Virus record (IMG/VR): IMGVR_UViG_3300034198_007771
Coordinates: 767-64,766 of that record
Strand: one strand, 5' to 3'
DNA: 64,000 nucleotides
DNA from: a virus
Lineage: Duplodnaviria; Caudoviricetes
Shown here: positions 1 to 64,000 of the stretch, piece by piece
How positions within the stretch are numbered: position 1 is the first letter of the stretch
Layout of the letters: every line of letters starts with the position of its first letter
Notes under the pieces: generated by a model
Told to the model about the DNA's origin: nothing
The model's input: the letters and a program-made list of their open reading frames with translations, nothing else
Databases searched by the model: none
Made by a program: the position numbers and the translations under genes

Positions 1-291
1 GATGATCTCGGTCGTGGATACTGTCTGGTTGGCCGTGTACGTACTGGACACCAGTGTTGTTCCGGCCAGAGGAAGCAGGTACTCCAGGATCGGCCGAGTC
101 ACATCGTGGAACGTGGTGAACTGGATCTTACGTCGGCCCGCAGCGGTTCGCTTATCAAGCGGGTACCGATTACCGCAGATCGCGTCCGGGTTCTGCACAC
201 GTTCAAACGTGGACTGATCAAGGAACTTGGCGAAGCAGTACTTCGACCCGCCGAGCATCATACGAGCATTGATTGCGACTGAGATTGTCAT
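1..291 (-). CDS. Putative major tail (tube) protein, N-terminal part, truncated by window edge
   Basis: Hand-translated open frame from ATG 291 (MTISVAINARMMLGGSKYCFAKFLDQ...), overlapping the upstream stop (ATGA); position directly after tail-terminator-like gene. Confidence 0.5.
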   Translation of the reverse strand, partial: MTISVAINARMMLGGSKYCFAKFLDQSTFERVQNPDAICGNRYPLDKRTAAGRRKIQFTTFHDVTRPILEYLLPLAGTTLVSSTYTANQTVSTTEII

Positions 292-818
292 CTGTGGTTC
301 CTGACCATGACTTGGAATGTGAACATTGCGACTTGCTGTTCATGCCTGATCAGACTCTGGGCCTCTGCTGGCACACGCTTTAACGGGTGGACTACGTATG
401 GATCATACACCGCGGGGTCCGCATCCTGCAAGAAAGGATTCGGCACTGTGGTAAAAGCCAGCCGGGTGGCAATCATCCAGTCCGTGTACGTACGGATCGG
501 CCCGTCTGTCTGGTACGGGCTGCTGTCCAGAAACTGGATGGCGATACGGTGAACTTCATCATCCGCACAGTTCAGCCCGGCACCGATCGTGGACTCGACG
601 GGGAGGATCGAGATACGAATACCGGGTAGGATCAGGTTCTGCAAGCCGTTCGACGCCCGGAGTTGGTTGCCGCCGTCTACGACTTTCCAGAGCCGAATTG
701 CCTCGGGCTTTACTGGTCGGACTCGTTCTCCTTCGCTTGCTACGAACGTATTGTTAGCGGCCATCGTTTTCAAGATGGTCATCGTTCGGTTAGCGATGTT
801 GAACTCAGGGCTTGCCAT
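288..818 (-). CDS. Putative tail terminator / tail completion protein
   Basis: 176 aa from ATG 818 (TGATG coupling); size and position between head-tail adaptor and tube gene. Confidence 0.45.
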   Translation of the reverse strand: MASPEFNIANRTMTILKTMAANNTFVASEGERVRPVKPEAIRLWKVVDGGNQLRASNGLQNLILPGIRISILPVESTIGAGLNCADDEVHRIAIQFLDSSPYQTDGPIRTYTDWMIATRLAFTTVPNPFLQDADPAVYDPYVVHPLKRVPAEAQSLIRHEQQVAMFTFQVMVRNHR

Positions 819-976
819 CAGTTCATCACCCAGCACTTATCGCCTGCTTCCATGCGGTGCGGGAATCTTACGACAACCTCATCCCCGGTGCGTTTGAGTC
901 GCACAACAGTGATCAGGTTTTTGTCTTCGTTCACCCATTTCTGAGAGACGACTACGGCTTCCATTCTAGTCAGCAT
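818..976 (-). CDS. Small hypothetical protein (52 aa, MLTRMEAVVVSQKW...)
   Basis: Hand-translated; fills the gap and overlaps both neighbours. Confidence 0.5.
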   Translation of the reverse strand: MLTRMEAVVVSQKWVNEDKNLITVVRLKRTGDEVVVRFPHRMEAGDKCWVMN

Positions 977-1193
977 TCTCGATCTCCTTCTTCAGCATGA
1001 CGGTCTTTGTGGTCTCGCACAGCCTGAGCCGATCCATCAGCGAGCCCTTCCAGTAGAACTCGTAGTTCGACCTCTTGGCGTCTCTGAACTTCTCACCACC
1101 AAACACGAACCTGTCGTATCTTCGGACAAGCTCATCGATTAGCTGGTCTGTCTCGTAGATCTCAAGTTCCCGAGGCTGTGACGTACCCAACAT
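966..1193 (-). CDS. Hypothetical protein, paralog of 14683..14925
   Basis: LEIYETDQLIDELVRR...YWKGS aligns by eye with LEFITTAQMIDELERR...YRGS; start uncertain. Confidence 0.55.
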   Translation of the reverse strand: MLGTSQPRELEIYETDQLIDELVRRYDRFVFGGEKFRDAKRSNYEFYWKGSLMDRLRLCETTKTVMLKKEIENAD

Positions 1194-2322
1194 CCCGGAG
1201 TCGTAGGCCGTACCACTGGGCGGCAGGCCCTTTATTACGAACAAACCTTCCGTCTGACGCTTTCGCATCGTTGAACGCCTGAGCCAAACGGCTGTTAGAC
1301 ACAAGACGCTCAGTATGCCCGCCCACCAACCGAGTTCCGTACTCATCTTCACACAGCCTTTGCAAGAGCACTGCCATCGGCCCATCTGCTACGTCGATGT
1401 GCGACGAAGCTACGTACGCCACGTCGGTCACGGTAATCGTTGAATCACTCACCCGACACGTTGTTGAGGTCAAGCGTTCGAGGACACGTACTTCCTGACA
1501 GTCTCGGTTAAACTCCAGCGTAGTGCCGGGTACGTCACCGAAGTCGCCTGTCGGTTGGTACGTGTCCGTTGACGCTACGCGAAGTACGGCCCCGACGAAC
1601 AGGGACGTAACCACAGCTTCTGAAAACGTCGCCACGCCTCCGCTGAGCGTAACTGTTCCACGAGATTCTCTAACAAGGACATTGGTCGGTCTCCTGGCCA
1701 CGTACATGTACTGAAGCGAGGTACGGCTGGTCTGCTCTGTCGGCAGCCACATGTTCCACCGCTGGGGGTTCGAACTGTCGGCCACAAGGGCGTAGCAGGT
1801 AGGCAATGCCGGTGACCAGGCAAAGCCCTCTTGAATCTGGAATGCTTCGAGCAGGTTGAGCCGCTGAAGCTGCATGTTCTGTGTTCCCTCCAGGACCTGT
1901 ACCACATCTCCCACGTCCTGCGGGAGAGGGTACAAGACCTGTTGGATCAGATAGGCTTCTTCCGAAAGATCGTCCTCCGGGTGTTTGCCCTCGAATAGCT
2001 CAATGACTGTACTGCTGATACGCCGATAGATTGGGTACCAATTGTGGTCGATACGGATGTGCTGAATCGTCGCATCGGTCGGCCACGTCGCGTCTGTCAG
2101 TGTAACCTGACGAGTATCGTAGTCAAAGTCGACTGTGCCTGTCTTCTGTCCTGCAAACGTGACGAGCGTGCCCATGCGGTGGAAGTACGCCCAGTCGTGC
2201 ATGCCAAGCAGGCGTGACCAGGCGGACAACACCGCAGTGCGTACCTTGCCTTCGAGAAACCCACCGAGCGGTGAGTCAATCATAACGGCAATGTGGCTCA
2301 TCATGTCGGAGACGGTGATCAT
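1162..2322 (-). CDS. Putative head-tail adaptor / neck protein
   Basis: 386 aa; helical N-terminus, YPLPQD-type motif and beta-rich inserts; downstream of portal. Confidence 0.55.
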   Translation of the reverse strand: MITVSDMMSHIAVMIDSPLGGFLEGKVRTAVLSAWSRLLGMHDWAYFHRMGTLVTFAGQKTGTVDFDYDTRQVTLTDATWPTDATIQHIRIDHNWYPIYRRISSTVIELFEGKHPEDDLSEEAYLIQQVLYPLPQDVGDVVQVLEGTQNMQLQRLNLLEAFQIQEGFAWSPALPTCYALVADSSNPQRWNMWLPTEQTSRTSLQYMYVARRPTNVLVRESRGTVTLSGGVATFSEAVVTSLFVGAVLRVASTDTYQPTGDFGDVPGTTLEFNRDCQEVRVLERLTSTTCRVSDSTITVTDVAYVASSHIDVADGPMAVLLQRLCEDEYGTRLVGGHTERLVSNSRLAQAFNDAKASDGRFVRNKGPAAQWYGLRLRDVGYVTASGT

Positions 2323-2957
2323 TCGCCAAATACTTTCTTCGAAGCCTCTTCGATATTCTTGGCGGTAGACATCACGTCATCCGCGGTCACAACCTTGGTG
2401 TGCTTGTGCGTAATCTCTGCTTCCAAGTCTTTATCTGTCGCCTTCTCGTACTCGGGCAGTTGACGATACTCTGCCTTGTATCGAGCCATGACGTTGTCAT
2501 TGATCAGGACTTCCTGTGGCTTAGGCGGTGCCTGCACCGGATGCACTTCCCAGTCGCCCTCGACCTGCTCGTTACGGGCACGCATTGCCTTCTTCACGTC
2601 GGACAGCGTGTGCTTGTGCGTTACGATGCAATCAGGATCGCCAGGGTACTTGGCCAGACCACGATAGACCACCGCGTCTTCAGGCAGGTTCTCACCCGTC
2701 TTAGCCTTGTAGTTCTGGCGGTACAGGTTCAACATGGCATCACACCCGCGGAACTGTTCAGTCACGCTTTTGCTGTTGGCCTGCACGGTACGATCGTCGA
2801 TGCCTGTGCGAGGAGGACTCTGTGTCGCGAGCATTGCTGCCATAGACACAGACTGTCCTTCCGCGAGCATCTTGTCGAACCGGGCCACAGCTTCAGGTCC
2901 TGACTCCTGAACTGCAGCCCATTCGAGGTTTTCACGTCTGGTTGGAAACCGGCTCAT
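2319..2957 (-). CDS. Hypothetical protein (212 aa)
   Basis: ORF coupled to both neighbours by 4-nt overlaps. Confidence 0.7.
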   Translation of the reverse strand: MSRFPTRRENLEWAAVQESGPEAVARFDKMLAEGQSVSMAAMLATQSPPRTGIDDRTVQANSKSVTEQFRGCDAMLNLYRQNYKAKTGENLPEDAVVYRGLAKYPGDPDCIVTHKHTLSDVKKAMRARNEQVEGDWEVHPVQAPPKPQEVLINDNVMARYKAEYRQLPEYEKATDKDLEAEITHKHTKVVTADDVMSTAKNIEEASKKVFGE

Positions 2958-3217
2958 GGTGAGGATTCCGTAACTTCCGCAGATGGTACCTGCTGGTTGA
3001 GCAGGTCAGCGAAAGATGGGATCGGCGTAGCTGGTGTCTGCACTACGTCCTTTTCAAGTACCGGGTGTGGCTCGTCGACTACAGGTGGTGCTGGTTCCGA
3101 CAGTGATACCGGGCGTTGTCCGTTCAAGGTAACGCACACGCCAAGGTTGAACTCTAGGCTCTTGGCTAGGACTACATCGCCGGGTGATCCATCACTCTTC
3201 AGGTCCAATGTCAACAT
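2954..3217 (-). CDS. Hypothetical protein (87 aa)
   Basis: TGATG coupling to portal stop. Confidence 0.6.
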   Translation of the reverse strand: MLTLDLKSDGSPGDVVLAKSLEFNLGVCVTLNGQRPVSLSEPAPPVVDEPHPVLEKDVVQTPATPIPSFADLLNQQVPSAEVTESSP

Positions 3218-5397
3218 CACTTACCTCCACTGGCGGCTTTCTTCTTCGCCGCTTCAGCCTTGATTGTCTCCTGCTCCTGGAGATGAATCATGTTCTGCAG
3301 GTGAGCTTGTTCCTGCAGCATCAGCTTCTGCTGATTGAATACTTCGTTCCACTGCAGCTTCTGGGATGCCGCGGGGGCAGCACCCTGCTGTTTGTACTGG
3401 GCATCGACAAGTCTTGCAACCGTCTTAGCCTTGATCTCTTCTGTCTCGGCCTGAGTCTTCGCCGTCTCGATCGCCTGCAACTGCTGCTGCATTTGCTGCA
3501 TAGCTGGATCGACAGGTGGAGTCCACTCACCAACGAACAGATCCTCGACGTTCCGCATCTCCATCGCCTTGGCAAACTTAGCCACGAAGGCGTTTGCTGG
3601 CTCGGAGTTGCCGGACATCTTCCCGTATTCCTGCAGGTAGGGTAGCCAGAACGGGGCCAACCGTTCAAGGTCAGCCATGTCTTTCTCACGATTGGGACGA
3701 CGCATGTCCGTGGCCTCGATCCACACCTCGACCTCTTTGGTCAGTGTGATGAAGTCCAGCGTACCGAACAATGTGTCCCAAGCCATGCTGCCCCAGTCGC
3801 CGAGCAGGTTACGCAGTTGTTCGCCTCGCTTGTACAACGCACACAGCCACAATTCCTTTGTGCTGGTGTTGACAACGAATTGGTGAACGTCGGTAGCCAT
3901 CTTGTCAGGACGTACGTTAGCCGCGGTCTGGCGGGCCGTCACATCTGATGTAACACGAGCCTGCTTCTGACTGATGCCGTAGTGAATGTCGTCGAGCCCT
4001 GTCGCCATCTGGAACTGGTTGTCCAGGTATTGAATCCACTCCAGCAGATTACCTTGGACCTCCGGCCGTTGCACGAAGGCTACGATGTCGGTAATGCCCA
4101 TGTTAGACGCAGCATTGATCTTAATGACTGCCGGGTTGTTCTCCCCCTTGATGGCGGACTCGACCTCTTCGGCGTACGCCCCGTTGACAGCTATGATGTC
4201 CCGCCGTCGGTCCCATGACATCTGCAGATGGCTGACGAGCAGGATGTTCATCGCGAGCAGCGATCCGATGCCGGGGCCGAGCACGGCCATAGGCCAGCAT
4301 GTGCCGACAACCGGATAGAAGTCCATCACCTCGACCGGCCACTTACGGTCACGCCACAGTTCGAACACAGAGCCGAACTTGGACGTACGCCACTTCATGG
4401 CTTCGAGGATCTGCTCGGCACCGCCCATGTTGACGAGGCCGGGCGGGAGGTTCAGCGGGTGTGGCAGGTTCCGCGTGATCGCGAGGTAGCAGTAGTCCCC
4501 CGTCAGTTGGTCGAGGGCTTGACCAAGCTGTGCCTGTACGCCAGTGACACGGGCTCCTACACCACCGATAGACCAGATCTCGTACCACTCGATTTGATCG
4601 AGGTACATGGTCTTGCCTTCGGGCTCGGCCGTGTTGTACCGGGCAACGAACTCGCTGGAGATGTGCGTGCCTCGGCCCTGCAGATACCCGGGCGGATATC
4701 CAAACCGTCGTTCAACTACCCACGCTGGCTCGACGTGGCGTCTGCTGATCCATCGTACATCTCGCCATGCTGGGTCCTTAGCGTCTGGATCGACGAGGAG
4801 GTTATCGACAGGGTCGTAGAACGTCCCAACTTGAGGTTCTCCTGTGGAGCGGTCACTGTACGTCTCAGTCCATCCACAGCCTCTACCAGTGACAAGTGCG
4901 TCTTGTATAATGAGTTCATTGTCGGTCTTGATTCCTCCCGGATGGTTCTTGGCCAGAGATTCCAGCACGACCGTGGCGAGGCTGTTGCGTAGCTGACGCT
5001 CACCCCGCTTTGCCTGTTGGGCCTGGTCGATCTGCTGCAGCATCTGCTCGTCCATCACTCCAAGCATCTGAGCGATGCCTGTCTGGTCTGGCATGTCAGA
5101 TGATCGTACCTCGCGGGACGGGTTTTGCCAATACAGCGATGGCCCGATGATAGCCACGAGTTCGAACGCTTTGTTGAGCGATACCATGAACTGCGGCTGC
5201 GTGACCTGTGGGTAGAACTCCTTACGGAATGCGTCCTCCCACATAGCCTTCGCAGATGAACCAAGGAACTGACGACAGAGCTTGGCCATGACAGAGAATC
5301 GCTCTTTGCTTTTCTCTGCGGCGGCAATGCGTGCATACCATTGGGACACCATAGGTCCGAGAAGGTATTGCTGTAATTGCTCTGTCGTTGGTTCCAT
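3217..5397 (-). CDS. Portal protein (P22/podovirus-like, Gln-rich C-terminal coiled coil)
   Basis: 726 aa after TerL; DALVTGRGCG, DNLLVDPDA and ATGLDDIHYG motifs typical of this portal class. Confidence 0.85.
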   Translation of the reverse strand: MEPTTEQLQQYLLGPMVSQWYARIAAAEKSKERFSVMAKLCRQFLGSSAKAMWEDAFRKEFYPQVTQPQFMVSLNKAFELVAIIGPSLYWQNPSREVRSSDMPDQTGIAQMLGVMDEQMLQQIDQAQQAKRGERQLRNSLATVVLESLAKNHPGGIKTDNELIIQDALVTGRGCGWTETYSDRSTGEPQVGTFYDPVDNLLVDPDAKDPAWRDVRWISRRHVEPAWVVERRFGYPPGYLQGRGTHISSEFVARYNTAEPEGKTMYLDQIEWYEIWSIGGVGARVTGVQAQLGQALDQLTGDYCYLAITRNLPHPLNLPPGLVNMGGAEQILEAMKWRTSKFGSVFELWRDRKWPVEVMDFYPVVGTCWPMAVLGPGIGSLLAMNILLVSHLQMSWDRRRDIIAVNGAYAEEVESAIKGENNPAVIKINAASNMGITDIVAFVQRPEVQGNLLEWIQYLDNQFQMATGLDDIHYGISQKQARVTSDVTARQTAANVRPDKMATDVHQFVVNTSTKELWLCALYKRGEQLRNLLGDWGSMAWDTLFGTLDFITLTKEVEVWIEATDMRRPNREKDMADLERLAPFWLPYLQEYGKMSGNSEPANAFVAKFAKAMEMRNVEDLFVGEWTPPVDPAMQQMQQQLQAIETAKTQAETEEIKAKTVARLVDAQYKQQGAAPAASQKLQWNEVFNQQKLMLQEQAHLQNMIHLQEQETIKAEAAKKKAASGGK

Positions 5398-5399
5398 GA

Positions 5400-5702
5400 T
5401 CAGCCTTTAAGATTCAGGGCGGTCCAGAGACCTCGTGGTGACCAGCACCCTTTCTCACGGTAGTTCTTGTTGTCGAGCTTCGTGTCGCCGATAAGGCACA
5501 CGCCTGACAAGTTGGTGAACTTCGCACCAATGTGGTTGATGTACGCCAGATTGACCATGTTGTCTTCGGCAAAGCTGACGATCACTGCCGGGGCGGGTAC
5601 GTCCATCTGGGCCTGGTTGAACCACCACACTGGGTCGCCGATAGCGACCGTCACGTCGACACCGTCTATCTTGACGGTTCGCATGAGTTGTTTAGCTTCC
5701 AC
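5400..5702 (-). CDS. Hypothetical protein (100 aa)
   Basis: ORF with GGAG RBS; IGDPVWW...PAVI...VNL pattern common in small phage proteins. Confidence 0.7.
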   Translation of the reverse strand: MEAKQLMRTVKIDGVDVTVAIGDPVWWFNQAQMDVPAPAVIVSFAEDNMVNLAYINHIGAKFTNLSGVCLIGDTKLDNKNYREKGCWSPRGLWTALNLKG

Positions 5703-5739
5703 TGGGAACTCCTCTGGGGGTTATGAGCCGGAAAACGGC

Positions 5740-5767
5740 AGTGTAACATCCGGCGTTGTCAAGTCAA
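5740..5767 (-). promoter_or_regulatory. Sigma70-like promoter upstream of portal operon
   Basis: TTGACT-16 nt-TACACT with TGn extended -10, intergenic. Confidence 0.45.
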
Positions 5768-5783
5768 AGCCAGATTTTCTTGG

Positions 5784-8582
5784 CTACGGTAAGCCCAGTA
5801 CGATAGGGCCTTTGTCGGTTTTCTTGTTCTGCTTGAAAATTCCGTCTAAGAATTTGCGGTCAGCGTCCCACATTGCCTGACCGGGGTCCAAGGCAGCAGG
5901 CCCGGGCGGTGGGGCGAGGAATGTGGGCTCGAACCCCGCATAATATTCCATGCAGTTCCCCGCGACCATCGCCTTCAGATTCCTACGCACAATCAGAGTG
6001 GAGTTCGGTACTGTGGCACAATACACCTTCCCCTCGTATTGACTCGTAGTCACGATGGAATCCTTTGCTCCCGTTACCAAGGACGCTACGCCTTTCCGGA
6101 GTGTTGGCCAGTACTGGTCGCGAGACTGGCCTGTTCTACCTTCTATGCTCCAGTACTGGCACTTCTTCGTAAGGATGGTCGTGTGCCTTCCCAACCTGAA
6201 ATACAACTCTTGGATGTCGGACGCCAGTGCAACACTGGTCGTGGCACACCGATCGATACCCTGATTGACCCATCCGTCCCCGGCTAGGTACCCTTTCAAA
6301 AACGCGGTTATCACTTTCGCACTTGACGTTTTTATCCACTGAGGGACAACCCGATTCCACGATCGGTCCCCTAGGTTCATGTCCTCCATCAAGTGCCATA
6401 GCTGCTTGCTCGAACAGATGTAGTTGTTCCCGTCTCTCAGGAAGTGCCAAGGTATCCTGTCCAACAGCGATACGAGTTTGATGACCCCTTCAGGCTTGAC
6501 CTGGCTGATGCCGATGCGGTACCCAACGCCGGGCATTCGTATAACCTTGTCACGGGAACCTTCTGCAACCCACCAACCCAGCAACTCTGCGTAGTCACAG
6601 GTGTCGATTGTTCGGGTGTAGTTCCTGCACTTCGGCGGGACCGGCAGGTCCATCGTGTCTGGCGACTCGACCGACCATGGGTTGTTCGGGCACAACTTCA
6701 ACAAGTTCTGTTCGGGTACGTCCTCGGCGTTTACGAAGTGCCATTTGTCACGGTTAAGCTGGCGGTACACCACCATACGATGGGTAGGTGTAACCGTACA
6801 GTCAACAGTCCGTGACTTGAACGTAATCATCGGGCCGCTGTAATCCTTCACGATCCAGCGTGACGGTGTCTGAAACTCCAGTTGGTCTTGCGAGTTTACC
6901 GTGGCGAGACGCTCGGTGTGGTCAAGGTCCGGCCACAGTTTCCAGCCGCGGTCGGTAAGCACTTCCATCGAAGGGTGGAAGCAATCGAGCACGTCATGGG
7001 CCTGCCCTTTGGCGATCTTGTCCTGGATAGCGTCTCGTGAAACTTCCTTGAGCGTCTCTTCGAACTCTTTGACCAGTGCGGGGCACATGTGGGGGACGAT
7101 ACGGAGTCGTGGCCTACCGCAGTTCCGACCACGAAGGAGTGCTCTCAGCTTCAATGACCGTGTGATCCAAACGGTCTCACCGCGAAGGAATAGGTCTCCC
7201 GTGACTTGGCATCGCAAGCCATACGTTCGGAATGGCTTTGAGTATTCTTCAAACACTGTGTGTCCCGCCCCCATGCTCGTCTGGTTGCCCGCCTTCGAGT
7301 CGCCGATGAATCGAGCATATCGTCGGCCGGGGTCTGCAGCTACGACACGCTTCGCCATCTCTAAAGCGTTGAGCCGCGGCACAGCCATCTCGCGAAACAC
7401 GATATGGTATGGTTCACCCTCGTCCCAAAACTCTTTTGGCGGTATCGCTACCCAAAGCATCGCCGGTCTCGTAGTACCTGGGTCGAGGATAAGATCGACG
7501 CACCAATCGCTCGGTACGTTCCAGTTCAGCTTCCGCATCGCCTCTGTGACCTTGTCGTTCAGCGGGCTGTTATCTCCGTAGTTGACAACGTGAAAGTTCT
7601 TGTCGAACTCTGGGTACGCCACGACAGAGCCGGTTGCAAACTCCCCGTAGTATCGAGCTTTGATTTCATCCTCGCTCCACCCCTCGAATCGCTTACGTCG
7701 TTCTTCATCATCCATGAACGGGTTCTTCATGGCGTTGAATACGAAGTTCTCCACGTCTTGGTGCGTGCGTACGCCACGGGACACTTCATCCCTTTGGTTG
7801 ACCGCTCGCTTCCACATCTGCACGAGGGCCGCACATGTCATGTCTGGCCACGCTGTCCAGTACAACCGGCCCTTTCTGTCTGACAGTCGACTCTGCCATT
7901 CCGCCAAGTGACTGGAGTACTTGATATCCTCGTCCAGCCATATGAGATTTACGGGATCGCCCCTTTTCACGTCGCCACTGGACGCAAAGCCGTAGCACTT
8001 AGACCCGTCTTTCATCTCGATACTTGTGAACTCGTGAGCGGCTTTGTTCTGCCACACCTCAAGCGTTATCTCGGATGGCGGGATCAAAGGCGGTGCCGGA
8101 AACCTTTCGTCAACCGGAATTTTATCGTCGCCCTCGATACGGCCGGGTTGCCATGCCCGCCACAGACCGGTCTGCTTGTCACGTACCATGTCGAACGCAC
8201 CCGGACGACACAGCAACCGGTATAGCGTCTGGCCGATATGAGCTAGGTTCATCCCGATCAGCCAAGCGGTTATCGGCCGCTTCTGCCAACCCGGTTCTCG
8301 CATGTCGTGCTTGGACCCGTCGGCAAAAGTAACTGGTTTGTTACGCAGGTACGAAGCTACCATCGCGGCAACAATTACGGACTTGCCCGATCGTGGAGCC
8401 CCTTGAACAAGTACCTCGGATGCCCTGCTAGTAACAACTGCTTCCTGGTATATGGTCGGGCGGAAGATCTCCAGGGCGTCGAGCTTGGCCTTAGCCACCT
8501 TTGCCGCGGCGGCTACCCCTTGTTGGAGGTCCCGGCGAGACATGAGCGATTGACGGATCTTGTTCGCTAGTTCTTCTGACAT
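5784..8582 (-). CDS. terL: Terminase large subunit, intein-containing
   Basis: Walker A GAPRSGKS, Walker B LIWLDED, RNase H-like ILDPG and HDVLD|CMEY. Confidence 0.93.
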   Translation of the reverse strand: MSEELANKIRQSLMSRRDLQQGVAAAAKVAKAKLDALEIFRPTIYQEAVVTSRASEVLVQGAPRSGKSVIVAAMVASYLRNKPVTFADGSKHDMREPGWQKRPITAWLIGMNLAHIGQTLYRLLCRPGAFDMVRDKQTGLWRAWQPGRIEGDDKIPVDERFPAPPLIPPSEITLEVWQNKAAHEFTSIEMKDGSKCYGFASSGDVKRGDPVNLIWLDEDIKYSSHLAEWQSRLSDRKGRLYWTAWPDMTCAALVQMWKRAVNQRDEVSRGVRTHQDVENFVFNAMKNPFMDDEERRKRFEGWSEDEIKARYYGEFATGSVVAYPEFDKNFHVVNYGDNSPLNDKVTEAMRKLNWNVPSDWCVDLILDPGTTRPAMLWVAIPPKEFWDEGEPYHIVFREMAVPRLNALEMAKRVVAADPGRRYARFIGDSKAGNQTSMGAGHTVFEEYSKPFRTYGLRCQVTGDLFLRGETVWITRSLKLRALLRGRNCGRPRLRIVPHMCPALVKEFEETLKEVSRDAIQDKIAKGQAHDVLDCFHPSMEVLTDRGWKLWPDLDHTERLATVNSQDQLEFQTPSRWIVKDYSGPMITFKSRTVDCTVTPTHRMVVYRQLNRDKWHFVNAEDVPEQNLLKLCPNNPWSVESPDTMDLPVPPKCRNYTRTIDTCDYAELLGWWVAEGSRDKVIRMPGVGYRIGISQVKPEGVIKLVSLLDRIPWHFLRDGNNYICSSKQLWHLMEDMNLGDRSWNRVVPQWIKTSSAKVITAFLKGYLAGDGWVNQGIDRCATTSVALASDIQELYFRLGRHTTILTKKCQYWSIEGRTGQSRDQYWPTLRKGVASLVTGAKDSIVTTSQYEGKVYCATVPNSTLIVRRNLKAMVAGNCMEYYAGFEPTFLAPPPGPAALDPGQAMWDADRKFLDGIFKQNKKTDKGPIVLGLP
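5955..6983 (-). mobile_element. Intein with LAGLIDADG homing endonuclease (343 aa) in TerL nuclease domain
   Basis: N-terminal CFHPSMEVLTDRGWK, block B VTPTHRM, LLGWWVAEG and FLKGYLAGDG motifs, C-terminal VYCATVPNSTLIVRR...AGN followed by +1 Cys. Confidence 0.95.
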
Positions 8583-9427
8583 TTTCTCTCCTCCCGGGCG
8601 AGTCTGCTCGCGTGTTGTTTCGCCCTGTATGCTGGGTCGGCCCAGCGGGCTTTAGCCTCAGCTTTGTAGTCCCTACGTGCCGCGGCTTCTTTCAGCTTAG
8701 CTATCGTTTCCGGCGATCTGACAGCCCCGGTATGCCTTGCGGATATCGCGGCCTTGTGCTCGGCGGACATGTTGCCCTTCTTCACTTCGGACAAGTGTCT
8801 TTTTGTTTCTTCAGAGTGCTTGAACCCCTTGCTCGCTTTAGAAATCCTAGCCTTCGTTTCGTCGCTGTGCTTCCGACCACGTTGGCCTGCGGACATCTTC
8901 TGACGAGTCTCCTCCGATATGGGTCCTCTACGTGCTGAGGCTTCCCGCATCTTCTGCCTTGTTTCCTCGCTGTTAGTCTTGGCTCTCAGCTTAGCAATCG
9001 TCTCCGGTTTGGCTTTCTTGCCGGTACGAGTCTGAGACATCTTGCGTCGGGTCTCCTCAGACGCTTTCTTCCCACGGTTTGCTTCTGCCAGTTTACGCTT
9101 TGCGGACTCGCTCAACTTCATGCCACGGTTAGACTCCGCGATACTCCGCACGTTGAATCCCTTGTTGGGGTCGAAAGACTTGTAGTAGTCGAGGTACACC
9201 TGCTCTTGAGCAACACAATGCTCGGGCAGACAGACTTCGGCTACTGAGAAAGAGAACGCTTCTTCTCCGTACAGGTTCCAAGCGGCTTGGATGTGCTGGT
9301 TCGGGTGACAACCTCTCCGTAGTTTTCGCAGGTGCTGGGTCCATCGTTTGGTGAGACTCACCGCCGCACTGCCTACGTACCGCTTTCCGTTTGCGGAGCA
9401 GAGTATGACGTATACGCCGGTATTCAC
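8567..9427 (-). CDS. GIY-YIG homing endonuclease with NUMOD3 repeats
   Basis: GVYVI...YVGSA, conserved R/H/E residues, many SEETRRKMS-type repeats. Confidence 0.92.
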   Translation of the reverse strand: MNTGVYVILCSANGKRYVGSAAVSLTKRWTQHLRKLRRGCHPNQHIQAAWNLYGEEAFSFSVAEVCLPEHCVAQEQVYLDYYKSFDPNKGFNVRSIAESNRGMKLSESAKRKLAEANRGKKASEETRRKMSQTRTGKKAKPETIAKLRAKTNSEETRQKMREASARRGPISEETRQKMSAGQRGRKHSDETKARISKASKGFKHSEETKRHLSEVKKGNMSAEHKAAISARHTGAVRSPETIAKLKEAAARRDYKAEAKARWADPAYRAKQHASRLAREERKCQKN

Positions 9428-10893
9428 AAAATACCTCCGTACTGATTCTGCCGAGCCAAGGCGTTGTAGGCCGCACCGGCTGTGAGGGGCCTGAGAACGC
9501 CCGGTACAGCTTGTGGCCGCATCGGGTTCATCGTCGACACAAGCGGTGAGTCACCGGCTGATGCACGGAACGCTGGCTGCTCGACCTGTTGTACCAGCGT
9601 GGTTGGGTTGATCGGCACACGCTCGCCGTCGATGGCACGAATACGCATCTGGTCGATCAGGTCTTGGTCCCACAACACCCTATCGCCTGCGAAGCCTTTT
9701 ATCGACGAAGGTGTCATGGCCCCTGGGTAGCCAGTAGCTTGTAAGTCTTCAATGCCTGCAAGCCTCGGGTCCACACCAAGCATCTGCTCGGCCGATCCTT
9801 GGGTTGTCCAGTCCGCAAGGGGCACGTTCGGCATGTCTAGTTCGTACTGAACTGCATCTGGAAACCCCTGACGTTCGAGCAGACTCCGTACGTACTTCGG
9901 TGTACGTGGGTCGTCAGACACGTACATGGCTGGACCATAGGTCTTACCGGTCTGCCCAGTGCCAACTTCATTCATGTCAAACATGCCGTACGGATGTTCT
10001 GGCGTAGCTGAAGCGGACCAGTCCCTGCCGACATGCTGTACCCGTTCAAGTTCGGGAGTGTACCCAAGCAGTTTCGGACTTTGCTCAGCGACACTAGCCG
10101 TAGCCGGTGCAACCTCATCCGCCGTCGGACGGTACACCCAGTTACTATCTACCTGCTCGTAACCCATGTGCTGCAGCTTCGCCGCAAAGTCCGGGCTGAT
10201 CACTTCTTCCGCTACGATAGGCTTTCCGAACCCTCTGAGGTAGTTGTGCAGAGACCGATACGCACCACTGCCTGGCTGTCTCGCCTCAATACTCGCCACA
10301 GTTATCGCATCGTCGATCTTCTCTTTACCCAATTGTCGAGCACCGCGTCTCATGTAGAGACGATCGAACATGTCGTTCTCCGGTACATCGAACGACGTTC
10401 TGCCCCCGATGAGGTCCTCTGGTAACGGGCCGGATAGTTTGGCGTCCAGCGTGGACCGTACCATGTCATCGAGGGGGTTCACCATCTCATCCGCCTGCCG
10501 TGCCAACACTCGCGGGTTGACGTAGCTGTACTTCCCGGCCTCGCGTAACGCATTCACAGCGTTGGCCTGTCGTGCTGCCTTACCACCTTTGATGGCACGC
10601 AGCACAGCCCCACCGCTGACGAAGTTCATCGGGTCCAGTGCTACCTCAGCACCGAAGCCAAGCACGTCCTTGACACCCTCCATCGGGTCGGACAGCCAGC
10701 CGGACATACCGGTCTCTTTGTTCGCACCGAGTAATGGCCGTAACACGTCACGCCCGGACGCCCGGTTGTCGCCGGAGAACGGTGTCATCCACTGGTCGAA
10801 CGGGTTCTGCCCCGTCAACAGGTCTCGTACAGACGAGCCAGGCAGGTCGAGTAGGTTGCCAGCGTAGCCGAGGAGTTCAAGCGGGTTTACCAT
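9424..10893 (-). CDS. Putative virion-internal polyvalent protein (shared N-domain + GNAT-like + ART-like)
   Basis: N-terminal ~80 aa closely similar to the 1573-aa protein; SIEARQPGSGAY...LQHMGY GNAT-like; FDMNEVGTGQTGKTYGPAMYVSDDP resembles ADP-ribosyltransferase domains of polyvalent proteins. Confidence 0.55.
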   Translation of the reverse strand: MVNPLELLGYAGNLLDLPGSSVRDLLTGQNPFDQWMTPFSGDNRASGRDVLRPLLGANKETGMSGWLSDPMEGVKDVLGFGAEVALDPMNFVSGGAVLRAIKGGKAARQANAVNALREAGKYSYVNPRVLARQADEMVNPLDDMVRSTLDAKLSGPLPEDLIGGRTSFDVPENDMFDRLYMRRGARQLGKEKIDDAITVASIEARQPGSGAYRSLHNYLRGFGKPIVAEEVISPDFAAKLQHMGYEQVDSNWVYRPTADEVAPATASVAEQSPKLLGYTPELERVQHVGRDWSASATPEHPYGMFDMNEVGTGQTGKTYGPAMYVSDDPRTPKYVRSLLERQGFPDAVQYELDMPNVPLADWTTQGSAEQMLGVDPRLAGIEDLQATGYPGAMTPSSIKGFAGDRVLWDQDLIDQMRIRAIDGERVPINPTTLVQQVEQPAFRASAGDSPLVSTMNPMRPQAVPGVLRPLTAGAAYNALARQNQYGGIL

Positions 10894-11566
10894 CGATCAG
10901 CACCTCTACCTTTGGCTGGCTGTCAAGAATGTCCAACGCCTTACCTGCCGCTTCGACTACGGCCTGCGGGTCAAGCTGTACTATAAGGTCCAACATCCGT
11001 GTACGGAAGTCCTTGTCGACTTCCAACTGAATAGTTGCCGCTTGGCTGGCGATGGCCATGAGGTCTGCCTCTGACACACCGTCAAGCGGATCACCCGTTT
11101 CACCGACCAGACTGTCTCGATCTTTGGCGAGCTTGACCAGCGTGTCGTACAGGCCACGCAGGACTTTATAGTCCACATCATGGAACGCCCGCTGCTCTTC
11201 GTTGAGATGATCACCCCGGATTCGCTTCAGGTCATCGACCATCATCTTGCCAAGCTGGTCTGCCCCACCAAGCTGTTCCATCGCAGCCTCGGCGATATCG
11301 AGCGTGAGCGGTCGACCGGCTTTGCGTACTTCGGCCAGTGCCTCCTTGAAGCCTCGCTGTGGCACCTTAGACGCGACGGTAGCGATCGTCGCAGCGGTTA
11401 TGACTTCGTCTTCGCAACTCATACAGAAACCTCTGGGGGATACGTTCTGCGGGCTCGCAGGCAGGCCACACACGGCACAGATGACCTTGCCCGGAAAGAC
11501 CAAAGAAAAAGGCAGGCAGTGTTGGCTGCCTGCCTTAGCGTCGTCACGGGTTGTCACGAGAATCAC
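10877..11566 (-). CDS. Hypothetical protein with CxxC...CxxC Zn finger; possible terminase small subunit
   Basis: CAVC and CMSC motifs, helical body, DPLDGVSEADL C-terminal motif; upstream of TerL. Confidence 0.45.
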   Translation of the reverse strand: MILVTTRDDAKAGSQHCLPFSLVFPGKVICAVCGLPASPQNVSPRGFCMSCEDEVITAATIATVASKVPQRGFKEALAEVRKAGRPLTLDIAEAAMEQLGGADQLGKMMVDDLKRIRGDHLNEEQRAFHDVDYKVLRGLYDTLVKLAKDRDSLVGETGDPLDGVSEADLMAIASQAATIQLEVDKDFRTRMLDLIVQLDPQAVVEAAGKALDILDSQPKVEVLIDGKPA

Positions 11567-11676
11567 TTCTGCGTGATGGGTGTGAGTGGTACGGCGATAG
11601 GGTTACCGCTGTGTACCGTTTGGACCGTCGAGCCGGAGTGGATACCGGCGGGAGGAGATGCTGGCTGCTGAACCAT
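11563..11676 (-). CDS. Small hypothetical peptide (37 aa)
   Basis: Hand-translated MVQQPASPPAG...; GGTG RBS and GTGA coupling. Confidence 0.35.
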   Translation of the reverse strand: MVQQPASPPAGIHSGSTVQTVHSGNPIAVPLTPITQK

Positions 11677-11721
11677 TTTAGGATCACCGCCTTTCACAGC
11701 CCGTCGCCGGGCAAAGAGACA

Positions 11722-12246
11722 TCAAGGCTTCACGGCTGCGAATGGCGACCGGAAGTAGACTCGTGCAAAATTGCCGGACGTGGCTGCTTCATTGGCTTTG
11801 CCGCAGTGACCGATCGGGTTCGTGCCCGCGGTACCATCGACGAAGAGTCCGTTGGCTGCAGTCTGTACTTCGGCGTTCTGGGTGATGCCGCCAGCGGCTG
11901 CCTTGACTTCACAAGGACCCTGGATGATCAGCCAGAAGTACGCACCGTCTGGAATCGTGCCAGAGACCCAAGGGTCAGCGACACCGTCACAGATGGCGTT
12001 GGCACCGGACAGGGCTCCGACTTCTTTGCCGATCTTTGCGGTCTTATAGGTATAGCCGAGGCTGGGCGTTACGACTCCACCGAGACCGTTCTTCACGAGC
12101 ACCGCGTAGACTGGCGTGCCAGACACGACGTAGGGTGCGTTCGGGTCCGTCCGATCCTGATCCTGGAAGCAAGCAATCTGCCCCAGTGCCCGATCGTCGG
12201 AGATTACGTTGTACTCGCCCAGAGGCTGTTGGATGGTAATAGTCAT
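11722..12246 (-). CDS. Capsid decoration / cement protein
   Basis: Gly/Ala-rich beta protein directly after MCP; GAYFWLIIQGPC motif; start moved to ATG 12246. Confidence 0.65.
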   Translation of the reverse strand: MTITIQQPLGEYNVISDDRALGQIACFQDQDRTDPNAPYVVSGTPVYAVLVKNGLGGVVTPSLGYTYKTAKIGKEVGALSGANAICDGVADPWVSGTIPDGAYFWLIIQGPCEVKAAAGGITQNAEVQTAANGLFVDGTAGTNPIGHCGKANEAATSGNFARVYFRSPFAAVKP

Positions 12247-12271
12247 CTGAAACTCCGTAGAGATTGAATTC

Positions 12272-12301
12272 GAAAGAAAGGAGGCCCGGCCGAAGCCGGG
12301 C
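12272..12301 (-). terminator. Rho-independent terminator after MCP
   Basis: GCCCGGC-TTCG-GCCGGGC hairpin followed by CTCCTTTCTTTC. Confidence 0.7.
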
Positions 12302-12312
12302 GTCACTTATGA

Positions 12313-13458
12313 TCAGGCAGTCTCTGACACGAAGCGGCAGAGGTACTTTGGCAGGAACTTGAAGTTGCCGTAGGTGCTGATGTAGTACAGGTACCCAACG
12401 TGTGGGATGCTGTACTCAGGACCCATGACACCGTAGATGTCGTTGTGCAGGAAGAACGCTTCCACGTACTGCGGCAGGTACATGTAGGCTTCACCGACAG
12501 GGATGGCGTAGTCCATCATGTAGACCATACCGTCGACCTGGAGGGTCTCGCCAGGGAAGCCGAGGTCGCCGTCGCGGAACGGCATGATCTGTCGGTTGTT
12601 CTGGCGGAAGCTGTCCTTGAAGTCTGTGAACATTTCAGACGCCATGCAGACGTTCGGCTGAGCACCAACCATTGACTGACCACCGCGGTGCAGCATTGCT
12701 GTCTGAGCGTAGCTGGTTGCAGCGATGGCGTTCGTTGCCCAGTCGGTTGCACCAGTGCCCCAACCAGTTGCAGCGTAGTTGACGATCACTGGTGAGGTGC
12801 CATCGTACTCGCTTGAGCCCTGACCGAAAGGCCAGTCCTTTGCGAGGTTAGCGTTCGGCTTTGTGGTCATGCCGCTTGACCAGGTTCCACCGAGGTTACC
12901 CAGTACGCAGGACTGACCAGCGTAAGTGCCGTCCGGCTGAGCGATCAAGTCTGCAGCACCGCAAGTGCTTGCAGCGTATGACAGCGGGGTCTTGATACCC
13001 GCAAAGTCGTAGGCATTGGCCGCTACGTTGCCGTCTTTCCAGTAAGCGTTGCAGAGCCGCTCCTGCATCGCCTGAGCAAGTTCTTTGCTCTTGCGAGAGT
13101 AGCGGTCACTGATCTGCTCAGGAGCACCCTGAGCCTGCAGGAACTCCTGCTCTGGCAGGAAGTCCGACCCGCGGTAGCCTTTGATACCGATGTAGAACTG
13201 AATGTCCGTGTCGGTGTTCACGAACTCGATCGGCTGGTTGTCGACGCTTGGCAGCACCTGTGGTTGCTTGACACGAGCGTTCCAGACCTGGCTGTGAGAC
13301 CGGGCGTTGAACGTCATCGAGCCGTACTTACGCAGGTTGTAGAAGGTCAGATAGTTTCGGACAGTGAGGTCCGATACTTCTTTCCAGTAACGTGGTGCCA
13401 AGTCGCGGACAGAGTTGATGTGCCCTGTGACTGATGGCGGGACTAGACTTTGAGGCAT
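12313..13458 (-). CDS. Major capsid protein
   Basis: 381 aa between scaffold and decoration genes; strong codon bias; followed by terminator. Confidence 0.85.
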   Translation of the reverse strand: MPQSLVPPSVTGHINSVRDLAPRYWKEVSDLTVRNYLTFYNLRKYGSMTFNARSHSQVWNARVKQPQVLPSVDNQPIEFVNTDTDIQFYIGIKGYRGSDFLPEQEFLQAQGAPEQISDRYSRKSKELAQAMQERLCNAYWKDGNVAANAYDFAGIKTPLSYAASTCGAADLIAQPDGTYAGQSCVLGNLGGTWSSGMTTKPNANLAKDWPFGQGSSEYDGTSPVIVNYAATGWGTGATDWATNAIAATSYAQTAMLHRGGQSMVGAQPNVCMASEMFTDFKDSFRQNNRQIMPFRDGDLGFPGETLQVDGMVYMMDYAIPVGEAYMYLPQYVEAFFLHNDIYGVMGPEYSIPHVGYLYYISTYGNFKFLPKYLCRFVSETA

Positions 13459-13478
13459 GTGCTACTCCGATTTGGTTG

Positions 13479-14570
13479 TCACTGCAGGCCGACGGCTTGC
13501 AGTCCCGCAAAAGTTGGGAACCCCTGGTTGTCCAGTGGCACTCCCCGCTGCTGCGGAGGTACTGAGTTATTGAGAACTGTACCCGCGGCGTTGAAGCTCG
13601 GGTCAGACACAGGAGGGCGTTGAAGGGCCTGCTGTAACCACGGCTGTGGGGGCTGAGGTGGTGCTGCAGGCTGTGTGCTCTGAAGATATGCCGAGGCTGC
13701 CATGCTGGCGATCTGATGGGCTGCTGTTGGGTCGGTCACTCCCGAGTTCGCTGCCAGGTCCCACGCATCGCGGTAGGCGGCTCCGGCTTGGGTAGGTACT
13801 CGTGTCCCAGCAGGATCTGTCGTCCACAGTTTGGCCTCGTGTTCTTTGATCCATGTTTCGTGTGGCTTCGGAGTCATCGCCGAGAGTTGCTGCTCAAGAC
13901 GCTGGTTTCGCTCAAGCACCTGCTTCATCTGCTCCTGCAGAGGGCTCAGGGCCTGCTCGATTGTCTCTTTACCGTACTTCGAGATGAACGCTCTTGGGTC
14001 TGCGAGTTCAGCCTGGCGAGCTTGTGCTTCCAAAGCCTGGTTGTTCAACTGCTGTGCAACCTGTGTTGCCAGCGGGTTGGTCGCTATCCACTGTCCGTTC
14101 TGCAAAGCCAGCCAGTTGTTCTGCTGGAAGACCGTGGCCATCTTGGTCAGGTCGTCCGCAGGCACAGCCGGTGTTGCTGGCGTTGCCGGTTGAACAGGTG
14201 CCGCTGGTGCGACGGGTGGTCGTTGGCGGTACTGTTCGAGTTCTGTTGCAGTCTGCTCCAAGGCACCATACATGGCATCAAAGAGTTCTCGCTCTGACTT
14301 GAACTGGCCGACTGGGATTCGTCCCATCCGTTCAAGTTCGGCGATGCTGAACTGCTGTTGTGTTGGTTGAGCCGGAGGTTGTGCGGCTGGTACAGGTGTC
14401 GCAGGAGGAGTATTAAAACCCGACCCACCCGGCTGTGACACCGGGGTGGGTGGGTTCGTATCTCCCCCAGCGGAGCGTCCCTGGAAATTTGGTTGTGCTG
14501 GAGGGGGTGTCTGGGCCGCTTGCAGGTCTGCAAACGACGGTAGTGCTGGGATGGTCATTTGGTACTCCAT
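13479..14570 (-). CDS. Capsid scaffolding protein (Pro/Gln-rich, coiled coil)
   Basis: Immediately upstream of MCP; low complexity and coiled coil. Confidence 0.7.
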   Translation of the reverse strand: MEYQMTIPALPSFADLQAAQTPPPAQPNFQGRSAGGDTNPPTPVSQPGGSGFNTPPATPVPAAQPPAQPTQQQFSIAELERMGRIPVGQFKSERELFDAMYGALEQTATELEQYRQRPPVAPAAPVQPATPATPAVPADDLTKMATVFQQNNWLALQNGQWIATNPLATQVAQQLNNQALEAQARQAELADPRAFISKYGKETIEQALSPLQEQMKQVLERNQRLEQQLSAMTPKPHETWIKEHEAKLWTTDPAGTRVPTQAGAAYRDAWDLAANSGVTDPTAAHQIASMAASAYLQSTQPAAPPQPPQPWLQQALQRPPVSDPSFNAAGTVLNNSVPPQQRGVPLDNQGFPTFAGLQAVGLQ

Positions 14571-14682
14571 TGATCTGGGGGATACACAGTCTCGATAATG
14601 AGAATATGTTCCGGCTGGACTTGCAAGACCAATGAATGTACAAATACGCCAGTTTCGGATTCTTCGGTTTTAGGAGGCAGTC

Positions 14683-14925
14683 ATGGATTCAGAAGAGAAC
14701 CCGCTGGAGTTCATCACAACCGCCCAGATGATTGACGAGTTGGAGCGGCGTACGACAGGGCTACTCATTGCTTCGATGGGTGACCACGTTGAGGGGACAG
14801 ACATCTACAACGTGGAGTACCGCGGGTCTATCGGGACCTGCATCGGGCTGGCTCGCATTGCTTCGCTAAGGCTTGAAGCGAAGTTCATGGACTGCGAGAT
14901 CGAGGGTGATGAAGACGATGAGTGA
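14683..14925 (+). CDS. Hypothetical protein, paralog of 966..1193
   Basis: AGGAGG RBS; shared IDEL.RR motif. Confidence 0.75.
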   Translation: MDSEENPLEFITTAQMIDELERRTTGLLIASMGDHVEGTDIYNVEYRGSIGTCIGLARIASLRLEAKFMDCEIEGDEDDE

Positions 14926-15142
14926 GAAGCCTTACATGACGCCGAAGGAGGTCGTCGCGGCTTTACTCAGGCAGGGCATCGAGGTTACGGATGACACCGT
15001 GCGTAACTGGACGACGCTGGGGCTGCAAAACAAGAAAAGCCCTGGGCTTCGTTATCGGCTCAGGGCTATCCGTATTGGCGGGCGTATCCACGTGGAACGG
15101 GCGGACCTTGTCAGGTGGGTTCCGCTGTTGAGGGAGTGTTGA
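14918..15142 (+). CDS. Excisionase-like / MerR-type HTH DNA-binding protein
   Basis: MTPKEV...VTDDTVRNW...LRAIRIGGRIHV pattern. Confidence 0.75.
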   Translation: MSEKPYMTPKEVVAALLRQGIEVTDDTVRNWTTLGLQNKKSPGLRYRLRAIRIGGRIHVERADLVRWVPLLREC

Positions 15143-15338
15143 AGTGGGCAATACGTTCCCCTAGGATATCCGCGTACGTGCTCATGACGGACAGTTGGAT
15201 TCTCAACCTCGACTGCTCCCCGTTGTCCAGCTTCTGGAAACTGTAGCACCCGAGGTAGTTCAGCAGAGCTTTGATTTTTTCATCAAGGTCTCGTTTCTCC
15301 TGTACGACCCTCTGCTGGTACGGCGGTAGATCAATCAC
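15111..15338 (-). CDS. crAss001_48-like small helical protein
   Basis: PYQQRVVQEKRDLDEKI...QLSVMSTYADILGERI pattern; GTG start overlaps recombinase stop. Confidence 0.7.
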   Translation of the reverse strand: MIDLPPYQQRVVQEKRDLDEKIKALLNYLGCYSFQKLDNGEQSRLRIQLSVMSTYADILGERIAHFNTPSTAEPT

Positions 15339-16882
15339 GTACTTACCCTCCTCGCGAGATCTGTCATGCCCTGTGGCACCGCACAATGCGATGCAATCGT
15401 TGTCAGGGTTGACTTGTCACGCAGCCTGCCGGGCAGTGTCTTAGCCACGGCAAGGAATGCCTCCATACGACGCATCGTACGCACGATGGTCAGAATATTC
15501 ATCGGATAGATCACGTCATGCTTGAAGTTCTTCAGCATGATAATCAACCTGAATCGTCGCTCGCTGAACTCGTCTTCCTGCATCTTCTTCAGCTTGGCCG
15601 CGTACATCTTCGCTGGCATGCCGAACTCGCCTGTCACAGGTGGCAGGCCCTTCAGCTTGAGCCACTTGTTCGAGATGACTCGCACAGCCGTTCGCTGGTC
15701 GCGGTAGTTCTTGCCCGTCATGTACAACTCAAGGTACATGTGCATCCGCTCCTCCGCGTTGAAGATCGCATGGAAAGCGTAGTGCTTGAGCCCATTGCTT
15801 CCGGGCGGACGCAAGAACTTCGGCATGAACTCAGCCCGGGCCTTCGCACTGACAGCACACGCTTGCATCTTTCCATGCTTGGTTGACCGGCCGATCTCTG
15901 CCGACTCAAGCTCAGCAAACATAGTCATCATCTGAACTAGGGTCTTGCCGAACGGGGTGTCCGTCCTGAACCCACCTTCGATAGCCATGATCGCTGCACC
16001 GATGTCGTCAATCTGTCGCACGACCCGAGCAGAGTCGTGCAGCGATCGGAACATACGGTCTGGACGCAGCGTGACGATCAAGTCCCCCGGCTGCAGATCC
16101 GCCATCAGCCTCGACCCGGCTTTACGTTTGGCCAGTGGTGTGGTAAAGGCCGATGCCCCCTCGTCGCGATACCACACCACTGGCTTGCCAGAAAACTCTG
16201 GCGGCATCATTCGCTCGATTGCAGCGACCTGGTTCTCGACAGTCTGATCGTTCGTGCTGACTCGCACGTACGCCCGGATCGTCTTGATCGAGTCAAGCTG
16301 TTTCTGCTCTCGACCTGCAGCGACCTGGCGGATGATCTCGGCCATGTCTTTCGTGCTGCACTCCATGACCGGCCGCGGAATCACAGGCCGGGGCTTCTCG
16401 TTAGATACCTTCGACTTACTGATCGTCTTGGCCTCTTTGATCCGGGCACCCATCAGCTCGCTCTTTAGCTGGGCCATGATGCCCAGCATGTAGAGCATGG
16501 CTTTGCCGTTGGCCGTGTTAGTGTTTAGAGCCGGGTAGTCTGTGAAGATCACAGAGATGCCATGCTCGACCCACGTCTCAAGCGTTGTGACGATGTCTTT
16601 CATGCGACGGAACAGTCGGTGTGTGGCTGTGGCCACGACAGTGTCGCCGGGCTTGAGAGCCCCGAGCATAGCCGCCCCACCCGGTCTGTTGCTCAGCGTC
16701 TTCTTGTACGCTGACTTACCGCCGTCGATGAATACACCCGGCAGGTCACAGTTCGTCTCGCGGCCAAGCGGTAGCTGGTACCGCTGGCAGTATTCAAGAC
16801 AGGCTTTTACCTGGGCGTCGACGGAGTAACCTGTGACGTACTGGTCGAGTGTGGACACGCGGGCGTAGATGAAGGTGCTCAT
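15335..16882 (-). CDS. Serine recombinase with two tandem resolvase-type catalytic domains
   Basis: Domain 1 YARVST...FIDGGKSA...RPG...HRLFR; domain 2 YVRVST...YRDEGASA...DRMFR; each followed by an E-helix. Confidence 0.9.
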   Translation of the reverse strand: MSTFIYARVSTLDQYVTGYSVDAQVKACLEYCQRYQLPLGRETNCDLPGVFIDGGKSAYKKTLSNRPGGAAMLGALKPGDTVVATATHRLFRRMKDIVTTLETWVEHGISVIFTDYPALNTNTANGKAMLYMLGIMAQLKSELMGARIKEAKTISKSKVSNEKPRPVIPRPVMECSTKDMAEIIRQVAAGREQKQLDSIKTIRAYVRVSTNDQTVENQVAAIERMMPPEFSGKPVVWYRDEGASAFTTPLAKRKAGSRLMADLQPGDLIVTLRPDRMFRSLHDSARVVRQIDDIGAAIMAIEGGFRTDTPFGKTLVQMMTMFAELESAEIGRSTKHGKMQACAVSAKARAEFMPKFLRPPGSNGLKHYAFHAIFNAEERMHMYLELYMTGKNYRDQRTAVRVISNKWLKLKGLPPVTGEFGMPAKMYAAKLKKMQEDEFSERRFRLIIMLKNFKHDVIYPMNILTIVRTMRRMEAFLAVAKTLPGRLRDKSTLTTIASHCAVPQGMTDLARRVST

Positions 16883-17073
16883 CGTTGTCTCGCTTCCAGC
16901 ATGGCGTCGGCCATCTTGTAGCACATCCTGGCGTCGTCTTCGTAGTATGTGTCTCGGCCAATCCAGCTCATGCTGGCTAGTGCTTTAGCGGCGAAGTAGT
17001 CCCGGAGGGTCATACCCCGCTGCCCGTTTACGTCTGCATCGTTAGAAACTGGAAACGCTCGTTCTTCGTTCAT
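16879..17073 (-). CDS. Conserved small phage protein (GMTLRDYFAAKA family)
   Basis: AFP...GMTLRDYFAAKAL...YKMADAMLEAR motif. Confidence 0.85.
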   Translation of the reverse strand: MNEERAFPVSNDADVNGQRGMTLRDYFAAKALASMSWIGRDTYYEDDARMCYKMADAMLEARQR

Positions 17074-17255
17074 CGTACCAAACTTTCACAAAGGGTTTGA
17101 AACATCCCAGGTGCTTTCAGGCCAGAGTCGCTACGCACGACAAAGCCGATCAGGCTGCTGTCCTCGCACCACGTTACGTGCAGGCCGGGGCCAACGTCGT
17201 CCCAGACGAACTCGACGTTTGCTGGTTTATTGTAGACGAAGCAGAAGGTGACCAT
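17070..17255 (-). CDS. Hypothetical protein
   Basis: TGATG-coupled ORF. Confidence 0.5.
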   Translation of the reverse strand: MVTFCFVYNKPANVEFVWDDVGPGLHVTWCEDSSLIGFVVRSDSGLKAPGMFQTLCESLVR

Positions 17256-17365
17256 CAGAACCACAACTCGTTGTAGCCGTACTCAGGTATCGGACCTATG
17301 CCAAAGCACGCAAGAGCGGCCTGCACCACAGGACGGGTTTTGTTCCAGTACAGTAGTTGAATCAT
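17255..17365 (-). CDS. Small hypothetical peptide (36 aa, MIQLLYWNKTRP...)
   Basis: Hand-translated; coupled at both ends. Confidence 0.4.
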   Translation of the reverse strand: MIQLLYWNKTRPVVQAALACFGIGPIPEYGYNELWF

Positions 17366-17553
17366 TGGTCAACCCTCACAAGTTCCCAGTCAGAACTTCC
17401 TGCTGCGTCAGTGACACGTTCTCTCGTCCAGATCTGCCCGCAGTACTGGCAGAACTTAAACCCGCTGTGGACAGCTTGCTTGGTCTGTCCGCGGTATGCC
17501 TTCAAGTCCTGCGGCTGGCAGCACTCGCGTTCTTCGGTGACTTTGATTTTCAT
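17362..17553 (-). CDS. Small Zn-ribbon protein
   Basis: ECCQ...FCQYCG. Confidence 0.7.
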   Translation of the reverse strand: MKIKVTEERECCQPQDLKAYRGQTKQAVHSGFKFCQYCGQIWTRERVTDAAGSSDWELVRVDQ

Positions 17554-17556
17554 CTC

Positions 17557-17751
17557 TCAGTCCTCCCAGCTAAGTCGGATACGTTTTGCTTCACACCGAA
17601 GTTCTACGGCCCGGCAGTGGTGGAACTTCGCGCTGTCGTACAGGCCCATCGTCCCGGCCAAGTCCTCCTTGTGCTCGTGCCACTCGGCTAGTGCGTCAAG
17701 AATGTCTGGCGTGTCCTCACACACGTCTTGTTCTATGTCGGTCAGCTTCAT
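17557..17751 (-). CDS. Hypothetical protein
   Basis: GAGGT RBS, coupled to primase stop. Confidence 0.65.
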   Translation of the reverse strand: MKLTDIEQDVCEDTPDILDALAEWHEHKEDLAGTMGLYDSAKFHHCRAVELRCEAKRIRLSWED

Positions 17752-19985
17752 TCTACCTCTCCTAAAAATTTGTACCGCTCGACTTTCTGTGTCTCGCTCG
17801 GCGGCAATTGTACGATATGGCCTTCCCGGAGGAACAGGTCGACCTCCTGCCGAGCCTCGACTTTCTTCAGCCTGAGAATGGTGTAGTAGTCACGCAGCGT
17901 CCATTCCTCAGTCACACGCTCGACACGACGGCGACGTTCCTTCAGGTAATCGTCCATCTTCTTCGTGACAGACTCCTCCCGCTTCAGCATGTCCCCACTG
18001 ACCGATGCAAAGGCTGCCTCGACAATGTGGTCGACGTACTTCTGCTTCTTCAGCCAGCCCCACTCCATCAGGTCGATCGAGCCCTGTAGAATGTGTGGCG
18101 GTATCCAGCCGTGCTGCTGAGTCGGTATGCTGTTTGCCATCCAGAACGCCGGGTCACAGGCACACCACAGCATGTTCAATCCCTGGGCGAACTTCAAAGC
18201 GATCTCTGCATGACGCACGACATCGGCCCGATGTGGGTGGTCCTCTGGCCATTGAGCCATAACGATCGGTGACTTCTTCGTCTCAGCGTACCCTTTCCAC
18301 AAATGCCTTGCCTGATCGTCCAGCGTGAGCGTCAGAGGTAGCTCGACCTGACCGGTGGCACTAATCAACTGGGATAGACTCGGTGACCCGATCGTGGGCT
18401 TGATCTCACCCAGTCGTTGACAGATCTCATACCACGTCTTCAGGAACTCGTTGTGAGCGGCGAGGGCCTCCTCGCTCTCGCGTCTGGGTACTTCACCGAT
18501 AGGGTAAATGAACATTCGTTGGAGCAGTCCGTCCAGACAGTCGTTCATCGGCATCTGGTTTAGGTTGACCTGCTGGATCGCTGCACTCACCACGAGGTGT
18601 GGGTTCCGTACAACGGTTCTGCCTTTCTGCAGGACCCGCACGACAGTGTCTCCTGAGAAACACTTGTGGTAGAGACTGTTGTCGCTCTGCCCTGTTGTGT
18701 TGTACTTGTTGAACATCTTGAAGAAGTCTTTGCCCTCGGTGAACTGAAGCAGGACTCCTCTTGGGTACTTGGCCAGCAGCGAGACCAACGCCTCGGGGCT
18801 GCTGTCCGTGGCCATAGCGTCGGAGTGGGAGGTCGGACCAAGCAAGACCTTCATGGTCTTGCTCTTCCCCGATCCGGAACCTCCCACTCCAAACGTGTAT
18901 AGCTGCCCGCCGAGCGTGTCGTGGTTCACGCTCGCTCGTACTCGCACCGATTGTCCCATCTGGAACATCGCTGTCGTCAGGATCGTCATCAGCCACAGGT
19001 TACGTGGGTACCCTGCCAGCTTCGCCTGTTGACTCGCTTCCTCAATCAGCGGTGGGAAGATGTGACTTGGTATCTCCGGGCAGTCGCCCGTGGCTGCCAC
19101 GTACTGGAGTTTGCCAACGGCCTCGTGGGCTGCCTCAGCCACGACCTGCATATCAACAGCAGCGATGAGTTCTCGCCCGTGGTTGACAGGCCGACGGAGG
19201 TTGTTGAACAGGTTCTTGACTTCGGTCTCACCACGATCGGGGTCGGAGTACGTACCGACTCGCTGGGCCATGTATCGGCTAAGCTCGACGCAGTCCTCTG
19301 TCGGCAACTGCCAGTCGCAGTAGAGGCTCTTGCTCCATGCCAGCAGGAACTCGTGTCGGTTACCAACCTGCGGCAAGTACCCGTCTTCTTCGAGCCCTAC
19401 CTCAACCTCTTTGGCGTCTTGTCCTTTGGGCCTGACGTTCGCCAGGAACCACTGGATGATGACCTCCGGCATTGGCGCCGGGCCGACTTCCCAAGGGGCA
19501 CAGCCGGGGAGCCATTCGTAATGTTCACCTGTGTCCGGGTGGAGCGATGGTGGGCAGATCGAGTAGAAGTCTTTGTCCGATGAAGCGAGGCGGCATTCAA
19601 GGCCCTTGGCTTTCGGGTTGTTCTTGTTGAGCGGGGCGAGGCGGTCTGTCCACTGGAAGATACGGTGGACACCACGGCGGGATTTGTAGGCAAGGGTCCG
19701 GCAGTTGGCCTCGGCCATGAGCCCTTCGATAACGGCTGTGCCCTCATCGGTGTCTGGCTCTACGTCGCAGATGCCCGATGTAGGGCCGAAGGTCATGGCT
19801 ACGTTGAACGGGCCTGCAGGAACTTTCTTCACGAACTCGTTGATGTCGTTCGTGGCGTTCTCTGTCCAGTAGCCCACTGGCTTCTTCGAGCCGTACTCGG
19901 CTACGAAGATCTTAATTCCGTGGCGGCACAGATACGCCGCTGTCAGTACCGCGGCTTTGCGATACTGCTGCTCATCAAAGGACAT
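17748..19985 (-). CDS. Bifunctional primase/polymerase (Prim-Pol) fused to DUF3987/YfjI-like P-loop helicase
   Basis: N-terminal KKP, DVE, SRRGVH, CPPSLHPDTG; PriCT-like GNRH; Walker A GGSGSGKS. Confidence 0.88.
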   Translation of the reverse strand: MSFDEQQYRKAAVLTAAYLCRHGIKIFVAEYGSKKPVGYWTENATNDINEFVKKVPAGPFNVAMTFGPTSGICDVEPDTDEGTAVIEGLMAEANCRTLAYKSRRGVHRIFQWTDRLAPLNKNNPKAKGLECRLASSDKDFYSICPPSLHPDTGEHYEWLPGCAPWEVGPAPMPEVIIQWFLANVRPKGQDAKEVEVGLEEDGYLPQVGNRHEFLLAWSKSLYCDWQLPTEDCVELSRYMAQRVGTYSDPDRGETEVKNLFNNLRRPVNHGRELIAAVDMQVVAEAAHEAVGKLQYVAATGDCPEIPSHIFPPLIEEASQQAKLAGYPRNLWLMTILTTAMFQMGQSVRVRASVNHDTLGGQLYTFGVGGSGSGKSKTMKVLLGPTSHSDAMATDSSPEALVSLLAKYPRGVLLQFTEGKDFFKMFNKYNTTGQSDNSLYHKCFSGDTVVRVLQKGRTVVRNPHLVVSAAIQQVNLNQMPMNDCLDGLLQRMFIYPIGEVPRRESEEALAAHNEFLKTWYEICQRLGEIKPTIGSPSLSQLISATGQVELPLTLTLDDQARHLWKGYAETKKSPIVMAQWPEDHPHRADVVRHAEIALKFAQGLNMLWCACDPAFWMANSIPTQQHGWIPPHILQGSIDLMEWGWLKKQKYVDHIVEAAFASVSGDMLKREESVTKKMDDYLKERRRRVERVTEEWTLRDYYTILRLKKVEARQEVDLFLREGHIVQLPPSETQKVERYKFLGEVE

Positions 19986-20042
19986 GTTTGAGTCTCCGGG
20001 GGAAGTCGGACCCCCGAAGTCTCGCGTCGATAGGTGAGCGTG

Positions 20043-20300
20043 TCAATGGTTGGTTAGGCGATTCTCGATCTCGCTGATCTGACGCTCAACAACCTCTACC
20101 GCTTCATCAGAGGCTTTCTTGTACCCTTCGGCGTAGCCCTTGCCGTACCATTCTTTCTGGCCTCGGCGGTACCCATCCATGAATTCACGGGTGTCGTTTC
20201 TCGTCAGCCCTCCAATCGCGGCACATACCAGGATCGCTACCACCCAGAACAGACAGGCGTAGAACCAGCCGTTTCGTTTGTCCAAATTCCCGTATGGCAT
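20043..20300 (-). CDS. Membrane-anchored hypothetical protein
   Basis: One TM segment followed by GYxxG repeats. Confidence 0.65.
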   Translation of the reverse strand: MPYGNLDKRNGWFYACLFWVVAILVCAAIGGLTRNDTREFMDGYRRGQKEWYGKGYAEGYKKASDEAVEVVERQISEIENRLTNH

Positions 20301-20301
20301 C

Positions 20302-20682
20302 TCAACTTGCCCTCTCGTAGACAATGACTCTCACTTCACATGCGGCCGTATTGGCCTTCAGATAGATCGTAGCGTTTGGCTTCAGGTATCCAACCGCCGG
20401 GATGCCTGTGTCCGTTGGGTACAGGTACTGACCGTATACTCCGGTCGAGTAGCCCATCTCGACAAAGTTGGTCGCATCCATGTTTGCGATCCAGAATATA
20501 CCCTCTGTGTTGATATCGCCAAAGGCTGGACCGACGGACTCCTCCGTCGTGCCAATGGTGAGAACGACATCGTAGACTCGCTTACCAAGCGTTGCGACCT
20601 GCTTCAGCGTTTGCTCGACGGTATGCTTCAATTCGCCCTTGGTGAATTTCAACGCTGCACGAAATTCGATTTGGTCTGCCAT
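20302..20682 (-). CDS. Beta-rich hypothetical protein, possibly a virion protein
   Basis: 126 aa; IGTTEE...NMDATNFV...LKANTAAC pattern. Confidence 0.65.
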   Translation of the reverse strand: MADQIEFRAALKFTKGELKHTVEQTLKQVATLGKRVYDVVLTIGTTEESVGPAFGDINTEGIFWIANMDATNFVEMGYSTGVYGQYLYPTDTGIPAVGYLKPNATIYLKANTAACEVRVIVYERAS

Positions 20683-21047
20683 AGTGTACACCCGTCCTGT
20701 TTGCGTACATGTATTACTGGTCTTGCTGGTATGGCCTGCTAGGCTTTACTTCCTGTCAGGCCCTTCTCTATCCGGGCCGGTCTCGTCGGCCCGAAGGTTT
20801 ATTTGATTGGTTGAGTTCCCGACATGAATCCGGCCATTGACCTATCCTACGTCTAACTCTGCATCGCAGAGTAAGACTAGGATAGGGGCACTGTCAAGAG
20901 TCAGGCAGGGTATCAATCCAGATAAATTAAAAATATCGGCCAGGCGATACACGCCTGGCTGGCGAAGAGATAGACGCGAAGCCGAGGTCTAACATGTCAT
21001 TCGTGTAAGGCATGCTATACAGGTAGTATTTGCGAAATGAACAGCCG

Positions 21048-21160
21048 TTCAGTGCTGAAAACAGGTGGTGCTGACAGCCATTCAGCACTTCAGCACTGTA
21101 CCGGTGTCAACTGCTGAAGGAGTTTCAGCGGTGTGTAAGGAAATTTACATCTCAGCGGTG
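21048..21160. repeat. Iteron-like cluster; candidate replication origin
   Basis: Seven TCAGC/GCTGA-core repeats in both orientations in the intergenic gap upstream of the primase operon. Confidence 0.55.
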
Positions 21161-21180
21161 AGAATGTTTTTCGGCAGGGA

Positions 21181-21230
21181 TTGACGGGGTCGACCGTCAG
21201 TGAGATCATCGGGGCAGGAGGTGACTTATG
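21181..21230 (+). promoter_or_regulatory. Promoter-leader-RBS element, copy 1
   Basis: TTGACG-17-GATCAT then CGGGGCAGGAGGTGACTTATG. Confidence 0.6.
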
Positions 21231-21413
21231 GTGAAATCGTGGAAGGTCGACGATATCATCCGCTTGCGGGCGGACGGCGGCTCTTGGCGAGTCTGGCGTG
21301 TTACGGGGGTGTTCCTCGGTGCGGTCAATCAGGAAGACGTGATTGAGCTGGAAACGCTGGACCGCGACGTAAACACCGAGGGGGCGTATGTTAGTACCTC
21401 GGGAGTTGCTTAA
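21228..21413 (+). CDS. Hypothetical protein
   Basis: AGGAGGTGA RBS. Confidence 0.6.
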   Translation: MVKSWKVDDIIRLRADGGSWRVWRVTGVFLGAVNQEDVIELETLDRDVNTEGAYVSTSGVA

Positions 21414-21450
21414 CTGGGCGACAGGTGAGAATCTACACTAGGAGATTATT

Positions 21451-21804
21451 ATGGAAGACCTAATCGAGAAGATTAAACAGTGGGGCCACGATCGTGGCAT
21501 TATTAAGAACAGCACCCCGTTGGCCCAAAGCCGGAAGACGATCGAGGAGGTGCATGAGTTGATCACGGCTTGTGCGAAGTTGAGAACATTCGTAGAACTT
21601 GTGGACGACGATGTGGATTGCCTTTTTGCTTCGCATGAAGCCGAACTCGCTGATGCCATCGGCGATGTCTTTGTCACGTTGGTTATGGTCGCTGGCTGTG
21701 CCGGGTTGGACGTACGGATGTGTATCTCCTCGGCGTACGAAGAGATCAAGGACAGGACCGGCTACCTGCGGCCTGACGGTGTGTTTGTGAAGGAGAGCAC
21801 ATGA
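21451..21804 (+). CDS. MazG-like NTP pyrophosphohydrolase
   Basis: QWGHDRG, EEVHEL, DAIGDVFVTL, AYEEIKDRTG...FVKE. Confidence 0.9.
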   Translation: MEDLIEKIKQWGHDRGIIKNSTPLAQSRKTIEEVHELITACAKLRTFVELVDDDVDCLFASHEAELADAIGDVFVTLVMVAGCAGLDVRMCISSAYEEIKDRTGYLRPDGVFVKEST

Positions 21805-22037
21805 GACTTGACCAGATCGATGTACTACCAGACGGGCGTATCGTGCTCGTTCTGCACGAGGGTGCTTTGCCTCGAGGCATGTCGACCCACGAGGCCAAAC
21901 AGTTCGGGCATGACCGGACGTTCGGGGCTTTGCTTGACGAACTGAAGCAGATCCAGAAAGACGACTGTCCGGACAAGGCGTATCTTCTTAATCTTGCCGT
22001 ACGATCAGTACGAGCTTCACTGGAGGTGTTGGGATGA
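21801..22037 (+). CDS. Hypothetical protein
   Basis: Coupled ORF. Confidence 0.65.
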   Translation: MRLDQIDVLPDGRIVLVLHEGALPRGMSTHEAKQFGHDRTFGALLDELKQIQKDDCPDKAYLLNLAVRSVRASLEVLG

Positions 22038-22657
22038 GTAACCCGTTTAAGGTTGGTGACGACTTTGTGTTCAAAGGCCCCGCCATGCCCTACCACAAAA
22101 CGTGGGGGGTGACTGTAGGCAAGGCATACAGAGTTTTCCGCGTCTATAATACTGACCCGGCAACCGTGGAGATTCAGGACGATCTGGGCAATCTAAGTAC
22201 GTTCGACGTAGCGTGGAGCGTTTCTCAAGAGGCCCCAGCAGTCAAACCCTCGAACCCCAAAGACGTGATCGGATCAACCAAGCCGCCGCTTCACAACGTC
22301 CCGTGCGGCCCTCTCTATCAGATCGGTGCTGCGATGCTCAGCGGTGCGTGTAAGTACGGCAGCCACAACTGGCGATCCATCGGCGTACGCTCTGATGTGT
22401 ACTACGACGCGGTGCAGAGGCACATCATGTCCTGGTGGGAAGGTGAGACTCTCGATCCTGAGAGTGGAGCACCACATCTGGCCCACGTCGCTGCCTGCTG
22501 TATCATACTGCTTGACGCAGAGGCTGCAGGTAAGCTGACAGACAACCGCCCACCTGTCGTGGGTAACCCTTCACAAGCTGTGCAGGAGCTTGTCACGTCG
22601 ATCCTGCAGAAGTACCCAAACCCGGTTGAGCCTTTTACGGAGAAGAACAATGCTTGA
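22034..22657 (+). CDS. dATP/dGTP diphosphohydrolase domain protein (DUF5664-like) with N-terminal SH3-like module
   Basis: NPKDVIGSTK, GACKYGSHNWR, RHIMSWWEGE..DPESG.PHLAH. Confidence 0.9.
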   Translation: MSNPFKVGDDFVFKGPAMPYHKTWGVTVGKAYRVFRVYNTDPATVEIQDDLGNLSTFDVAWSVSQEAPAVKPSNPKDVIGSTKPPLHNVPCGPLYQIGAAMLSGACKYGSHNWRSIGVRSDVYYDAVQRHIMSWWEGETLDPESGAPHLAHVAACCIILLDAEAAGKLTDNRPPVVGNPSQAVQELVTSILQKYPNPVEPFTEKNNA

Positions 22658-23150
22658 GTGGAAACGTGGTGGACTGACGCAGGAGATTCTGGACAAACAC
22701 CTTGTATTGGCTGGGGGCACGGGTGATGTACCAGTGTTCGCAGGTTGGTACAATCTCAAGGAAGACGATCTGGATGATCCATGTCTGGGCGATTGGGAAG
22801 ACAACGAATGGTACTGCGTCCTGCCTGAGATCACTGTGCATGACCCCGGTATGGACTGGGTTGACCTGCCGCAGGACCATGTCTTTCGGAAGGGTGACGA
22901 ATATTACGATCGTCATTACGACGATTGGCAGCCTGCTATGGGCGTGATCGGGAAGAAAGTCGAAGAAACCTCGTCCAGGAAAGGCCGGTGCCGTCGCAAG
23001 GACTTGCCTCCGCAGAAGCGGAAGATCGTGCTCAAGAAATGGTTGATTCGGTGGGAGGATCACTACGTCGTTGAGTGGAACACCGCTGAGCCTGATTACG
23101 GTGATTCCGTGGTAGAAATAGGTTCGGAAGAAGTCGAGGTGGACGCATGA
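22650..23150 (+). CDS. Hypothetical protein
   Basis: ORF from ATG 22650; C-terminus resembles that of 26732..27220. Confidence 0.7.
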   Translation: MLEWKRGGLTQEILDKHLVLAGGTGDVPVFAGWYNLKEDDLDDPCLGDWEDNEWYCVLPEITVHDPGMDWVDLPQDHVFRKGDEYYDRHYDDWQPAMGVIGKKVEETSSRKGRCRRKDLPPQKRKIVLKKWLIRWEDHYVVEWNTAEPDYGDSVVEIGSEEVEVDA

Positions 23151-23380
23151 AAAGCCCTATGCCGTACATCAAGAACTCAATGTGGTTCATGCTCGGGGTC
23201 AACACAGTTTTGCTGCTGGTAGACCTTCGGGAAGGCAATTTCGGCTTGTGTTTCATCAACGTCTCAGCTATGGTTTTGGCGGTTTATGCTTTATCACAAG
23301 CCGGAGAAGACCATGTTCGAGGTGCAGAAGGGTGTCAGTCCGAACGTCCTGAAGGTCAAACTGGACTGCAAGAAAAGTAA
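23147..23380 (+). CDS. Small two-TM membrane protein
   Basis: Two hydrophobic segments; coupled start. Confidence 0.55.
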   Translation: MKSPMPYIKNSMWFMLGVNTVLLLVDLREGNFGLCFINVSAMVLAVYALSQAGEDHVRGAEGCQSERPEGQTGLQEK

Positions 23381-24191
23381 GGAGCACTGGTTTCTCCTTC
23401 GCTCCGACGCCCACCACGACAACCCGCACGCCTCCTGGGACCTCGAAAAGAAACATCTCGACGAGGCCCTTGAGCGTGACGCGGGTATTCTGGACTGCGG
23501 AGACTTGTTCTGTGCTATGCAGGGCAAGTTCGACAAGCGGTCAAACAAGTCAACTCTCCGGCCTGAGCACCAGAACGGAGAGTACTTCGATGCTCTCGTT
23601 AAGACCGCGGCTGACTTCTACCAGCCGTACGCGAAGAATTGGATCTCCTTCGGGCTCGGTAATCATGAGACAAGTATTCTCAGTCGTCATGAGACGAACC
23701 TGACGGAGAGACTTGCTCAGACGCTTCGAGACCGCACGGGAGCCCCGTGTTTCGTCACTGGGTACACGGGCTGGATCAGGTTTCAGTTCCAACTGGGCAG
23801 TTCCACGATGACGGCTCGTACGCTGTGGCATATGCACGGGTACGGCGGTGGTGGTCCAGTCACTGCGGACAATATCCAGGCCCAGCGTCAGAACGCCTAT
23901 ATCGAGGGTGCTGACATCATGTGGTCAGGCCACGTTCACGAACGCTGGGCACGAGAGTTCATCAAGGTCGGTATTGACCAGGAGGGCGAGGTCAAGCATC
24001 GATCAAGCTGGTACATCAAGAGCCCGACTTACAAAGATGAATACGGCACTGGCTCTGGCGGTTGGCACATCGAAACAGGTAAGCCGCCGAAGCCCCTCGG
24101 GGCTTGGTGGCTGAAGATGACATTCAGTCGGCGTAGCGTGTCGAAGGTTACTCGGTCGGATGTGGTGATTGAAGTTATTCCAGCAAGCTAG
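23313..24191 (+). CDS. Calcineurin-like metallophosphoesterase
   Basis: SDAH, GD, GNHE, HG, GHVH motifs. Confidence 0.9.
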   Translation: MFEVQKGVSPNVLKVKLDCKKSKEHWFLLRSDAHHDNPHASWDLEKKHLDEALERDAGILDCGDLFCAMQGKFDKRSNKSTLRPEHQNGEYFDALVKTAADFYQPYAKNWISFGLGNHETSILSRHETNLTERLAQTLRDRTGAPCFVTGYTGWIRFQFQLGSSTMTARTLWHMHGYGGGGPVTADNIQAQRQNAYIEGADIMWSGHVHERWAREFIKVGIDQEGEVKHRSSWYIKSPTYKDEYGTGSGGWHIETGKPPKPLGAWWLKMTFSRRSVSKVTRSDVVIEVIPAS

Positions 24192-24200
24192 GAGGCAGTC

Positions 24201-24812
24201 ATGGGCGATACAAGGTACCTGAAGTTCCTGTTCAGACTCTACTGGACAGTCGTGGCGTTGGCTCATGCCAACATCGTCTTCGGCCAGGAGGTCAGCCTTG
24301 ATGGCGTGGCCAGACTCACCTGGACCGACGGGAAAGAGTCGGTCGAGTGGTCCGGAGTGGCCATCTCGGAAGACCGGGTTCTGACCTGTGAGCACCACGA
24401 CAAGACTGGTGACGTACGGATCGAGTTCGCTGCTAAGGGCAAGGCCCGGGTCAGCGTTCCCGGCCGGATCATCAAGGTCAACGACTCGATGGACCTGTCT
24501 CTAATATCGTACGAGGCCCCTAGCTGGGCCTCAGTGCGTTTCTATGGGATAGACGACATTCCAGCCAACGGAGAGATCCGAGGCTATCTACGGGGCTCTG
24601 CGGTGGTCAGCCGGGCCGTCCGCGGCCGGGAAGGCATTACCTTCGGCGGCAGGCCGATGGTGGAGGTACTGGCGGTGACTGAGTCCGGCATGTCCGGCTC
24701 ACCGCTGCTGATTGAAGGGAGTGTTTGCGGGATTCTGCTGGGTGGTGCGGATGACGGGGTAAGTCATTGCGTTAGCCCGGCGACGATCAGGGACTTTTTG
24801 AAGGGGGAGTGA
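24201..24812 (+). CDS. Trypsin-like serine protease with N-terminal signal-like segment
   Basis: LTCEH (His), DLSL (Asp), GMSGSPL (Ser). Confidence 0.88.
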   Translation: MGDTRYLKFLFRLYWTVVALAHANIVFGQEVSLDGVARLTWTDGKESVEWSGVAISEDRVLTCEHHDKTGDVRIEFAAKGKARVSVPGRIIKVNDSMDLSLISYEAPSWASVRFYGIDDIPANGEIRGYLRGSAVVSRAVRGREGITFGGRPMVEVLAVTESGMSGSPLLIEGSVCGILLGGADDGVSHCVSPATIRDFLKGE

Positions 24813-24943
24813 CGATGGTGTTCTTTGACGGCTGCTACCCCGGTCAAACTCGGGTTTGGTACGATTCGGAGTACCGCTTTGGGTATATTGCCAAGCTAAG
24901 CACCCCGCTGATGTTCCAGTCCTGAGAATCAATTCAGCCGGGC

Positions 24944-24993
24944 TTGCCACCCGGCTGATTCTGCGAGATGATCGTGGCAGGAGGTGACTTATG
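24944..24993 (+). promoter_or_regulatory. Promoter-leader-RBS element, copy 2
   Basis: TTGCCA-17-GATGAT then CGTGGCAGGAGGTGACTTATG; the -35 lies in the loop of a TCAGCCGGG/CCCGGCTGA inverted repeat. Confidence 0.6.
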
Positions 24994-25170
24994 CGGGAGT
25001 TTTGGCTGAACTGCTTTAGGTCAATAGCGGTGCGGATGGGTCACAAGCTGACCCCGGAGATCGAGGATCTGTGTCAGGAGAATGCCTATTTCGTGACACA
25101 CGGGTTGTGGTTTATCGGTCTTGCTGGCCTAGCGGGTTTCATTCATTTTCTGATCTGGGGGTCACCGTGA
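24991..25170 (+). CDS. Small membrane protein (59 aa, MREFWLNC...)
   Basis: Hand-translated; strong RBS; C-terminal TM; GTGA coupling. Confidence 0.6.
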   Translation: MREFWLNCFRSIAVRMGHKLTPEIEDLCQENAYFVTHGLWFIGLAGLAGFIHFLIWGSP

Positions 25171-25688
25171 CCAAACCAACATTCTATCTGGACCTTGACG
25201 GGGTCCTGTTCGACTTCGTATCAGCGTCGATCGAGACGTGCGATCTGCCGATCACGCACGATGATGTCAAGACGTGGAACTACTTCGAGCCGTACATGTC
25301 TGCTCGGGAGTTCTGGAAACGTATTCACGAGCAGCAGTACTTCTGGGAAGATCTGCCGGTTTATCCCTGGGCAGGTGATCTGATTGACATGCTTGAGAAG
25401 TACGGCGACGTGGTGTTCTGCACTGACCCATCGCACGATGATGAGTCTGCCACTGGTAAGCTCAAGGCTTTGAAGCGGCACGGGTTCCTCGCCCCAGGCG
25501 GTACGAACTACGTGCTGTGCAAAGACAAGTGGCGACTGGCGAAAGAGGGCACTTGGCTGATCGACGACAGTCCTGACAACTGCCGGAAGTTTGACGACCA
25601 CTTCGGCAGTACGGTTGTGTTTCCTCAGCCGTGGAACAGCGGTGTTTTGTCTGACAAAGTTTGGTGGATCGAGGAGATCGTCCGATGA
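25167..25688 (+). CDS. 5'(3')-deoxyribonucleotidase (HAD, NT5C-like)
   Basis: DLDGVLFDF, LIDDSPDN, FPQPWN. Confidence 0.9.
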   Translation: MTKPTFYLDLDGVLFDFVSASIETCDLPITHDDVKTWNYFEPYMSAREFWKRIHEQQYFWEDLPVYPWAGDLIDMLEKYGDVVFCTDPSHDDESATGKLKALKRHGFLAPGGTNYVLCKDKWRLAKEGTWLIDDSPDNCRKFDDHFGSTVVFPQPWNSGVLSDKVWWIEEIVR

Positions 25689-26119
25689 CATTCGAAAACG
25701 TACCACCAAACACCGGGTTCCCCTCGCTGGAGCATCTGAGACAGCTTGTTGAGATTACTGACAAGTTCAAGGCCCCACCGAGGGCGTACCTCGTCGTGGA
25801 CCCACAGACGTACGACTATCTGAACATGCGAGTCCTTACCGAAGAGACGTGGGACTTGCCGGATGACAAAGACAAGCCGTTCAAGTTCACGCCGCGGTTC
25901 GACTACGGCATTCCGATCATCCGAAACCCTATCCTCACAACGGGGGTTGTTCCCGAGGAGGAATGGCCAGTGCCAGTAGAGCCGTGGAAACCCTCGGCCT
26001 TCCTTACGGCCGATGCCCCACCGAAGTACACTCAAGAGGTCGTGAGTGATACATGGACCGGGGCTGTTGTGCTGGGTGTGATATCACTACTGATTCTTTT
26101 GCTTGGAGCGGCGGTATGA
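25685..26119 (+). CDS. Hypothetical protein with C-terminal TM
   Basis: Coupled ORF. Confidence 0.65.
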   Translation: MTFENVPPNTGFPSLEHLRQLVEITDKFKAPPRAYLVVDPQTYDYLNMRVLTEETWDLPDDKDKPFKFTPRFDYGIPIIRNPILTTGVVPEEEWPVPVEPWKPSAFLTADAPPKYTQEVVSDTWTGAVVLGVISLLILLLGAAV

Positions 26120-26457
26120 CACAGTTGAAACGGTACATCCGATTTCGGGAGTACTTCGACCAAGAGAATAACTCGCACGTAGTCGAGGGCGAACTCGGGC
26201 TCACTGCAAAGGCCATCGTCAGCGAGGCTCTCATGTTCTACTCAAGAGACAAGAAGGAGCCTATGCTGAGGGCCAAGGACGAGATAGTCCGAAGCATCGT
26301 CGCCGGTATTTACGGCCCGGTCGTGCAGATCCTGGACGAGGCCCTCGACGAAGTGAATACGGCTGACGTGTGGAAGCGTAACGATCCGTACTTCAACGCT
26401 CGTCTGGCCGTGGAAGACCTGCTACTGAGAATTCTTAGTAAAGTGAGGGACCTATGA
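26116..26457 (+). CDS. Hypothetical protein
   Basis: Coupled ORF. Confidence 0.65.
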   Translation: MTQLKRYIRFREYFDQENNSHVVEGELGLTAKAIVSEALMFYSRDKKEPMLRAKDEIVRSIVAGIYGPVVQILDEALDEVNTADVWKRNDPYFNARLAVEDLLLRILSKVRDL

Positions 26458-26732
26458 CCCCACGTTCAATCAATATCCTCGGACGGGAGTACCTCGTCCG
26501 ACGCAAGCGAATGAAGGACTACGGCTCCTGCGACTTCGGGTCAGGCACGATCTGGCTTCGCTTGGGGCTCAAAGCCGAAGAGGCCGAGGCAACTCTGCTT
26601 CACGAGGCTATCCATGCAATCCTGCACGAGGCTGGGCTGCATTACAACTGGACTACGGATTTCAGCGAGTCAGTTGTCCGTGCATTGGAGCACGGGCTGT
26701 GGCGAGCAGGGTTTAGACTGGAGGGTAAGTAA
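26454..26732 (+). CDS. Small zincin-like metallopeptidase (HExxH)
   Basis: TLLHEAIHAILH...ESVV. Confidence 0.8.
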   Translation: MTPRSINILGREYLVRRKRMKDYGSCDFGSGTIWLRLGLKAEEAEATLLHEAIHAILHEAGLHYNWTTDFSESVVRALEHGLWRAGFRLEGK

Positions 26733-27220
26733 TGTTCAAAGTGGGTGATAAGGTAGTGCGGAAAGCCGAGCAGCGGAACGGCCTGTGGGGTCTTGGGGAT
26801 AAAGTGCTGACGGTACGGGAGGTTATCAACACAAACCTCCACTTTTGGGGTATGGATGGTACTTGGGATGACTGGCGGTTTGAGCTTGTCGAAGAACCGG
26901 CTAAGCCAGCCGTGCCGGGTATTCCGGATGGGTACCGGCTGGTGCGGGTTGGTACGCCAGTGAAGGGTGAGTACGTTTTGACCAGCGACGGCGGGCCTTA
27001 CAAGACTATAGCCGAGTGTTTCGCCAAAAACTACGTCATCGTAGAGCCAGTCGAACCGCTGGCTCCGAAGACGAAGAAGATTAAGATGCGGCAGTACGCG
27101 GTAAAGATGAAAAATGCTTGGTTCATGTCTACGCACGGCGAAGAGGCCCCAGACAAGTCCATGTTGTGGACCGAAGTTCCGGGCTCAGAGATCGAAGTGG
27201 AGGTGCCAGATGATGTTTGA
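26732..27220 (+). CDS. Hypothetical modular protein (FKVGD SH3-like N-terminus)
   Basis: MFKVGDKVV...RFELV; IPDGYRLVR module. Confidence 0.75.
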   Translation: MFKVGDKVVRKAEQRNGLWGLGDKVLTVREVINTNLHFWGMDGTWDDWRFELVEEPAKPAVPGIPDGYRLVRVGTPVKGEYVLTSDGGPYKTIAECFAKNYVIVEPVEPLAPKTKKIKMRQYAVKMKNAWFMSTHGEEAPDKSMLWTEVPGSEIEVEVPDDV

Positions 27221-27252
27221 TTATCCAATAGACAACGGAGGGTAGTTCAGAC

Positions 27253-27660
27253 CTACTCTCTGTCAGAGGGCTCGGTGAGGCAGGCAATAGCTTCACCGAG
27301 CCTTTTTCGTTTCAACCGGCGAAATAGCTTGTCGACGAGACGGAACGGCCTCTTACGGCCGTCCGGATAGAACTCGATGGTTTGATGACAGCCTTTGCAG
27401 ACAGGCTCCAGCCATTCGAGAGTGATGCCCAGCAGCGTATCCTTGGTGTACTTGCGGTGGTGCATCTCTTCAGCCCTGCAAGGGCACAGGACGCAGCCAG
27501 AGCCCTTCAGACGAAAAGCCCGGGTTCTGATGGTCTTCCACAGCGAAGAGGCCAGATAGTCCCAATATGAAGCGTAGCCGAGGCTTTTGAGCAGTCTGTC
27601 CCTTGGATTGGATGGCGGTTTGCTGTGCTTGGCCTTTGGCTTGCTTGATCTGCGTTTCAC
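27253..27660 (-). CDS. HNH endonuclease
   Basis: YLASSLW...CVLC...HHRKY...VCKGCH. Confidence 0.8.
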   Translation of the reverse strand: MKRRSSKPKAKHSKPPSNPRDRLLKSLGYASYWDYLASSLWKTIRTRAFRLKGSGCVLCPCRAEEMHHRKYTKDTLLGITLEWLEPVCKGCHQTIEFYPDGRKRPFRLVDKLFRRLKRKRLGEAIACLTEPSDRE

Positions 27661-28057
27661 CGGTAGTACCTCCTTGAGACCAGCTTAGCCGGTTAGGCCG
27701 AGCTTGACCAGTGAGACTGCACTTTCCAGTAAAGCCGTGTTTTCCTTTGCAGGAAATTGTGTGACCTTTGGAAACCAGACAACGCACGAAATATTGTTCG
27801 TGAACCGCATTTCAGGTATTACCAGGCACATCGCCGCTTTATCCCGTCCTCAGGAGGCTGGGCAATGCCAGGCAATACCTGAATGACGATCGGATTCGGC
27901 TGGTGGCACAAGTACGCTTACAGTGACCGGAGCCTCGGGACGGTCCAGGTTGTCAGCTTAGACATTGCCTGGCATTTACGGCTCTGCAGTGTGTCGCATT
28001 TATTCGGCTGGCGAGGCCGACCCATCTACTTGTTCACATCACCTTTGCCACTAAACA

Positions 28058-28092
28058 CAAACAGCAGGTACCCGTGAAGGCCCTGCTGTTTG
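28058..28092. terminator. Hairpin, possibly a bidirectional terminator
   Basis: CAAACAGCAGG...CCTGCTGTTTG 11-bp inverted repeat. Confidence 0.4.
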
Positions 28093-28289
28093 CGTGGAAT
28101 TGTGGCGGTGACATGCCAGTAGAGGATTAAAGGGTCCTCCGGCCCATCTTCAGTTTAGGGAGTCAGGTATGTCACCGCTAGTCAGTTTCCACACAGACCA
28201 GCTTTTCTCATTGTTGAGAGTGCGGCTCTGTCTGTCAAGTGTAGTTCAGGTAAAACTTGCGGAACATCGGCTGGAGGTGCGAAACCGGT

Positions 28290-28649
28290 ATTACCTGTAC
28301 GCGGGGATAGTATGGCGGTCTTACCGGGTAAAACCTTACCAAATGGTAAATATCTGGATTTGGAAATACGTGGAAATTCCGGGTGAGGACCCAAAGACCA
28401 TATTGACACTTTCGTGGTCCAGCTACTCCCCCTACCAATTCCGGCATAACTTCCCTACCTTGCCGCTGGAAATGCCGGTCGAGCCGTTCCACCAGTGTTT
28501 TGGGATTGGTCTAGGGATTGGCTCGGCGATGTCGCCTGAAAATTTCCATTATAGTGGAAATTCCGTGCAATATATTGGAGAACAGCACAGCCAGTCATAC
28601 CCCGTGATGCCCTGTTCTGCACGCTTTTCCTCACCCGCGTACAGGTAAT
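28290..28649. repeat. Perfect 16-bp inverted repeat ATTACCTGTACGCGGG (28290-28305 / 28634-28649)
   Basis: Direct reading; encloses TTACC/GGTAA palindromes and AATTTCCA-6-TGGAAATT (28541-28562). Confidence 0.85.
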
Positions 28650-28716
28650 GCTTGCTAAGCTCGCTACACCCTGCCTCATCAAAGCCGTGCACGGTGTGAC
28701 CATCGGCCAAACGCGG

Positions 28717-28839
28717 TCAGATCTCACGTTGTACTGTGCCGAACATGGTCAGGAAGTCTGACCAATCGCACAGAGGAACTAGGTCTATGCCATCGTCGAA
28801 CCAGACAATACCGTCGATAAAGATCAGATCGTCGAACAT
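28717..28839 (-). CDS. Small acidic peptide (40 aa, MFDDLIFIDG...)
   Basis: Hand-translated; GAGGTG RBS. Confidence 0.5.
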   Translation of the reverse strand: MFDDLIFIDGIVWFDDGIDLVPLCDWSDFLTMFGTVQREI

Positions 28840-28905
28840 GGTTTCACCTCTCAGCTAGGGTTATTCGGCCTGACTCGCCATTCTGGTTAGTCATGTCTAC
28901 CAATG

Positions 28906-28938
28906 AAAAAACCCCGCATAGCGTAGGCTATGCGGGGT
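28906..28938 (-). terminator. Rho-independent terminator of leftward early unit
   Basis: ACCCCGCATAGC-CTAC-GCTATGCGGGGT followed by a T tract. Confidence 0.85.
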
Positions 28939-28966
28939 CGATCCGAAGTCTAGTTGTCTGTCAGTC

Positions 28967-29497
28967 TTAGGCTTTGGCTGTCTGACGCGTGGTAATCTTG
29001 CCATCCTTCGCGGCTTGGTCTTTCTCTGCCGCGTATGCCTTCAATGCGTCTTCACTACCGATCGATTCGAGTACCTGCATTGCCTGGTCGGGACCAAGAG
29101 CCTTGAACGCCTTGAGAAGCCCTGAACAATCAAGTTGGCCGACATAACTAGGTTTATGATCCTTCACGAATATCCACAACTTCGGAGGGTATAGCACGTC
29201 TGCTCCCGTCCTACTGTCTTTCCCTAGGCTTGCGGGCTGAACCGCTACGCCGTTCTCAAGAGCCTTGCAACCTTTGCGGTATGGCATTGTGTCACCTGGC
29301 TTCATCCCTGCGATCTTGTATCCGAGGAAGTCCATCACTCCAGCCGATGCCATTGCTTTGGCTCGTTCTTCGTTCTGAATCTCGTTTACTTTGGCCTGGA
29401 ATGCCAGCATGTCGTTTGCTGCGATGCGTGCGGCCAAGTCGGCAGGAACGCCAAGCGTAGTCAATTCTGTGATACGTGCCTGAATGTCGTATGTCAT
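28967..29497 (-). CDS. Hypothetical early protein (176 aa)
   Basis: ORF with RBS, downstream of a TAGCAGGT motif. Confidence 0.8.
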   Translation of the reverse strand: MTYDIQARITELTTLGVPADLAARIAANDMLAFQAKVNEIQNEERAKAMASAGVMDFLGYKIAGMKPGDTMPYRKGCKALENGVAVQPASLGKDSRTGADVLYPPKLWIFVKDHKPSYVGQLDCSGLLKAFKALGPDQAMQVLESIGSEDALKAYAAEKDQAAKDGKITTRQTAKA

Positions 29498-29545
29498 TGT
29501 AAAACCCTTTCAATCGTCGTGTGAAATGTGAAACCAAAAGTCTAA

Positions 29546-29561
29546 CGGTCGAAACCTGCTA
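29546..29561 (-). promoter_or_regulatory. TAGCAGGT-family motif, copy L2
   Basis: TAGCAGGTTTCGACCG on - strand, just after the stop of the sigma-like gene. Confidence 0.7.
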
Positions 29562-29563
29562 TC

Positions 29564-30109
29564 CTACTGCCATCGTACTGTGAGGACTGGCACAGGCTTG
29601 ACCTGTTCAGCCTGTTTCGCGTTCTCTGCTCGCATGTGCTGGAGATACGCTGCCTCACGTTCTGCGGCTCTAGCTTCGTCTCTGAGGGCCTTTGCTGCTT
29701 TTGCGGCATCATCTGAGGCGTAGGCTACTGTCTGCATTCCTGAGCGACGGGAGATGATTCTGCGAAGCTCTTTCGTCAGCCATCGTTCGGGGTTTGGCAG
29801 ACGTTTGCCCTGCTGCTCGCATGAAACAGCGTATTGCCAGTTTCGGAGAGTCAACTCCTGCCGAATGTCCTCGCGGTCGTGGGCGGGGATGTCTGCCATG
29901 AGTTCACGGGCTTCATCCTGCCAGAGTAACCATAGACAAAGCTCCGCATACCCCTCGCAGCGTACTGGCAGGGCGGAGCGTGCTGGCATTGGGACTGCCT
30001 CGATTTGCGGCGGGTCGTCTCGTTCGGGAGTTCGTTCGCCGATCCATACTGCCGACACAAAACAGCACTGGAAGTCTCTGTAGTCGAGTTCCACGTCTAA
30101 CATGTTCAA
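29564..30109 (-). CDS. Sigma-70/ECF region-2-like protein lacking region 4
   Basis: HDREDIRQELTLRNWQ...NPERWLTKELRRII matches the ECF sigma2 pattern DAEDxxQExxxxxW...WLxxIxRN; C-terminus is an Ala-rich helix. Confidence 0.55.
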   Translation of the reverse strand: MNMLDVELDYRDFQCCFVSAVWIGERTPERDDPPQIEAVPMPARSALPVRCEGYAELCLWLLWQDEARELMADIPAHDREDIRQELTLRNWQYAVSCEQQGKRLPNPERWLTKELRRIISRRSGMQTVAYASDDAAKAAKALRDEARAAEREAAYLQHMRAENAKQAEQVKPVPVLTVRWQ

Positions 30110-30195
30110 TCCTTTCGAAGAGTGTTTGCGGCTTGCGACGTTGCAAGCCCGCCATGAGTATAAACGGAAAAACTCCTGCGATGTTACAATCTTTT

Positions 30196-30211
30196 CGGTT
30201 CGAACCTGCTA
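30196..30211 (-). promoter_or_regulatory. TAGCAGGT-family motif, copy L1
   Basis: TAGCAGGTTCGAACCG on - strand at the divergence point. Confidence 0.7.
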
Positions 30212-30283
30212 TCTTATATTGGATTCCCGACCTATTTCGGGCCGCGGCTTCCCGCTCGACCTAATAGATAAGAAGGCGGATGA

Positions 30284-30299
30284 TAGCAGGGCAGAACCG
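30284..30299 (+). promoter_or_regulatory. TAGCAGGT-family motif, copy R1
   Basis: TAGCAGGGCAGAACCG, divergent from L1. Confidence 0.65.
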
Positions 30300-30347
30300 T
30301 CTGGTTTTGCAAGCCGGTCGTGGTGATCGGCGGAAGGAGAAAGCGGG

Positions 30348-30485
30348 ATGGACAGACAATGTTCAGAATGCCAAGCCGCGGCCATAGTATTCATGGTCTG
30401 GGGCCAGCCTGTGTGTCTGTGCGGCGGGTGTAACGCCGCACGGACTGAGCGTGTCAAGGTACTTCTTTTGGAGTTGCTGAAATGA
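30348..30485 (+). CDS. Small Zn-finger protein (45 aa, MDRQCSEC...CGGC)
   Basis: Hand-translated; AAGGAG RBS; ATGA coupling. Confidence 0.6.
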   Translation: MDRQCSECQAAAIVFMVWGQPVCLCGGCNAARTERVKVLLLELLK

Positions 30486-30670
30486 AACATCAGTACAACC
30501 TGCGGATCGACATACCAATCGAGGCAGAAACGGCGGAAGAAGCTGTACGTACTTTGGTCCAATGGATGAGAGACAGAGAAGATCTGTTCCAGCCCGTGGT
30601 TGAGATCAACCCTGGTGAATACACTGAGCCATGTTTGATAGACACGTACGACTTCGAGGATGAAGAATGA
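30482..30670 (+). CDS. Small acidic protein
   Basis: IEAETAEEAV motif common in phage early proteins. Confidence 0.75.
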   Translation: MKHQYNLRIDIPIEAETAEEAVRTLVQWMRDREDLFQPVVEINPGEYTEPCLIDTYDFEDEE

Positions 30671-30766
30671 AGTACAGTGCTAAGCTGTGGGCCACGGCTC
30701 GCAGAAACCGGAACCCCGTAGATTTCCTCGGGGCGGTGATCTTCTTTGTGTTTGGGAGGTGATACT

Positions 30767-31003
30767 GTGGCAAAGCGAATTGCATTCCTGATCACGGAGA
30801 ACGGCGTAGATGGCCGTGCTCCAACAGTCATCGTTGCAGCATTCTGGGACGAAGAGGCCCGTGACAAGGCATTTGATGCCGACAAGAACAAAGCGTACTA
30901 CGGGAAAGACGATAGGATCGTGGACATACCGAAACAACGTGAGAAGGCGATGGCCCGGCTGGACCCGATCGATATGATGGTCTTGGGGCTCACAAGAGGA
31001 TAG
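30767..31003 (+). CDS. Hypothetical early protein
   Basis: GGAGGTGA RBS, GTG start; its stop is the TAG of motif R2. Confidence 0.75.
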   Translation: MAKRIAFLITENGVDGRAPTVIVAAFWDEEARDKAFDADKNKAYYGKDDRIVDIPKQREKAMARLDPIDMMVLGLTRG

Positions 31004-31077
31004 CAGGTCCGGCCCGTGATTGTCCGACAGAGGCCCACTGCGGTGGGCTTCATTCAGGCAATTCCGCCGTTGGAGGA
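31001..31077 (+). repeat. Motif + UGCG hairpin + RBS unit R2
   Basis: TAGCAGGTCCGGCCCG; ATTGTC..GA..GAGGCCCAC-TGCG-GTGGGCTTC..TC..GGCAAT; TTGGAGGA. Confidence 0.9.
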
Positions 31078-31083
31078 TTGACT

Positions 31084-31299
31084 ATGGACAGACCAGAATA
31101 CGACCGGTGCGACGATCGTCTGAAAGCGGCGATCGATGAGGTCGCGAACATCATGCTTCGTAACATCTGGGTCGAAGTGTTTCATGAACTGGACCGTACC
31201 GATCTTCGGTACATGCTGTCAGGCGATGACGCGGGGTCTTTGGCCTCGAAATGCGTTGAAGCGATTGAGTACGAACTTCGTGAATGTCTTGCAAAGTGA
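31084..31299 (+). CDS. Small acidic early protein
   Basis: GGAGG RBS. Confidence 0.75.
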   Translation: MDRPEYDRCDDRLKAAIDEVANIMLRNIWVEVFHELDRTDLRYMLSGDDAGSLASKCVEAIEYELRECLAK

Positions 31300-31306
31300 G
31301 GTGACT

Positions 31307-31705
31307 ATGAAAAACATCTGCGGTGTGGATGTCATTGAGTCTATCGATGACTTTCTGCATGACGACGACACTGCCAACAGGTTCTACGAATGGCAGTGTC
31401 AGAAGGCGAATGACTTTATCAACGAGCCGGAGCGGGCTGCACGTTGCCATGACGCTGCGGCGGATGGTTGTGATGGGTCATACCATTGGGAAGTCATTGA
31501 TGACTTTCGTGAGTTCGGTAGTGAACTACTACAGGAATCGTGGGGCCTGATTGTCCACGAGTTGGAGGATCAGGAGCAACCAGCGACGATATGGCGTGGT
31601 GCCGAAGTTGGCCACGATGGGTGCGTTGAGGCGTTTAACAAATGTTGTGACGATCTCGAAGAATGGCATCGGCAGAACGGGACATACGAAGAACAGTGCG
31701 GATAG
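31307..31705 (+). CDS. Acidic early protein
   Basis: GAGGTG RBS; its stop is the TAG of motif R3. Confidence 0.75.
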   Translation: MKNICGVDVIESIDDFLHDDDTANRFYEWQCQKANDFINEPERAARCHDAAADGCDGSYHWEVIDDFREFGSELLQESWGLIVHELEDQEQPATIWRGAEVGHDGCVEAFNKCCDDLEEWHRQNGTYEEQCG

Positions 31706-31787
31706 CAGGTCCGGCCCAGTAGAAGTGCTGGATGGGCAGTCACTGCGGTGACCGCCTTTCGTGTACTTCACTTTTAACTTTGGAGGA
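31703..31787 (+). repeat. Motif + UGCG hairpin + RBS unit R3
   Basis: TAGCAGGTCCGGCCCA; GAAGTGC..GA..GGGCAGTCAC-TGCG-GTGACCGCCT..TCGT-GTACTTC; TTTGGAGG. Confidence 0.9.
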
Positions 31788-31792
31788 CTGGT

Positions 31793-32332
31793 ATGAAAAC
31801 AGACCCGGGAATTGATTACGGACTCGGTTTGTCCAACGTCGATGAGAAGACAGGCATTCGATACGGTGTCATTGCGTTGAGTAACCTGATGCCTGAAGCG
31901 GCTGACGATATCTTCACGCATGGTGATGACGTTGGTTACGCTGCTGCGATCGATGAGATCAAAGACAGTCTTGAAAAGGGATTTCGGCATGTCATGGAAA
32001 GCGTCGGCCTGAAGCCTGACGATGACGACCTGTCAGACATTGCCGACCAGATCATGCAGGATCAGGACTGGAACTATGAATCGTCCGGCCCATACGAGTA
32101 TGAAGGCGAAGGACTTTCCCTTCGTACCATGTCGGACAATACCGAACTGTTCGTGCTGAAGTCACCGTACTACACACACTGCCAGTTCTGCTCGCCTTGT
32201 GCTCCTGGTGCAGGGTACTTGATGAATCCATGCCCAGACGGGCCGAAGACGTACTGCCTTGGTCATGACTGGTTTGAAGACAACAAGGCACCTTACCCGG
32301 TTTACTCAGTTGAGACTGGTGAACTGGTATAG
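31793..32332 (+). CDS. Conserved phage hypothetical protein, acidic, Cys cluster
   Basis: GIDYG...TGIRYGVI; CQFCSPCAPGAG; its stop is the TAG of motif R4. Confidence 0.85.
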   Translation: MKTDPGIDYGLGLSNVDEKTGIRYGVIALSNLMPEAADDIFTHGDDVGYAAAIDEIKDSLEKGFRHVMESVGLKPDDDDLSDIADQIMQDQDWNYESSGPYEYEGEGLSLRTMSDNTELFVLKSPYYTHCQFCSPCAPGAGYLMNPCPDGPKTYCLGHDWFEDNKAPYPVYSVETGELV

Positions 32333-32410
32333 CAGGTCCAGCCCGATAGAGTGTTCGACCGAGGGGCTTTGCGAAGCCTCTCACTCGTGTACTCTGTTTG
32401 TTTTTGGAGG
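32330..32410 (+). repeat. Motif + UGCG hairpin + RBS unit R4
   Basis: TAGCAGGTCCAGCCCG; AGAGTGT-TCGACC-GAGGGGCTT-TGCG-AAGCCTCTC-ACTCGT-GTACTCT; TTTGGAGG. Confidence 0.9.
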
Positions 32411-32416
32411 GATAAC

Positions 32417-33163
32417 ATGCGAGAAGAAGTGATCAAGGTCTACAAGTTCAACGAGCTTGACGACCGGGCCAAACAGAAGGCCAGAGAGTGGTACACTGGT
32501 TGCGACTATCCACATGACGATTGGTGGGACTGGACGTATGAGGATTTCGGGATCATCTGTGGAATCATTGGTATCGAACTAGCGACAACGCCGGTCAAAC
32601 TGATGGGCGGTGGTGTTCGTCACAAGCCCGACATCAACTTTTCTGGCTTCTATTCGCAAGGCGATGGTGCCTGTTTCTCCGGGACGTACCGTGGAGAGCC
32701 TGACGCTTTGAAGTTCTGGGACAACCTGTACCCGATCAAGCAGGACCTGCTGCAGCACCGTGTGTGCTTGAGCTGCCATACTATGCAGAATGAGATCCAG
32801 TCTTATGCAATCAAGCTGACTCAGGCGGCTGAGCAGCGGATGTACCGGCAGCAGATCGCCAAGTGGCTGCTGGATTCACGCTCGGGATCTACGGACGGTT
32901 CAACGGCGAGGCTTATGGTGTTGCGCAGCAAGGATCTCCCGAAACCGCAGTGGGAGTATATGAAGCACAACTGGATGGTCAATGTTGGGGGTTACTCACG
33001 TTACAAGGTCAGGGAGTGGGTCAACACGATTATGGCCAATCCCGGCGCCCACACGCCTCCGAGCATGGGCTGTGCCCAGTCGCTAGATGAGTTCTTGAAG
33101 AAGAACTTTGATCTGAAGAATGATGATGTGGTGATGATCGATGACACGAAGGAGGGTACATGA
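32417..33163 (+). CDS. Early protein; N-half resembles a mobile-element family often labelled antitoxin-like
   Basis: VYKFNELDDRAKQKAREWY...FSGFYSQGDGACF; unrelated-looking C-half. Confidence 0.7.
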   Translation: MREEVIKVYKFNELDDRAKQKAREWYTGCDYPHDDWWDWTYEDFGIICGIIGIELATTPVKLMGGGVRHKPDINFSGFYSQGDGACFSGTYRGEPDALKFWDNLYPIKQDLLQHRVCLSCHTMQNEIQSYAIKLTQAAEQRMYRQQIAKWLLDSRSGSTDGSTARLMVLRSKDLPKPQWEYMKHNWMVNVGGYSRYKVREWVNTIMANPGAHTPPSMGCAQSLDEFLKKNFDLKNDDVVMIDDTKEGT

Positions 33164-33525
33164 CTTACGAAGAGGTGCTGAGGAAGCACGCGGAAGATCA
33201 AGGGTGGAACGAGACAACGTCACAGAAGCTGTTGCTGCGTTTCATGCAGGAAACCACTGAACCCACGGTGGAGAAGTTTGAGGCCTATTTGCAGGAGCGT
33301 ATTGCAGGGAAGGAAAGCCCTGAACTCGTTACAGCTGTGGTTGAGATGATGAAAGCCAAGCTGCAGTTGTGGGATGCTTCGGTAACGGTGGAACAGCTCA
33401 TTGGGTTTGACGTCGAGACCAATGGTGGGAAGCTGGATGCCATCTGTGGCTGTATTGATTCGCAGGACGACGTTACTGACGATGACGCCCTGTTGTTGAT
33501 TGCTGATCTGAGAGAGGAGCAGTAA
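33160..33525 (+). CDS. Acidic hypothetical protein
   Basis: Coupled ORF. Confidence 0.75.
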   Translation: MTYEEVLRKHAEDQGWNETTSQKLLLRFMQETTEPTVEKFEAYLQERIAGKESPELVTAVVEMMKAKLQLWDASVTVEQLIGFDVETNGGKLDAICGCIDSQDDVTDDDALLLIADLREEQ

Positions 33526-33773
33526 TGCACCAGATGACTGTGGTTAGCTGCCACGAACTGCCGTTGCGGATCTTTCAGTGGTTGATGGCCAACAACTGGA
33601 TTGAGACGGCCGGGTACAGGGAATACCAACTGGGCTGGTTGCTGAATGAGATCAGACAGAGCCCGGATGGGTATAGCCAACTGGATCTGGAGATTGTGAC
33701 TGAACTGGATGAGTTCCTCGGCAGACAGCTGGGGATTGAACACGGGACTGTGATCCTGCTGAAACAAGCCTAA
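33525..33773 (+). CDS. Hypothetical protein
   Basis: TAATG coupling, GAGGAG RBS. Confidence 0.7.
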   Translation: MHQMTVVSCHELPLRIFQWLMANNWIETAGYREYQLGWLLNEIRQSPDGYSQLDLEIVTELDEFLGRQLGIEHGTVILLKQA

Positions 33774-33782
33774 GGAGAAGTG

Positions 33783-34592
33783 ATGAGGAAGACGAAAGGC
33801 ATTGATTACGGGGTTAGCCCCAAGACGTCAACGATGAGCAAGAATATCCAATCGTGGCGTGACACGATGCTGCACAGGCTGGGACCACATAAGTGGCCGG
33901 GCTCACCGGCTGTCTCCAAGATGACAGTGGAGGAGCGACAGGAGTATGGAAGGGCCACAGGGTACTGGGCTGGCTACCAACAGGCGAAGGAAGGCAACGT
34001 CTGCCCTGAGCTGATGAAGGAGAGGCCGGACCTGGGACCATACACCCAAGCTTACATCAGTGGGTGGAACTTGGTCGTGTTGAGGCTTCGTGGTGATGTT
34101 CCGCCCGCAGCAAAGCTTCGAGCCGAACAGACAGCACTGGTCCAGCCAATGCTGGACCACATCGTTGAAGAATGTACCTTCATCGATTGCGACGAGGTCT
34201 TTGACCAGATGCTTGACGAGATCTACGACTTCAAAGCAGTCGGAGGGCCTTTCGCCGACATGCTGCCGAGCCGTGTGCTGCGGGAGATTGACCCGATCGC
34301 GTACCGCTGCGGCATAAATGACTACATCGACTCGCTGGACACGTACGAAATTGAAGGCGATACGTACTACATCCATGACGTGACCAAAGCACAGGAGGAG
34401 TACATCGACGGACTTGAGTCAGAGTTGTCTGACTTGGAAGACCAATTGAGCGAACTTGAAAACGAAGGTCCTGTCGATACCGGTGATCTGGCGTTTGATG
34501 AGTCTGTCCACGAAGAAGAGATGGACAAAGTACGTGCTGACATCGAGCGGCTGACCGAACGTATCGAAGCCTGCAAGACATACCAGTTCTAG
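33783..34592 (+). CDS. Early protein with acidic C-terminal domain
   Basis: FDQMLDEIY...SRVLREIDPIAYRCG motif familiar from phage early regions; its stop is the TAG of motif R5. Confidence 0.8.
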   Translation: MRKTKGIDYGVSPKTSTMSKNIQSWRDTMLHRLGPHKWPGSPAVSKMTVEERQEYGRATGYWAGYQQAKEGNVCPELMKERPDLGPYTQAYISGWNLVVLRLRGDVPPAAKLRAEQTALVQPMLDHIVEECTFIDCDEVFDQMLDEIYDFKAVGGPFADMLPSRVLREIDPIAYRCGINDYIDSLDTYEIEGDTYYIHDVTKAQEEYIDGLESELSDLEDQLSELENEGPVDTGDLAFDESVHEEEMDKVRADIERLTERIEACKTYQF

Positions 34593-34670
34593 CAGGTCTG
34601 GCCCGTGAAGAATGTGACCGACGATCACTGCGGTGGTCGTCACTCGTGTGCTTCACAAAACTTTTGGAGA
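34590..34670 (+). repeat. Motif + UGCG hairpin + RBS unit R5
   Basis: TAGCAGGTCTGGCCCG; GTGAAG..TGACC-GACGATCAC-TGCG-GTGGTCGTC-ACTCGT..CTTCAC; TTTGGAG. Confidence 0.9.
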
Positions 34671-34676
34671 TAACCA

Positions 34677-35069
34677 ATGACTGACCCGAAATGCGAAGAC
34701 CTGATCGACGCCCGGCTTGAGGACAGACTCGAATGCCTCAAGATCTCAGACATGACTGAAGACGAGGCTCGTGCCGCTGCCGAAGACCTCGGTATCGACA
34801 CGGACGACAAGGACGTTTACGAACTTCAGTCTGACCTGCGTGATGCCGAGATGGAAGACGTACTATCCATCGAGAAGAAGACGCTGATCACTGTCCTGCT
34901 CTCATTCGGCGGGCCATCCGACGGCTTTGACTTCGTGTTCGACAGTGACGGCGAGCTTGACTCATGCCAGTACTGGTACAAAGACTGGTTCGACGGGGCA
35001 CGACGTGACGTGCCTATGGACCAGGCCCAACAGCTTGTCGACCTGTACTGCATCGATCCGAAGGCGTGA
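34677..35069 (+). CDS. Highly acidic early protein
   Basis: LSFGGPSDGF...YKDWFDGA motif; about 28% D+E by hand count. Confidence 0.85.
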   Translation: MTDPKCEDLIDARLEDRLECLKISDMTEDEARAAAEDLGIDTDDKDVYELQSDLRDAEMEDVLSIEKKTLITVLLSFGGPSDGFDFVFDSDGELDSCQYWYKDWFDGARRDVPMDQAQQLVDLYCIDPKA

Positions 35070-35108
35070 TGGACAGGCCCCGCGGGGCCTGTCTTTCGTG
35101 TGTTCTGA
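35066..35108 (+). repeat. 5'-truncated hairpin unit R6 (no motif)
   Basis: GAT-GGACAGGCCC-CGCG-GGGCCTGTCT-TTCGTGTGTTC resembles the upper part and 3' arm of R3. Confidence 0.7.
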
Positions 35109-35132
35109 TATGTTTTGCAAAGGAGACCAACA

Positions 35133-35375
35133 ATGAAAACCTTGAACTGCCGCTACTGCGGAGGTGTACGGCCTGTCCATGAAGAAACAGGTCAATGCCA
35201 CGGCTGTGCGATGGACGTGGCTGAAGCCTCGACCAACGTCGTCAAGCCCGGCGAGAAGCGACCGTGCCCGATCTGTATGTCGGACATGGTTCACTGGTGT
35301 GAAGGATTTTCCCGGCTGAAGTGCATCCCATGTGGGACTGTATTTCGGCCAGAAGACGGAAGGGTGGTGCGGTAG
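35133..35375 (+). CDS. Double Zn-ribbon protein
   Basis: Four CxxC pairs. Confidence 0.8.
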   Translation: MKTLNCRYCGGVRPVHEETGQCHGCAMDVAEASTNVVKPGEKRPCPICMSDMVHWCEGFSRLKCIPCGTVFRPEDGRVVR

Positions 35376-35569
35376 TGCTCCTACTGACTGACCCAGCAGC
35401 CCGGCCGATCGTGGTCGGGCTGGCTTTGTTTTGCCTGATCGTCATCGGTATCTGGGCCGTCGTCGATCGATGGCTCATCCGGCTTGACAAGAACGACAGG
35501 GACTACATCGCTATCGAACTCAAACGTGCCCGAGAGGAGATGAAGAATGGCAAGTCGACTAGCGGCTGA
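35375..35569 (+). CDS. Small membrane protein
   Basis: One TM segment; coupled. Confidence 0.6.
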   Translation: MLLLTDPAARPIVVGLALFCLIVIGIWAVVDRWLIRLDKNDRDYIAIELKRAREEMKNGKSTSG

Positions 35570-35873
35570 CCCCCGCAGATGGACCAACTTCTGGTCAACC
35601 ATTGCAGCGGACGGGACACGCTACCGTCACCAGGTTAAACTGCACCGTCGGCTGCAAGTGTGGGAGGTCCGCACCGAGGTATGGCCGGACGATCAGGACC
35701 AGCCGTACTACACCCGGGACGTGCAAGTACCGGAAGACCACGGCAAACACTTGTTCGAACTCCGTAAGACCTGGACCAACGTTGATCCAGAAGACGGACC
35801 GATGTACCCGCCCGGCTACGAAGTGACGGGCTTTCTACGACTGAAAGGATCTGAACATGGACCAACCCCTTGA
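35547..35873 (+). CDS. Hypothetical protein
   Basis: GAGGAG RBS. Confidence 0.65.
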   Translation: MASRLAADPRRWTNFWSTIAADGTRYRHQVKLHRRLQVWEVRTEVWPDDQDQPYYTRDVQVPEDHGKHLFELRKTWTNVDPEDGPMYPPGYEVTGFLRLKGSEHGPTP

Positions 35874-36090
35874 CGACACAGGCTTCTGCCCGGCCCGATC
35901 GTGGCGGACCCGCATGGCTTCGGTCATGCGACAATTCGAACGCTTGGTGCAAGAGCCAGTCATGCGTGACGATCTGCCGGTCAACGTGATCGGCATCCAG
36001 TACTTCAACGGCAAGACACGTCTGACGGTATCACCTGTCGATGACTTCAAAGACGTGTTTGCCACGGACCTTGAGGAGGTATCGCCGTGA
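35857..36090 (+). CDS. Hypothetical protein
   Basis: Overlapping operon ORF. Confidence 0.6.
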   Translation: MDQPLDDTGFCPARSWRTRMASVMRQFERLVQEPVMRDDLPVNVIGIQYFNGKTRLTVSPVDDFKDVFATDLEEVSP

Positions 36091-36308
36091 TCCTCCAACT
36101 CAACCCGGCCCTACACGTCATGACTCCGAAGGGTGAAGCCTTTGCCCGACTGGTCATTGACTACGGGCCTGACGTGAACCCTGTGTTCGTTTGCGATCTA
36201 TTCCATGACCGGTCCTGCATCAACGTCGACAGCAACGAGATCCGCTTCGGTGGTAACGCCATGTACGACCTGCAGGACCCTGCCCCTTTCGAAGTGAGGA
36301 TGATATGA
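36087..36308 (+). CDS. Conserved small phage protein
   Basis: LQLNP...TPKG.A...IDYG motif. Confidence 0.8.
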   Translation: MILQLNPALHVMTPKGEAFARLVIDYGPDVNPVFVCDLFHDRSCINVDSNEIRFGGNAMYDLQDPAPFEVRMI

Positions 36309-36601
36309 AGAACCGTTGTGTGGAGGCGATGACCCGGTGCAACGTCGGGCCATGTGCCGTGCGAGTATGGACTGACCAGGGTAGTACCGAGGCACCACTG
36401 ATCGAACTTGTCGGGCCGGATCAGAACGTGCTTCGACGGCTCAAAGAGGTAGATGACACTTGGCAGACTGATGCCGAGCTTGACATCGGCGACGTGATGG
36501 AACTGATTCGTAATGCGTTGGAGTCACTGTCGAACGTGGCCGCGTACGAAATTCTTTCAGCACAGCAGCATGGCGTTGTTGTGTATCCGGATTGGAAGTG
36601 A
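36305..36601 (+). CDS. Hypothetical protein
   Basis: ORF ending at terminator. Confidence 0.7.
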   Translation: MKNRCVEAMTRCNVGPCAVRVWTDQGSTEAPLIELVGPDQNVLRRLKEVDDTWQTDAELDIGDVMELIRNALESLSNVAAYEILSAQQHGVVVYPDWK

Positions 36602-36609
36602 TCCGAAGT

Positions 36610-36644
36610 CCCGCCCGGCTTTCCGACCGGGCGGGTTTTCTTTT
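36610..36644 (+). terminator. Rho-independent terminator of rightward early unit
   Basis: CCCGCCCGG-loop-CCGGGCGGG-TTTTCTTTT. Confidence 0.85.
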
Positions 36645-36802
36645 GGAGGTGTGAGATGAACGATGGCAAGACAACATTTTACGTTCGGATAACGCCGAAT
36701 AGTAAAAGCTGGATCAAAATCTTTGCTGTGGACGAGGCTTCTGCCCGTCGTGAGTGCCGAGAGAGTGGCTGGACTGTTCACGAGATCCGCACGGATAAGC
36801 CA

Positions 36803-38254
36803 TCACTTCTTCCCTAACTTCTGCCGGGCATAGTCCCGCAGAACATCCAGAAGTTTAGTCTGCACGTCGTCCATGTCATCGAGGCGTGCCCAGACAATCT
36901 CGTCGATCGTATCACGGCAGCACAGTTCGTGGATCGTGACAGCGGAGCCAACGCCCTGCCGGTGAATACGGGCGTTGAACTGGATGAAGATGTCCAGTGA
37001 ATCCGTCGGGCCATACCAGGCAATGTCACGCCCCGGGCCGTGCTGCATGTTGATACCATAGCTCAGGGCCTGCGGCTGCACGGCCAAGTGCGTGCCCTCC
37101 AGAGTCCCGTCGTTCCACTGGTCAACGATACGGCTAACGTCTGACTCTTTCATCCCGCCCTTGATGAACTGCAGGCCTGGGATAGCTTTCCTCAGCCGCT
37201 CAAGGTCATGCCCGAACTGGTAAGCAATCAGCAGCGGCTTGCCCTGCAGACTCTCGATCAGTTCCTGAATGGCATCGGTCTTTGCTTCATGCAGTTCATG
37301 CGACTGGTGCTGCTGGTCATAGATCCCACCGTTGCTGATCTGTCGGCAGTAGTTGTACTTGGCGCCAGCGTTGACAGCCTCGCGACCATCGCCGTTAGCC
37401 AAGGCCACGAACATCTGCTTCTCCATATCTTCGTACTCTGCCCGAGCTTTAGAAGGCAGTTCGCAGTAGACTCGGTTGTGCGTCACCTCTGGTATGGATA
37501 AGTAGTCTTTGGCATCAAGACGCAGAGCCAGATGGGCGATATCATTGTGGACCGTGTCAGACATCTCTGACCTGACCACGAAGTTGTTCTGCTCCCGCTG
37601 CCCGACCTGTATGCAGTACTTCTCCCTGAACCGGGTGATGTTGTCGCCAAGGGCCTTGCCTTCGTCGAGCAGCCATACCTGTGGGAACAGGTCAGCTAAG
37701 TTCTTCGGGGCTGGAGTACCCGTCAGGATCACACGGTATGGAATGCGGGAGATCAACTTCCGTACTGCCTTTGACCGGGCACTGGACCATGTCTTGAAGC
37801 TGGTGCTCTCATCGATGATGATACCCTGCCAAGGCAGGTGCTTCCGTCCTTCGCACTGTTTAGCCAGCCAGACCATTGCATCACGGTTAATGATGTGCAG
37901 GTTGGTCTGCATGGCCAAGGCTTTACGTCGCTTCTCTGGCGAACCGTGGGCGATGCTGTAGCTGATGCCGCGGAAGTTCTGCCAGCCAGCGATTTCGTAC
38001 GGCCATACCTGGTAGACCACACGCAGCGGGGCCACGACCAGAAAGCGGTTGGCGAGGCCGAAGTCCTTCATCTGCTTGACCCACTCAAGGGAAATGCTAC
38101 TTTTTCCGAGGCCAGGGTCCAAAAATAGTGCGGCACCGCCCCGTCCTTCCGGGTTCAAGCTCGTGCGTTCATGTAGGAACTGCACTGCCGAAGTCTGGTA
38201 CGTGTGCGGAGTCCATATCTTTGGTGCCCGGATGTCAGCCCCGTGTCGCATCAA
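36803..38254 (-). CDS. SNF2-like SF2 helicase
   Basis: DPGLGKS, IIDES, LTGTP, GINMQ, QFNARIHRQG. Confidence 0.92.
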   Translation of the reverse strand: MMRHGADIRAPKIWTPHTYQTSAVQFLHERTSLNPEGRGGAALFLDPGLGKSSISLEWVKQMKDFGLANRFLVVAPLRVVYQVWPYEIAGWQNFRGISYSIAHGSPEKRRKALAMQTNLHIINRDAMVWLAKQCEGRKHLPWQGIIIDESTSFKTWSSARSKAVRKLISRIPYRVILTGTPAPKNLADLFPQVWLLDEGKALGDNITRFREKYCIQVGQREQNNFVVRSEMSDTVHNDIAHLALRLDAKDYLSIPEVTHNRVYCELPSKARAEYEDMEKQMFVALANGDGREAVNAGAKYNYCRQISNGGIYDQQHQSHELHEAKTDAIQELIESLQGKPLLIAYQFGHDLERLRKAIPGLQFIKGGMKESDVSRIVDQWNDGTLEGTHLAVQPQALSYGINMQHGPGRDIAWYGPTDSLDIFIQFNARIHRQGVGSAVTIHELCCRDTIDEIVWARLDDMDDVQTKLLDVLRDYARQKLGKK

Positions 38255-38531
38255 TCAACCCCTTGATAAACTCTTTCGCCTCGTTCGCATCGCTTGTCAC
38301 AAGGACCGGCACGTCAAGCCTTCGCAGTGCAGCGATACGCTGGTCCTGCACGGGTGAGGTCTTGCCCTTGTCGGACTTGAACTCCACGCATGCCAGCCTC
38401 CCACCAGGTAGGATAACAGTCCTGTCCGGGAAACCAGCCACGGCAAGGGCCGACAGCTTCAGACAGAACAGCCCGCTCTCCCGGCACCACTTGGCGAAGT
38501 TATTTTCTACTCGGGTTTCAGGTCTGGCCAT
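38235..38531 (-). CDS. VRR-NUC nuclease
   Basis: E..VE, GFPDR, VEFK, Q motif. Confidence 0.9.
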   Translation of the reverse strand: MARPETRVENNFAKWCRESGLFCLKLSALAVAGFPDRTVILPGGRLACVEFKSDKGKTSPVQDQRIAALRRLDVPVLVTSDANEAKEFIKGLIDATRG

Positions 38532-40660
38532 TACTTCCCGTACCTCCTCGACTTGCCACTCTCACACTCGACCGGCAGGTCCGATGCCCATGCCGGTCTT
38601 GCCTTCATCAGTTCGTGGAACCGGTCCAGCGAACTGCCCTCTGGTGCCATCGCGACCGCCTCATCGTGGATCGATAGCAGCACAGGATAACCTGCTGCTT
38701 CGAGTCTGTGAAGGGCTGCCTGTAGAAGGCAGGCTGCCACACCTTGGCAGATCGACTCCACGAGGGACCCGCCATACGTCGAACGCCTGCACCACTGCTT
38801 AGTCTTACTATCGATTCCCATGTATGAGATTTCAAGCCGGGTCTTACCTTCACGCCAGCGGTCAGCCACTCGCCCAACCTTTGGTTCACGCATCCAGATC
38901 GGCCGACCGCTGGGTAGTATGATCCAGCCCCATTCACCGTTGCACCCAAAGACAACCTTGCCGACACGGATCTGGGTCTTGCCTTGGATAGCATCGTTGA
39001 ACGCCTTCTCACATTCGGACCAGAACTTCGGTACCTCTGGGTATGTCTCTCGGTACAGCTTAACGATCTCTTTCGAACGGTCTGGGTCCAGCGTGATGTT
39101 GTAGGGTGGGGCTCCTGCCGTGTCGGTAAACTTCGCATGGCCCATGCCGTAGCCCAGCCCGAGTACAGCCACCTTACCTAGCTGTCTCTCCTGAGATCCT
39201 TTAGCGATCGTGTCCGGCCGTACGTTGTACACACGACTGGCGAACTGGCGGTACGGGCATGACCCAGTACTGAATGCTTCGTTAAGCAAGCGGCAGTTTG
39301 CCACCCAGGCAAGGATACGAGTCTCGATGTTCGAGAAGTCCGAGATGTAGAGTTCATGCCCGGGGTCAGCCACGATGAAGGAACGCAGGGCAGAACTCAC
39401 CACGTCGGGGATGGACACGCCGCCAACGTCTTTGCCTGCGTCGAATCGTGCCGACATATCGGCAAACGACTCGCCGTTCTTCAACCCAACCACGTACCTC
39501 GCACGAACCTGCTCGAAGGGCTCCGGCATTCGTAGTAACCCGTGGAACTCTTCAGCCTCTTCCGCGTCCATGCAGTCCCGCGGGAAGTTCTGGGGCTGCA
39601 TGCCACGCCCGGCTTTGCGGCCTGTCGCCGCACCATGCCAAGCCAAGCTGTCCCGGATACGACCATCGGCGTCAGTCAGGCACAGCATCGTGTCGAGCTT
39701 GCCGAGGCTGGACTTACCTGCTTCCTGCACGATGGTGAGTACCTCACGGACAGGACCCGGTAGACTGGTCGACTCCAGTGCATCGGCTACTGACTCCTTG
39801 TTCGTGCTGGCCATTGTCCAGCCAGCCAGTTCACACCAGTCGAGGATCTTCTTACGCTGACTGACCGCTGTGACCATGCCGCCCGGGAAAGCGGGGGTCT
39901 TGGTGATGTCTCTCAGCCGCTGGTTGAACTCGGCGAGGCTCTGCTCGACAACTTGGTTGGCTGTGAACAGGGCAGGCCAGTCGACAGGTACACCGCGGTC
40001 ATTGACCATCTCGTCGAACCGCCACTCAGCATCACGCTCTGGGGGCAACGGGCCTAGCTTCAGGAACACCTGCTCTTGGACAGTCAAGTCCTGCTCGCAG
40101 TACACGTACACCCGGGTCAGACGTTCTTCGTCCTCGTACCACAGGGCTGGCATATCAGCCGGGTCTTTGCCGTCCTTGACCCACTTGGCGATCTCCGCTT
40201 TGCGTGGCTTACGAGGCTTGCTGCACTGCAGCATGACCCGGTTACCTGCCATGTCCTTCTGTGCGTCGAGGCCCAACGCCTTGGCCGCTTCGACCAGCCG
40301 TGCAGGTATGGCGTAGTACCGACAGATCGCTGCTGTGTCGACCCACTGAGGGTCCGGTATCTCCGGCCAACCCCACCGCTCGACGCAGATGTGCTTGTAC
40401 ATCCGCTTCTCGAACGACAGGTTGTGGACCACGATCGGTAACTTGTTCTCGATGGCGTGCATGAGTTCTATCGGCCGAACTGACCCGTCAAGCGTGGGTC
40501 TGCCCTTCAATGGCCGGGCTGTAACGGCCGGGCCGTCGTCGAACTTCAGGCCGATACAAAGTATGTCGGTCGATGGGTGCGAAGCGTAGTGCGTCGTGCT
40601 GTATGTCTTCAGACAGACTTCACTACGAGACTCCAGATCGAGGGTGAGGAACTTAGGCAT
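38531..40660 (-). CDS. polA: Family A DNA polymerase with 3'-5' exonuclease (Leu at the 762-equivalent position)
   Basis: DLE and HNLSFE exo motifs; DFSNIE, RQLGKVAVLGLGYG, IHDE. Confidence 0.93.
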   Translation of the reverse strand: MPKFLTLDLESRSEVCLKTYSTTHYASHPSTDILCIGLKFDDGPAVTARPLKGRPTLDGSVRPIELMHAIENKLPIVVHNLSFEKRMYKHICVERWGWPEIPDPQWVDTAAICRYYAIPARLVEAAKALGLDAQKDMAGNRVMLQCSKPRKPRKAEIAKWVKDGKDPADMPALWYEDEERLTRVYVYCEQDLTVQEQVFLKLGPLPPERDAEWRFDEMVNDRGVPVDWPALFTANQVVEQSLAEFNQRLRDITKTPAFPGGMVTAVSQRKKILDWCELAGWTMASTNKESVADALESTSLPGPVREVLTIVQEAGKSSLGKLDTMLCLTDADGRIRDSLAWHGAATGRKAGRGMQPQNFPRDCMDAEEAEEFHGLLRMPEPFEQVRARYVVGLKNGESFADMSARFDAGKDVGGVSIPDVVSSALRSFIVADPGHELYISDFSNIETRILAWVANCRLLNEAFSTGSCPYRQFASRVYNVRPDTIAKGSQERQLGKVAVLGLGYGMGHAKFTDTAGAPPYNITLDPDRSKEIVKLYRETYPEVPKFWSECEKAFNDAIQGKTQIRVGKVVFGCNGEWGWIILPSGRPIWMREPKVGRVADRWREGKTRLEISYMGIDSKTKQWCRRSTYGGSLVESICQGVAACLLQAALHRLEAAGYPVLLSIHDEAVAMAPEGSSLDRFHELMKARPAWASDLPVECESGKSRRYGK

Positions 40661-40673
40661 GTCTTACTCCATG

Positions 40674-40703
40674 AAAATGGCCGGGGCTGTTCGGCCCCGG
40701 CCA
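40674..40703 (-). terminator. Terminator/attenuator hairpin between SSB and polA
   Basis: TGGCCGGGGC/GCCCCGGCCA stem followed by TTTT. Confidence 0.6.
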
Positions 40704-40816
40704 AGCGTCCATTTAGTGTCGCACTCAGATACCGGCACTCGCTGTGGGCGTTCCGGCTTTCTGTTTCGGCTGGTCCACGACTTCTGACACCTACCGACGC
40801 TAGGAAGTGGTTCAAA

Positions 40817-41644
40817 CTACTGCTGTGGATACCCCGGCATCGGAGGCATCGCGTAGCCCTGTGGCGGTGCAACGTGCTGCTGGACATACCCCGGATGCGG
40901 TGTCGTTGGGAAACCCTGTTGTCCCGGGATACCGAAGTGCTGCTGTGGCGGTGCCGCGTACTGCTGCTGCGGTGGTATAGCGAAGCCCGGCTGGGCCGGT
41001 GGTGCGAACACAGCCGGGGTCTGGGGCAGTGACGCCAGTACCTCAGCGAAGTCGTCGGCACCACTGCGTACAGGGGCCAGACGCTCACCGTCTGCAGACT
41101 TGAGCACTGAGTTCAGGTAGAACTTGACGCCACGGTTACCGCCCTTGTCGTACGTTCCGCAGTTGATGCTTACATACACGATCGCTCCTGCGTAGAACGA
41201 TTCGGGGTCCATGCACGGCTGCGGTGGGTTGCCGACCAGCACCTTCGGTGGTCGTTCAGCACTGCTGCTGGCCTTGAAGAAGAAGCCCGGCTCTTTCGAG
41301 TCGTTCTTCTCTGCCAAGCTACGAATCGGAGACCGAGACAGCTTCTCGATCGGAAGCCGGAACACCGACATGGCTACCGTGTTGGCCACGGTGTACAGCT
41401 TCTGATAGATCGCCTGCATGGCCGGGTTTGACTGGTACACAAGGAACTCAGCACTGTACTCAAGCGGGTTAGTCTTGTCCCCCATCTTGTGCTGCGGTGT
41501 GAACAGCTTTGGGTACGACAACACGCACGGCCCGACCACTACGCGAGTGTCCTGCTGTGGGGTGTCCTGTGGTGCCGGTGCTGGAGAATGACTCTGCACT
41601 GGCAATGCTCCGGTAACGCCTGGTGGCGGTCCAAAATTACTCAT
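40817..41644 (-). CDS. ssDNA-binding protein (DUF2815 / gp2.5-like) with Pro/Gln-rich tails
   Basis: LSYPKLF, FYAG, GNRGVKFYLNSV..DGERL, ADDF. Confidence 0.88.
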   Translation of the reverse strand: MSNFGPPPGVTGALPVQSHSPAPAPQDTPQQDTRVVVGPCVLSYPKLFTPQHKMGDKTNPLEYSAEFLVYQSNPAMQAIYQKLYTVANTVAMSVFRLPIEKLSRSPIRSLAEKNDSKEPGFFFKASSSAERPPKVLVGNPPQPCMDPESFYAGAIVYVSINCGTYDKGGNRGVKFYLNSVLKSADGERLAPVRSGADDFAEVLASLPQTPAVFAPPAQPGFAIPPQQQYAAPPQQHFGIPGQQGFPTTPHPGYVQQHVAPPQGYAMPPMPGYPQQ

Positions 41645-42857
41645 CTGAATGGTCCTCCAAAGTCTTGATAAATTCCGCTGCGGCATCAGGCAGGATCTCC
41701 TGACCGCGTGCCCTCTCACTCACCAGCTTAACCCCTGTTACCACGCTGGTAACGAGCTTGTCAAACTGATCCTTCACATCGTTGTAGTTGCCACGCTCTT
41801 TCAGGATCGCTTCGACCTGAGCAGGCGAGACCAACTTCTTGACGTAGATATCCTTAGCTGACAGGCCCAGCTTAGCCCGAGGCAGCTTTTTGGCGAGCTT
41901 CTCCTCGTCAGTCTCGATGAACTTACGATTACCGAACTTAGCGACCAGCTTACGACCGGGGATCTTCTCCCCGTACATCGCCCGTGTTGACAGGGCTTTT
42001 GTCACGTCCTTCATGAACTCGCTGATCACATCGAACCGCTCAACCCAGTAGACCAGTTGGTCCGTTGGGATGTCTGCCACAGGACTAGCGATGACTTGCT
42101 TGTCCGGTCCTGTAAACGTAGCAACCTCGGCGAACTCTGACACCATCGCAAGCCGGGCTGTACACCCTTCACGACGGCGGCAGTACTTACACCACTCGCC
42201 CGCTTTCAAGGCGTCCGGTTTCGGTACCGTCATGTCCGGGTTCTGCTTGATGAACGCGGCCACGGTACACACGTCGTTCCAAACCTTGTTCAGTTCTTCA
42301 CTACCGGGCTCGTGCCGGTCCACGCTCGGGTTACACCGTGGCTGGACAATGACCTGCACAATGCGTTTGAAGTTCCGCATGAGCATGCCAAGGGCCAGCA
42401 GAGAGTACGCTGTCAACTGTGGCGAGTTAGCATAGACGGCCCGATGCCCGAACTTGAGGTCCATGACAATGAGCGTGTCTTCCCCGGCGATGATGCAGTC
42501 CGATGTACCGCCAAACAGTTCGTCTGGGAAACTGTTATGAACAAGGTACTGTTCAGATTGGACTGCCGTTGCGGGTATGTTGAACTCAGCACACAGTTGA
42601 CGAGTCGTGTCCATAAACAGTTCCACTCCCTCGACCATCTCGATCGTGATAGGGAACTGCTCGCTAAACGCGGTACTGCCGAGATGGTTCCTCGGATCGT
42701 CCCCGAACTTCAGGCACCACTCCAGCAGGGCATGACACGTCGTGCCCTCTGCTGCAGCGGCTGACCCTTCGTCTGGAACGTACGGCCCGTAGAGCGAGCC
42801 CACGCAGTTGGAGATACGGTTGAGAGACGATGGTGAGATGATGTGGTGTTTACCCAT
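41637..42857 (-). CDS. DUF2800 PD-(D/E)xK exonuclease
   Basis: H..SPSS, EGT..H, GTSD, DLKFG, QL..Y, CKYC. Confidence 0.9.
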   Translation of the reverse strand: MGKHHIISPSSLNRISNCVGSLYGPYVPDEGSAAAAEGTTCHALLEWCLKFGDDPRNHLGSTAFSEQFPITIEMVEGVELFMDTTRQLCAEFNIPATAVQSEQYLVHNSFPDELFGGTSDCIIAGEDTLIVMDLKFGHRAVYANSPQLTAYSLLALGMLMRNFKRIVQVIVQPRCNPSVDRHEPGSEELNKVWNDVCTVAAFIKQNPDMTVPKPDALKAGEWCKYCRRREGCTARLAMVSEFAEVATFTGPDKQVIASPVADIPTDQLVYWVERFDVISEFMKDVTKALSTRAMYGEKIPGRKLVAKFGNRKFIETDEEKLAKKLPRAKLGLSAKDIYVKKLVSPAQVEAILKERGNYNDVKDQFDKLVTSVVTGVKLVSERARGQEILPDAAAEFIKTLEDHSDE

Positions 42858-43507
42858 CACGCACCTCCCAGTTCTCGCAATGCCTGGTAGAACGTACCGG
42901 CATTGGCGTCTGACAGGTTCGGCATAGAGCCTACGCCTGACTTAGCCAAGGCCGCATTGACGATCGCCTGGCCCTGCCCGTCCGGACGGTTGTACGCACG
43001 AATGGCTGCAGCCTGGGCCACTGCCTTATTCGCGTCAGGTACGATCTGCTGAACGATCGGGCCTTGCGTCACGACGGGTGTGACATTCACCGGCGTGTTG
43101 CTGAACTGGGGAATGTTCGGCACGTTCGACGGCGGTGCGATTGGTACTGGTCGGCCGGTCGTTACGTCAACAGCAGAGTTCATCTGTGTTGGATGGCCCA
43201 TGTCAGGCCGGAACAATTGCGTGTTACCGACGATCTGGGGCTGCTTCGTTTGAACTGGTGGGGCGGGTTGAGCAGTTACGGGTACAGCCTGTGTTGTTAC
43301 CGTGCCATCTGCCGCAGTTGTCGTGAACGACCCGGTTGGTAGTTGTTGCGGTACGGAGTACGGTCCCGGCACAACGGTAACCGGGGGCTGCTGCACAACC
43401 TGCGTAGGCGTACTGACTGGTAGATTCAATGCCGATTGAATCTTCTGCCGCGTCTCAAGCGGCAGTGAGCCAAGCTCCTCCAGTCCCAGAGAGATAGTGA
43501 TCTGCAT
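42857..43507 (-). CDS. Pro/Thr/Gln-rich protein heading the replication operon
   Basis: GGAGGTG RBS; low-complexity centre, small helical C-domain. Confidence 0.75.
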   Translation of the reverse strand: MQITISLGLEELGSLPLETRQKIQSALNLPVSTPTQVVQQPPVTVVPGPYSVPQQLPTGSFTTTAADGTVTTQAVPVTAQPAPPVQTKQPQIVGNTQLFRPDMGHPTQMNSAVDVTTGRPVPIAPPSNVPNIPQFSNTPVNVTPVVTQGPIVQQIVPDANKAVAQAAAIRAYNRPDGQGQAIVNAALAKSGVGSMPNLSDANAGTFYQALRELGGA

Positions 43508-43536
43508 AAGCACCTCCTGCTTAAAGGGACGGAGGT

Positions 43537-43564
43537 ACTTTAACCGGCGTGTAAATCCAGTCAA
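43537..43564 (-). promoter_or_regulatory. Sigma70-like promoter of replication operon
   Basis: TTGACT-16-TAAAGT in intergenic gap. Confidence 0.5.
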
Positions 43565-43583
43565 CAGGGCTCTGTAAGTTTTC

Positions 43584-45398
43584 TCACACGCGAGCAACCC
43601 AGGTCACGGCCTGCTTTGTCAGGGCCTTTTCGGCACCGTCCCACTTCAGCACAAGCTGCATCTGTGCCACACCGGGTGCTGCCCGGCGAGACTGAGACGG
43701 TGGGATCTCGACTTTCAGATAGCCCTCTGGCGACGCAGTGACCCAAGTCACAGTGGCCTTGACACGCCCGACCTGTCCGTCCTGGGCGATAGTCAGTTCT
43801 GGGGCGAAATCCGGGTCCGTCACGTCGTGAGTACCGACGGCCGTGATCGGATCGTCATTGCTGTCGCGTAGGAATATGCGGATATCCGCCGACATGTCGT
43901 CCGTGTAACTGTCTCCGATGTTGAGCGTGGACGGGAAGCCGACGATGGTTGTAGCCGACGCATCGGTAGCTGCCGAGATGGACGAGATGTAGTTCGTGAT
44001 TAAGTCCTCAACATCTTCAAGACCGACGGTGACTGAGTCCACGCTTGCTTGCGTTGCCGCCCGGCCTGACTCAGGCAGTTTCGCCAGCACTGGAGTTAGA
44101 TCAACTCCAACAGATGCGAGATCATTTGCAGACGCAACTCCATTTGTTTCGTAAGCTGCCAGAGCTGCGTTACATCCGGTCTGTACTTGCGATTGAGTCA
44201 GCACAGCCGTTCCGACGGTCGCATCGACTGGGACGCCAGCAGCAACGGAACCTGCTCCGGGAACGGCACACGTACCCGTGAGCGTGCTGAAGTGGTAGAC
44301 GGTTCCAGACCGTACGTTGGAGATTGCTGGCGGATCGCCGACAGAAGTAGAGGGAACGAGCGTTATGTTCGTCGATTCCGTTGGCGAAATGATTTGCGAA
44401 TCGGTACGCATGCACCATCCAGCACCGAGCAACGGCATTCGGCCACTGACGGAATTCGGGGCAAGTTTATCGAGCACGAATTTGGAACCGCCTGCGGTAG
44501 CAGTCAACATCTGCGACGTGTTAAGCGGGTTCGATCCGTAGATTGTACCGCGATGCCGAAATGTGCCGTTTGCAGAAGTATTGGACCACTGAACAGTAGC
44601 AGAAGTTGGCTGCTCAACGTCTCCGCGATATTCAAAGGATTGTGCGAACGTTGAGTTCATGACGATATGCTGAGTCGTCCACGTCGTGGGAAACAGGAAT
44701 ACCGTTGGAGATTGACGAATCAAGACCAGCGAGGTCGAACCGACGGAGATTTTTATACCATTCGTCGTCGTGGCTCCGACACAAGTTTCGGACGTGATTG
44801 TCCACGTACCGACGGTGGCACCGAACGTGATCGTCGTCCCTGCGAATCCGTGTTGTATTGCTCCTGTGATCGTGATTGATGGCGTTCCTGAGATATCGAT
44901 TGCTGGAGCCGTACCAACAGACGCCGAGCAAATTGCATCGAGGTTGCCTGAGATCGTACTTGCTCCGCCGATGATGAAGGCTGACGCTTGAGCACCGCCA
45001 ACGCCATTTTTCGCTTGGCATCCGGATTCGAATACAATAGGCGATGAACCGGACATATTGACCGTGCGAATCGATGTCGTACTACTGCCTTGAAAGACGG
45101 TACCAGTTCCCCATGTCACTCCTGCTGTACCGCTGAGGCTTATGACTGTGGACGTGCCCGCAAGTATCTCACGAAGCCGAATACGATACGTACCAGATGA
45201 CCATGAAAGATTTCCGCCAGCAGTCCCACCACTGCGTTGTGTGGTTCGCAGATCAGCGGTCGGCAGATCGATGTTTTGATCGAGTGTGATCGTGCGATTG
45301 TCGAGGTAGATAACGTCGCCATCGACTGGAAGAGTCCCGCCGTTCCAGTTTGCCGCAGTCGACCAGTTTCCATTCGCCAGGGGCCATTTGTCCGCCAT
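43584..45398 (-). CDS. Putative tail fibre / receptor-binding protein
   Basis: GNWSTAANWNGGTLP N-terminus, Gly/Thr/Ser-rich beta body, SNVRSGTVY...LTGTCAVP motif, Ig-like C-terminus. Confidence 0.65.
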   Translation of the reverse strand: MADKWPLANGNWSTAANWNGGTLPVDGDVIYLDNRTITLDQNIDLPTADLRTTQRSGGTAGGNLSWSSGTYRIRLREILAGTSTVISLSGTAGVTWGTGTVFQGSSTTSIRTVNMSGSSPIVFESGCQAKNGVGGAQASAFIIGGASTISGNLDAICSASVGTAPAIDISGTPSITITGAIQHGFAGTTITFGATVGTWTITSETCVGATTTNGIKISVGSTSLVLIRQSPTVFLFPTTWTTQHIVMNSTFAQSFEYRGDVEQPTSATVQWSNTSANGTFRHRGTIYGSNPLNTSQMLTATAGGSKFVLDKLAPNSVSGRMPLLGAGWCMRTDSQIISPTESTNITLVPSTSVGDPPAISNVRSGTVYHFSTLTGTCAVPGAGSVAAGVPVDATVGTAVLTQSQVQTGCNAALAAYETNGVASANDLASVGVDLTPVLAKLPESGRAATQASVDSVTVGLEDVEDLITNYISSISAATDASATTIVGFPSTLNIGDSYTDDMSADIRIFLRDSNDDPITAVGTHDVTDPDFAPELTIAQDGQVGRVKATVTWVTASPEGYLKVEIPPSQSRRAAPGVAQMQLVLKWDGAEKALTKQAVTWVARV

Positions 45399-45400
45399 GA

Positions 45401-45952
45401 TTACCAGCCTCCGAATGCGATGAGATGCGAGCGAATAGCCTCGACAGCGGCGAGGAGATCCGCTGAGCCGTCGACGATCGCCGCAGCGTCAATCGACTCG
45501 ATCGAGGCTACGCGAGCCGATTGAGTCGCCGCAGTCTGCAGTGCAACATCTTCCGCGATTGCATTTTCCCACGCGACTTGACATTGCTCTGCCGTGAGAC
45601 CTGGAAACAACAGCGGAGACGATAGTTCGATAAGAGCGTCAACGCCCGCAACGGTGAGCACTGATCCTTGCTTTGATCTCAGATAAGGCACCGTCAGAGG
45701 ATGGCCCCAGGCAACGCCCTCCGCCGCCATCTTCGTTAGCAAAAACCTTCCAACGGCATCGCCGTCGATCAGCACCATGACAGCGGCCCAGTTGACACCG
45801 ACGGCGGCAAGAGCCCCGGCCGTTTCAACACTGCTGCAGGTCCGCAGCTCCGCCCGCAGTCCCAGCGACTTCGCCGCCGTCGCGACAGCCGACCAGTCGG
45901 CACCAATTGCAGCCGCCAGAGCGTGTTGCCTGATGAGTTCGATGAGTCTCAT
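45401..45952 (-). CDS. Hypothetical protein (fibre-associated)
   Basis: GGAGG RBS, Ala-rich. Confidence 0.7.
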   Translation of the reverse strand: MRLIELIRQHALAAAIGADWSAVATAAKSLGLRAELRTCSSVETAGALAAVGVNWAAVMVLIDGDAVGRFLLTKMAAEGVAWGHPLTVPYLRSKQGSVLTVAGVDALIELSSPLLFPGLTAEQCQVAWENAIAEDVALQTAATQSARVASIESIDAAAIVDGSADLLAAVEAIRSHLIAFGGW

Positions 45953-46034
45953 GATTCGGTTCCTCCGGTCTGAGTGACCGGTGTCAGGTTTCAGAAGTCG
46001 GTCAGGGGGCCTAGTAACCGCAGATGGTCTGGTG

Positions 46035-46286
46035 TCATCGCTCTGCTACCTTGTTCGACAGGATCAACTCAACCACGCGGTCAAGCTCCCGCTCGTGGCT
46101 GGCCTCTTGCTTCTCATACCCCGACTGGATCATCTTGATATGAACCGGCACGGCCACGTCAAGCGTGTACTTCACTCCGGCTCCGATCGATACCAAGATG
46201 GCCAGCAGCAGTACGTTGTTGAACGACTGACCGGTCAACCAGTCAGCAAATACGCGGAGGTACCCTTTTGCGTCATCAGAAGTCAT
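46035..46286 (-). CDS. Small membrane protein, holin-like
   Basis: One TM followed by charged C-terminus. Confidence 0.55.
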   Translation of the reverse strand: MTSDDAKGYLRVFADWLTGQSFNNVLLLAILVSIGAGVKYTLDVAVPVHIKMIQSGYEKQEASHERELDRVVELILSNKVAER

Positions 46287-46342
46287 GCCCCAACCCTTTC
46301 GAAGAGACTGGCCGGTGTTACCCGGCCAGGCAGGTCGTACTA

Positions 46343-46810
46343 TCAGACAAGTGTGTACCGAATGGTGATATTTCCAGAACCAGTCGTCATCGCACCGGAC
46401 AGGATAATCGCCACCCGGTCACCAGCAGCCAATGTGAGGTCAGCCGCTGTCGACGTGAGAGTGAGGGTCTGCACGGTGTAGGCCGTGCCGTTGAGGTTGA
46501 TAGTGCCGCTGTGCAACGGGGTCGTACCCGCCGCTGGTGTGGCTGTACCTGTCGCCTTACTCACTGTTGCTGTTAGAGCAGAGCCTTGGGCTACGTCCGG
46601 CACGTACTGGATACCAGTGATGGTCAAGGCTTCCGGGGCGATGAATACTCCGTATACAACCTTGCTGGCGTGGGCAGGAATAGACGCGGCGAGCATCTTA
46701 CCCTGGTACAGTTCGGTGAAGTTGGCATCACACTTCGTGAGTGCCTGGCGAATCTTTGCCTGAGTTCCAAACATCTGCTTGGAACCTGATACGAGGGTCT
46801 GTTGGGCCAT
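46343..46810 (-). CDS. Putative minor virion protein
   Basis: K...NFTELY helix followed by a Thr/Ala-rich beta-sandwich. Confidence 0.65.
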   Translation of the reverse strand: MAQQTLVSGSKQMFGTQAKIRQALTKCDANFTELYQGKMLAASIPAHASKVVYGVFIAPEALTITGIQYVPDVAQGSALTATVSKATGTATPAAGTTPLHSGTINLNGTAYTVQTLTLTSTAADLTLAAGDRVAIILSGAMTTGSGNITIRYTLV

Positions 46811-46866
46811 GATAGTCTTTCCTATCGAAAACCAAAGGGCGTAAGGCTATCCGTCTGGGGGTTTGA

Positions 46867-47142
46867 TTACTTGCTGTACCGATTCCAAAGCCAGACCACG
46901 ACCTGTTTGATGAGCAGCCGAATTGCTGCCCACATCAGGTATGTCGCGATCGGTCCCAGACCTGCGGTCCATTCGTCTTCGACCAACTTCCGCATCTGAT
47001 ATGGGCTTTCAGCCCGGCCGAGATTGTCGAGGAAGTACTGGTGAATCCGGTCTATCTTCTTTCGTTTGGCGTCAGCCGATCTGCCCGAGCAGAGTTCCGG
47101 ATGGACACCAAACTCTTTGTACAATTCGTCTTGAACACTCAC
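46867..47142 (-). CDS. Hypothetical protein with hydrophobic C-terminus
   Basis: GTGA coupling. Confidence 0.65.
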   Translation of the reverse strand: MSVQDELYKEFGVHPELCSGRSADAKRKKIDRIHQYFLDNLGRAESPYQMRKLVEDEWTAGLGPIATYLMWAAIRLLIKQVVVWLWNRYSK

Positions 47143-47825
47143 AGTTCGACTCCGTGATCTCGGCGAAGGTGTGTGGCCAGATCGCCTTCCCAACTCCAGC
47201 TACCACCGCCGTGTAGCTCGTTGTGAAGCTGGACCAGGTCCGAGTGTTTGTACGTTGGGGCCGACATGGTTTGGTTGATACCGAACCGCTGCTTCAGGTC
47301 CCTCAGGATGTTCTTGTCGTACCCGCGGTTCTTACCCTTGTCATCCGTGAAGTACATCCACTTACCGTCTTCCTTCCATCGAATGACTGGAAAGCCTTGT
47401 GTCCAGGTATCGTCCTCGGTAGGTACGATGTTGAAGTCGCTGAACTTCCCGGCCTCGATATCCTTATCGAGCTTGATGCACGGGGCACAGAACTTGATGG
47501 TACTGACATACAGAGTTGGCTTGACCGTCTCGTCCTGACTGGGAGGTGCTGGCGGGACCGGCTGCGACGGAGAGGAGGGCGGCTCCGGAGACTCAGTCCC
47601 GCCAGCGGGAGGGTTCTCAACCAACGCCTTGATCTGCAGCAGCACGGCCGTCTGCTCTGACAGTTTGACACCGATCTCGTCAGTCTTCGACTTGATCTCA
47701 TTTGAACTAGTCGTAACAGTCTTCACGAGATCGACGTACTGCATTTCCACCTTCGGTGCTTCAACCTTTGGCGGTTCGGGGGCACACCCGAGCATCGGTA
47801 CTACCAGCAGAAAAATGTATCTCAT
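47139..47825 (-). CDS. Lipoprotein with thioredoxin-like CxxC domain
   Basis: Signal peptide with LGC lipobox; FCAPC; FP cis-Pro motif; C-terminal LHNELHG...HL..DH. Confidence 0.75.
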   Translation of the reverse strand: MRYIFLLVVPMLGCAPEPPKVEAPKVEMQYVDLVKTVTTSSNEIKSKTDEIGVKLSEQTAVLLQIKALVENPPAGGTESPEPPSSPSQPVPPAPPSQDETVKPTLYVSTIKFCAPCIKLDKDIEAGKFSDFNIVPTEDDTWTQGFPVIRWKEDGKWMYFTDDKGKNRGYDKNILRDLKQRFGINQTMSAPTYKHSDLVQLHNELHGGGSWSWEGDLATHLRRDHGVEL

Positions 47826-48649
47826 GGGCTCACCCACCATTTCACTTGTTTCTTAACGTCTTCCAAAGTCCACTCGCGTGGCTTTACGGTTGGCATTTCG
47901 GACAGGCCGACGAATGAAGTGTATCGATGCTGCAGCATCTGTTTAACAGCAGTAGGACTCCATTCCTGCCAGCCCGGGTACTCACGACTACCAAACGACT
48001 CGGACCAACTATTCGCTATCCAGGAGTAAGGCTCCCCAGCACGGTCTTTTCGCTCAGATAGACAGAGGGCAGCAACGGAATGTCCTCCACTGCCGGGCGT
48101 AAACGCCTCGATCACAGCCTTGTTCATGGAACTGCCCCATGAAATGCCGGTGTGGATTCCACCCTGCCCTGACCCGAGCCATGTACGCCACTGCTCCCAT
48201 GTCGTGATACGTGAGGCACGGGCAACGCGGTGGTTCAGGGCATCTTCTTTCCAGCCATTGCTCGGCTTCTGTCGTGTGTACGATTGCGGGTACGGCCACA
48301 GCGATTCTACCGGAAGACCGATGTTTAGGGCTACCTTAGTGCCGCCAGCGATAGTACTGCCTGCGTCCGTCCGAATACCATCTTCGTCTTGTGCCAGGAT
48401 ATAAGCCGCCATACGGGATAGCTGTATGACCTTACCTCCAGACGACAGGCAATATATCCATTCAAGGTTCGATGATAGGGAGTGTCCGGCACAGCTTCCC
48501 ATATTTTTCTGGTTCTCGATCCGAATGAGCTTCCTCGGATCGAGCGATACCTCCTGATATGACCCGACAAGGTTCATGACCTCGCCGCTGTCTCCCAGTG
48601 ATAGAAGAAACCCTAAGTCCTCCTTGATCGGATCGTACCCAGTAGTCAT
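47822..48649 (-). CDS. Papain-like (C1) cysteine peptidase
   Basis: NQKNMGSC, GGHSV, IANSW. Confidence 0.9.
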   Translation of the reverse strand: MTTGYDPIKEDLGFLLSLGDSGEVMNLVGSYQEVSLDPRKLIRIENQKNMGSCAGHSLSSNLEWIYCLSSGGKVIQLSRMAAYILAQDEDGIRTDAGSTIAGGTKVALNIGLPVESLWPYPQSYTRQKPSNGWKEDALNHRVARASRITTWEQWRTWLGSGQGGIHTGISWGSSMNKAVIEAFTPGSGGHSVAALCLSERKDRAGEPYSWIANSWSESFGSREYPGWQEWSPTAVKQMLQHRYTSFVGLSEMPTVKPREWTLEDVKKQVKWWVSP

Positions 48650-49266
48650 GATTCTCTCCCAAACACAGCGTCCTTGTCTGACCAACCAAGGGACACTCTT
48701 TTGTATATCGTTTTATCACTGGCGGCTTCTGGATGCTCCGACCATTCTACCGCGGTCTTGGTAACTCCGTCTATGGTAAGCAGCACGTTGTTTCGTTTGT
48801 TGCGAGCCTGCTCTGTCGGGGTCGCCCAACGACAGTTATCCTTGCAGTACCCAACAGAGTTGTCCTTACGCTCGATAGACATTCCCTCGGGGCGGGGACC
48901 CATATCTTCCAGGAATTTATCGAAGCTATCCCATTCAGGACACACGGAGATTCCACGAGCACCATACCTGTGAAACTCAATGTGGCTGGTAGCGTTGCAC
49001 CGTCCACGCATGCAAAGCCAAGAGGTATATGTGCCCCTATTGTAGTAGGCTGACGTGCGGCGGTAGGTGTTACCTGTCAATACGTTTCGGGCTGACTCTC
49101 TTGCAAAACATCCACAGGATTGTGTACCTTTTTCGGATCTGCACTGCATGACAAACCGCGTACCGCAGGAACACTCATACACCGCATGGTTGCGGGTGTA
49201 TTTCCAGCCGTGCTTATCTACGCCAGATGCGACACGAAACGGCTCACCAACCCTAGTCACCGGCAT
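48646..49266 (-). CDS. HNH-type homing endonuclease
   Basis: CSCG, SCGC, YGARGISVC, SIERKDNS.GY..DNCRWAT..EQARN. Confidence 0.9.
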   Translation of the reverse strand: MPVTRVGEPFRVASGVDKHGWKYTRNHAVYECSCGTRFVMQCRSEKGTQSCGCFARESARNVLTGNTYRRTSAYYNRGTYTSWLCMRGRCNATSHIEFHRYGARGISVCPEWDSFDKFLEDMGPRPEGMSIERKDNSVGYCKDNCRWATPTEQARNKRNNVLLTIDGVTKTAVEWSEHPEAASDKTIYKRVSLGWSDKDAVFGRES

Positions 49267-49583
49267 CACTCTTTCTCCCACTGATTGGCGAGGTCGAGTT
49301 CCTTGCCGTTGAAGATGGCTGTACTGACCGCGTTGCCAACCTCGTCGTAGTTCTTGGCGAACGCCGCCTTATCCAATTCGACCCAAGCCTTGGACTTTTC
49401 CTCGACAGACTTACCGACCATACCGCCGACCTGTCGTAGGTTCGAAATGCGGTCGGCCTTGTCAGCCGCGTACGTCTTGTCTAACAGGCCAGCCGGGGCA
49501 GGGCTGTTGCCGTTCGAGAACAGCAGGATCGTACCAAGGCAACACCCGCCAAGCAGCATCATTGTCGCGGCGATGTATCTCAT
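49266..49583 (-). CDS. Exported or membrane-anchored small protein
   Basis: N-terminal hydrophobic segment containing LGGC. Confidence 0.7.
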   Translation of the reverse strand: MRYIAATMMLLGGCCLGTILLFSNGNSPAPAGLLDKTYAADKADRISNLRQVGGMVGKSVEEKSKAWVELDKAAFAKNYDEVGNAVSTAIFNGKELDLANQWEKE

Positions 49584-49882
49584 GGCTTGACTCCCCGCTT
49601 GACTTCAGCCCGGAGAACCTGTGCCTCAGTGAGGGCTTGCTTTGCGTAAGCCCACCGTTGCTCAGACGTGGCAGACGGGCTTGCCATCTCGACGGTCTGG
49701 AGGTATGCCTCGATGCCTTCAGGTGCTGGTTTGTCGCTCGACACAACTTCGCCTGTCACAGTTGACGTACGTCGAAACTGACGCACGAACCGCCACAGCG
49801 GTGGTACGGCGAGGATCAACACGCCACCACCGAGCAGTACGACCGTGGCTACGACAAGGGCGAGGAAGACAGTCGGGCTCAT
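49580..49882 (-). CDS. Membrane protein
   Basis: Long N-terminal TM. Confidence 0.7.
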   Translation of the reverse strand: MSPTVFLALVVATVVLLGGGVLILAVPPLWRFVRQFRRTSTVTGEVVSSDKPAPEGIEAYLQTVEMASPSATSEQRWAYAKQALTEAQVLRAEVKRGVKP

Positions 49883-50226
49883 GACAGTACGCCTTTCGGA
49901 GCAGCGTTGCCCTTGAGAGCCCAGTCGAACACACCGTCGATCACGAACCGGATCAGGCGTTCTTCGACAAACTCTGGCGTGCCTGGCAGGTCAACGAACT
50001 TGTTGATCTCAGCGACGGCGATGTCCTTGTGGACACTCAGTTCCTCTGCAGTCAGACCATCCACGGCACTAGCCATGAAAGCCACGACCCATGCGGGGAT
50101 AGCCGGAGTCACCTTGTCGACCAGCCACTGAATGGCCGCACCTTCTCGGGCTTCATTCAGGAATGGGATGTCGGTCTGCTCATTCAGTTTCTTGACGAGA
50201 TCTGCGGTTACGGCTGTGCTTAACAT
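49879..50226 (-). CDS. Hypothetical protein with internal duplication
   Basis: LNEQTDIPFLNEARE and INKFVDLPGTPEFVE repeats; GGAGG RBS. Confidence 0.75.
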   Translation of the reverse strand: MLSTAVTADLVKKLNEQTDIPFLNEAREGAAIQWLVDKVTPAIPAWVVAFMASAVDGLTAEELSVHKDIAVAEINKFVDLPGTPEFVEERLIRFVIDGVFDWALKGNAAPKGVLS

Positions 50227-50264
50227 GTCAACCTCCAGTTTGAATTCTTGAAAACGGGAAAATG

Positions 50265-53200
50265 TTACTGAGCTTGTCTCAGCATGTCAACGACAGTACG
50301 AGAATTCGCTGGCTTATCCTCTGCGGCCACGGCTCGACGCTGTGCTGCAAGGGCCTTATTGATCCGTTCCAGCACCGCTGCTGTTTCTGGTTGGCCTGTG
50401 GCTTTCAGGTGTTCTACCAGCTTTTCTGAGCCAGACACGATGGTCAACGGCCGGGCACCACTGGCAATCTGGATCGCGTTCAACCGGTCACGCAGGTCTC
50501 GCGTGATCTGTTCAGGCGTTACGTTCTCGATACGTACGCCGGACAGCAAACGCAGTACTTTCTCCCCGGCACCGGTTCGGGTGTCAGACGCAATTTTAGC
50601 CATGCTCAGCAGACGAGAGGCTGGGCCTGCTGCAGCCAGTGACTCAAGCGTTGGGCTTCCGAACGGTGTTGCCCGACCAGATGCTTCGGCGTCCTGCAGG
50701 CCGAGGTTGGTCAGCAGTCGGCCGATGCTTGGGTCAAGATCGTCCAGCCGTCTACCACCCATCGGACCCTGGCTGAACAAACTGGTGTTCGTGCTGTGCT
50801 CGATGAACCACTTCATGGCTGGGTTCGACGAGGCAGCAGCCTGCTGCATCAGGCCACGCAGGTCCATCTGCAAAGCATTACCGGCGTACTTCACTGCGTC
50901 TTCGTGCATGAGCCCGAATGATGTGAGGTACTTGATATTACCGTCGTCTGTCTTGCCGAGCGGGATAGCCGCACTGTCTTGGTACTGGTACGGCACGTAG
51001 CCCTTCTCGTCACCCTGGCCGAGGCGTGTTGCCCGAATCAGGTTCCCGAGTTTACCACCTGGGTTGGCCATCAACTCGGTCATGTACATTGGAATCGTCT
51101 GACGCATGAACGAGTAGAACGGGAAGAACGTCTTCATGTACTGATGCTCGAACCGCGTGAAGTTCTGCGGATCAGCATTCAGCAGGAACTTGTCAGACGC
51201 TTCGAACGCATCGGCCAGAGACTTCGTCTTGTCCAGCCGGTCCATCACAAACACGGCTCGGTTGAGGTTGTCGATCTTGCTTCGCAGGCCATTCATCGCG
51301 GCCACGATCGGGCCGGACGTTGACTTCTGAACCCATCGACCAAGGTCGTCCTTGACGTACGTACCCGCTGGCAGGATGGCTTCCTTGGCCTTGCCCAGTA
51401 CGCCCGGTGCCTGCACTGTACGCTGCAGCCCACCAAGGAACTCCTGCTTGATTGACGTGTTGCCTGGCTGGTTGCCAAGCACCGATAGTGGCGAATCGCT
51501 CTCGGCCATACGCATCGCGTCAGCAGTGACCACGTTCGGGTGTATCGACCCAGACATGTGATGAGCATTCCAAAAGTTCTGGAAGGCTTCACCACGAGAG
51601 CGAGGCGTACTTGGGATGCTGCGTGACGCGAGGTACTGCTCGATCTCGGCCACGCCTTCGGGAATGTCAAGCGGTACCGCCCCGTTACTGAATGACCATG
51701 CCGACTTGGCCTTCTTCATGTACGCGAGCGGGCTCATGTCGCCCATAACGACAGCGTTGACCGCTGACGACAGACCATCGCGGATCGCAGTAGCCGGGCT
51801 GTACGACAGGTAGCCTGACTTTGTGAGTGACATCAGGGAAGACATCATCTTTTTCGGTGTGTCAAGTTCGGGCAGATCAAACATGGTCACACCCTCGTTC
51901 AGGGTCTTCATCTGTGACCAGGTGTCTGCCGGTGCCCGCAAGGACATGATCTCTTTGATCTGCTTAGCGATCTCTTTCGGGTCATCGACTGACTTGAAGA
52001 AGCCTTGCCCGATCCAGTGCTGTCGCATGTTCTCAAGGAATGTGTTCTTGTTCACGGCTCCGCTGAAGAACCCTGCGTCGAGTGCTTCCTCGAACGACAT
52101 GCCCATCTTGGCCTTGAGGTCAAGCGTGGTCTGTACGTTGTTCGGCGACACACCTGTGCCGAACATGTCGGGAAACTTATCGCGTCCTTGCCGAAGGTTT
52201 GTCAGGTTGTCCCGCAGTGCCTCGAAGTACGCGACCTTTGACCCAGCCTTGGCGAGGTAGTCGTGACCGGACTTCGGAGCCCACGATTCGTATAGCTTCG
52301 AGTATCGCTTCTCGACATGGTCCGCTGTCTCAATAGCCAGGGCTCGGTGCCGATCCTCAATACCGATGGTCATATCCTGTGCGATACCGGCTTTGGTACG
52401 CATCCCAGCGATCTGCTCGCGTACCGCTGGTGGGAACAGCAACGCTTCCAGACTTTCGTCGGACAGGCGTAGCAGCGATCGTTGTGGCTTTGTGAGGTTC
52501 TTGCCTTCATCGATCCTATTCTGGATATTTCCGTCCAGAATTGTCTTGTGCCACCCTTGAACGGTTTCCGCATGCACGTCGTCAGCGACCTGCCCTACTG
52601 CGACGGCATTGCCACGATCGTCCAGCGTGGGCATCCACTGGTCAACCTTGTCTTTGTAGTTTCGGGTGATGCCCTGGTGCAATTCGTCGTGGATGACCTC
52701 CTTCGCGGTGAGGGGGTTGTCGTCGATCATCTGGTCAACAGTGCTGAGCTTCTTTGTAGCCTGCTCAACAACCTTGCTCCGCTGTGTCGGTGTTACCATC
52801 ACGAACTCAGCAGGTCTGCCTTTCGTGGCGGGTCTCCACCCGAGATGGACTTCCTTGCCAGAGTCCAGTGCTGCTCGTGCAACGTCGTAGTCCGTGATGT
52901 TCCGGAACCCACCGGTCTGTCGCAGTGCGTCAAGCGTAGGCAGATCCACCTTGGCCAGTTGAGTCTTGCTCAGGTCAAGGTTCAGCACACGCTCGGAACC
53001 GTCAGCGTTAGGCCGCAGTTCCGTCCACGACTTCCACCATCCTCGGCCCGGCTGGTAGCCCTGCTTGGCTCCGGTCGCAATGTCGTTCTGTTCGGCAGCG
53101 ATGATCTCCTGCAGACGTGTTTTGAACTGCTCTTTCGTTACGTGCGTCGGCATGGAGTACTTCGGGTCTGTGCCCGGCTGCATCGCGTTGATCTTCTTCG

Positions 53201-54986
53201 TCCAGGTCTCAGTGCCGCTGCCTCCTGTACCGACATAGCCCCGCTTCTTCAGTACGTCCCCGATCTCCGGGGCTGCATACATGCGGATCGAAGCCGTACC
53301 TTTGCCCGCAAGGTCCCGTTCTATGAAGTGCAGAGCGTCGTCGAACGAACCGTCCGCGATAGCCGCTGGGTCTATGCTTGGTAGCAGATCTGCGGTATCG
53401 TTAGCCGTGACGACGTTGACTGTGCCCTTCTGGGTCATACCCTGCCCAACAACGTGATACAGCCCTTCCTGCGGAGCGTAGGCGAACGTGCCGGTCTTGC
53501 TGACAGGCTGTGCCAACCACATCTCCTCCCATAGTTGATCAGGCGTACGGTCGAACACCTGGGCGATATCATCGATGTGGCTCTTGCCAACATACCCCGG
53601 CAGGATCTTTAGACCGTTAACGTCAGGCACCGCGTCGGCATCAATACGGTCGATGATTGACTTCCACGTCGGGTTATTCAACAGTTCGTTGACAGCGGGC
53701 GTGCCTTCCTTGAACGCACGGTACACCATGTCTCGACCACCGCTCGTGTTAAGCGTACGGATGAGGCTCTGGTGATTGCTGCGTGCCCATGATGGCGTGT
53801 TGAGCCCGCCGATCTGTTCGAGCCTGCGAAGCTCGTCAGACTTGCGTCGGTGGAAGTAGTCGATGTACGGATCGACCATGTCGCTTTCACCAGCACCGAA
53901 TGACTTCAGCTTCTGGTTCCACGAATCCTTCAGGGACCGCATCTGCTGAATCAAAGCGAGGTGTGGCTCTGGGATTGTCTCTCGCATCTGCTGGTACAGC
54001 GGCTCAAGCTGCATGTCGTCATACAGATTGTCATCGCCGACCAGCTTGACCTTTGTTCCGTTTGGCGACCGGTCGATACGCTCGATCTGGTACGTCTTGT
54101 TGTTCATCGACACAACGTCGTTCGGCAGCAGACCACCTTCATCTGGGTTGTAGATGCCCTCGAAGGCACGACGCTCGGCGTCCATGCGGGCACGTACCCG
54201 AACAGGCGAATCATCACGCATAATGTTCGTTGGGTCAGTCATGTCGAGGTCTGGGTTCTCGATCAAGTTAAACTTGTTGACACGGGCACTGTTGGCCAGT
54301 TCTGTGACGTGCAGATTCGCCGTCTCGCGGTATGCCTTCGCTGCGGTGCGTGCCTGCTCAGCCATAGGCATGACAAACGGGTCTGTGATACCAGCCGACG
54401 GGGCGTTGAACAGAGACTTCACGCCTCGCGTGGCCTTACCCGCTTGCTTCAGTATGTTTGAAGCGATGTTCTCAGGCAGCGTATCGAATGCGTACTTCGC
54501 GGCACCGCCCAACTTTCGCACTAGTGGGTGGGCACGTCCAGCCGTGCTTGTCAGTGCCCGGCCTGCTGCGGTAGCACCCATGAATGACTTCGTTGCCGGG
54601 CCGAATGGGTCGAGAACCATCTCAGCACCGAAACCTGCGAGGTCTCGTAGCCCTTCGCCGGGGTCGGACAGCCAGCCCATCATGCCGGTCTCACGGTTCT
54701 TCCGCATGCCGTACGCCTCAAGCAGATCACGCCCCGAGGTACGGTTCTTGCTGGACAGCGGTGTCATCCACTGGTCGAACGACCCGGCCAGACCTTTGCC
54801 AGCCAACAGGTCACGCACGGATGAACCCGGCAAGTCGAGGAAGTTCCCGACGGAAGCAACGGCCCCGAGACCAGCACCGCCGACGCTGGACAGCGTGTCC
54901 ATCAGGTCGGTTGACTCAGGCTGGTTAAGAGATCGGGCCGCTGGAATTGCGGCTCGTGCGGATAGTAGTTCGGCTACGCTTGGCAT
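50265..54986 (-). CDS. Large internal virion / ejection protein (1573 aa)
   Basis: Size, helical composition, FFPFYSF C-terminal motif typical of large polyvalent/ejected proteins. Confidence 0.7.
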   Translation of the reverse strand: MPSVAELLSARAAIPAARSLNQPESTDLMDTLSSVGGAGLGAVASVGNFLDLPGSSVRDLLAGKGLAGSFDQWMTPLSSKNRTSGRDLLEAYGMRKNRETGMMGWLSDPGEGLRDLAGFGAEMVLDPFGPATKSFMGATAAGRALTSTAGRAHPLVRKLGGAAKYAFDTLPENIASNILKQAGKATRGVKSLFNAPSAGITDPFVMPMAEQARTAAKAYRETANLHVTELANSARVNKFNLIENPDLDMTDPTNIMRDDSPVRVRARMDAERRAFEGIYNPDEGGLLPNDVVSMNNKTYQIERIDRSPNGTKVKLVGDDNLYDDMQLEPLYQQMRETIPEPHLALIQQMRSLKDSWNQKLKSFGAGESDMVDPYIDYFHRRKSDELRRLEQIGGLNTPSWARSNHQSLIRTLNTSGGRDMVYRAFKEGTPAVNELLNNPTWKSIIDRIDADAVPDVNGLKILPGYVGKSHIDDIAQVFDRTPDQLWEEMWLAQPVSKTGTFAYAPQEGLYHVVGQGMTQKGTVNVVTANDTADLLPSIDPAAIADGSFDDALHFIERDLAGKGTASIRMYAAPEIGDVLKKRGYVGTGGSGTETWTKKINAMQPGTDPKYSMPTHVTKEQFKTRLQEIIAAEQNDIATGAKQGYQPGRGWWKSWTELRPNADGSERVLNLDLSKTQLAKVDLPTLDALRQTGGFRNITDYDVARAALDSGKEVHLGWRPATKGRPAEFVMVTPTQRSKVVEQATKKLSTVDQMIDDNPLTAKEVIHDELHQGITRNYKDKVDQWMPTLDDRGNAVAVGQVADDVHAETVQGWHKTILDGNIQNRIDEGKNLTKPQRSLLRLSDESLEALLFPPAVREQIAGMRTKAGIAQDMTIGIEDRHRALAIETADHVEKRYSKLYESWAPKSGHDYLAKAGSKVAYFEALRDNLTNLRQGRDKFPDMFGTGVSPNNVQTTLDLKAKMGMSFEEALDAGFFSGAVNKNTFLENMRQHWIGQGFFKSVDDPKEIAKQIKEIMSLRAPADTWSQMKTLNEGVTMFDLPELDTPKKMMSSLMSLTKSGYLSYSPATAIRDGLSSAVNAVVMGDMSPLAYMKKAKSAWSFSNGAVPLDIPEGVAEIEQYLASRSIPSTPRSRGEAFQNFWNAHHMSGSIHPNVVTADAMRMAESDSPLSVLGNQPGNTSIKQEFLGGLQRTVQAPGVLGKAKEAILPAGTYVKDDLGRWVQKSTSGPIVAAMNGLRSKIDNLNRAVFVMDRLDKTKSLADAFEASDKFLLNADPQNFTRFEHQYMKTFFPFYSFMRQTIPMYMTELMANPGGKLGNLIRATRLGQGDEKGYVPYQYQDSAAIPLGKTDDGNIKYLTSFGLMHEDAVKYAGNALQMDLRGLMQQAAASSNPAMKWFIEHSTNTSLFSQGPMGGRRLDDLDPSIGRLLTNLGLQDAEASGRATPFGSPTLESLAAAGPASRLLSMAKIASDTRTGAGEKVLRLLSGVRIENVTPEQITRDLRDRLNAIQIASGARPLTIVSGSEKLVEHLKATGQPETAAVLERINKALAAQRRAVAAEDKPANSRTVVDMLRQAQ

Positions 54987-56377
54987 CACTTACCGCCGTA
55001 CTTAGATCTAACGATAGCTTTGTACCTGTCGTACCACTCCGAGAGCTTGGCGTCCGGGGCGTTATCTGGGATGTCGTGGAGTTCTTTCCACAACGGGCCG
55101 AAGTCGGACGTTTGTGCGGGAGATGTTGAGTTCCACACGCTGTGGAAGACGAATGGGTCTTCGTCTCCCGGCTTCTTCTTCGCCGTGCGAGCCACCTCCT
55201 GCAGTTTACGAATATCCGCCGGGGGTATGTCTACGGACCCTGCCTGTGTCGCAGCGAACAGTCCTGCCTGTGCTGCCGTAGGTGACATGTCGTCAGGTGT
55301 CAAGCCGATAGTCTGGGTGAGGAAAGGGTCCGGCTGATACCCGGGATGTACATCAGACGCTGGTACCCCAGACACTCGTAGAGTCAAAGCATCCTGAGCA
55401 GCTTGGAAGTTTTCCGCGGTACGTGGCTTATCAATGGCCATCGGGTTTTGCATCGTGGAGGCTTCGGACTTCTTGCCCATGTTCTGCTGAAACGACTTGT
55501 ACGCCTCTGGGTGCAAAGCTGCAGCTTCGGGAGACATCGGGTTCATCCCACGCATAACGTCACGCTTGAACCTGGCCTGCTCTCGCTTGCTTTGCCGAGA
55601 CTGAATGCCGAACTGGCGGGCACTCATACCTCCATGCTCGTCCTTGAACTTCTGAACCCTGTTGGCCGTCATCGCAGCCTTGTCCGCACGCTGTCCCTGG
55701 TCTGCTTGATACGCTGCGTACAGGTTCGGATTTTCTGCCTGCAACTTTTCCAATGCCTGTGACCGCTTCATCGGGTTACGCAGACCGGGGTATATCCCTT
55801 CGACGGCACCCGCCTTGTTCGTGTACGCCATGCCGCCGTCCGCTGTTCGCTTCGCGTAGGCACCGCTCTGAGCGGTCGGATCAATCGTCTGCCCACTGGC
55901 GAGCTTGCCAGCCAGCAAAGCATCAGACGCCTGCGTACGGGCCATACGAGCGTTTGCATCGAGCGAAGCCTGTGATACGGCCGGAGCCCCGCCGAAGCGT
56001 GCTGCGAGATTTGTAGGGTCGAACACGGTAGGACCTTGTGCCCCGGGTCGGCCGGGTGCTGCAGCTTGGCCGTACTGCCCGACATATCCGTTGACCATGC
56101 TTGCTTGGAAAGGGTTGTACATGGTCATACTGCCAGCCCGCTGCGTTGCGTCCAGAGATGATGTTCCGTACCCCGGGTTGGCCTGCATGAACTGAGCGTT
56201 GGCCCGGGCTTCTACGGCAGCCGGAGCGATCGGGTTCGGCATGGACGGTCTACGTGTAGAGGTCTGCAGGTTTGGCTGTGGACTACCCGCCGGGTAGAAC
56301 ATGCTTGTCAGGCCCATCTGCTGACCTGATGGCTTGCGGTACGACTGGCGAGGGTTGAACATGTTGCCTTGGATCAC
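54986..56377 (-). CDS. Putative internal virion protein (Ala/Gln/Pro-rich)
   Basis: 463 aa directly upstream of the large ejection protein. Confidence 0.6.
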   Translation of the reverse strand: MIQGNMFNPRQSYRKPSGQQMGLTSMFYPAGSPQPNLQTSTRRPSMPNPIAPAAVEARANAQFMQANPGYGTSSLDATQRAGSMTMYNPFQASMVNGYVGQYGQAAAPGRPGAQGPTVFDPTNLAARFGGAPAVSQASLDANARMARTQASDALLAGKLASGQTIDPTAQSGAYAKRTADGGMAYTNKAGAVEGIYPGLRNPMKRSQALEKLQAENPNLYAAYQADQGQRADKAAMTANRVQKFKDEHGGMSARQFGIQSRQSKREQARFKRDVMRGMNPMSPEAAALHPEAYKSFQQNMGKKSEASTMQNPMAIDKPRTAENFQAAQDALTLRVSGVPASDVHPGYQPDPFLTQTIGLTPDDMSPTAAQAGLFAATQAGSVDIPPADIRKLQEVARTAKKKPGDEDPFVFHSVWNSTSPAQTSDFGPLWKELHDIPDNAPDAKLSEWYDRYKAIVRSKYGGK

Positions 56378-56408
56378 GGTTCTCTCCTGTAGGAAATTCG
56401 AGCTTTAC

Positions 56409-56437
56409 AGGATACCAGCCTTGACAAACCCTGTCCA
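56409..56437 (-). promoter_or_regulatory. Sigma70-like promoter
   Basis: TGGACA-17-TATCCT in intergenic gap. Confidence 0.45.
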
Positions 56438-56450
56438 GTACAAACGCAGC

Positions 56451-56476
56451 GAGCCCGGCCAGTAAAGGCCGGGCTC
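56451..56476 (-). terminator. GC-rich hairpin after glycosyltransferase gene
   Basis: GAGCCCGGCC/GGCCGGGCTC; weak U tract. Confidence 0.45.
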
Positions 56477-56501
56477 TCCCAAAGCTGCGTTGCATTCCTG
56501 A

Positions 56502-58655
56502 CTATTTATCCGTCAGGGTCGTGCCGTAACTATGGTTTCGTGCCCAGAACAGACCGTGATCCGAGGAGTACGCTTTCACCCGGTAGACCTCGAACCCTTG
56601 TGATTCCAGGTAGGACTTGAGCCCGTCTATCGTCCACGGTCTACCGCCACTGATGTCGAGAACTTGTGACCTCTGGGCTCCGTGGTGGTACTCACCGAGG
56701 ATGTGCTCACAGCGGTGAAGTTCCTTCGATGTGTAGAGTATCGGGTACTCACTGCCCTCACAATCCAACTTCAGGATGTGGATTAACCCGTACCTCCGGA
56801 GTACGTTATCAAGCGATATGGTAGGGGCAGTCACTTGGCCTTTGGAAACACCGAGTACCGCGGACAGCGATCCGCTGTGGTGCTCCCTGTGGTGGAAGTC
56901 CAAGGGCAGTGTCGTGTCTGGTATGTCTGACCGCCACACCGCGTTCCCAAAGACCTCTGATCGCATGCCGAACTCTGCCAAGTTATTTCGGGCAAGCCTA
57001 GCGACCGGTCCCGGTTCAAACCCGACGGCCTTACCGGCACCTCGCCGCAGGCAGGCGTAGCTGAACGCTCCACTGTTGGCACCGATGTCAATGACTGTCG
57101 CATTGCTGTCGATCGATGGCCCGAGTAGATACTCATTCGCTGCAAGTACGTCCATCCAGGTGACGACGCCGATCCTGTCGTCGATCTCAAAATGGTCCTC
57201 GGGTCGCATGGCTTTCAGAGCGTCATCGACAGACCCATCGAGGAATTCCAGAGGTGACTTGAACTTCGCTGCTTCTTCGAGGTACTGGTTGCTTGCCCGA
57301 TCAAGGTTCTGGATGTGGTGCCCGTTGTTGATATGGCCCTTCCTGTGGCAAGCATGCTGAAACAGCTTTTCCCCGCCCGGTGCTAGGTGCTCGTAGAACC
57401 CACCGGGGTTCCACCTATTCCACTTTTCTACTCGGTACGGTGTCTTCGTCAGGAAGAAGCCCATGTGGAAGTCTGTCTTGTCGCCGTACCACACACCGCG
57501 TTCGCCGCCGTTGTACCCGCCCCAGTAGTCGGCATGGTCAGCCAGATGTTTCACGACATACAAAGCTCGTGCGGCCCGTACCTTGTCGATGAACATCTGC
57601 CCGGCTTCAATGTCCGGGATCTTGTCACGGCGGGTCTCACCCATGCGGTTCCACAGATCTGCGTAGACGTACCCGTGGAAGTCATTCACGTCCGGGTTGT
57701 CCCGCCAGAACAGAGCGGCGTGTTCTGCAAACTCTGGTGAGTCGAACATGAACTCCGGGTTCTGCACCGGTAGACAGTCTGCATCCAGATGGAGGACCTC
57801 ATCATACTCGCTCTGAAGAATCGCGTTGATCTTGACTTGCCAACCGTGGACACATCGCATCTGTGTCGTGTCAATCACATGACACGTCGCCGCAACGCGG
57901 CGGGCGTAAAGTTCGCAGTGTTCAATCTCCTCCATTTCACCGGGCAGGAACCAAAACTGGATCGGTAGTCGACAGCCTCTGGACCGCAGGTTCCATGCTA
58001 CAGCGAAGGCTCCCCAGAAATAAAACTGTGGTGCCTTCTTGTCGTAGATCGTGCAACGGCCTCCGGCTGGGATAAGGATGGCTCGGCTTGCGTCCGGCTT
58101 TCGATCCGACAGTGGTATCTTCGCGGCCTCGTCAATCGCCTGCCTCAGCAGGTCCCTATGGTACTCAACGACGTTCGGCCAGTTCCTCCAGCCCTTCGGC
58201 CACTTATCTGCCGGAGACTGCAGCCGGATAGAAAGTTCGGACTGAGACGTACCTTGGTGTGGTGCATTTTCCGCCATGTCTATAGCCTCGTTCACTAAAC
58301 TCCGGAGTTGACGTCTACCCTCCAGCCTACCAATAACCGGTACCTTCAGGGCCATCCGTATGACGCTGGATACGTTACTGTTCGTGCTGGCCTCCTCGAA
58401 CAGGTGGTCTACGATCTCGCCGATATGCTTGCGGCACCCCTCGACACCCCAAGCGTTCATCTTGTTGATCCACTCTTGGCATTTACACGCGGCCACGCGA
58501 ACTTCGTACCTAGACTTCAGAAGATCGCTAAGACAGTTTCCTGGGGTACCAGAAGATACGCCACCTCCCCTGGGCATCGTTTTACCCTGTTGGGTTATCG
58601 ACCTAGCCCATTCAAGGCGTTGCTCAGGGGTCATGTCTGACGGTTTCAACCGCAT
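56502..58655 (-). CDS. Cys-rich domain + GT-A glycosyltransferase (GT71/mannosyltransferase-like) + FkbM methyltransferase fusion
   Basis: GWQVK..AIL, VLHLDAD, WYGDK; VIDIGANSG, LKLDCEGSEY. Confidence 0.85.
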   Translation of the reverse strand: MRLKPSDMTPEQRLEWARSITQQGKTMPRGGGVSSGTPGNCLSDLLKSRYEVRVAACKCQEWINKMNAWGVEGCRKHIGEIVDHLFEEASTNSNVSSVIRMALKVPVIGRLEGRRQLRSLVNEAIDMAENAPHQGTSQSELSIRLQSPADKWPKGWRNWPNVVEYHRDLLRQAIDEAAKIPLSDRKPDASRAILIPAGGRCTIYDKKAPQFYFWGAFAVAWNLRSRGCRLPIQFWFLPGEMEEIEHCELYARRVAATCHVIDTTQMRCVHGWQVKINAILQSEYDEVLHLDADCLPVQNPEFMFDSPEFAEHAALFWRDNPDVNDFHGYVYADLWNRMGETRRDKIPDIEAGQMFIDKVRAARALYVVKHLADHADYWGGYNGGERGVWYGDKTDFHMGFFLTKTPYRVEKWNRWNPGGFYEHLAPGGEKLFQHACHRKGHINNGHHIQNLDRASNQYLEEAAKFKSPLEFLDGSVDDALKAMRPEDHFEIDDRIGVVTWMDVLAANEYLLGPSIDSNATVIDIGANSGAFSYACLRRGAGKAVGFEPGPVARLARNNLAEFGMRSEVFGNAVWRSDIPDTTLPLDFHHREHHSGSLSAVLGVSKGQVTAPTISLDNVLRRYGLIHILKLDCEGSEYPILYTSKELHRCEHILGEYHHGAQRSQVLDISGGRPWTIDGLKSYLESQGFEVYRVKAYSSDHGLFWARNHSYGTTLTDK

Positions 58656-58815
58656 ATCTTTCGCTCCTCTGCCTCGCTCTAGCCGATTCAGTACGTAAAT
58701 CGTACTCAGCCTTTGCCGCCTCAACCCTCTCAAAAACCGCTACCGTCGCCGGTCTCGACACTGCCAGAGTTATTGACACCCCGATAATGAGTAGTACCGT
58801 CTGTACTTCTTGCAT
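58624..58815 (-). CDS. Small membrane protein
   Basis: N-terminal TM; fills gap. Confidence 0.45.
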   Translation of the reverse strand: MQEVQTVLLIIGVSITLAVSRPATVAVFERVEAAKAEYDLRTESARARQRSERYAVETVRHDP

Positions 58816-58819
58816 GTGG

Positions 58820-59236
58820 TCATCCCGTAGTTATCACGACTTGAATAGAAGTGGAGTCGCATCCGTCGTAGCACGGGATGTCATACACCAGTATCAACCC
58901 CGCCTCGCTAGGTGGGCAGGACAAAGCCGTCATTATCGCAGCCCCGAATATGCCGTCACATATACACCCACCCTCGTAGAAGATCGATATCGCGGCGGCA
59001 CATTCCTCGAACTGACACTGAAACGACGTGTTGCGGCCGTTTTCATCCGGGTAGTCCCCTTCCACCCGATACAAGAACACTTCCTCCCCGTCCTCCCCTG
59101 GGTCTAATTGGTTGGCAGCTTGGACAGTTATGCCCAGCGACGGGAACGTAACATCGACCAGCCAGGGGTATATCGTACCCGGAGGGCAAGGCGAACACTC
59201 GTCAGATACCTCACAACAACACTCGTTGACAGCCAT
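58820..59236 (-). CDS. Cys-rich acidic tail-region protein
   Basis: ECCC...CSPC N-terminus. Confidence 0.65.
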   Translation of the reverse strand: MAVNECCCEVSDECSPCPPGTIYPWLVDVTFPSLGITVQAANQLDPGEDGEEVFLYRVEGDYPDENGRNTSFQCQFEECAAAISIFYEGGCICDGIFGAAIMTALSCPPSEAGLILVYDIPCYDGCDSTSIQVVITTG

Positions 59237-59238
59237 GC

Positions 59239-60186
59239 TTAGCTCCCTGACCCACTCCCGGTCGGACACGGATCTGCGTATGTGTCAATCTCATCCCCAA
59301 AGTACCAGATACGTTTGTACTCAGTGAACCTGAGCCCCGTCTCTGGGCAGCATTCAATCTGCGTAGGTACCTTCAACGCACACCTCAGTCGCCTACCGAT
59401 GATAACTGTCCACCCGGCCCAGTCAGGCCCGCTGCCTGACCCGCTCCCAGATCCTGACCCAGAACCGCAGTCCCCCGTCGGCATCTTCACCAGCCCGACA
59501 GGGCCTGCCTTATACCCAGCAGGAACCAAGGCCCTGACAGTCTGCCCACCTGATCCGCTACCAGACCCTGAACCTGAAGTGTTACACAGGTCCAACGTCA
59601 TGTGGAGGAACGAACATGTACCTCCAGACCCGCTACCAGACCCTGAGCCACCACTGCCAGACCCGGTGTCGCATCCACAGGTGTCGGACTCGAACTCTGC
59701 CTCCGAGGCGTAGTCGTACAGGGTTATACTCTGGAACGAATCGTCCTTGCCGGAGTCCTCGTCCAGGTACCCCCAGCTTACGTCCAGCGAAGCCCCGCCA
59801 CCACCGATCTGGACTACAACGCCAACACCGTCGACAGCTTGGTGAAGCACACGCCAGCCGGTACCGCTGGTCGACATGTACCACTCACCGGACACAGGCC
59901 CCACCTCGTCGCCGACCGTTGGATCACCGTCGATCAGTACCTGCCGTGGTCGGTCCCATACGAACGACTCGCCATGCTTCGTTGGTACGATCGGTACAGG
60001 CCCGTTGACAAAGAACAGCCCGACGGTGTCGTTCGGCTTGTCTGCCTGGCTCGACCCCGACGTGTAGTTCGCTCTCAGTTGAACAACCCCGAAAGCTGGT
60101 ACATCTTCGGACGCTACGTTCTTCCAAGGTATCGCCCGAGCCAGGTTGTAGTCTGCTCGGTTAGGCCCTCTGTTTCTCTCAGTCAT
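59239..60186 (-). CDS. Tail-tip protein with (GS)n linkers
   Basis: N-domain EDVPAFGVV; four GSGSGS tracts with interspersed Cys. Confidence 0.7.
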   Translation of the reverse strand: MTERNRGPNRADYNLARAIPWKNVASEDVPAFGVVQLRANYTSGSSQADKPNDTVGLFFVNGPVPIVPTKHGESFVWDRPRQVLIDGDPTVGDEVGPVSGEWYMSTSGTGWRVLHQAVDGVGVVVQIGGGGASLDVSWGYLDEDSGKDDSFQSITLYDYASEAEFESDTCGCDTGSGSGGSGSGSGSGGTCSFLHMTLDLCNTSGSGSGSGSGGQTVRALVPAGYKAGPVGLVKMPTGDCGSGSGSGSGSGSGPDWAGWTVIIGRRLRCALKVPTQIECCPETGLRFTEYKRIWYFGDEIDTYADPCPTGSGSGS

Positions 60187-61834
60187 CTGTATTCCTCACA
60201 CGAGCCGTCCGCACCCGCTCCATCCGGGATGATGCCCCGGCCTGCATAGCCCTCAAGTGTGCCACACGCTGAGCCCGGCTCGGGACACCGCGGTCGAACT
60301 CATAGTTGCGACTTGCAGATGTTCGGTTTACCGCGTGCCCGTGTTCGCCGCAGGTCAGAACGTGCTGCACTTGCAGGATAGCCCCGTCACACCGTAATGT
60401 CAACTTAGGTTTGTTGTATGCTACGAACTGGCTGGCTGACGTAACGAACATACCGGCTGCAGCTACTGCAGCGGCATCACCAATGTCATCCAGGGCGGAC
60501 TGATTCGTAGTCGTACCGGTGACAACGTGAGACGTGTTATACTGCACGATCGTCGTGGCGTACTGCTCGTGTTTTATCTTGTGGTACCCAACTCCTGCTG
60601 CGTCCACGCTCACGTCGTACACGTAGTTGTTGTACTGGTTCGTCGTGCTGTTTCGGACAGCAATGACACACTCAAGATAGAGTTCGGCTGGCTTGAAAAC
60701 TGGCGTACCTGCTGTGTCGATCCAGTAGACCGGTTCCTCGAAAATGAGAACTCCGTTCTCACCGTCGAGATGGTACTGCCTGCCGACAACCGGATCACCG
60801 ATGGCTGTTGTCTCGCTACCGGGCACGACCGGGTTGGCCAGTTCACGTTCGGACTTTCGGTACTTACCGTAGACGCGGTACGGAATATAGCTGTTGTCCG
60901 ACCGCAGGTCCTCCGTCTCAAGCAGTCTTGACTGGAGCGGCAGGATGTCCTTCAGGCCGGACACAGTTCCCGAGCCGTCTGGCGGGTCCCACGTACCGTC
61001 AGCAAATCCCATGACGCGGTATGCAGAACGGACGTACGCCTTCGCTGCGGCAGCCTCGTCATCCGTCAGTGCGTCAGCAGCATCGCCGAGGGACACCGGT
61101 ACCGTATTCTCCCACGTACCACTCGGTGCGAATGACAGACTGTTGATCGGCTTCCACGATCCGTCTGTGTCGAGCCCTACCGCTTCCAGCTTCAGACGTA
61201 CCTGAGCCAGTGACGTGGCGAAACAGTTTCGCACGTACCGCGGGATGAGCTTCGGGTCGATGGTGTCCGAACCAACAAACCGATCCGTCGTTGAAAGGGT
61301 CGCTCCGGTGCCGAGCCGAACAATCGTAACAGCCTCGGAGCCAAACCCGAGAGCGACCGTGTATCCATACTCTGACAGCAATGCGTCGGCTGCCTCTACA
61401 ATATCTTCGCATTGCCACGACACTGGTGGGTAGATGTCTGTCGGCAAAGCTGACACGTCAGCCGTGGCTTCACCGAGAGCTACCATGAGCAGCGAGCCAA
61501 GCTGTCTCAACGTCTTCGTCCGTGTGACAACCCCAGCCCGAAGGATGTTGTACTCGCCAGAGATACCGGCGTTGTTCCGCCACAGTTCTCTGCGGTCCAG
61601 AACCTTCAGCAACATGTACCGCCCGTCGTCCGTCAGGCGTAGCGTACCGAGGTCAACAACGCAGTTCGGGAGCGTGATGGTCACACCGTCCCAGTACATC
61701 GAGATTGTGCCGGACGTAGCGATGCTTGCAGACTGGGGATTGAACCGCAGCATCGCTACGTCCGGAGTCCAGCCCACGCTCTGCGTGTACGTCAATTCGA
61801 CCGGGCTGGAGATGCTGCTGAACGACCAGGTCAT
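60179..61834 (-). CDS. Putative tail hub / baseplate protein
   Basis: 551 aa beta-rich; LDRRELW motif; tail module position. Confidence 0.55.
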   Translation of the reverse strand: MTWSFSSISSPVELTYTQSVGWTPDVAMLRFNPQSASIATSGTISMYWDGVTITLPNCVVDLGTLRLTDDGRYMLLKVLDRRELWRNNAGISGEYNILRAGVVTRTKTLRQLGSLLMVALGEATADVSALPTDIYPPVSWQCEDIVEAADALLSEYGYTVALGFGSEAVTIVRLGTGATLSTTDRFVGSDTIDPKLIPRYVRNCFATSLAQVRLKLEAVGLDTDGSWKPINSLSFAPSGTWENTVPVSLGDAADALTDDEAAAAKAYVRSAYRVMGFADGTWDPPDGSGTVSGLKDILPLQSRLLETEDLRSDNSYIPYRVYGKYRKSERELANPVVPGSETTAIGDPVVGRQYHLDGENGVLIFEEPVYWIDTAGTPVFKPAELYLECVIAVRNSTTNQYNNYVYDVSVDAAGVGYHKIKHEQYATTIVQYNTSHVVTGTTTNQSALDDIGDAAAVAAAGMFVTSASQFVAYNKPKLTLRCDGAILQVQHVLTCGEHGHAVNRTSASRNYEFDRGVPSRAQRVAHLRAMQAGASSRMERVRTARVRNTDD

Positions 61835-61836
61835 TG

Positions 61837-62601
61837 TCAGAACTCCGATACGCTAGGTAGATCGAAGGCTGAAAATCCAAAATCATTTGTGGCTTCCATG
61901 AAGTACTTCCACGACGTAGCAAACATCTCGTTGCCGCCCACGACTTTGTCTCGTGCTGTCTCGAACGTACGGACTCGCATCTCGCCATGCTCGATACCCG
62001 GGAACAGCGGTTCCGCTGGTGGGTACCAGTCTTGCCGTCCGATGTTCTCGCCTTCCTGCACGTACCAGAAGCTGGTAGCCGTCTGAAGGATCTGCAGTTC
62101 CGGGGTCCCGACTTCGCGTGGGCTGTACCGCCACTTCGGACCACCGGTGCCGCGGATCGTTACTCGCTCACTCCAGTCGTACAGCCCGTCGCCTACACGG
62201 ATCTCTGCCCGGAGTACGATGTAGTACGTTCGTCGGTCAACGTACTCGACTCGGCCAGTCCAGGGTCCATTCATGAACGACGGCGGGACTTCTACCTTGG
62301 TGCCGCCGAATGTCTCTGCGTTGGTGACGATGTGCCGGGTAGGCGTTGTGCCATCGTCGTGGTACAGACCGAAGTCCTGGTAGTCCACGTTGTACGCATC
62401 GGTCAGTGCCTGCAGAGCCGTGGTTAAGTTGGCCTTCGTCGTCTCATCGTCGGTATCGAACGGGACAATCTTCACGCCGATGATCGTGTACTCAATCATG
62501 TCGCCCATACGGCGGTTGAACTTGTCGAAGATCCCTTGAACTGAGGTGCGTACCATCACCTCGTCTTGGTCGTGGGTGTAACTGCCGTACTTGAATATCA
62601 T
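61837..62601 (-). CDS. Putative distal tail protein
   Basis: 254 aa beta-rich, upstream of hub-like gene. Confidence 0.5.
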   Translation of the reverse strand: MIFKYGSYTHDQDEVMVRTSVQGIFDKFNRRMGDMIEYTIIGVKIVPFDTDDETTKANLTTALQALTDAYNVDYQDFGLYHDDGTTPTRHIVTNAETFGGTKVEVPPSFMNGPWTGRVEYVDRRTYYIVLRAEIRVGDGLYDWSERVTIRGTGGPKWRYSPREVGTPELQILQTATSFWYVQEGENIGRQDWYPPAEPLFPGIEHGEMRVRTFETARDKVVGGNEMFATSWKYFMEATNDFGFSAFDLPSVSEF

Positions 62602-63536
62602 AGTGACCACCTATCGAGGTCTGACGAGTTTCCTTCGAACTGCTGGTACGACCGGGCGACAAATGCTTCGGACGATTCCAGTTGCAGGTCTGCAAGATCA
62701 GCTTTGATTTCCCGCGTGGGTACTCTCCGCTTCCGAGGTGGTAATTCTAACTGCTCGTCGACCGCTGTGAATAGATCTCTGTACGACTCTTGGAAAGCTG
62801 GCGGTACTGTGATCGTCACGTTCGACCGTGGTGAGGGACTTGCCACGGCCACGACAGTGTCTTTGTTTCGTACGCTCGCTGGTAGTCCTGCGATAGTGTC
62901 GAGCATTCTCGGTGTGGCTACCCGGGCCATGAAAGTTTCGGGTGCCATGACCTTGGCGTCACCGACGGCGAATGGTTGCGTTGGGGACGGCACGGCTTCG
63001 CGGCCGGGCTGACGCTCGGCGGGTCTGAGTCCTGCCGGGGCTCCCTGCTGCGGCTCTACGGGCCTCGGTGCTGCTGGTCGCTGAACTACAGTCTCGCCGG
63101 GACGAACGGCTGCGGGAGGTCCTTCTGTGGCTTCTGATGGCGAGACCCCGGCTGGCTTGCCGAACTCTTTGGCTGGTGTTACAGGTGAAGCAGCGGCACC
63201 AGTGTCACGGCTAGGCGTTGTGATGTTGACCGGCATACCAACTGTGGGTATGCCAGTGCGGGGATTAGCCGAGGCACCGACTACTGCATCCGAAGGTGTT
63301 GGACTGGCGGATGCTCCGGTGTCTACCGGCTTGAACTTCCACTGAGACGGAGTACCACTCGCTGTGTCACGCTGGGCTGGACGGGCATCCGGGACTGCAG
63401 GCCCCGCTGGAACAACCCCCTCCTGTGCAACACGTTCGATCGCTATCCGGTCGAGGAGTTCCCGTGGTCGGGTCATTGGTGGTTCTTCGGCCGGAGCTTC
63501 CGCCAGCAAACGGATCAAATCGGCGATCTCGTCCAT
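62598..63536 (-). CDS. Pro/Ala-rich low-complexity protein at the tape-measure position
   Basis: ORF between chaperone-like and distal-tail-like genes. Confidence 0.6.
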   Translation of the reverse strand: MDEIADLIRLLAEAPAEEPPMTRPRELLDRIAIERVAQEGVVPAGPAVPDARPAQRDTASGTPSQWKFKPVDTGASASPTPSDAVVGASANPRTGIPTVGMPVNITTPSRDTGAAASPVTPAKEFGKPAGVSPSEATEGPPAAVRPGETVVQRPAAPRPVEPQQGAPAGLRPAERQPGREAVPSPTQPFAVGDAKVMAPETFMARVATPRMLDTIAGLPASVRNKDTVVAVASPSPRSNVTITVPPAFQESYRDLFTAVDEQLELPPRKRRVPTREIKADLADLQLESSEAFVARSYQQFEGNSSDLDRWSL

Positions 63537-64000
63537 AGTCGACAATCCAATCCAACAGCTTTTTGTTTCTCAGGAAGATAGGGTCAAACGACATCGTACC
63601 CGGGTTGTCACGGTACGTCCAGTAGTGCCTCCAGCATCTGGCCCATCTGTCCTCAGACAGGCCGAGCGGGTCGGCCCAGTGGCGTTTGACACAGCCTGAC
63701 TGTGTCTCGCAAGGGAGCCGTGTCCCACGAGGTAGAGGCGTGGGTTGCCCGCTCGGCCCGATGTAGATCGTACCCTTCTCATGATCGACACACCATTCAC
63801 GGCATGTCGAGCACGGCAGTTCGCTCAGCCCGGGGTTCAACACGACATGCAGATATACAGAGTCGTGCAGATCCTGAAAGTCCTGTTCTTCTTCTTTTGA
63901 AGTGTAGCCCAGCACAACCTGGATGACCTCAGCTTTGTGTTGCTCGAAGTCAGATACGGAACTCTCGACGTAATTGCTGTAGAGGTGGCCTGCCTGCTCG
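63367..64000 (-). CDS. Putative tail assembly chaperone, 5'-truncated by window edge
   Basis: Frame is open to 64000 (EQAGHLYSNYVESS...); CxxC and C-x4-C motifs. Confidence 0.45.
   Translation of the reverse strand, partial: EQAGHLYSNYVESSVSDFEQHKAEVIQVVLGYTSKEEEQDFQDLHDSVYLHVVLNPGLSELPCSTCREWCVDHEKGTIYIGPSGQPTPLPRGTRLPCETQSGCVKRHWADPLGLSEDRWARCWRHYWTYRDNPGTMSFDPIFLRNKKLLDWIVDYGRDRRFDPFAGGSSGRRTTNDPTTGTPRPDSDRTCCTGGGCSSGACSPGCPSSPA

Follow-up and report, generated by a model that had tools for sequence, protein, structure and literature searches.

The recombinase locus

The window, by which we mean the whole stretch of 64,000 nt that was analyzed, corresponds to the complete 64.7-kb genome of a phage from an uncultured clade, which assembles as a circle with an 87-bp overlap between its ends. 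On its minus strand lies a gene for a serine recombinase with two catalytic domains in a single chain. The features at and around this gene are listed below.

14571..14672, no strand assigned: conserved non-coding element that separates the HTH operon from the scaffold/capsid operon, seen in an alignment of eight clade members
14918..15142, plus strand: gene for a small putative helix-turn-helix (HTH) protein of 74 aa, convergent with the recombinase gene and present in 19 of 19 related loci
15111..15338, minus strand: crAss001_48-like small gene (PF21825, E 9.8e-17), whose GTG start overlaps the recombinase stop
15335..16882, minus strand: tandem-domain serine recombinase gene (P0001), 515 aa plus stop, with PF00239 in two stretches and 56 full-length relatives
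16879..17073, minus strand: 64-aa ORF whose stop overlaps the recombinase ATG; phrog_2201 (E 2.2e-15), function unknown
17748..19985, minus strand: Prim-Pol/DUF3987 primase-helicase gene, the upstream boundary of the conserved block that holds the recombinase

At its longest, the recombinase ORF spans 15335..16924 on the minus strand and encodes 529 aa from a GTG start. The recombinase itself likely starts at the ATG at 16882, giving 515 aa; this ATG overlaps the stop of the small upstream ORF as ATGA, and its use is supported by the relatives, which start at the same M-S-T-x-I-Y-A-R-V-S-T. The crAss001_48-like gene is cargo in a variable slot and is found only in this phage and in one related locus (L002); relatives carry different letters there. 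A homolog of the Prim-Pol/DUF3987 gene is present in 16 of the 19 related loci, and in the other three the region may fall outside the available stretch.

Two catalytic domains in one chain

The recombinase chain can be divided into four parts.

16427..16882, minus strand: catalytic domain 1 (residues 1-152), with Y6, R8, S10 (codon 16853-16855), D53, R66, H88, R89 and R92; E-helix 124-157
16286..16426, minus strand: inter-domain linker (residues 153-199), about 45 aa, poorly conserved (21% identity)
15848..16285, minus strand: catalytic domain 2 (residues 200-345), with Y205, R207, S209 (codon 16256-16258), D240, R253, D275, R276, R279 and E326; E-helix 310-344
15338..15847, minus strand: basic C-terminal domain (residues 346-515); in the model it is largely helical and its core, 376-482, is well predicted

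A preliminary description of this DNA had read two complete resolvase-type catalytic domains in one ORF. The Pfam scan gave what had been expected, a match to PF00239 in two stretches (E 1.3e-54, 184.7 bits against a cut-off of 23.3), and the domain boundaries first proposed were right to within a few codons. PF00239 is likewise matched by all 96 family members that were scanned, and PHROG 125 (DNA invertase) and PHROG 95 (integrase) each match the recombinase in two stretches. The motifs that had been named are all present, namely YARVS (S10) and HRLFR (H88, R89, R92) in the first domain and YVRVS (S209) and DRMFR (D275, R276, R279) in the second. An E-helix had also been suggested for each domain, and in the AlphaFold2 model each one indeed ends in a long helix, at residues 124-157 and 310-344. 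The best Foldseek matches of this model are gamma-delta resolvase, Sin, Gin and the catalytic domain of TP901-1 (E about 1e-6). Its pTM is 0.50 and the relative placement of the domains is uncertain; the prediction of a homodimer from two copies of residues 1-345 scored 0.02, which speaks neither for nor against a dimer.

The two domains share 29% identity (E 1e-14), with YARVS aligned on YVRVS, D53 on D240 and R66 on R253. Domain 2 aligns with gamma-delta resolvase (E 6.3e-09) such that S209, D275, R276, R279 and E326 fall on S10, D67, R68, R71 and E118, and domain 1 aligns with Gin (E 2.7e-05), placing HRLFR on DRLGR. Mutagenesis of Tn3 resolvase found Y6, R8, S10, D36, R68 and R71 to be crucial and D67 to be non-essential (PMC2794168). 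The equivalents of the six crucial residues are Y6, R8, S10, D53, R89 and R92 in domain 1 and Y205, R207, S209, D240, R276 and R279 in domain 2, and in both domains they are invariant or at least 90% conserved, among 39 clade members as well as among 117 distant tandem proteins. All 202 tandem proteins have the R-x-S motif in domain 2, and 179 have it in domain 1 as well; the other 23 begin downstream of the motif. Both resolvase-type domains, each with its own nucleophilic serine (S10, S209) and a long E-helix, are probably catalytically competent.

The two domains are conserved to an equal degree within the clade, with a mean pairwise identity of 58% for domain 1 and 55% for domain 2, against 21% for the linker. 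The length of the linker across the family has a median of 44 aa and ranges from 28 to 76 aa, and in the AlphaFold2 model it consists of a disordered stretch (159-178, pLDDT < 50) followed by a single helix (180-197).

The C-terminal domain

The last 170 aa of the recombinase (346-515) carry a net charge of +17, have a pI of 10.4 and contain a single Cys. This part had been described as a basic tail with no obvious recombinase or zinc-ribbon domain and no resolvase HTH, and residues 351-515 (165 aa) accordingly match no family in Pfam, PHROG or NCBIfam. Structural searches were similar: Foldseek returned nothing convincing from the PDB (best E 1.1), its best match in BFVD also had an E of 1.1, and VIA-align against 48,161 chains reached a best Z of 4.6, covering the last three helices only. 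The best match in a profile search of PDB sequences was falcilysin at E 0.085, and hhalign against five large serine recombinase sequences gave a probability of 0.9%.

An ESM Atlas feature search placed PF07508 clusters first (0.90 and 0.89). We treat this as a lead only, and as an unconfirmed one, because Foldseek, VIA-align, the PDB profile search and hhalign gave nothing convincing; the fold searches nevertheless leave room for a distant relationship. The domain presumably binds DNA. One relative of 315 aa (P0065) appears to hold domain 2 and the tail without domain 1, and therefore the tail can accompany a single catalytic domain.

Family and origin

The phage gene for this two-domain, single-chain recombinase is real and intact, and it belongs to the core genes of the clade. 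We retrieved 56 full-length relatives with 38-97% identity from several public sources. Of the 216 relatives that the homolog search for the same architecture yielded, with identities reaching down to about 22%, 202 have the tandem layout. The preliminary description had allowed that the homologs might turn out to be two separate genes, that the ORF might be an assembly chimera or that one domain might be degenerate in most homologs. Instead, the homologs have one gene, the recombinase is the same single ORF in the same place beside the HTH gene in 19 of 19 related viral loci, and neither domain is degenerate. A search restricted to proteins below 283 aa turned up no more than one ordinary small resolvase and two fragments, the latter on contigs of 959 and 2,746 nt.

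An identical contig of 64,709 nt is present in a sequencing run, but the DNA studied here may itself come from that run, and the match is therefore not independent. In other runs, pieces of relatives' contigs cover parts of the gene, and among the matches listed none bridges the junction between domain 1 and domain 2. None of 142 matching phage records, searched for cultured relatives, covers at least 80% of the recombinase, and the full-text literature that we searched offers no description of a chain with two resolvase domains; one candidate paper (10.1101/2024.01.22.576637) proved to have no bearing on it.

A tree was built from 45 first domains, 45 second domains and nine single-domain relatives. 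One of its branches (SH-aLRT 92) has every second domain on the same side, which fits one ancient origin of the tandem arrangement. Sub-clades are mirrored between the first and second domains in the same tree.

Phage genome, host and lifestyle

The recombinase marks a core gene of an uncultured clade of aquatic phages whose other genes do not reveal a lifestyle. The phage has a full replication module of its own and encodes an exonuclease and a Gp2.5/Enc34-type annealing protein, and no partition genes were recognized in it with Pfam or PHROGs. Its DNA polymerase is at most 33% identical to that of any cultured phage, and its capsid protein has no match among cultured phages. It had been remarked that no CI-like repressor could be recognized, and this still holds: neither a repressor nor any other lysogeny gene was recognized among 67 further ORFs with Pfam or among 41 ORFs with PHROGs, which is weak evidence because most of the phage genes match nothing. 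Mapping of prophage junctions, which had been suggested as a check, does not apply because the window is a complete free phage genome and not a prophage.

Patterns from the recombinase and from the capsid protein were run against 185,579 species genomes and revealed no integrated copy. The recombinase patterns gave 15 pattern matches and no relatives; the capsid patterns gave 102 pattern matches and one relative (36% identity), which comes from a Planctomycetaceae MAG, where it lies on a 4-kb contig, and hints at the phylum of the host. No relative of the recombinase was found in that MAG, nor in 401 genomes of that phylum at E <= 1e-15. Metagenome contigs yielded 282 recombinase relatives, of which 80 were kept; among these 80, as among the public relatives, every full-length relative lies on a contig no longer than 77 kb. 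The two long contigs among the listed matches, of 104 kb and 233 kb, carry single-domain matches of the ordinary kind, with about 30% identity. A scan of viral contigs with the distant members P0110 and P0096 found nothing, and no host junction was seen in the assembled contigs of the sequencing runs, which cannot reveal rare forms. No recombination site, product or junction was found.

The putative HTH gene and the conserved non-coding element

The small convergent gene at 14918-15142, put forward earlier as encoding an Xis-like HTH protein, is real and is found in all 19 related loci. Its match to HTH_17 (PF12728) is 15.8 bits, below the cut-off of 27, and five of ten relatives match the same family at E <= 0.1 (best 0.0026). 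The gene is transcribed divergently from the structural operon, across the strongly conserved non-coding element. On the minus strand this element reads as two CCGAA direct repeats, TTTGTA, TTGCAAG, ATTCTCAT and CCCCCAGA, and it is unique, with one copy in the window for each of two motifs searched. The plus strand has a promoter-like site at 14570-14599. The element may be either a late-promoter or regulatory hub or a candidate recombination site.

The HTH protein could be a directionality factor for the recombinase, a suggestion drawn from conserved adjacency and the sub-threshold HTH_17 match. It could equally be a regulator of late genes, because its gene diverges from the structural operon across the conserved element.

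Comparison with known recombinases

Small serine recombinases such as gamma-delta/Tn3 resolvase, Sin and Gin/Hin are the best sequence and structure matches of the phage protein and have in common with it the catalytic fold, the crucial residues and a long E-helix. These enzymes consist of one catalytic domain and an HTH of about 45 aa, measure about 185-200 aa and act as dimers on symmetric sites, whereas the phage protein has two catalytic domains, no HTH after either of them and an unrelated tail of 170 aa. No HTH family, HTH_7 included, was matched by Pfam in the phage protein or in 96 relatives.

The large serine recombinases (Bxb1, PhiC31, TP901-1 and A118, as well as CcrA/B and XisF) resemble the phage protein in their similar size of about 500 aa, in being phage-encoded and in having a small neighboring gene for a possible accessory factor. 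The catalytic domain of the phage protein also gives weak matches to models of CcrB, CcrC and XisF and to structures of Bxb1 and TP901-1. Where the large enzymes have PF07508 and a zinc ribbon with coiled coil (PF13408), however, the phage protein has a second catalytic domain and then a tail with one Cys. Neither PF07508 nor PF13408 was matched by Pfam in the phage protein or in 96 family members, and the NCBIfam large-serine-recombinase scores of the phage protein are far under the cut-off (55 against 900 bits).

Like the phage protein, the IS607-family transposases have a non-canonical domain order among serine recombinases. They begin with an N-terminal MerR-like HTH, followed by a single catalytic domain of about 190 aa, whereas the phage protein has its catalytic motif from residue 6 onwards and reaches 26.8 bits with the NCBIfam IS607 model, for which the cut-off is 110. 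A synapse with some subunits not bound to a specific site has reportedly been proposed for this family.

The LAGLIDADG homing endonucleases include homodimers with symmetric sites that gave rise, through duplication and fusion, to single-chain pseudo-dimers with asymmetric sites. The same logic of fusion is proposed here for the phage protein. The likeness is one of architecture only, as fold and chemistry are unrelated, and a pseudo-dimer of the phage protein would have to pair with a second chain for the exchange of four strands.

Proposed mechanism

Textbook serine recombinases have one catalytic domain per chain, bind as dimers to symmetric half-sites and recombine as a rotating tetramer. 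On balance we think it probable that the phage protein is a single-chain, two-headed recombinase of which two chains supply the four serines, and that it rearranges the phage's own DNA site-specifically. At a crossover site, a single chain would stand in for the dimer of a normal serine recombinase. The synapse would then consist of two chains, whose four serines would cut all four strands, and subunit rotation and resealing would follow. The single basic C-terminal domain of each chain presumably binds DNA. The site is expected to be asymmetric and to have a single orientation, because there is one DNA-binding domain per catalytic pair and because the members of the pair are not alike (29% identity). 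The most likely reaction would be a site-specific rearrangement of DNA belonging to the phage itself, with integration and excision, perhaps assisted by the neighboring HTH protein as accessory factor, as the leading guess. Points against this reading are that the searches gave no recombination site, product, junction or integrated copy, that no lysogeny gene was recognized and that the phage replicates with a module of its own.

The preliminary description had put forward a fused pseudo-heterodimer able to recognize asymmetric sites or to give the reaction a direction, which is plausible as a hypothesis. Its extension to the entire family is more tentative. The family would then be a natural and widespread one of pseudo-dimers that form a two-chain, four-serine synapse, in which one DNA-binding domain of new fold per chain reads an asymmetric site, and polarity, perhaps also directionality, resides in the protein and not in the central dinucleotide or in accessory factors.

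A chain with two catalytic domains occurs in hundreds of unstudied relatives, an architecture not found in the literature searched. A natural family with two different, fully equipped catalytic domains raises the questions of how subunit rotation could proceed with tethered subunits, how a site is recognized with only one DNA-binding domain and whether the asymmetry of the protein sets the direction of the reaction. Recombinase engineering has long faced the design problem of directing defined heterodimers to asymmetric genomic targets, and a tandem recombinase would be a natural template for engineered enzymes.

Alternative explanations

The same mechanism might serve a different job, namely the resolution of multimers or the circularization of the phage genome at a single site, as with Cre/loxP of P1 and possibly with a plasmid-like carrier state. 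We regard this as doubtful but deserving serious attention. It would agree with the lack of an integrated copy in the genomes and contigs searched, with the circular assembly and its 87-bp end overlap and with the phage's own replication module. The single unique conserved non-coding element near the recombinase gene would offer a site, but it resembles a divergent promoter region at least as much. Circularization could also be achieved through homologous recombination by the exonuclease and the Gp2.5/Enc34-type annealing protein, and the lack of recognized partition genes also speaks against this explanation.

It is unlikely that only one of the domains cuts. The other would then be a built-in architectural or regulatory subunit, the counterpart of the resolvase subunits that sit on the accessory sites of res and never cleave, and the working complex would be made of four chains (eight domains). 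In the clade, domain 1 has His at the D67-equivalent position, which is Asp in other serine recombinases, and by our own reading of the alignment of the E-helix it has Lys/Ser where gamma-delta resolvase has E118/R119, and so lacks the equivalent Glu. The residue just before R-x-x-R in domain 1 differs from one family member to another: of 202 proteins, 65 have H, 65 D, 20 S and 10 E, and in the rest another residue stands there or no motif was found. P0065, apparently with domain 2 and the tail alone, also fits this reading. However, the six residues crucial in Tn3 resolvase are kept in both domains of the 117 distant members, domain 1 is slightly more conserved than domain 2, and an unused serine would be expected to drift. 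In addition, D67 is dispensable in Tn3 resolvase itself (PMC2794168).

A protein that has left site-specific recombination altogether, for example a nuclease- or topoisomerase-like factor acting on host or replicating DNA, seems quite improbable. The complete active sites and both predicted E-helices, the elements of synapsis and rotation, have been retained, and we know of no precedent for such a role, even though the recombinase is a core gene in a phage clade with no sign of lysogeny and its C-terminal domain is unlike any known recombinase DNA-binding domain.

A role as DNA invertase is more improbable still; the enzyme would then invert part of the phage genome in the manner of Gin and Cin, which act on tail-fiber genes. 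PHROG 125 ("DNA invertase") is the best PHROG match and relatives are annotated "DNA invertase Pin-like" in their sources, but these source names are automatic labels for the catalytic domain, and the recombinase lacks an HTH_7 tail. The genome contains 25 inverted repeat pairs, 18-29 nt long and 75-94% complementary, which are mostly inside coding regions and far apart; no repeat pair suggests an invertible or excisable segment in the genome, and no pair of the invertase type flanks any segment near the gene.

That the double domain is an artefact, whether of a chimeric assembly or of a sequencing error that merges two genes, can practically be dismissed: nothing was found in its support, the search for short proteins gave only fragments and a small resolvase, and against it stand 56 full-length relatives, 19 viral loci with the same single ORF and 202 tandem proteins among 216.

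Recombinase gene and protein

15335..16924, minus strand: recombinase ORF, 529 aa counted from GTG

The start codon that agrees with the relatives is the ATG at 16882, which shares an ATGA with the stop codon of a 64-aa ORF upstream and gives a protein of 515 aa (P0001). The preliminary description had placed two resolvase-type catalytic domains in this single ORF, and this was borne out by Pfam, where PF00239 (Resolvase, N-terminal domain) matches P0001 in two stretches (E 1.3e-54); PHROG 125 and PHROG 95 each likewise match it in two stretches. Every nucleophile and R-x-x-R motif listed in that description was found in the translation, namely YARVS (S10) and HRLFR (R89, R92) in domain 1 (residues 1-152), and YVRVS (S209) and DRMFR (D275, R276, R279) in domain 2 (residues 200-345). 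An AlphaFold2 model of P0001 (mean pLDDT 78.5, pTM 0.50) predicts the usual beta-alpha core for each domain and, as anticipated from the putative E-helices, a long terminal helix (124-157 and 310-344). Residues 159-178 are disordered in the model and, owing to the low pTM, the placement of the two domains relative to each other is not confidently predicted. The top structural matches in the PDB were gamma-delta resolvase, the TP901-1 catalytic domain, Sin and Gin. The chain combines two complete, different catalytic domains with one basic tail.

Domain 2 aligns with gamma-delta resolvase (E 6.3e-09), with S209, D240, R253, D275, R276, R279 and E326 standing at S10, D36, R45, D67, R68, R71 and E118, respectively. 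Domain 1 shares 29% identity with domain 2 (E 1e-14), the same motifs pairing residue for residue, and it aligns with the Gin invertase (E 2.7e-05), where H88-R89-x-x-R92 lies over D-R-x-x-R. Mutagenesis of Tn3 resolvase marked Y6, R8, S10, D36, R68 and R71 as crucial and D67 and E118 as not essential (PMC2794168). Both P0001 domains carry all six crucial residues, and the only clear departure, a His in domain 1 for the equivalent of D67, falls at a position that is non-essential in Tn3 resolvase. Both domains look catalytically competent.

Relatives and origin of the tandem architecture

A relative search of 5.8 billion proteins returned 74 matches, the best 57 of which (P0002-P0058) are 38-97% identical to P0001. 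Apart from P0055, a 400-aa form cut at its N-terminus, these 57 have lengths of 496-531 aa and match 94% or more of the query. An assembly chimera is ruled out by the 56 near-full-length two-domain relatives. An identical 64,709-nt contig exists in one sequencing run, which is possibly the source of the window DNA and so not independent; in other runs, contig pieces of relatives cover parts of the gene, none of those listed spanning the junction of domains 1 and 2. The possibility that homologs carry two separate genes, or one degenerate domain, was also addressed. Among proteins shorter than 283 aa, the only relatives were an ordinary small resolvase and two fragments, whose contigs measure 959 and 2,746 nt, and hence there is no sign of split genes in this size range. 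Neither domain is decaying, as mean pairwise identity in the clade is 58% for domain 1 and 55% for domain 2, whereas the linker averages 21% and the C-terminal core 36%. In an alignment of 39 clade sequences the invariant columns include R89, R92, Y205, R207, S209, D275, R276, R279 and E326, and conservation reaches 90% or more at Y6, R8 and S10. This pattern indicates strong selection on both active sites. We regard it as unlikely, at perhaps one chance in several, that one domain alone cuts DNA while its partner plays an architectural part.

HMMER, run exhaustively against 1.84 billion cluster representatives, produced 5,358 matches at E <= 0.001, including 412 at <= 1e-10 and 79 at <= 1e-30. 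Among the best 150, lengths of 450-590 aa predominate, and the alignment to the query extends over both catalytic domains. Purpose-built profiles for domain 1, domain 2 and the tail were run on 216 proteins, made up of the query, the 74 matches of the 5.8-billion-protein search and 141 more from the HMMER search. The tandem layout was found in 202 of the 216, one catalytic domain in 13 (large or small serine recombinases and fragments) and a tail fragment alone in one. All 202 tandem proteins have the R-x-S nucleophile motif in domain 2 and 179 have it in domain 1; the remaining 23 start downstream of the domain 1 motif and resemble truncated or wrongly started gene calls. In an alignment of 117 distant members, 22-41% identical to P0001, R66, R89, R92, Y205, R207, S209, S244, R253, D267 and R276 are invariant, and Y6, R8, S10, D53, S57, D80, D275, R279 and E326 each show conservation of 90% or more. 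PF00239 was the sole Pfam family in all 96 members scanned, none of which had a Pfam recombinase domain, zinc ribbon or helix-turn-helix. The tail profile matched only 80 of the 202 tandem proteins, and so the tail either evolves faster than the catalytic domains or differs by subfamily.

A quick IQ-TREE tree was built from 45 first and 45 second domains (taken from every fourth protein among the 179 complete tandem ones) and nine single-domain matches, omitting 134 unsampled tandem proteins and the 23 cut ones. All 45 second domains lie on one side of one branch (SH-aLRT 92), and the sub-clades of domains 1 and 2 mirror each other. The tree fits a single ancient event, whether duplication or fusion (its outgroup is too small to separate these), after which the two domains diverged together. 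Domain 1 appears to be missing from one relative, P0065 (315 aa), whose cluster has four members and a longest contig of 8,972 nt; the protein seems to open with a linker-like stretch and to continue into domain 2 and the C-terminal tail. Either P0065 is a true single-domain variant or its start was called wrongly.

C-terminal tail

The basic C-terminal region was described from the start as lacking an obvious recombinase or Zn-ribbon domain or resolvase HTH, and the last 165 residues (351-515) have no match in Pfam, PHROGs or NCBIfam. The tail as a whole (346-515, 170 residues) has one cysteine, a net charge of +17 and a pI of 10.4, and because of this charge a natural guess is that it binds DNA. 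Folded alone from 10 sequences, it gave a pLDDT of 77.5, exceeding 85 across most of fragment residues 30-120, in a largely helical model with three short strands. Foldseek found nothing convincing in the PDB or in BFVD (best E 1.1 in each), a profile search of PDB sequences gave no match, and the best VIA-align hit among 48,161 chains (Z 4.6) was confined to the last three helices.

Comparison with known recombinases and proposed mechanism

By its catalytic domains P0001 is placed in the serine recombinase superfamily. Small resolvases and invertases have a single catalytic domain and a helix-turn-helix, whereas P0001 has two such domains and no helix-turn-helix; IS607-type transposases have an N-terminal helix-turn-helix and large serine recombinases a zinc ribbon, both of which P0001 lacks. 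The recombinase domain of the large enzymes has no Pfam match in the tail, and profile-profile comparison with five large serine recombinases gave 0.9%. In contrast, clusters with that domain rank first in the ESM Atlas (0.90 and 0.89), a lead only by the tool's own figures, and a very distant kinship may exist. The nearest functional analogy is with single-chain LAGLIDADG endonucleases, which derive from homodimers and read asymmetric sites. No natural serine recombinase with two catalytic domains is described in the open full-text literature searched, the scope of which leaves aside subscription journals and InterPro architecture tables, and public sources label the relatives merely 'DNA invertase Pin-like'. 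There is a real chance that the protein is mechanistically distinctive enough to interest specialists and recombinase engineers.

Serine recombinases require four serines to cut four strands, their dimer and tetramer interfaces pass through the E-helices, and strand exchange proceeds by rotation of the subunits. From these features of established enzymes, one P0001 chain would replace a site-bound dimer and two chains would form the synapse. The linker, with a family median of 44 aa, is poorly conserved and partly disordered in the P0001 model; it resembles a passive tether from the end of one E-helix to the start of the next domain. Since each chain would have a single DNA-binding domain and non-equivalent catalytic halves, the recombination site is expected to be asymmetric.

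Phage genome and recombinase neighbourhood

The window spans bases 767-64766 of a virus record (64,766 bp) that is classed as complete with direct terminal repeats, and the 87-bp repeat is compatible with a circular assembly. Pfam and PHROGs identify genes for a portal protein, a large terminase interrupted by a LAGLIDADG element, capsid-like and scaffold-like proteins, Prim-Pol/DUF3987, a family A DNA polymerase, an SNF2 helicase, a DUF2800 exonuclease, an Enc34/Gp2.5-type single-strand-binding protein and a VRR-NUC protein. No tRNA genes were found in the window. The capsid protein has no match among cultured phages and the DNA polymerase is at most 33% identical to theirs; on this sequence evidence no cultured phage is close to this one.

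A total of 19 related viral loci turned up, the longest of their contigs reaching 68 kb. All 19 keep one gene order for the recombinase, the small convergent HTH gene (14918-15142, plus strand), the scaffold gene and the capsid gene, and by this conserved position the recombinase is a core gene of the clade. A Prim-Pol homolog is present in 16; in the other three the region is possibly outside the stretch covered. What fills the slot from the recombinase stop codon to the HTH gene end varies: a crAss001_48-like gene in the window and in the closest relative, L002 (its GTG overlapping the recombinase stop), about 25 bp in L003, and different sequence in relatives from other runs. Two variable cargo slots (14558-14614 and 15126-15335) adjoin the recombinase/HTH pair, and relatives' contigs from other runs carry 637 other nucleotides in the first and 206 or 376 in the second. 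Among the related loci, an 80-aa ORF (14683-14925) and the crAss001_48-like gene occur only in the window and L002.

Possible substrate, integration and host

14571-14672: conserved non-coding element of about 100 bp, flanked by the HTH operon (rightward) and the scaffold/capsid operon (leftward)

This element is single-copy in the genome and strikingly conserved, although the proteins of clade members are only about 50% identical. Its minus strand reads, in order, a pair of CCGAA direct repeats spaced by one helical turn, TTTGTA, TTGCAAG, ATTCTCAT and CCCCCAGA, the run immediately preceding the scaffold gene ribosome-binding site, and a promoter-like site of the rightward operon overlaps it. 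The element may act as a divergent late-promoter region to which a regulator, the HTH protein, binds, or may instead be the recombination site. In L002 (12180-12935) an insertion of about 600 nt splits it, with motif copies flanking both sides.

Integration and excision is the role that we rank first, tentatively. Pattern scans of 185,579 species genomes for the recombinase and capsid protein found no integrated copy; these scans use short peptide patterns and hosts are possibly under-sampled. In the metagenome collection no contig with a full-length recombinase relative exceeds 77 kb, and the longest contigs of the relatives' clusters looked up reach at most 69 kb. The absence of integrated copies lowers the likelihood of lysogeny. 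Among 41 ORFs compared with PHROGs and 67 with Pfam, most of them matching nothing, there was no recognisable repressor, partition gene or second integrase, in agreement with the earlier failure to recognise a CI-like repressor. Second in rank, and somewhat less probable than integration and excision, is a role in resolving multimers of the phage's own DNA or circularising it. A role outside recombination is improbable for a protein with two such active sites, and inversion is more doubtful still, as a repeat search of the window found no repeat pair pointing to an invertible segment.

The sole match in a bacterial genome was a capsid gene, 36% identical (L022, 2465-3562), whose contig, 4 kb long, is binned with a Planctomycetaceae MAG, a weak hint at the host; no recombinase relative was found in that MAG or in 401 genomes of its phylum.

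Other features of the window

5784-8582, minus strand: large terminase, 932 aa, LAGLIDADG_3 match at residues 757-807
8567-9427, minus strand: GIY-YIG/NUMOD3 homing endonuclease gene, directly downstream of the terminase gene
22034-22657, plus strand: ORF with dATP/dGTP diphosphohydrolase N-terminal domain (PF18909, E 1.6e-27)
30998-31015, 31700-31717 and 32327-32344: three copies of the 18-nt motif GGATAGCAGGTCCGGCCC, with an inverted copy at 29545-29565
48646-49281: separate HNH endonuclease gene
50265-54989, minus strand: 1,574-aa ORF, no family match
56502-58733, minus strand: 743-aa ORF, mannosyltransferase-like domain and FkbM methyltransferase domain

In most relatives the terminase homolog spans only about 63% of the 932-aa protein, the long form occurring in L003 and L004, and the insert looks like an intein or inserted homing element. 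The GIY-YIG/NUMOD3 gene is present in L002 and L015 (35% identity) and absent from the other related loci. PHROGs labels the family of ORF 22034-22657 as both endolysin/RNA-polymerase inhibitor and pyrophosphohydrolase, and the ORF may point to manipulation of the nucleotide pool or to modified bases. Three co-linear direct repeats (29-55 nt, 79-84% identical) at 10631-10802 and 54607-54781 join the 5' part of ORF 9424-10893 to the 5' part of the 1,574-aa ORF, which suggests a common N-terminal module in two structural proteins. The GGATAGCAGGTCCGGCCC copies stand at gene boundaries of a rightward gene block and are probably a regulatory or terminator element.
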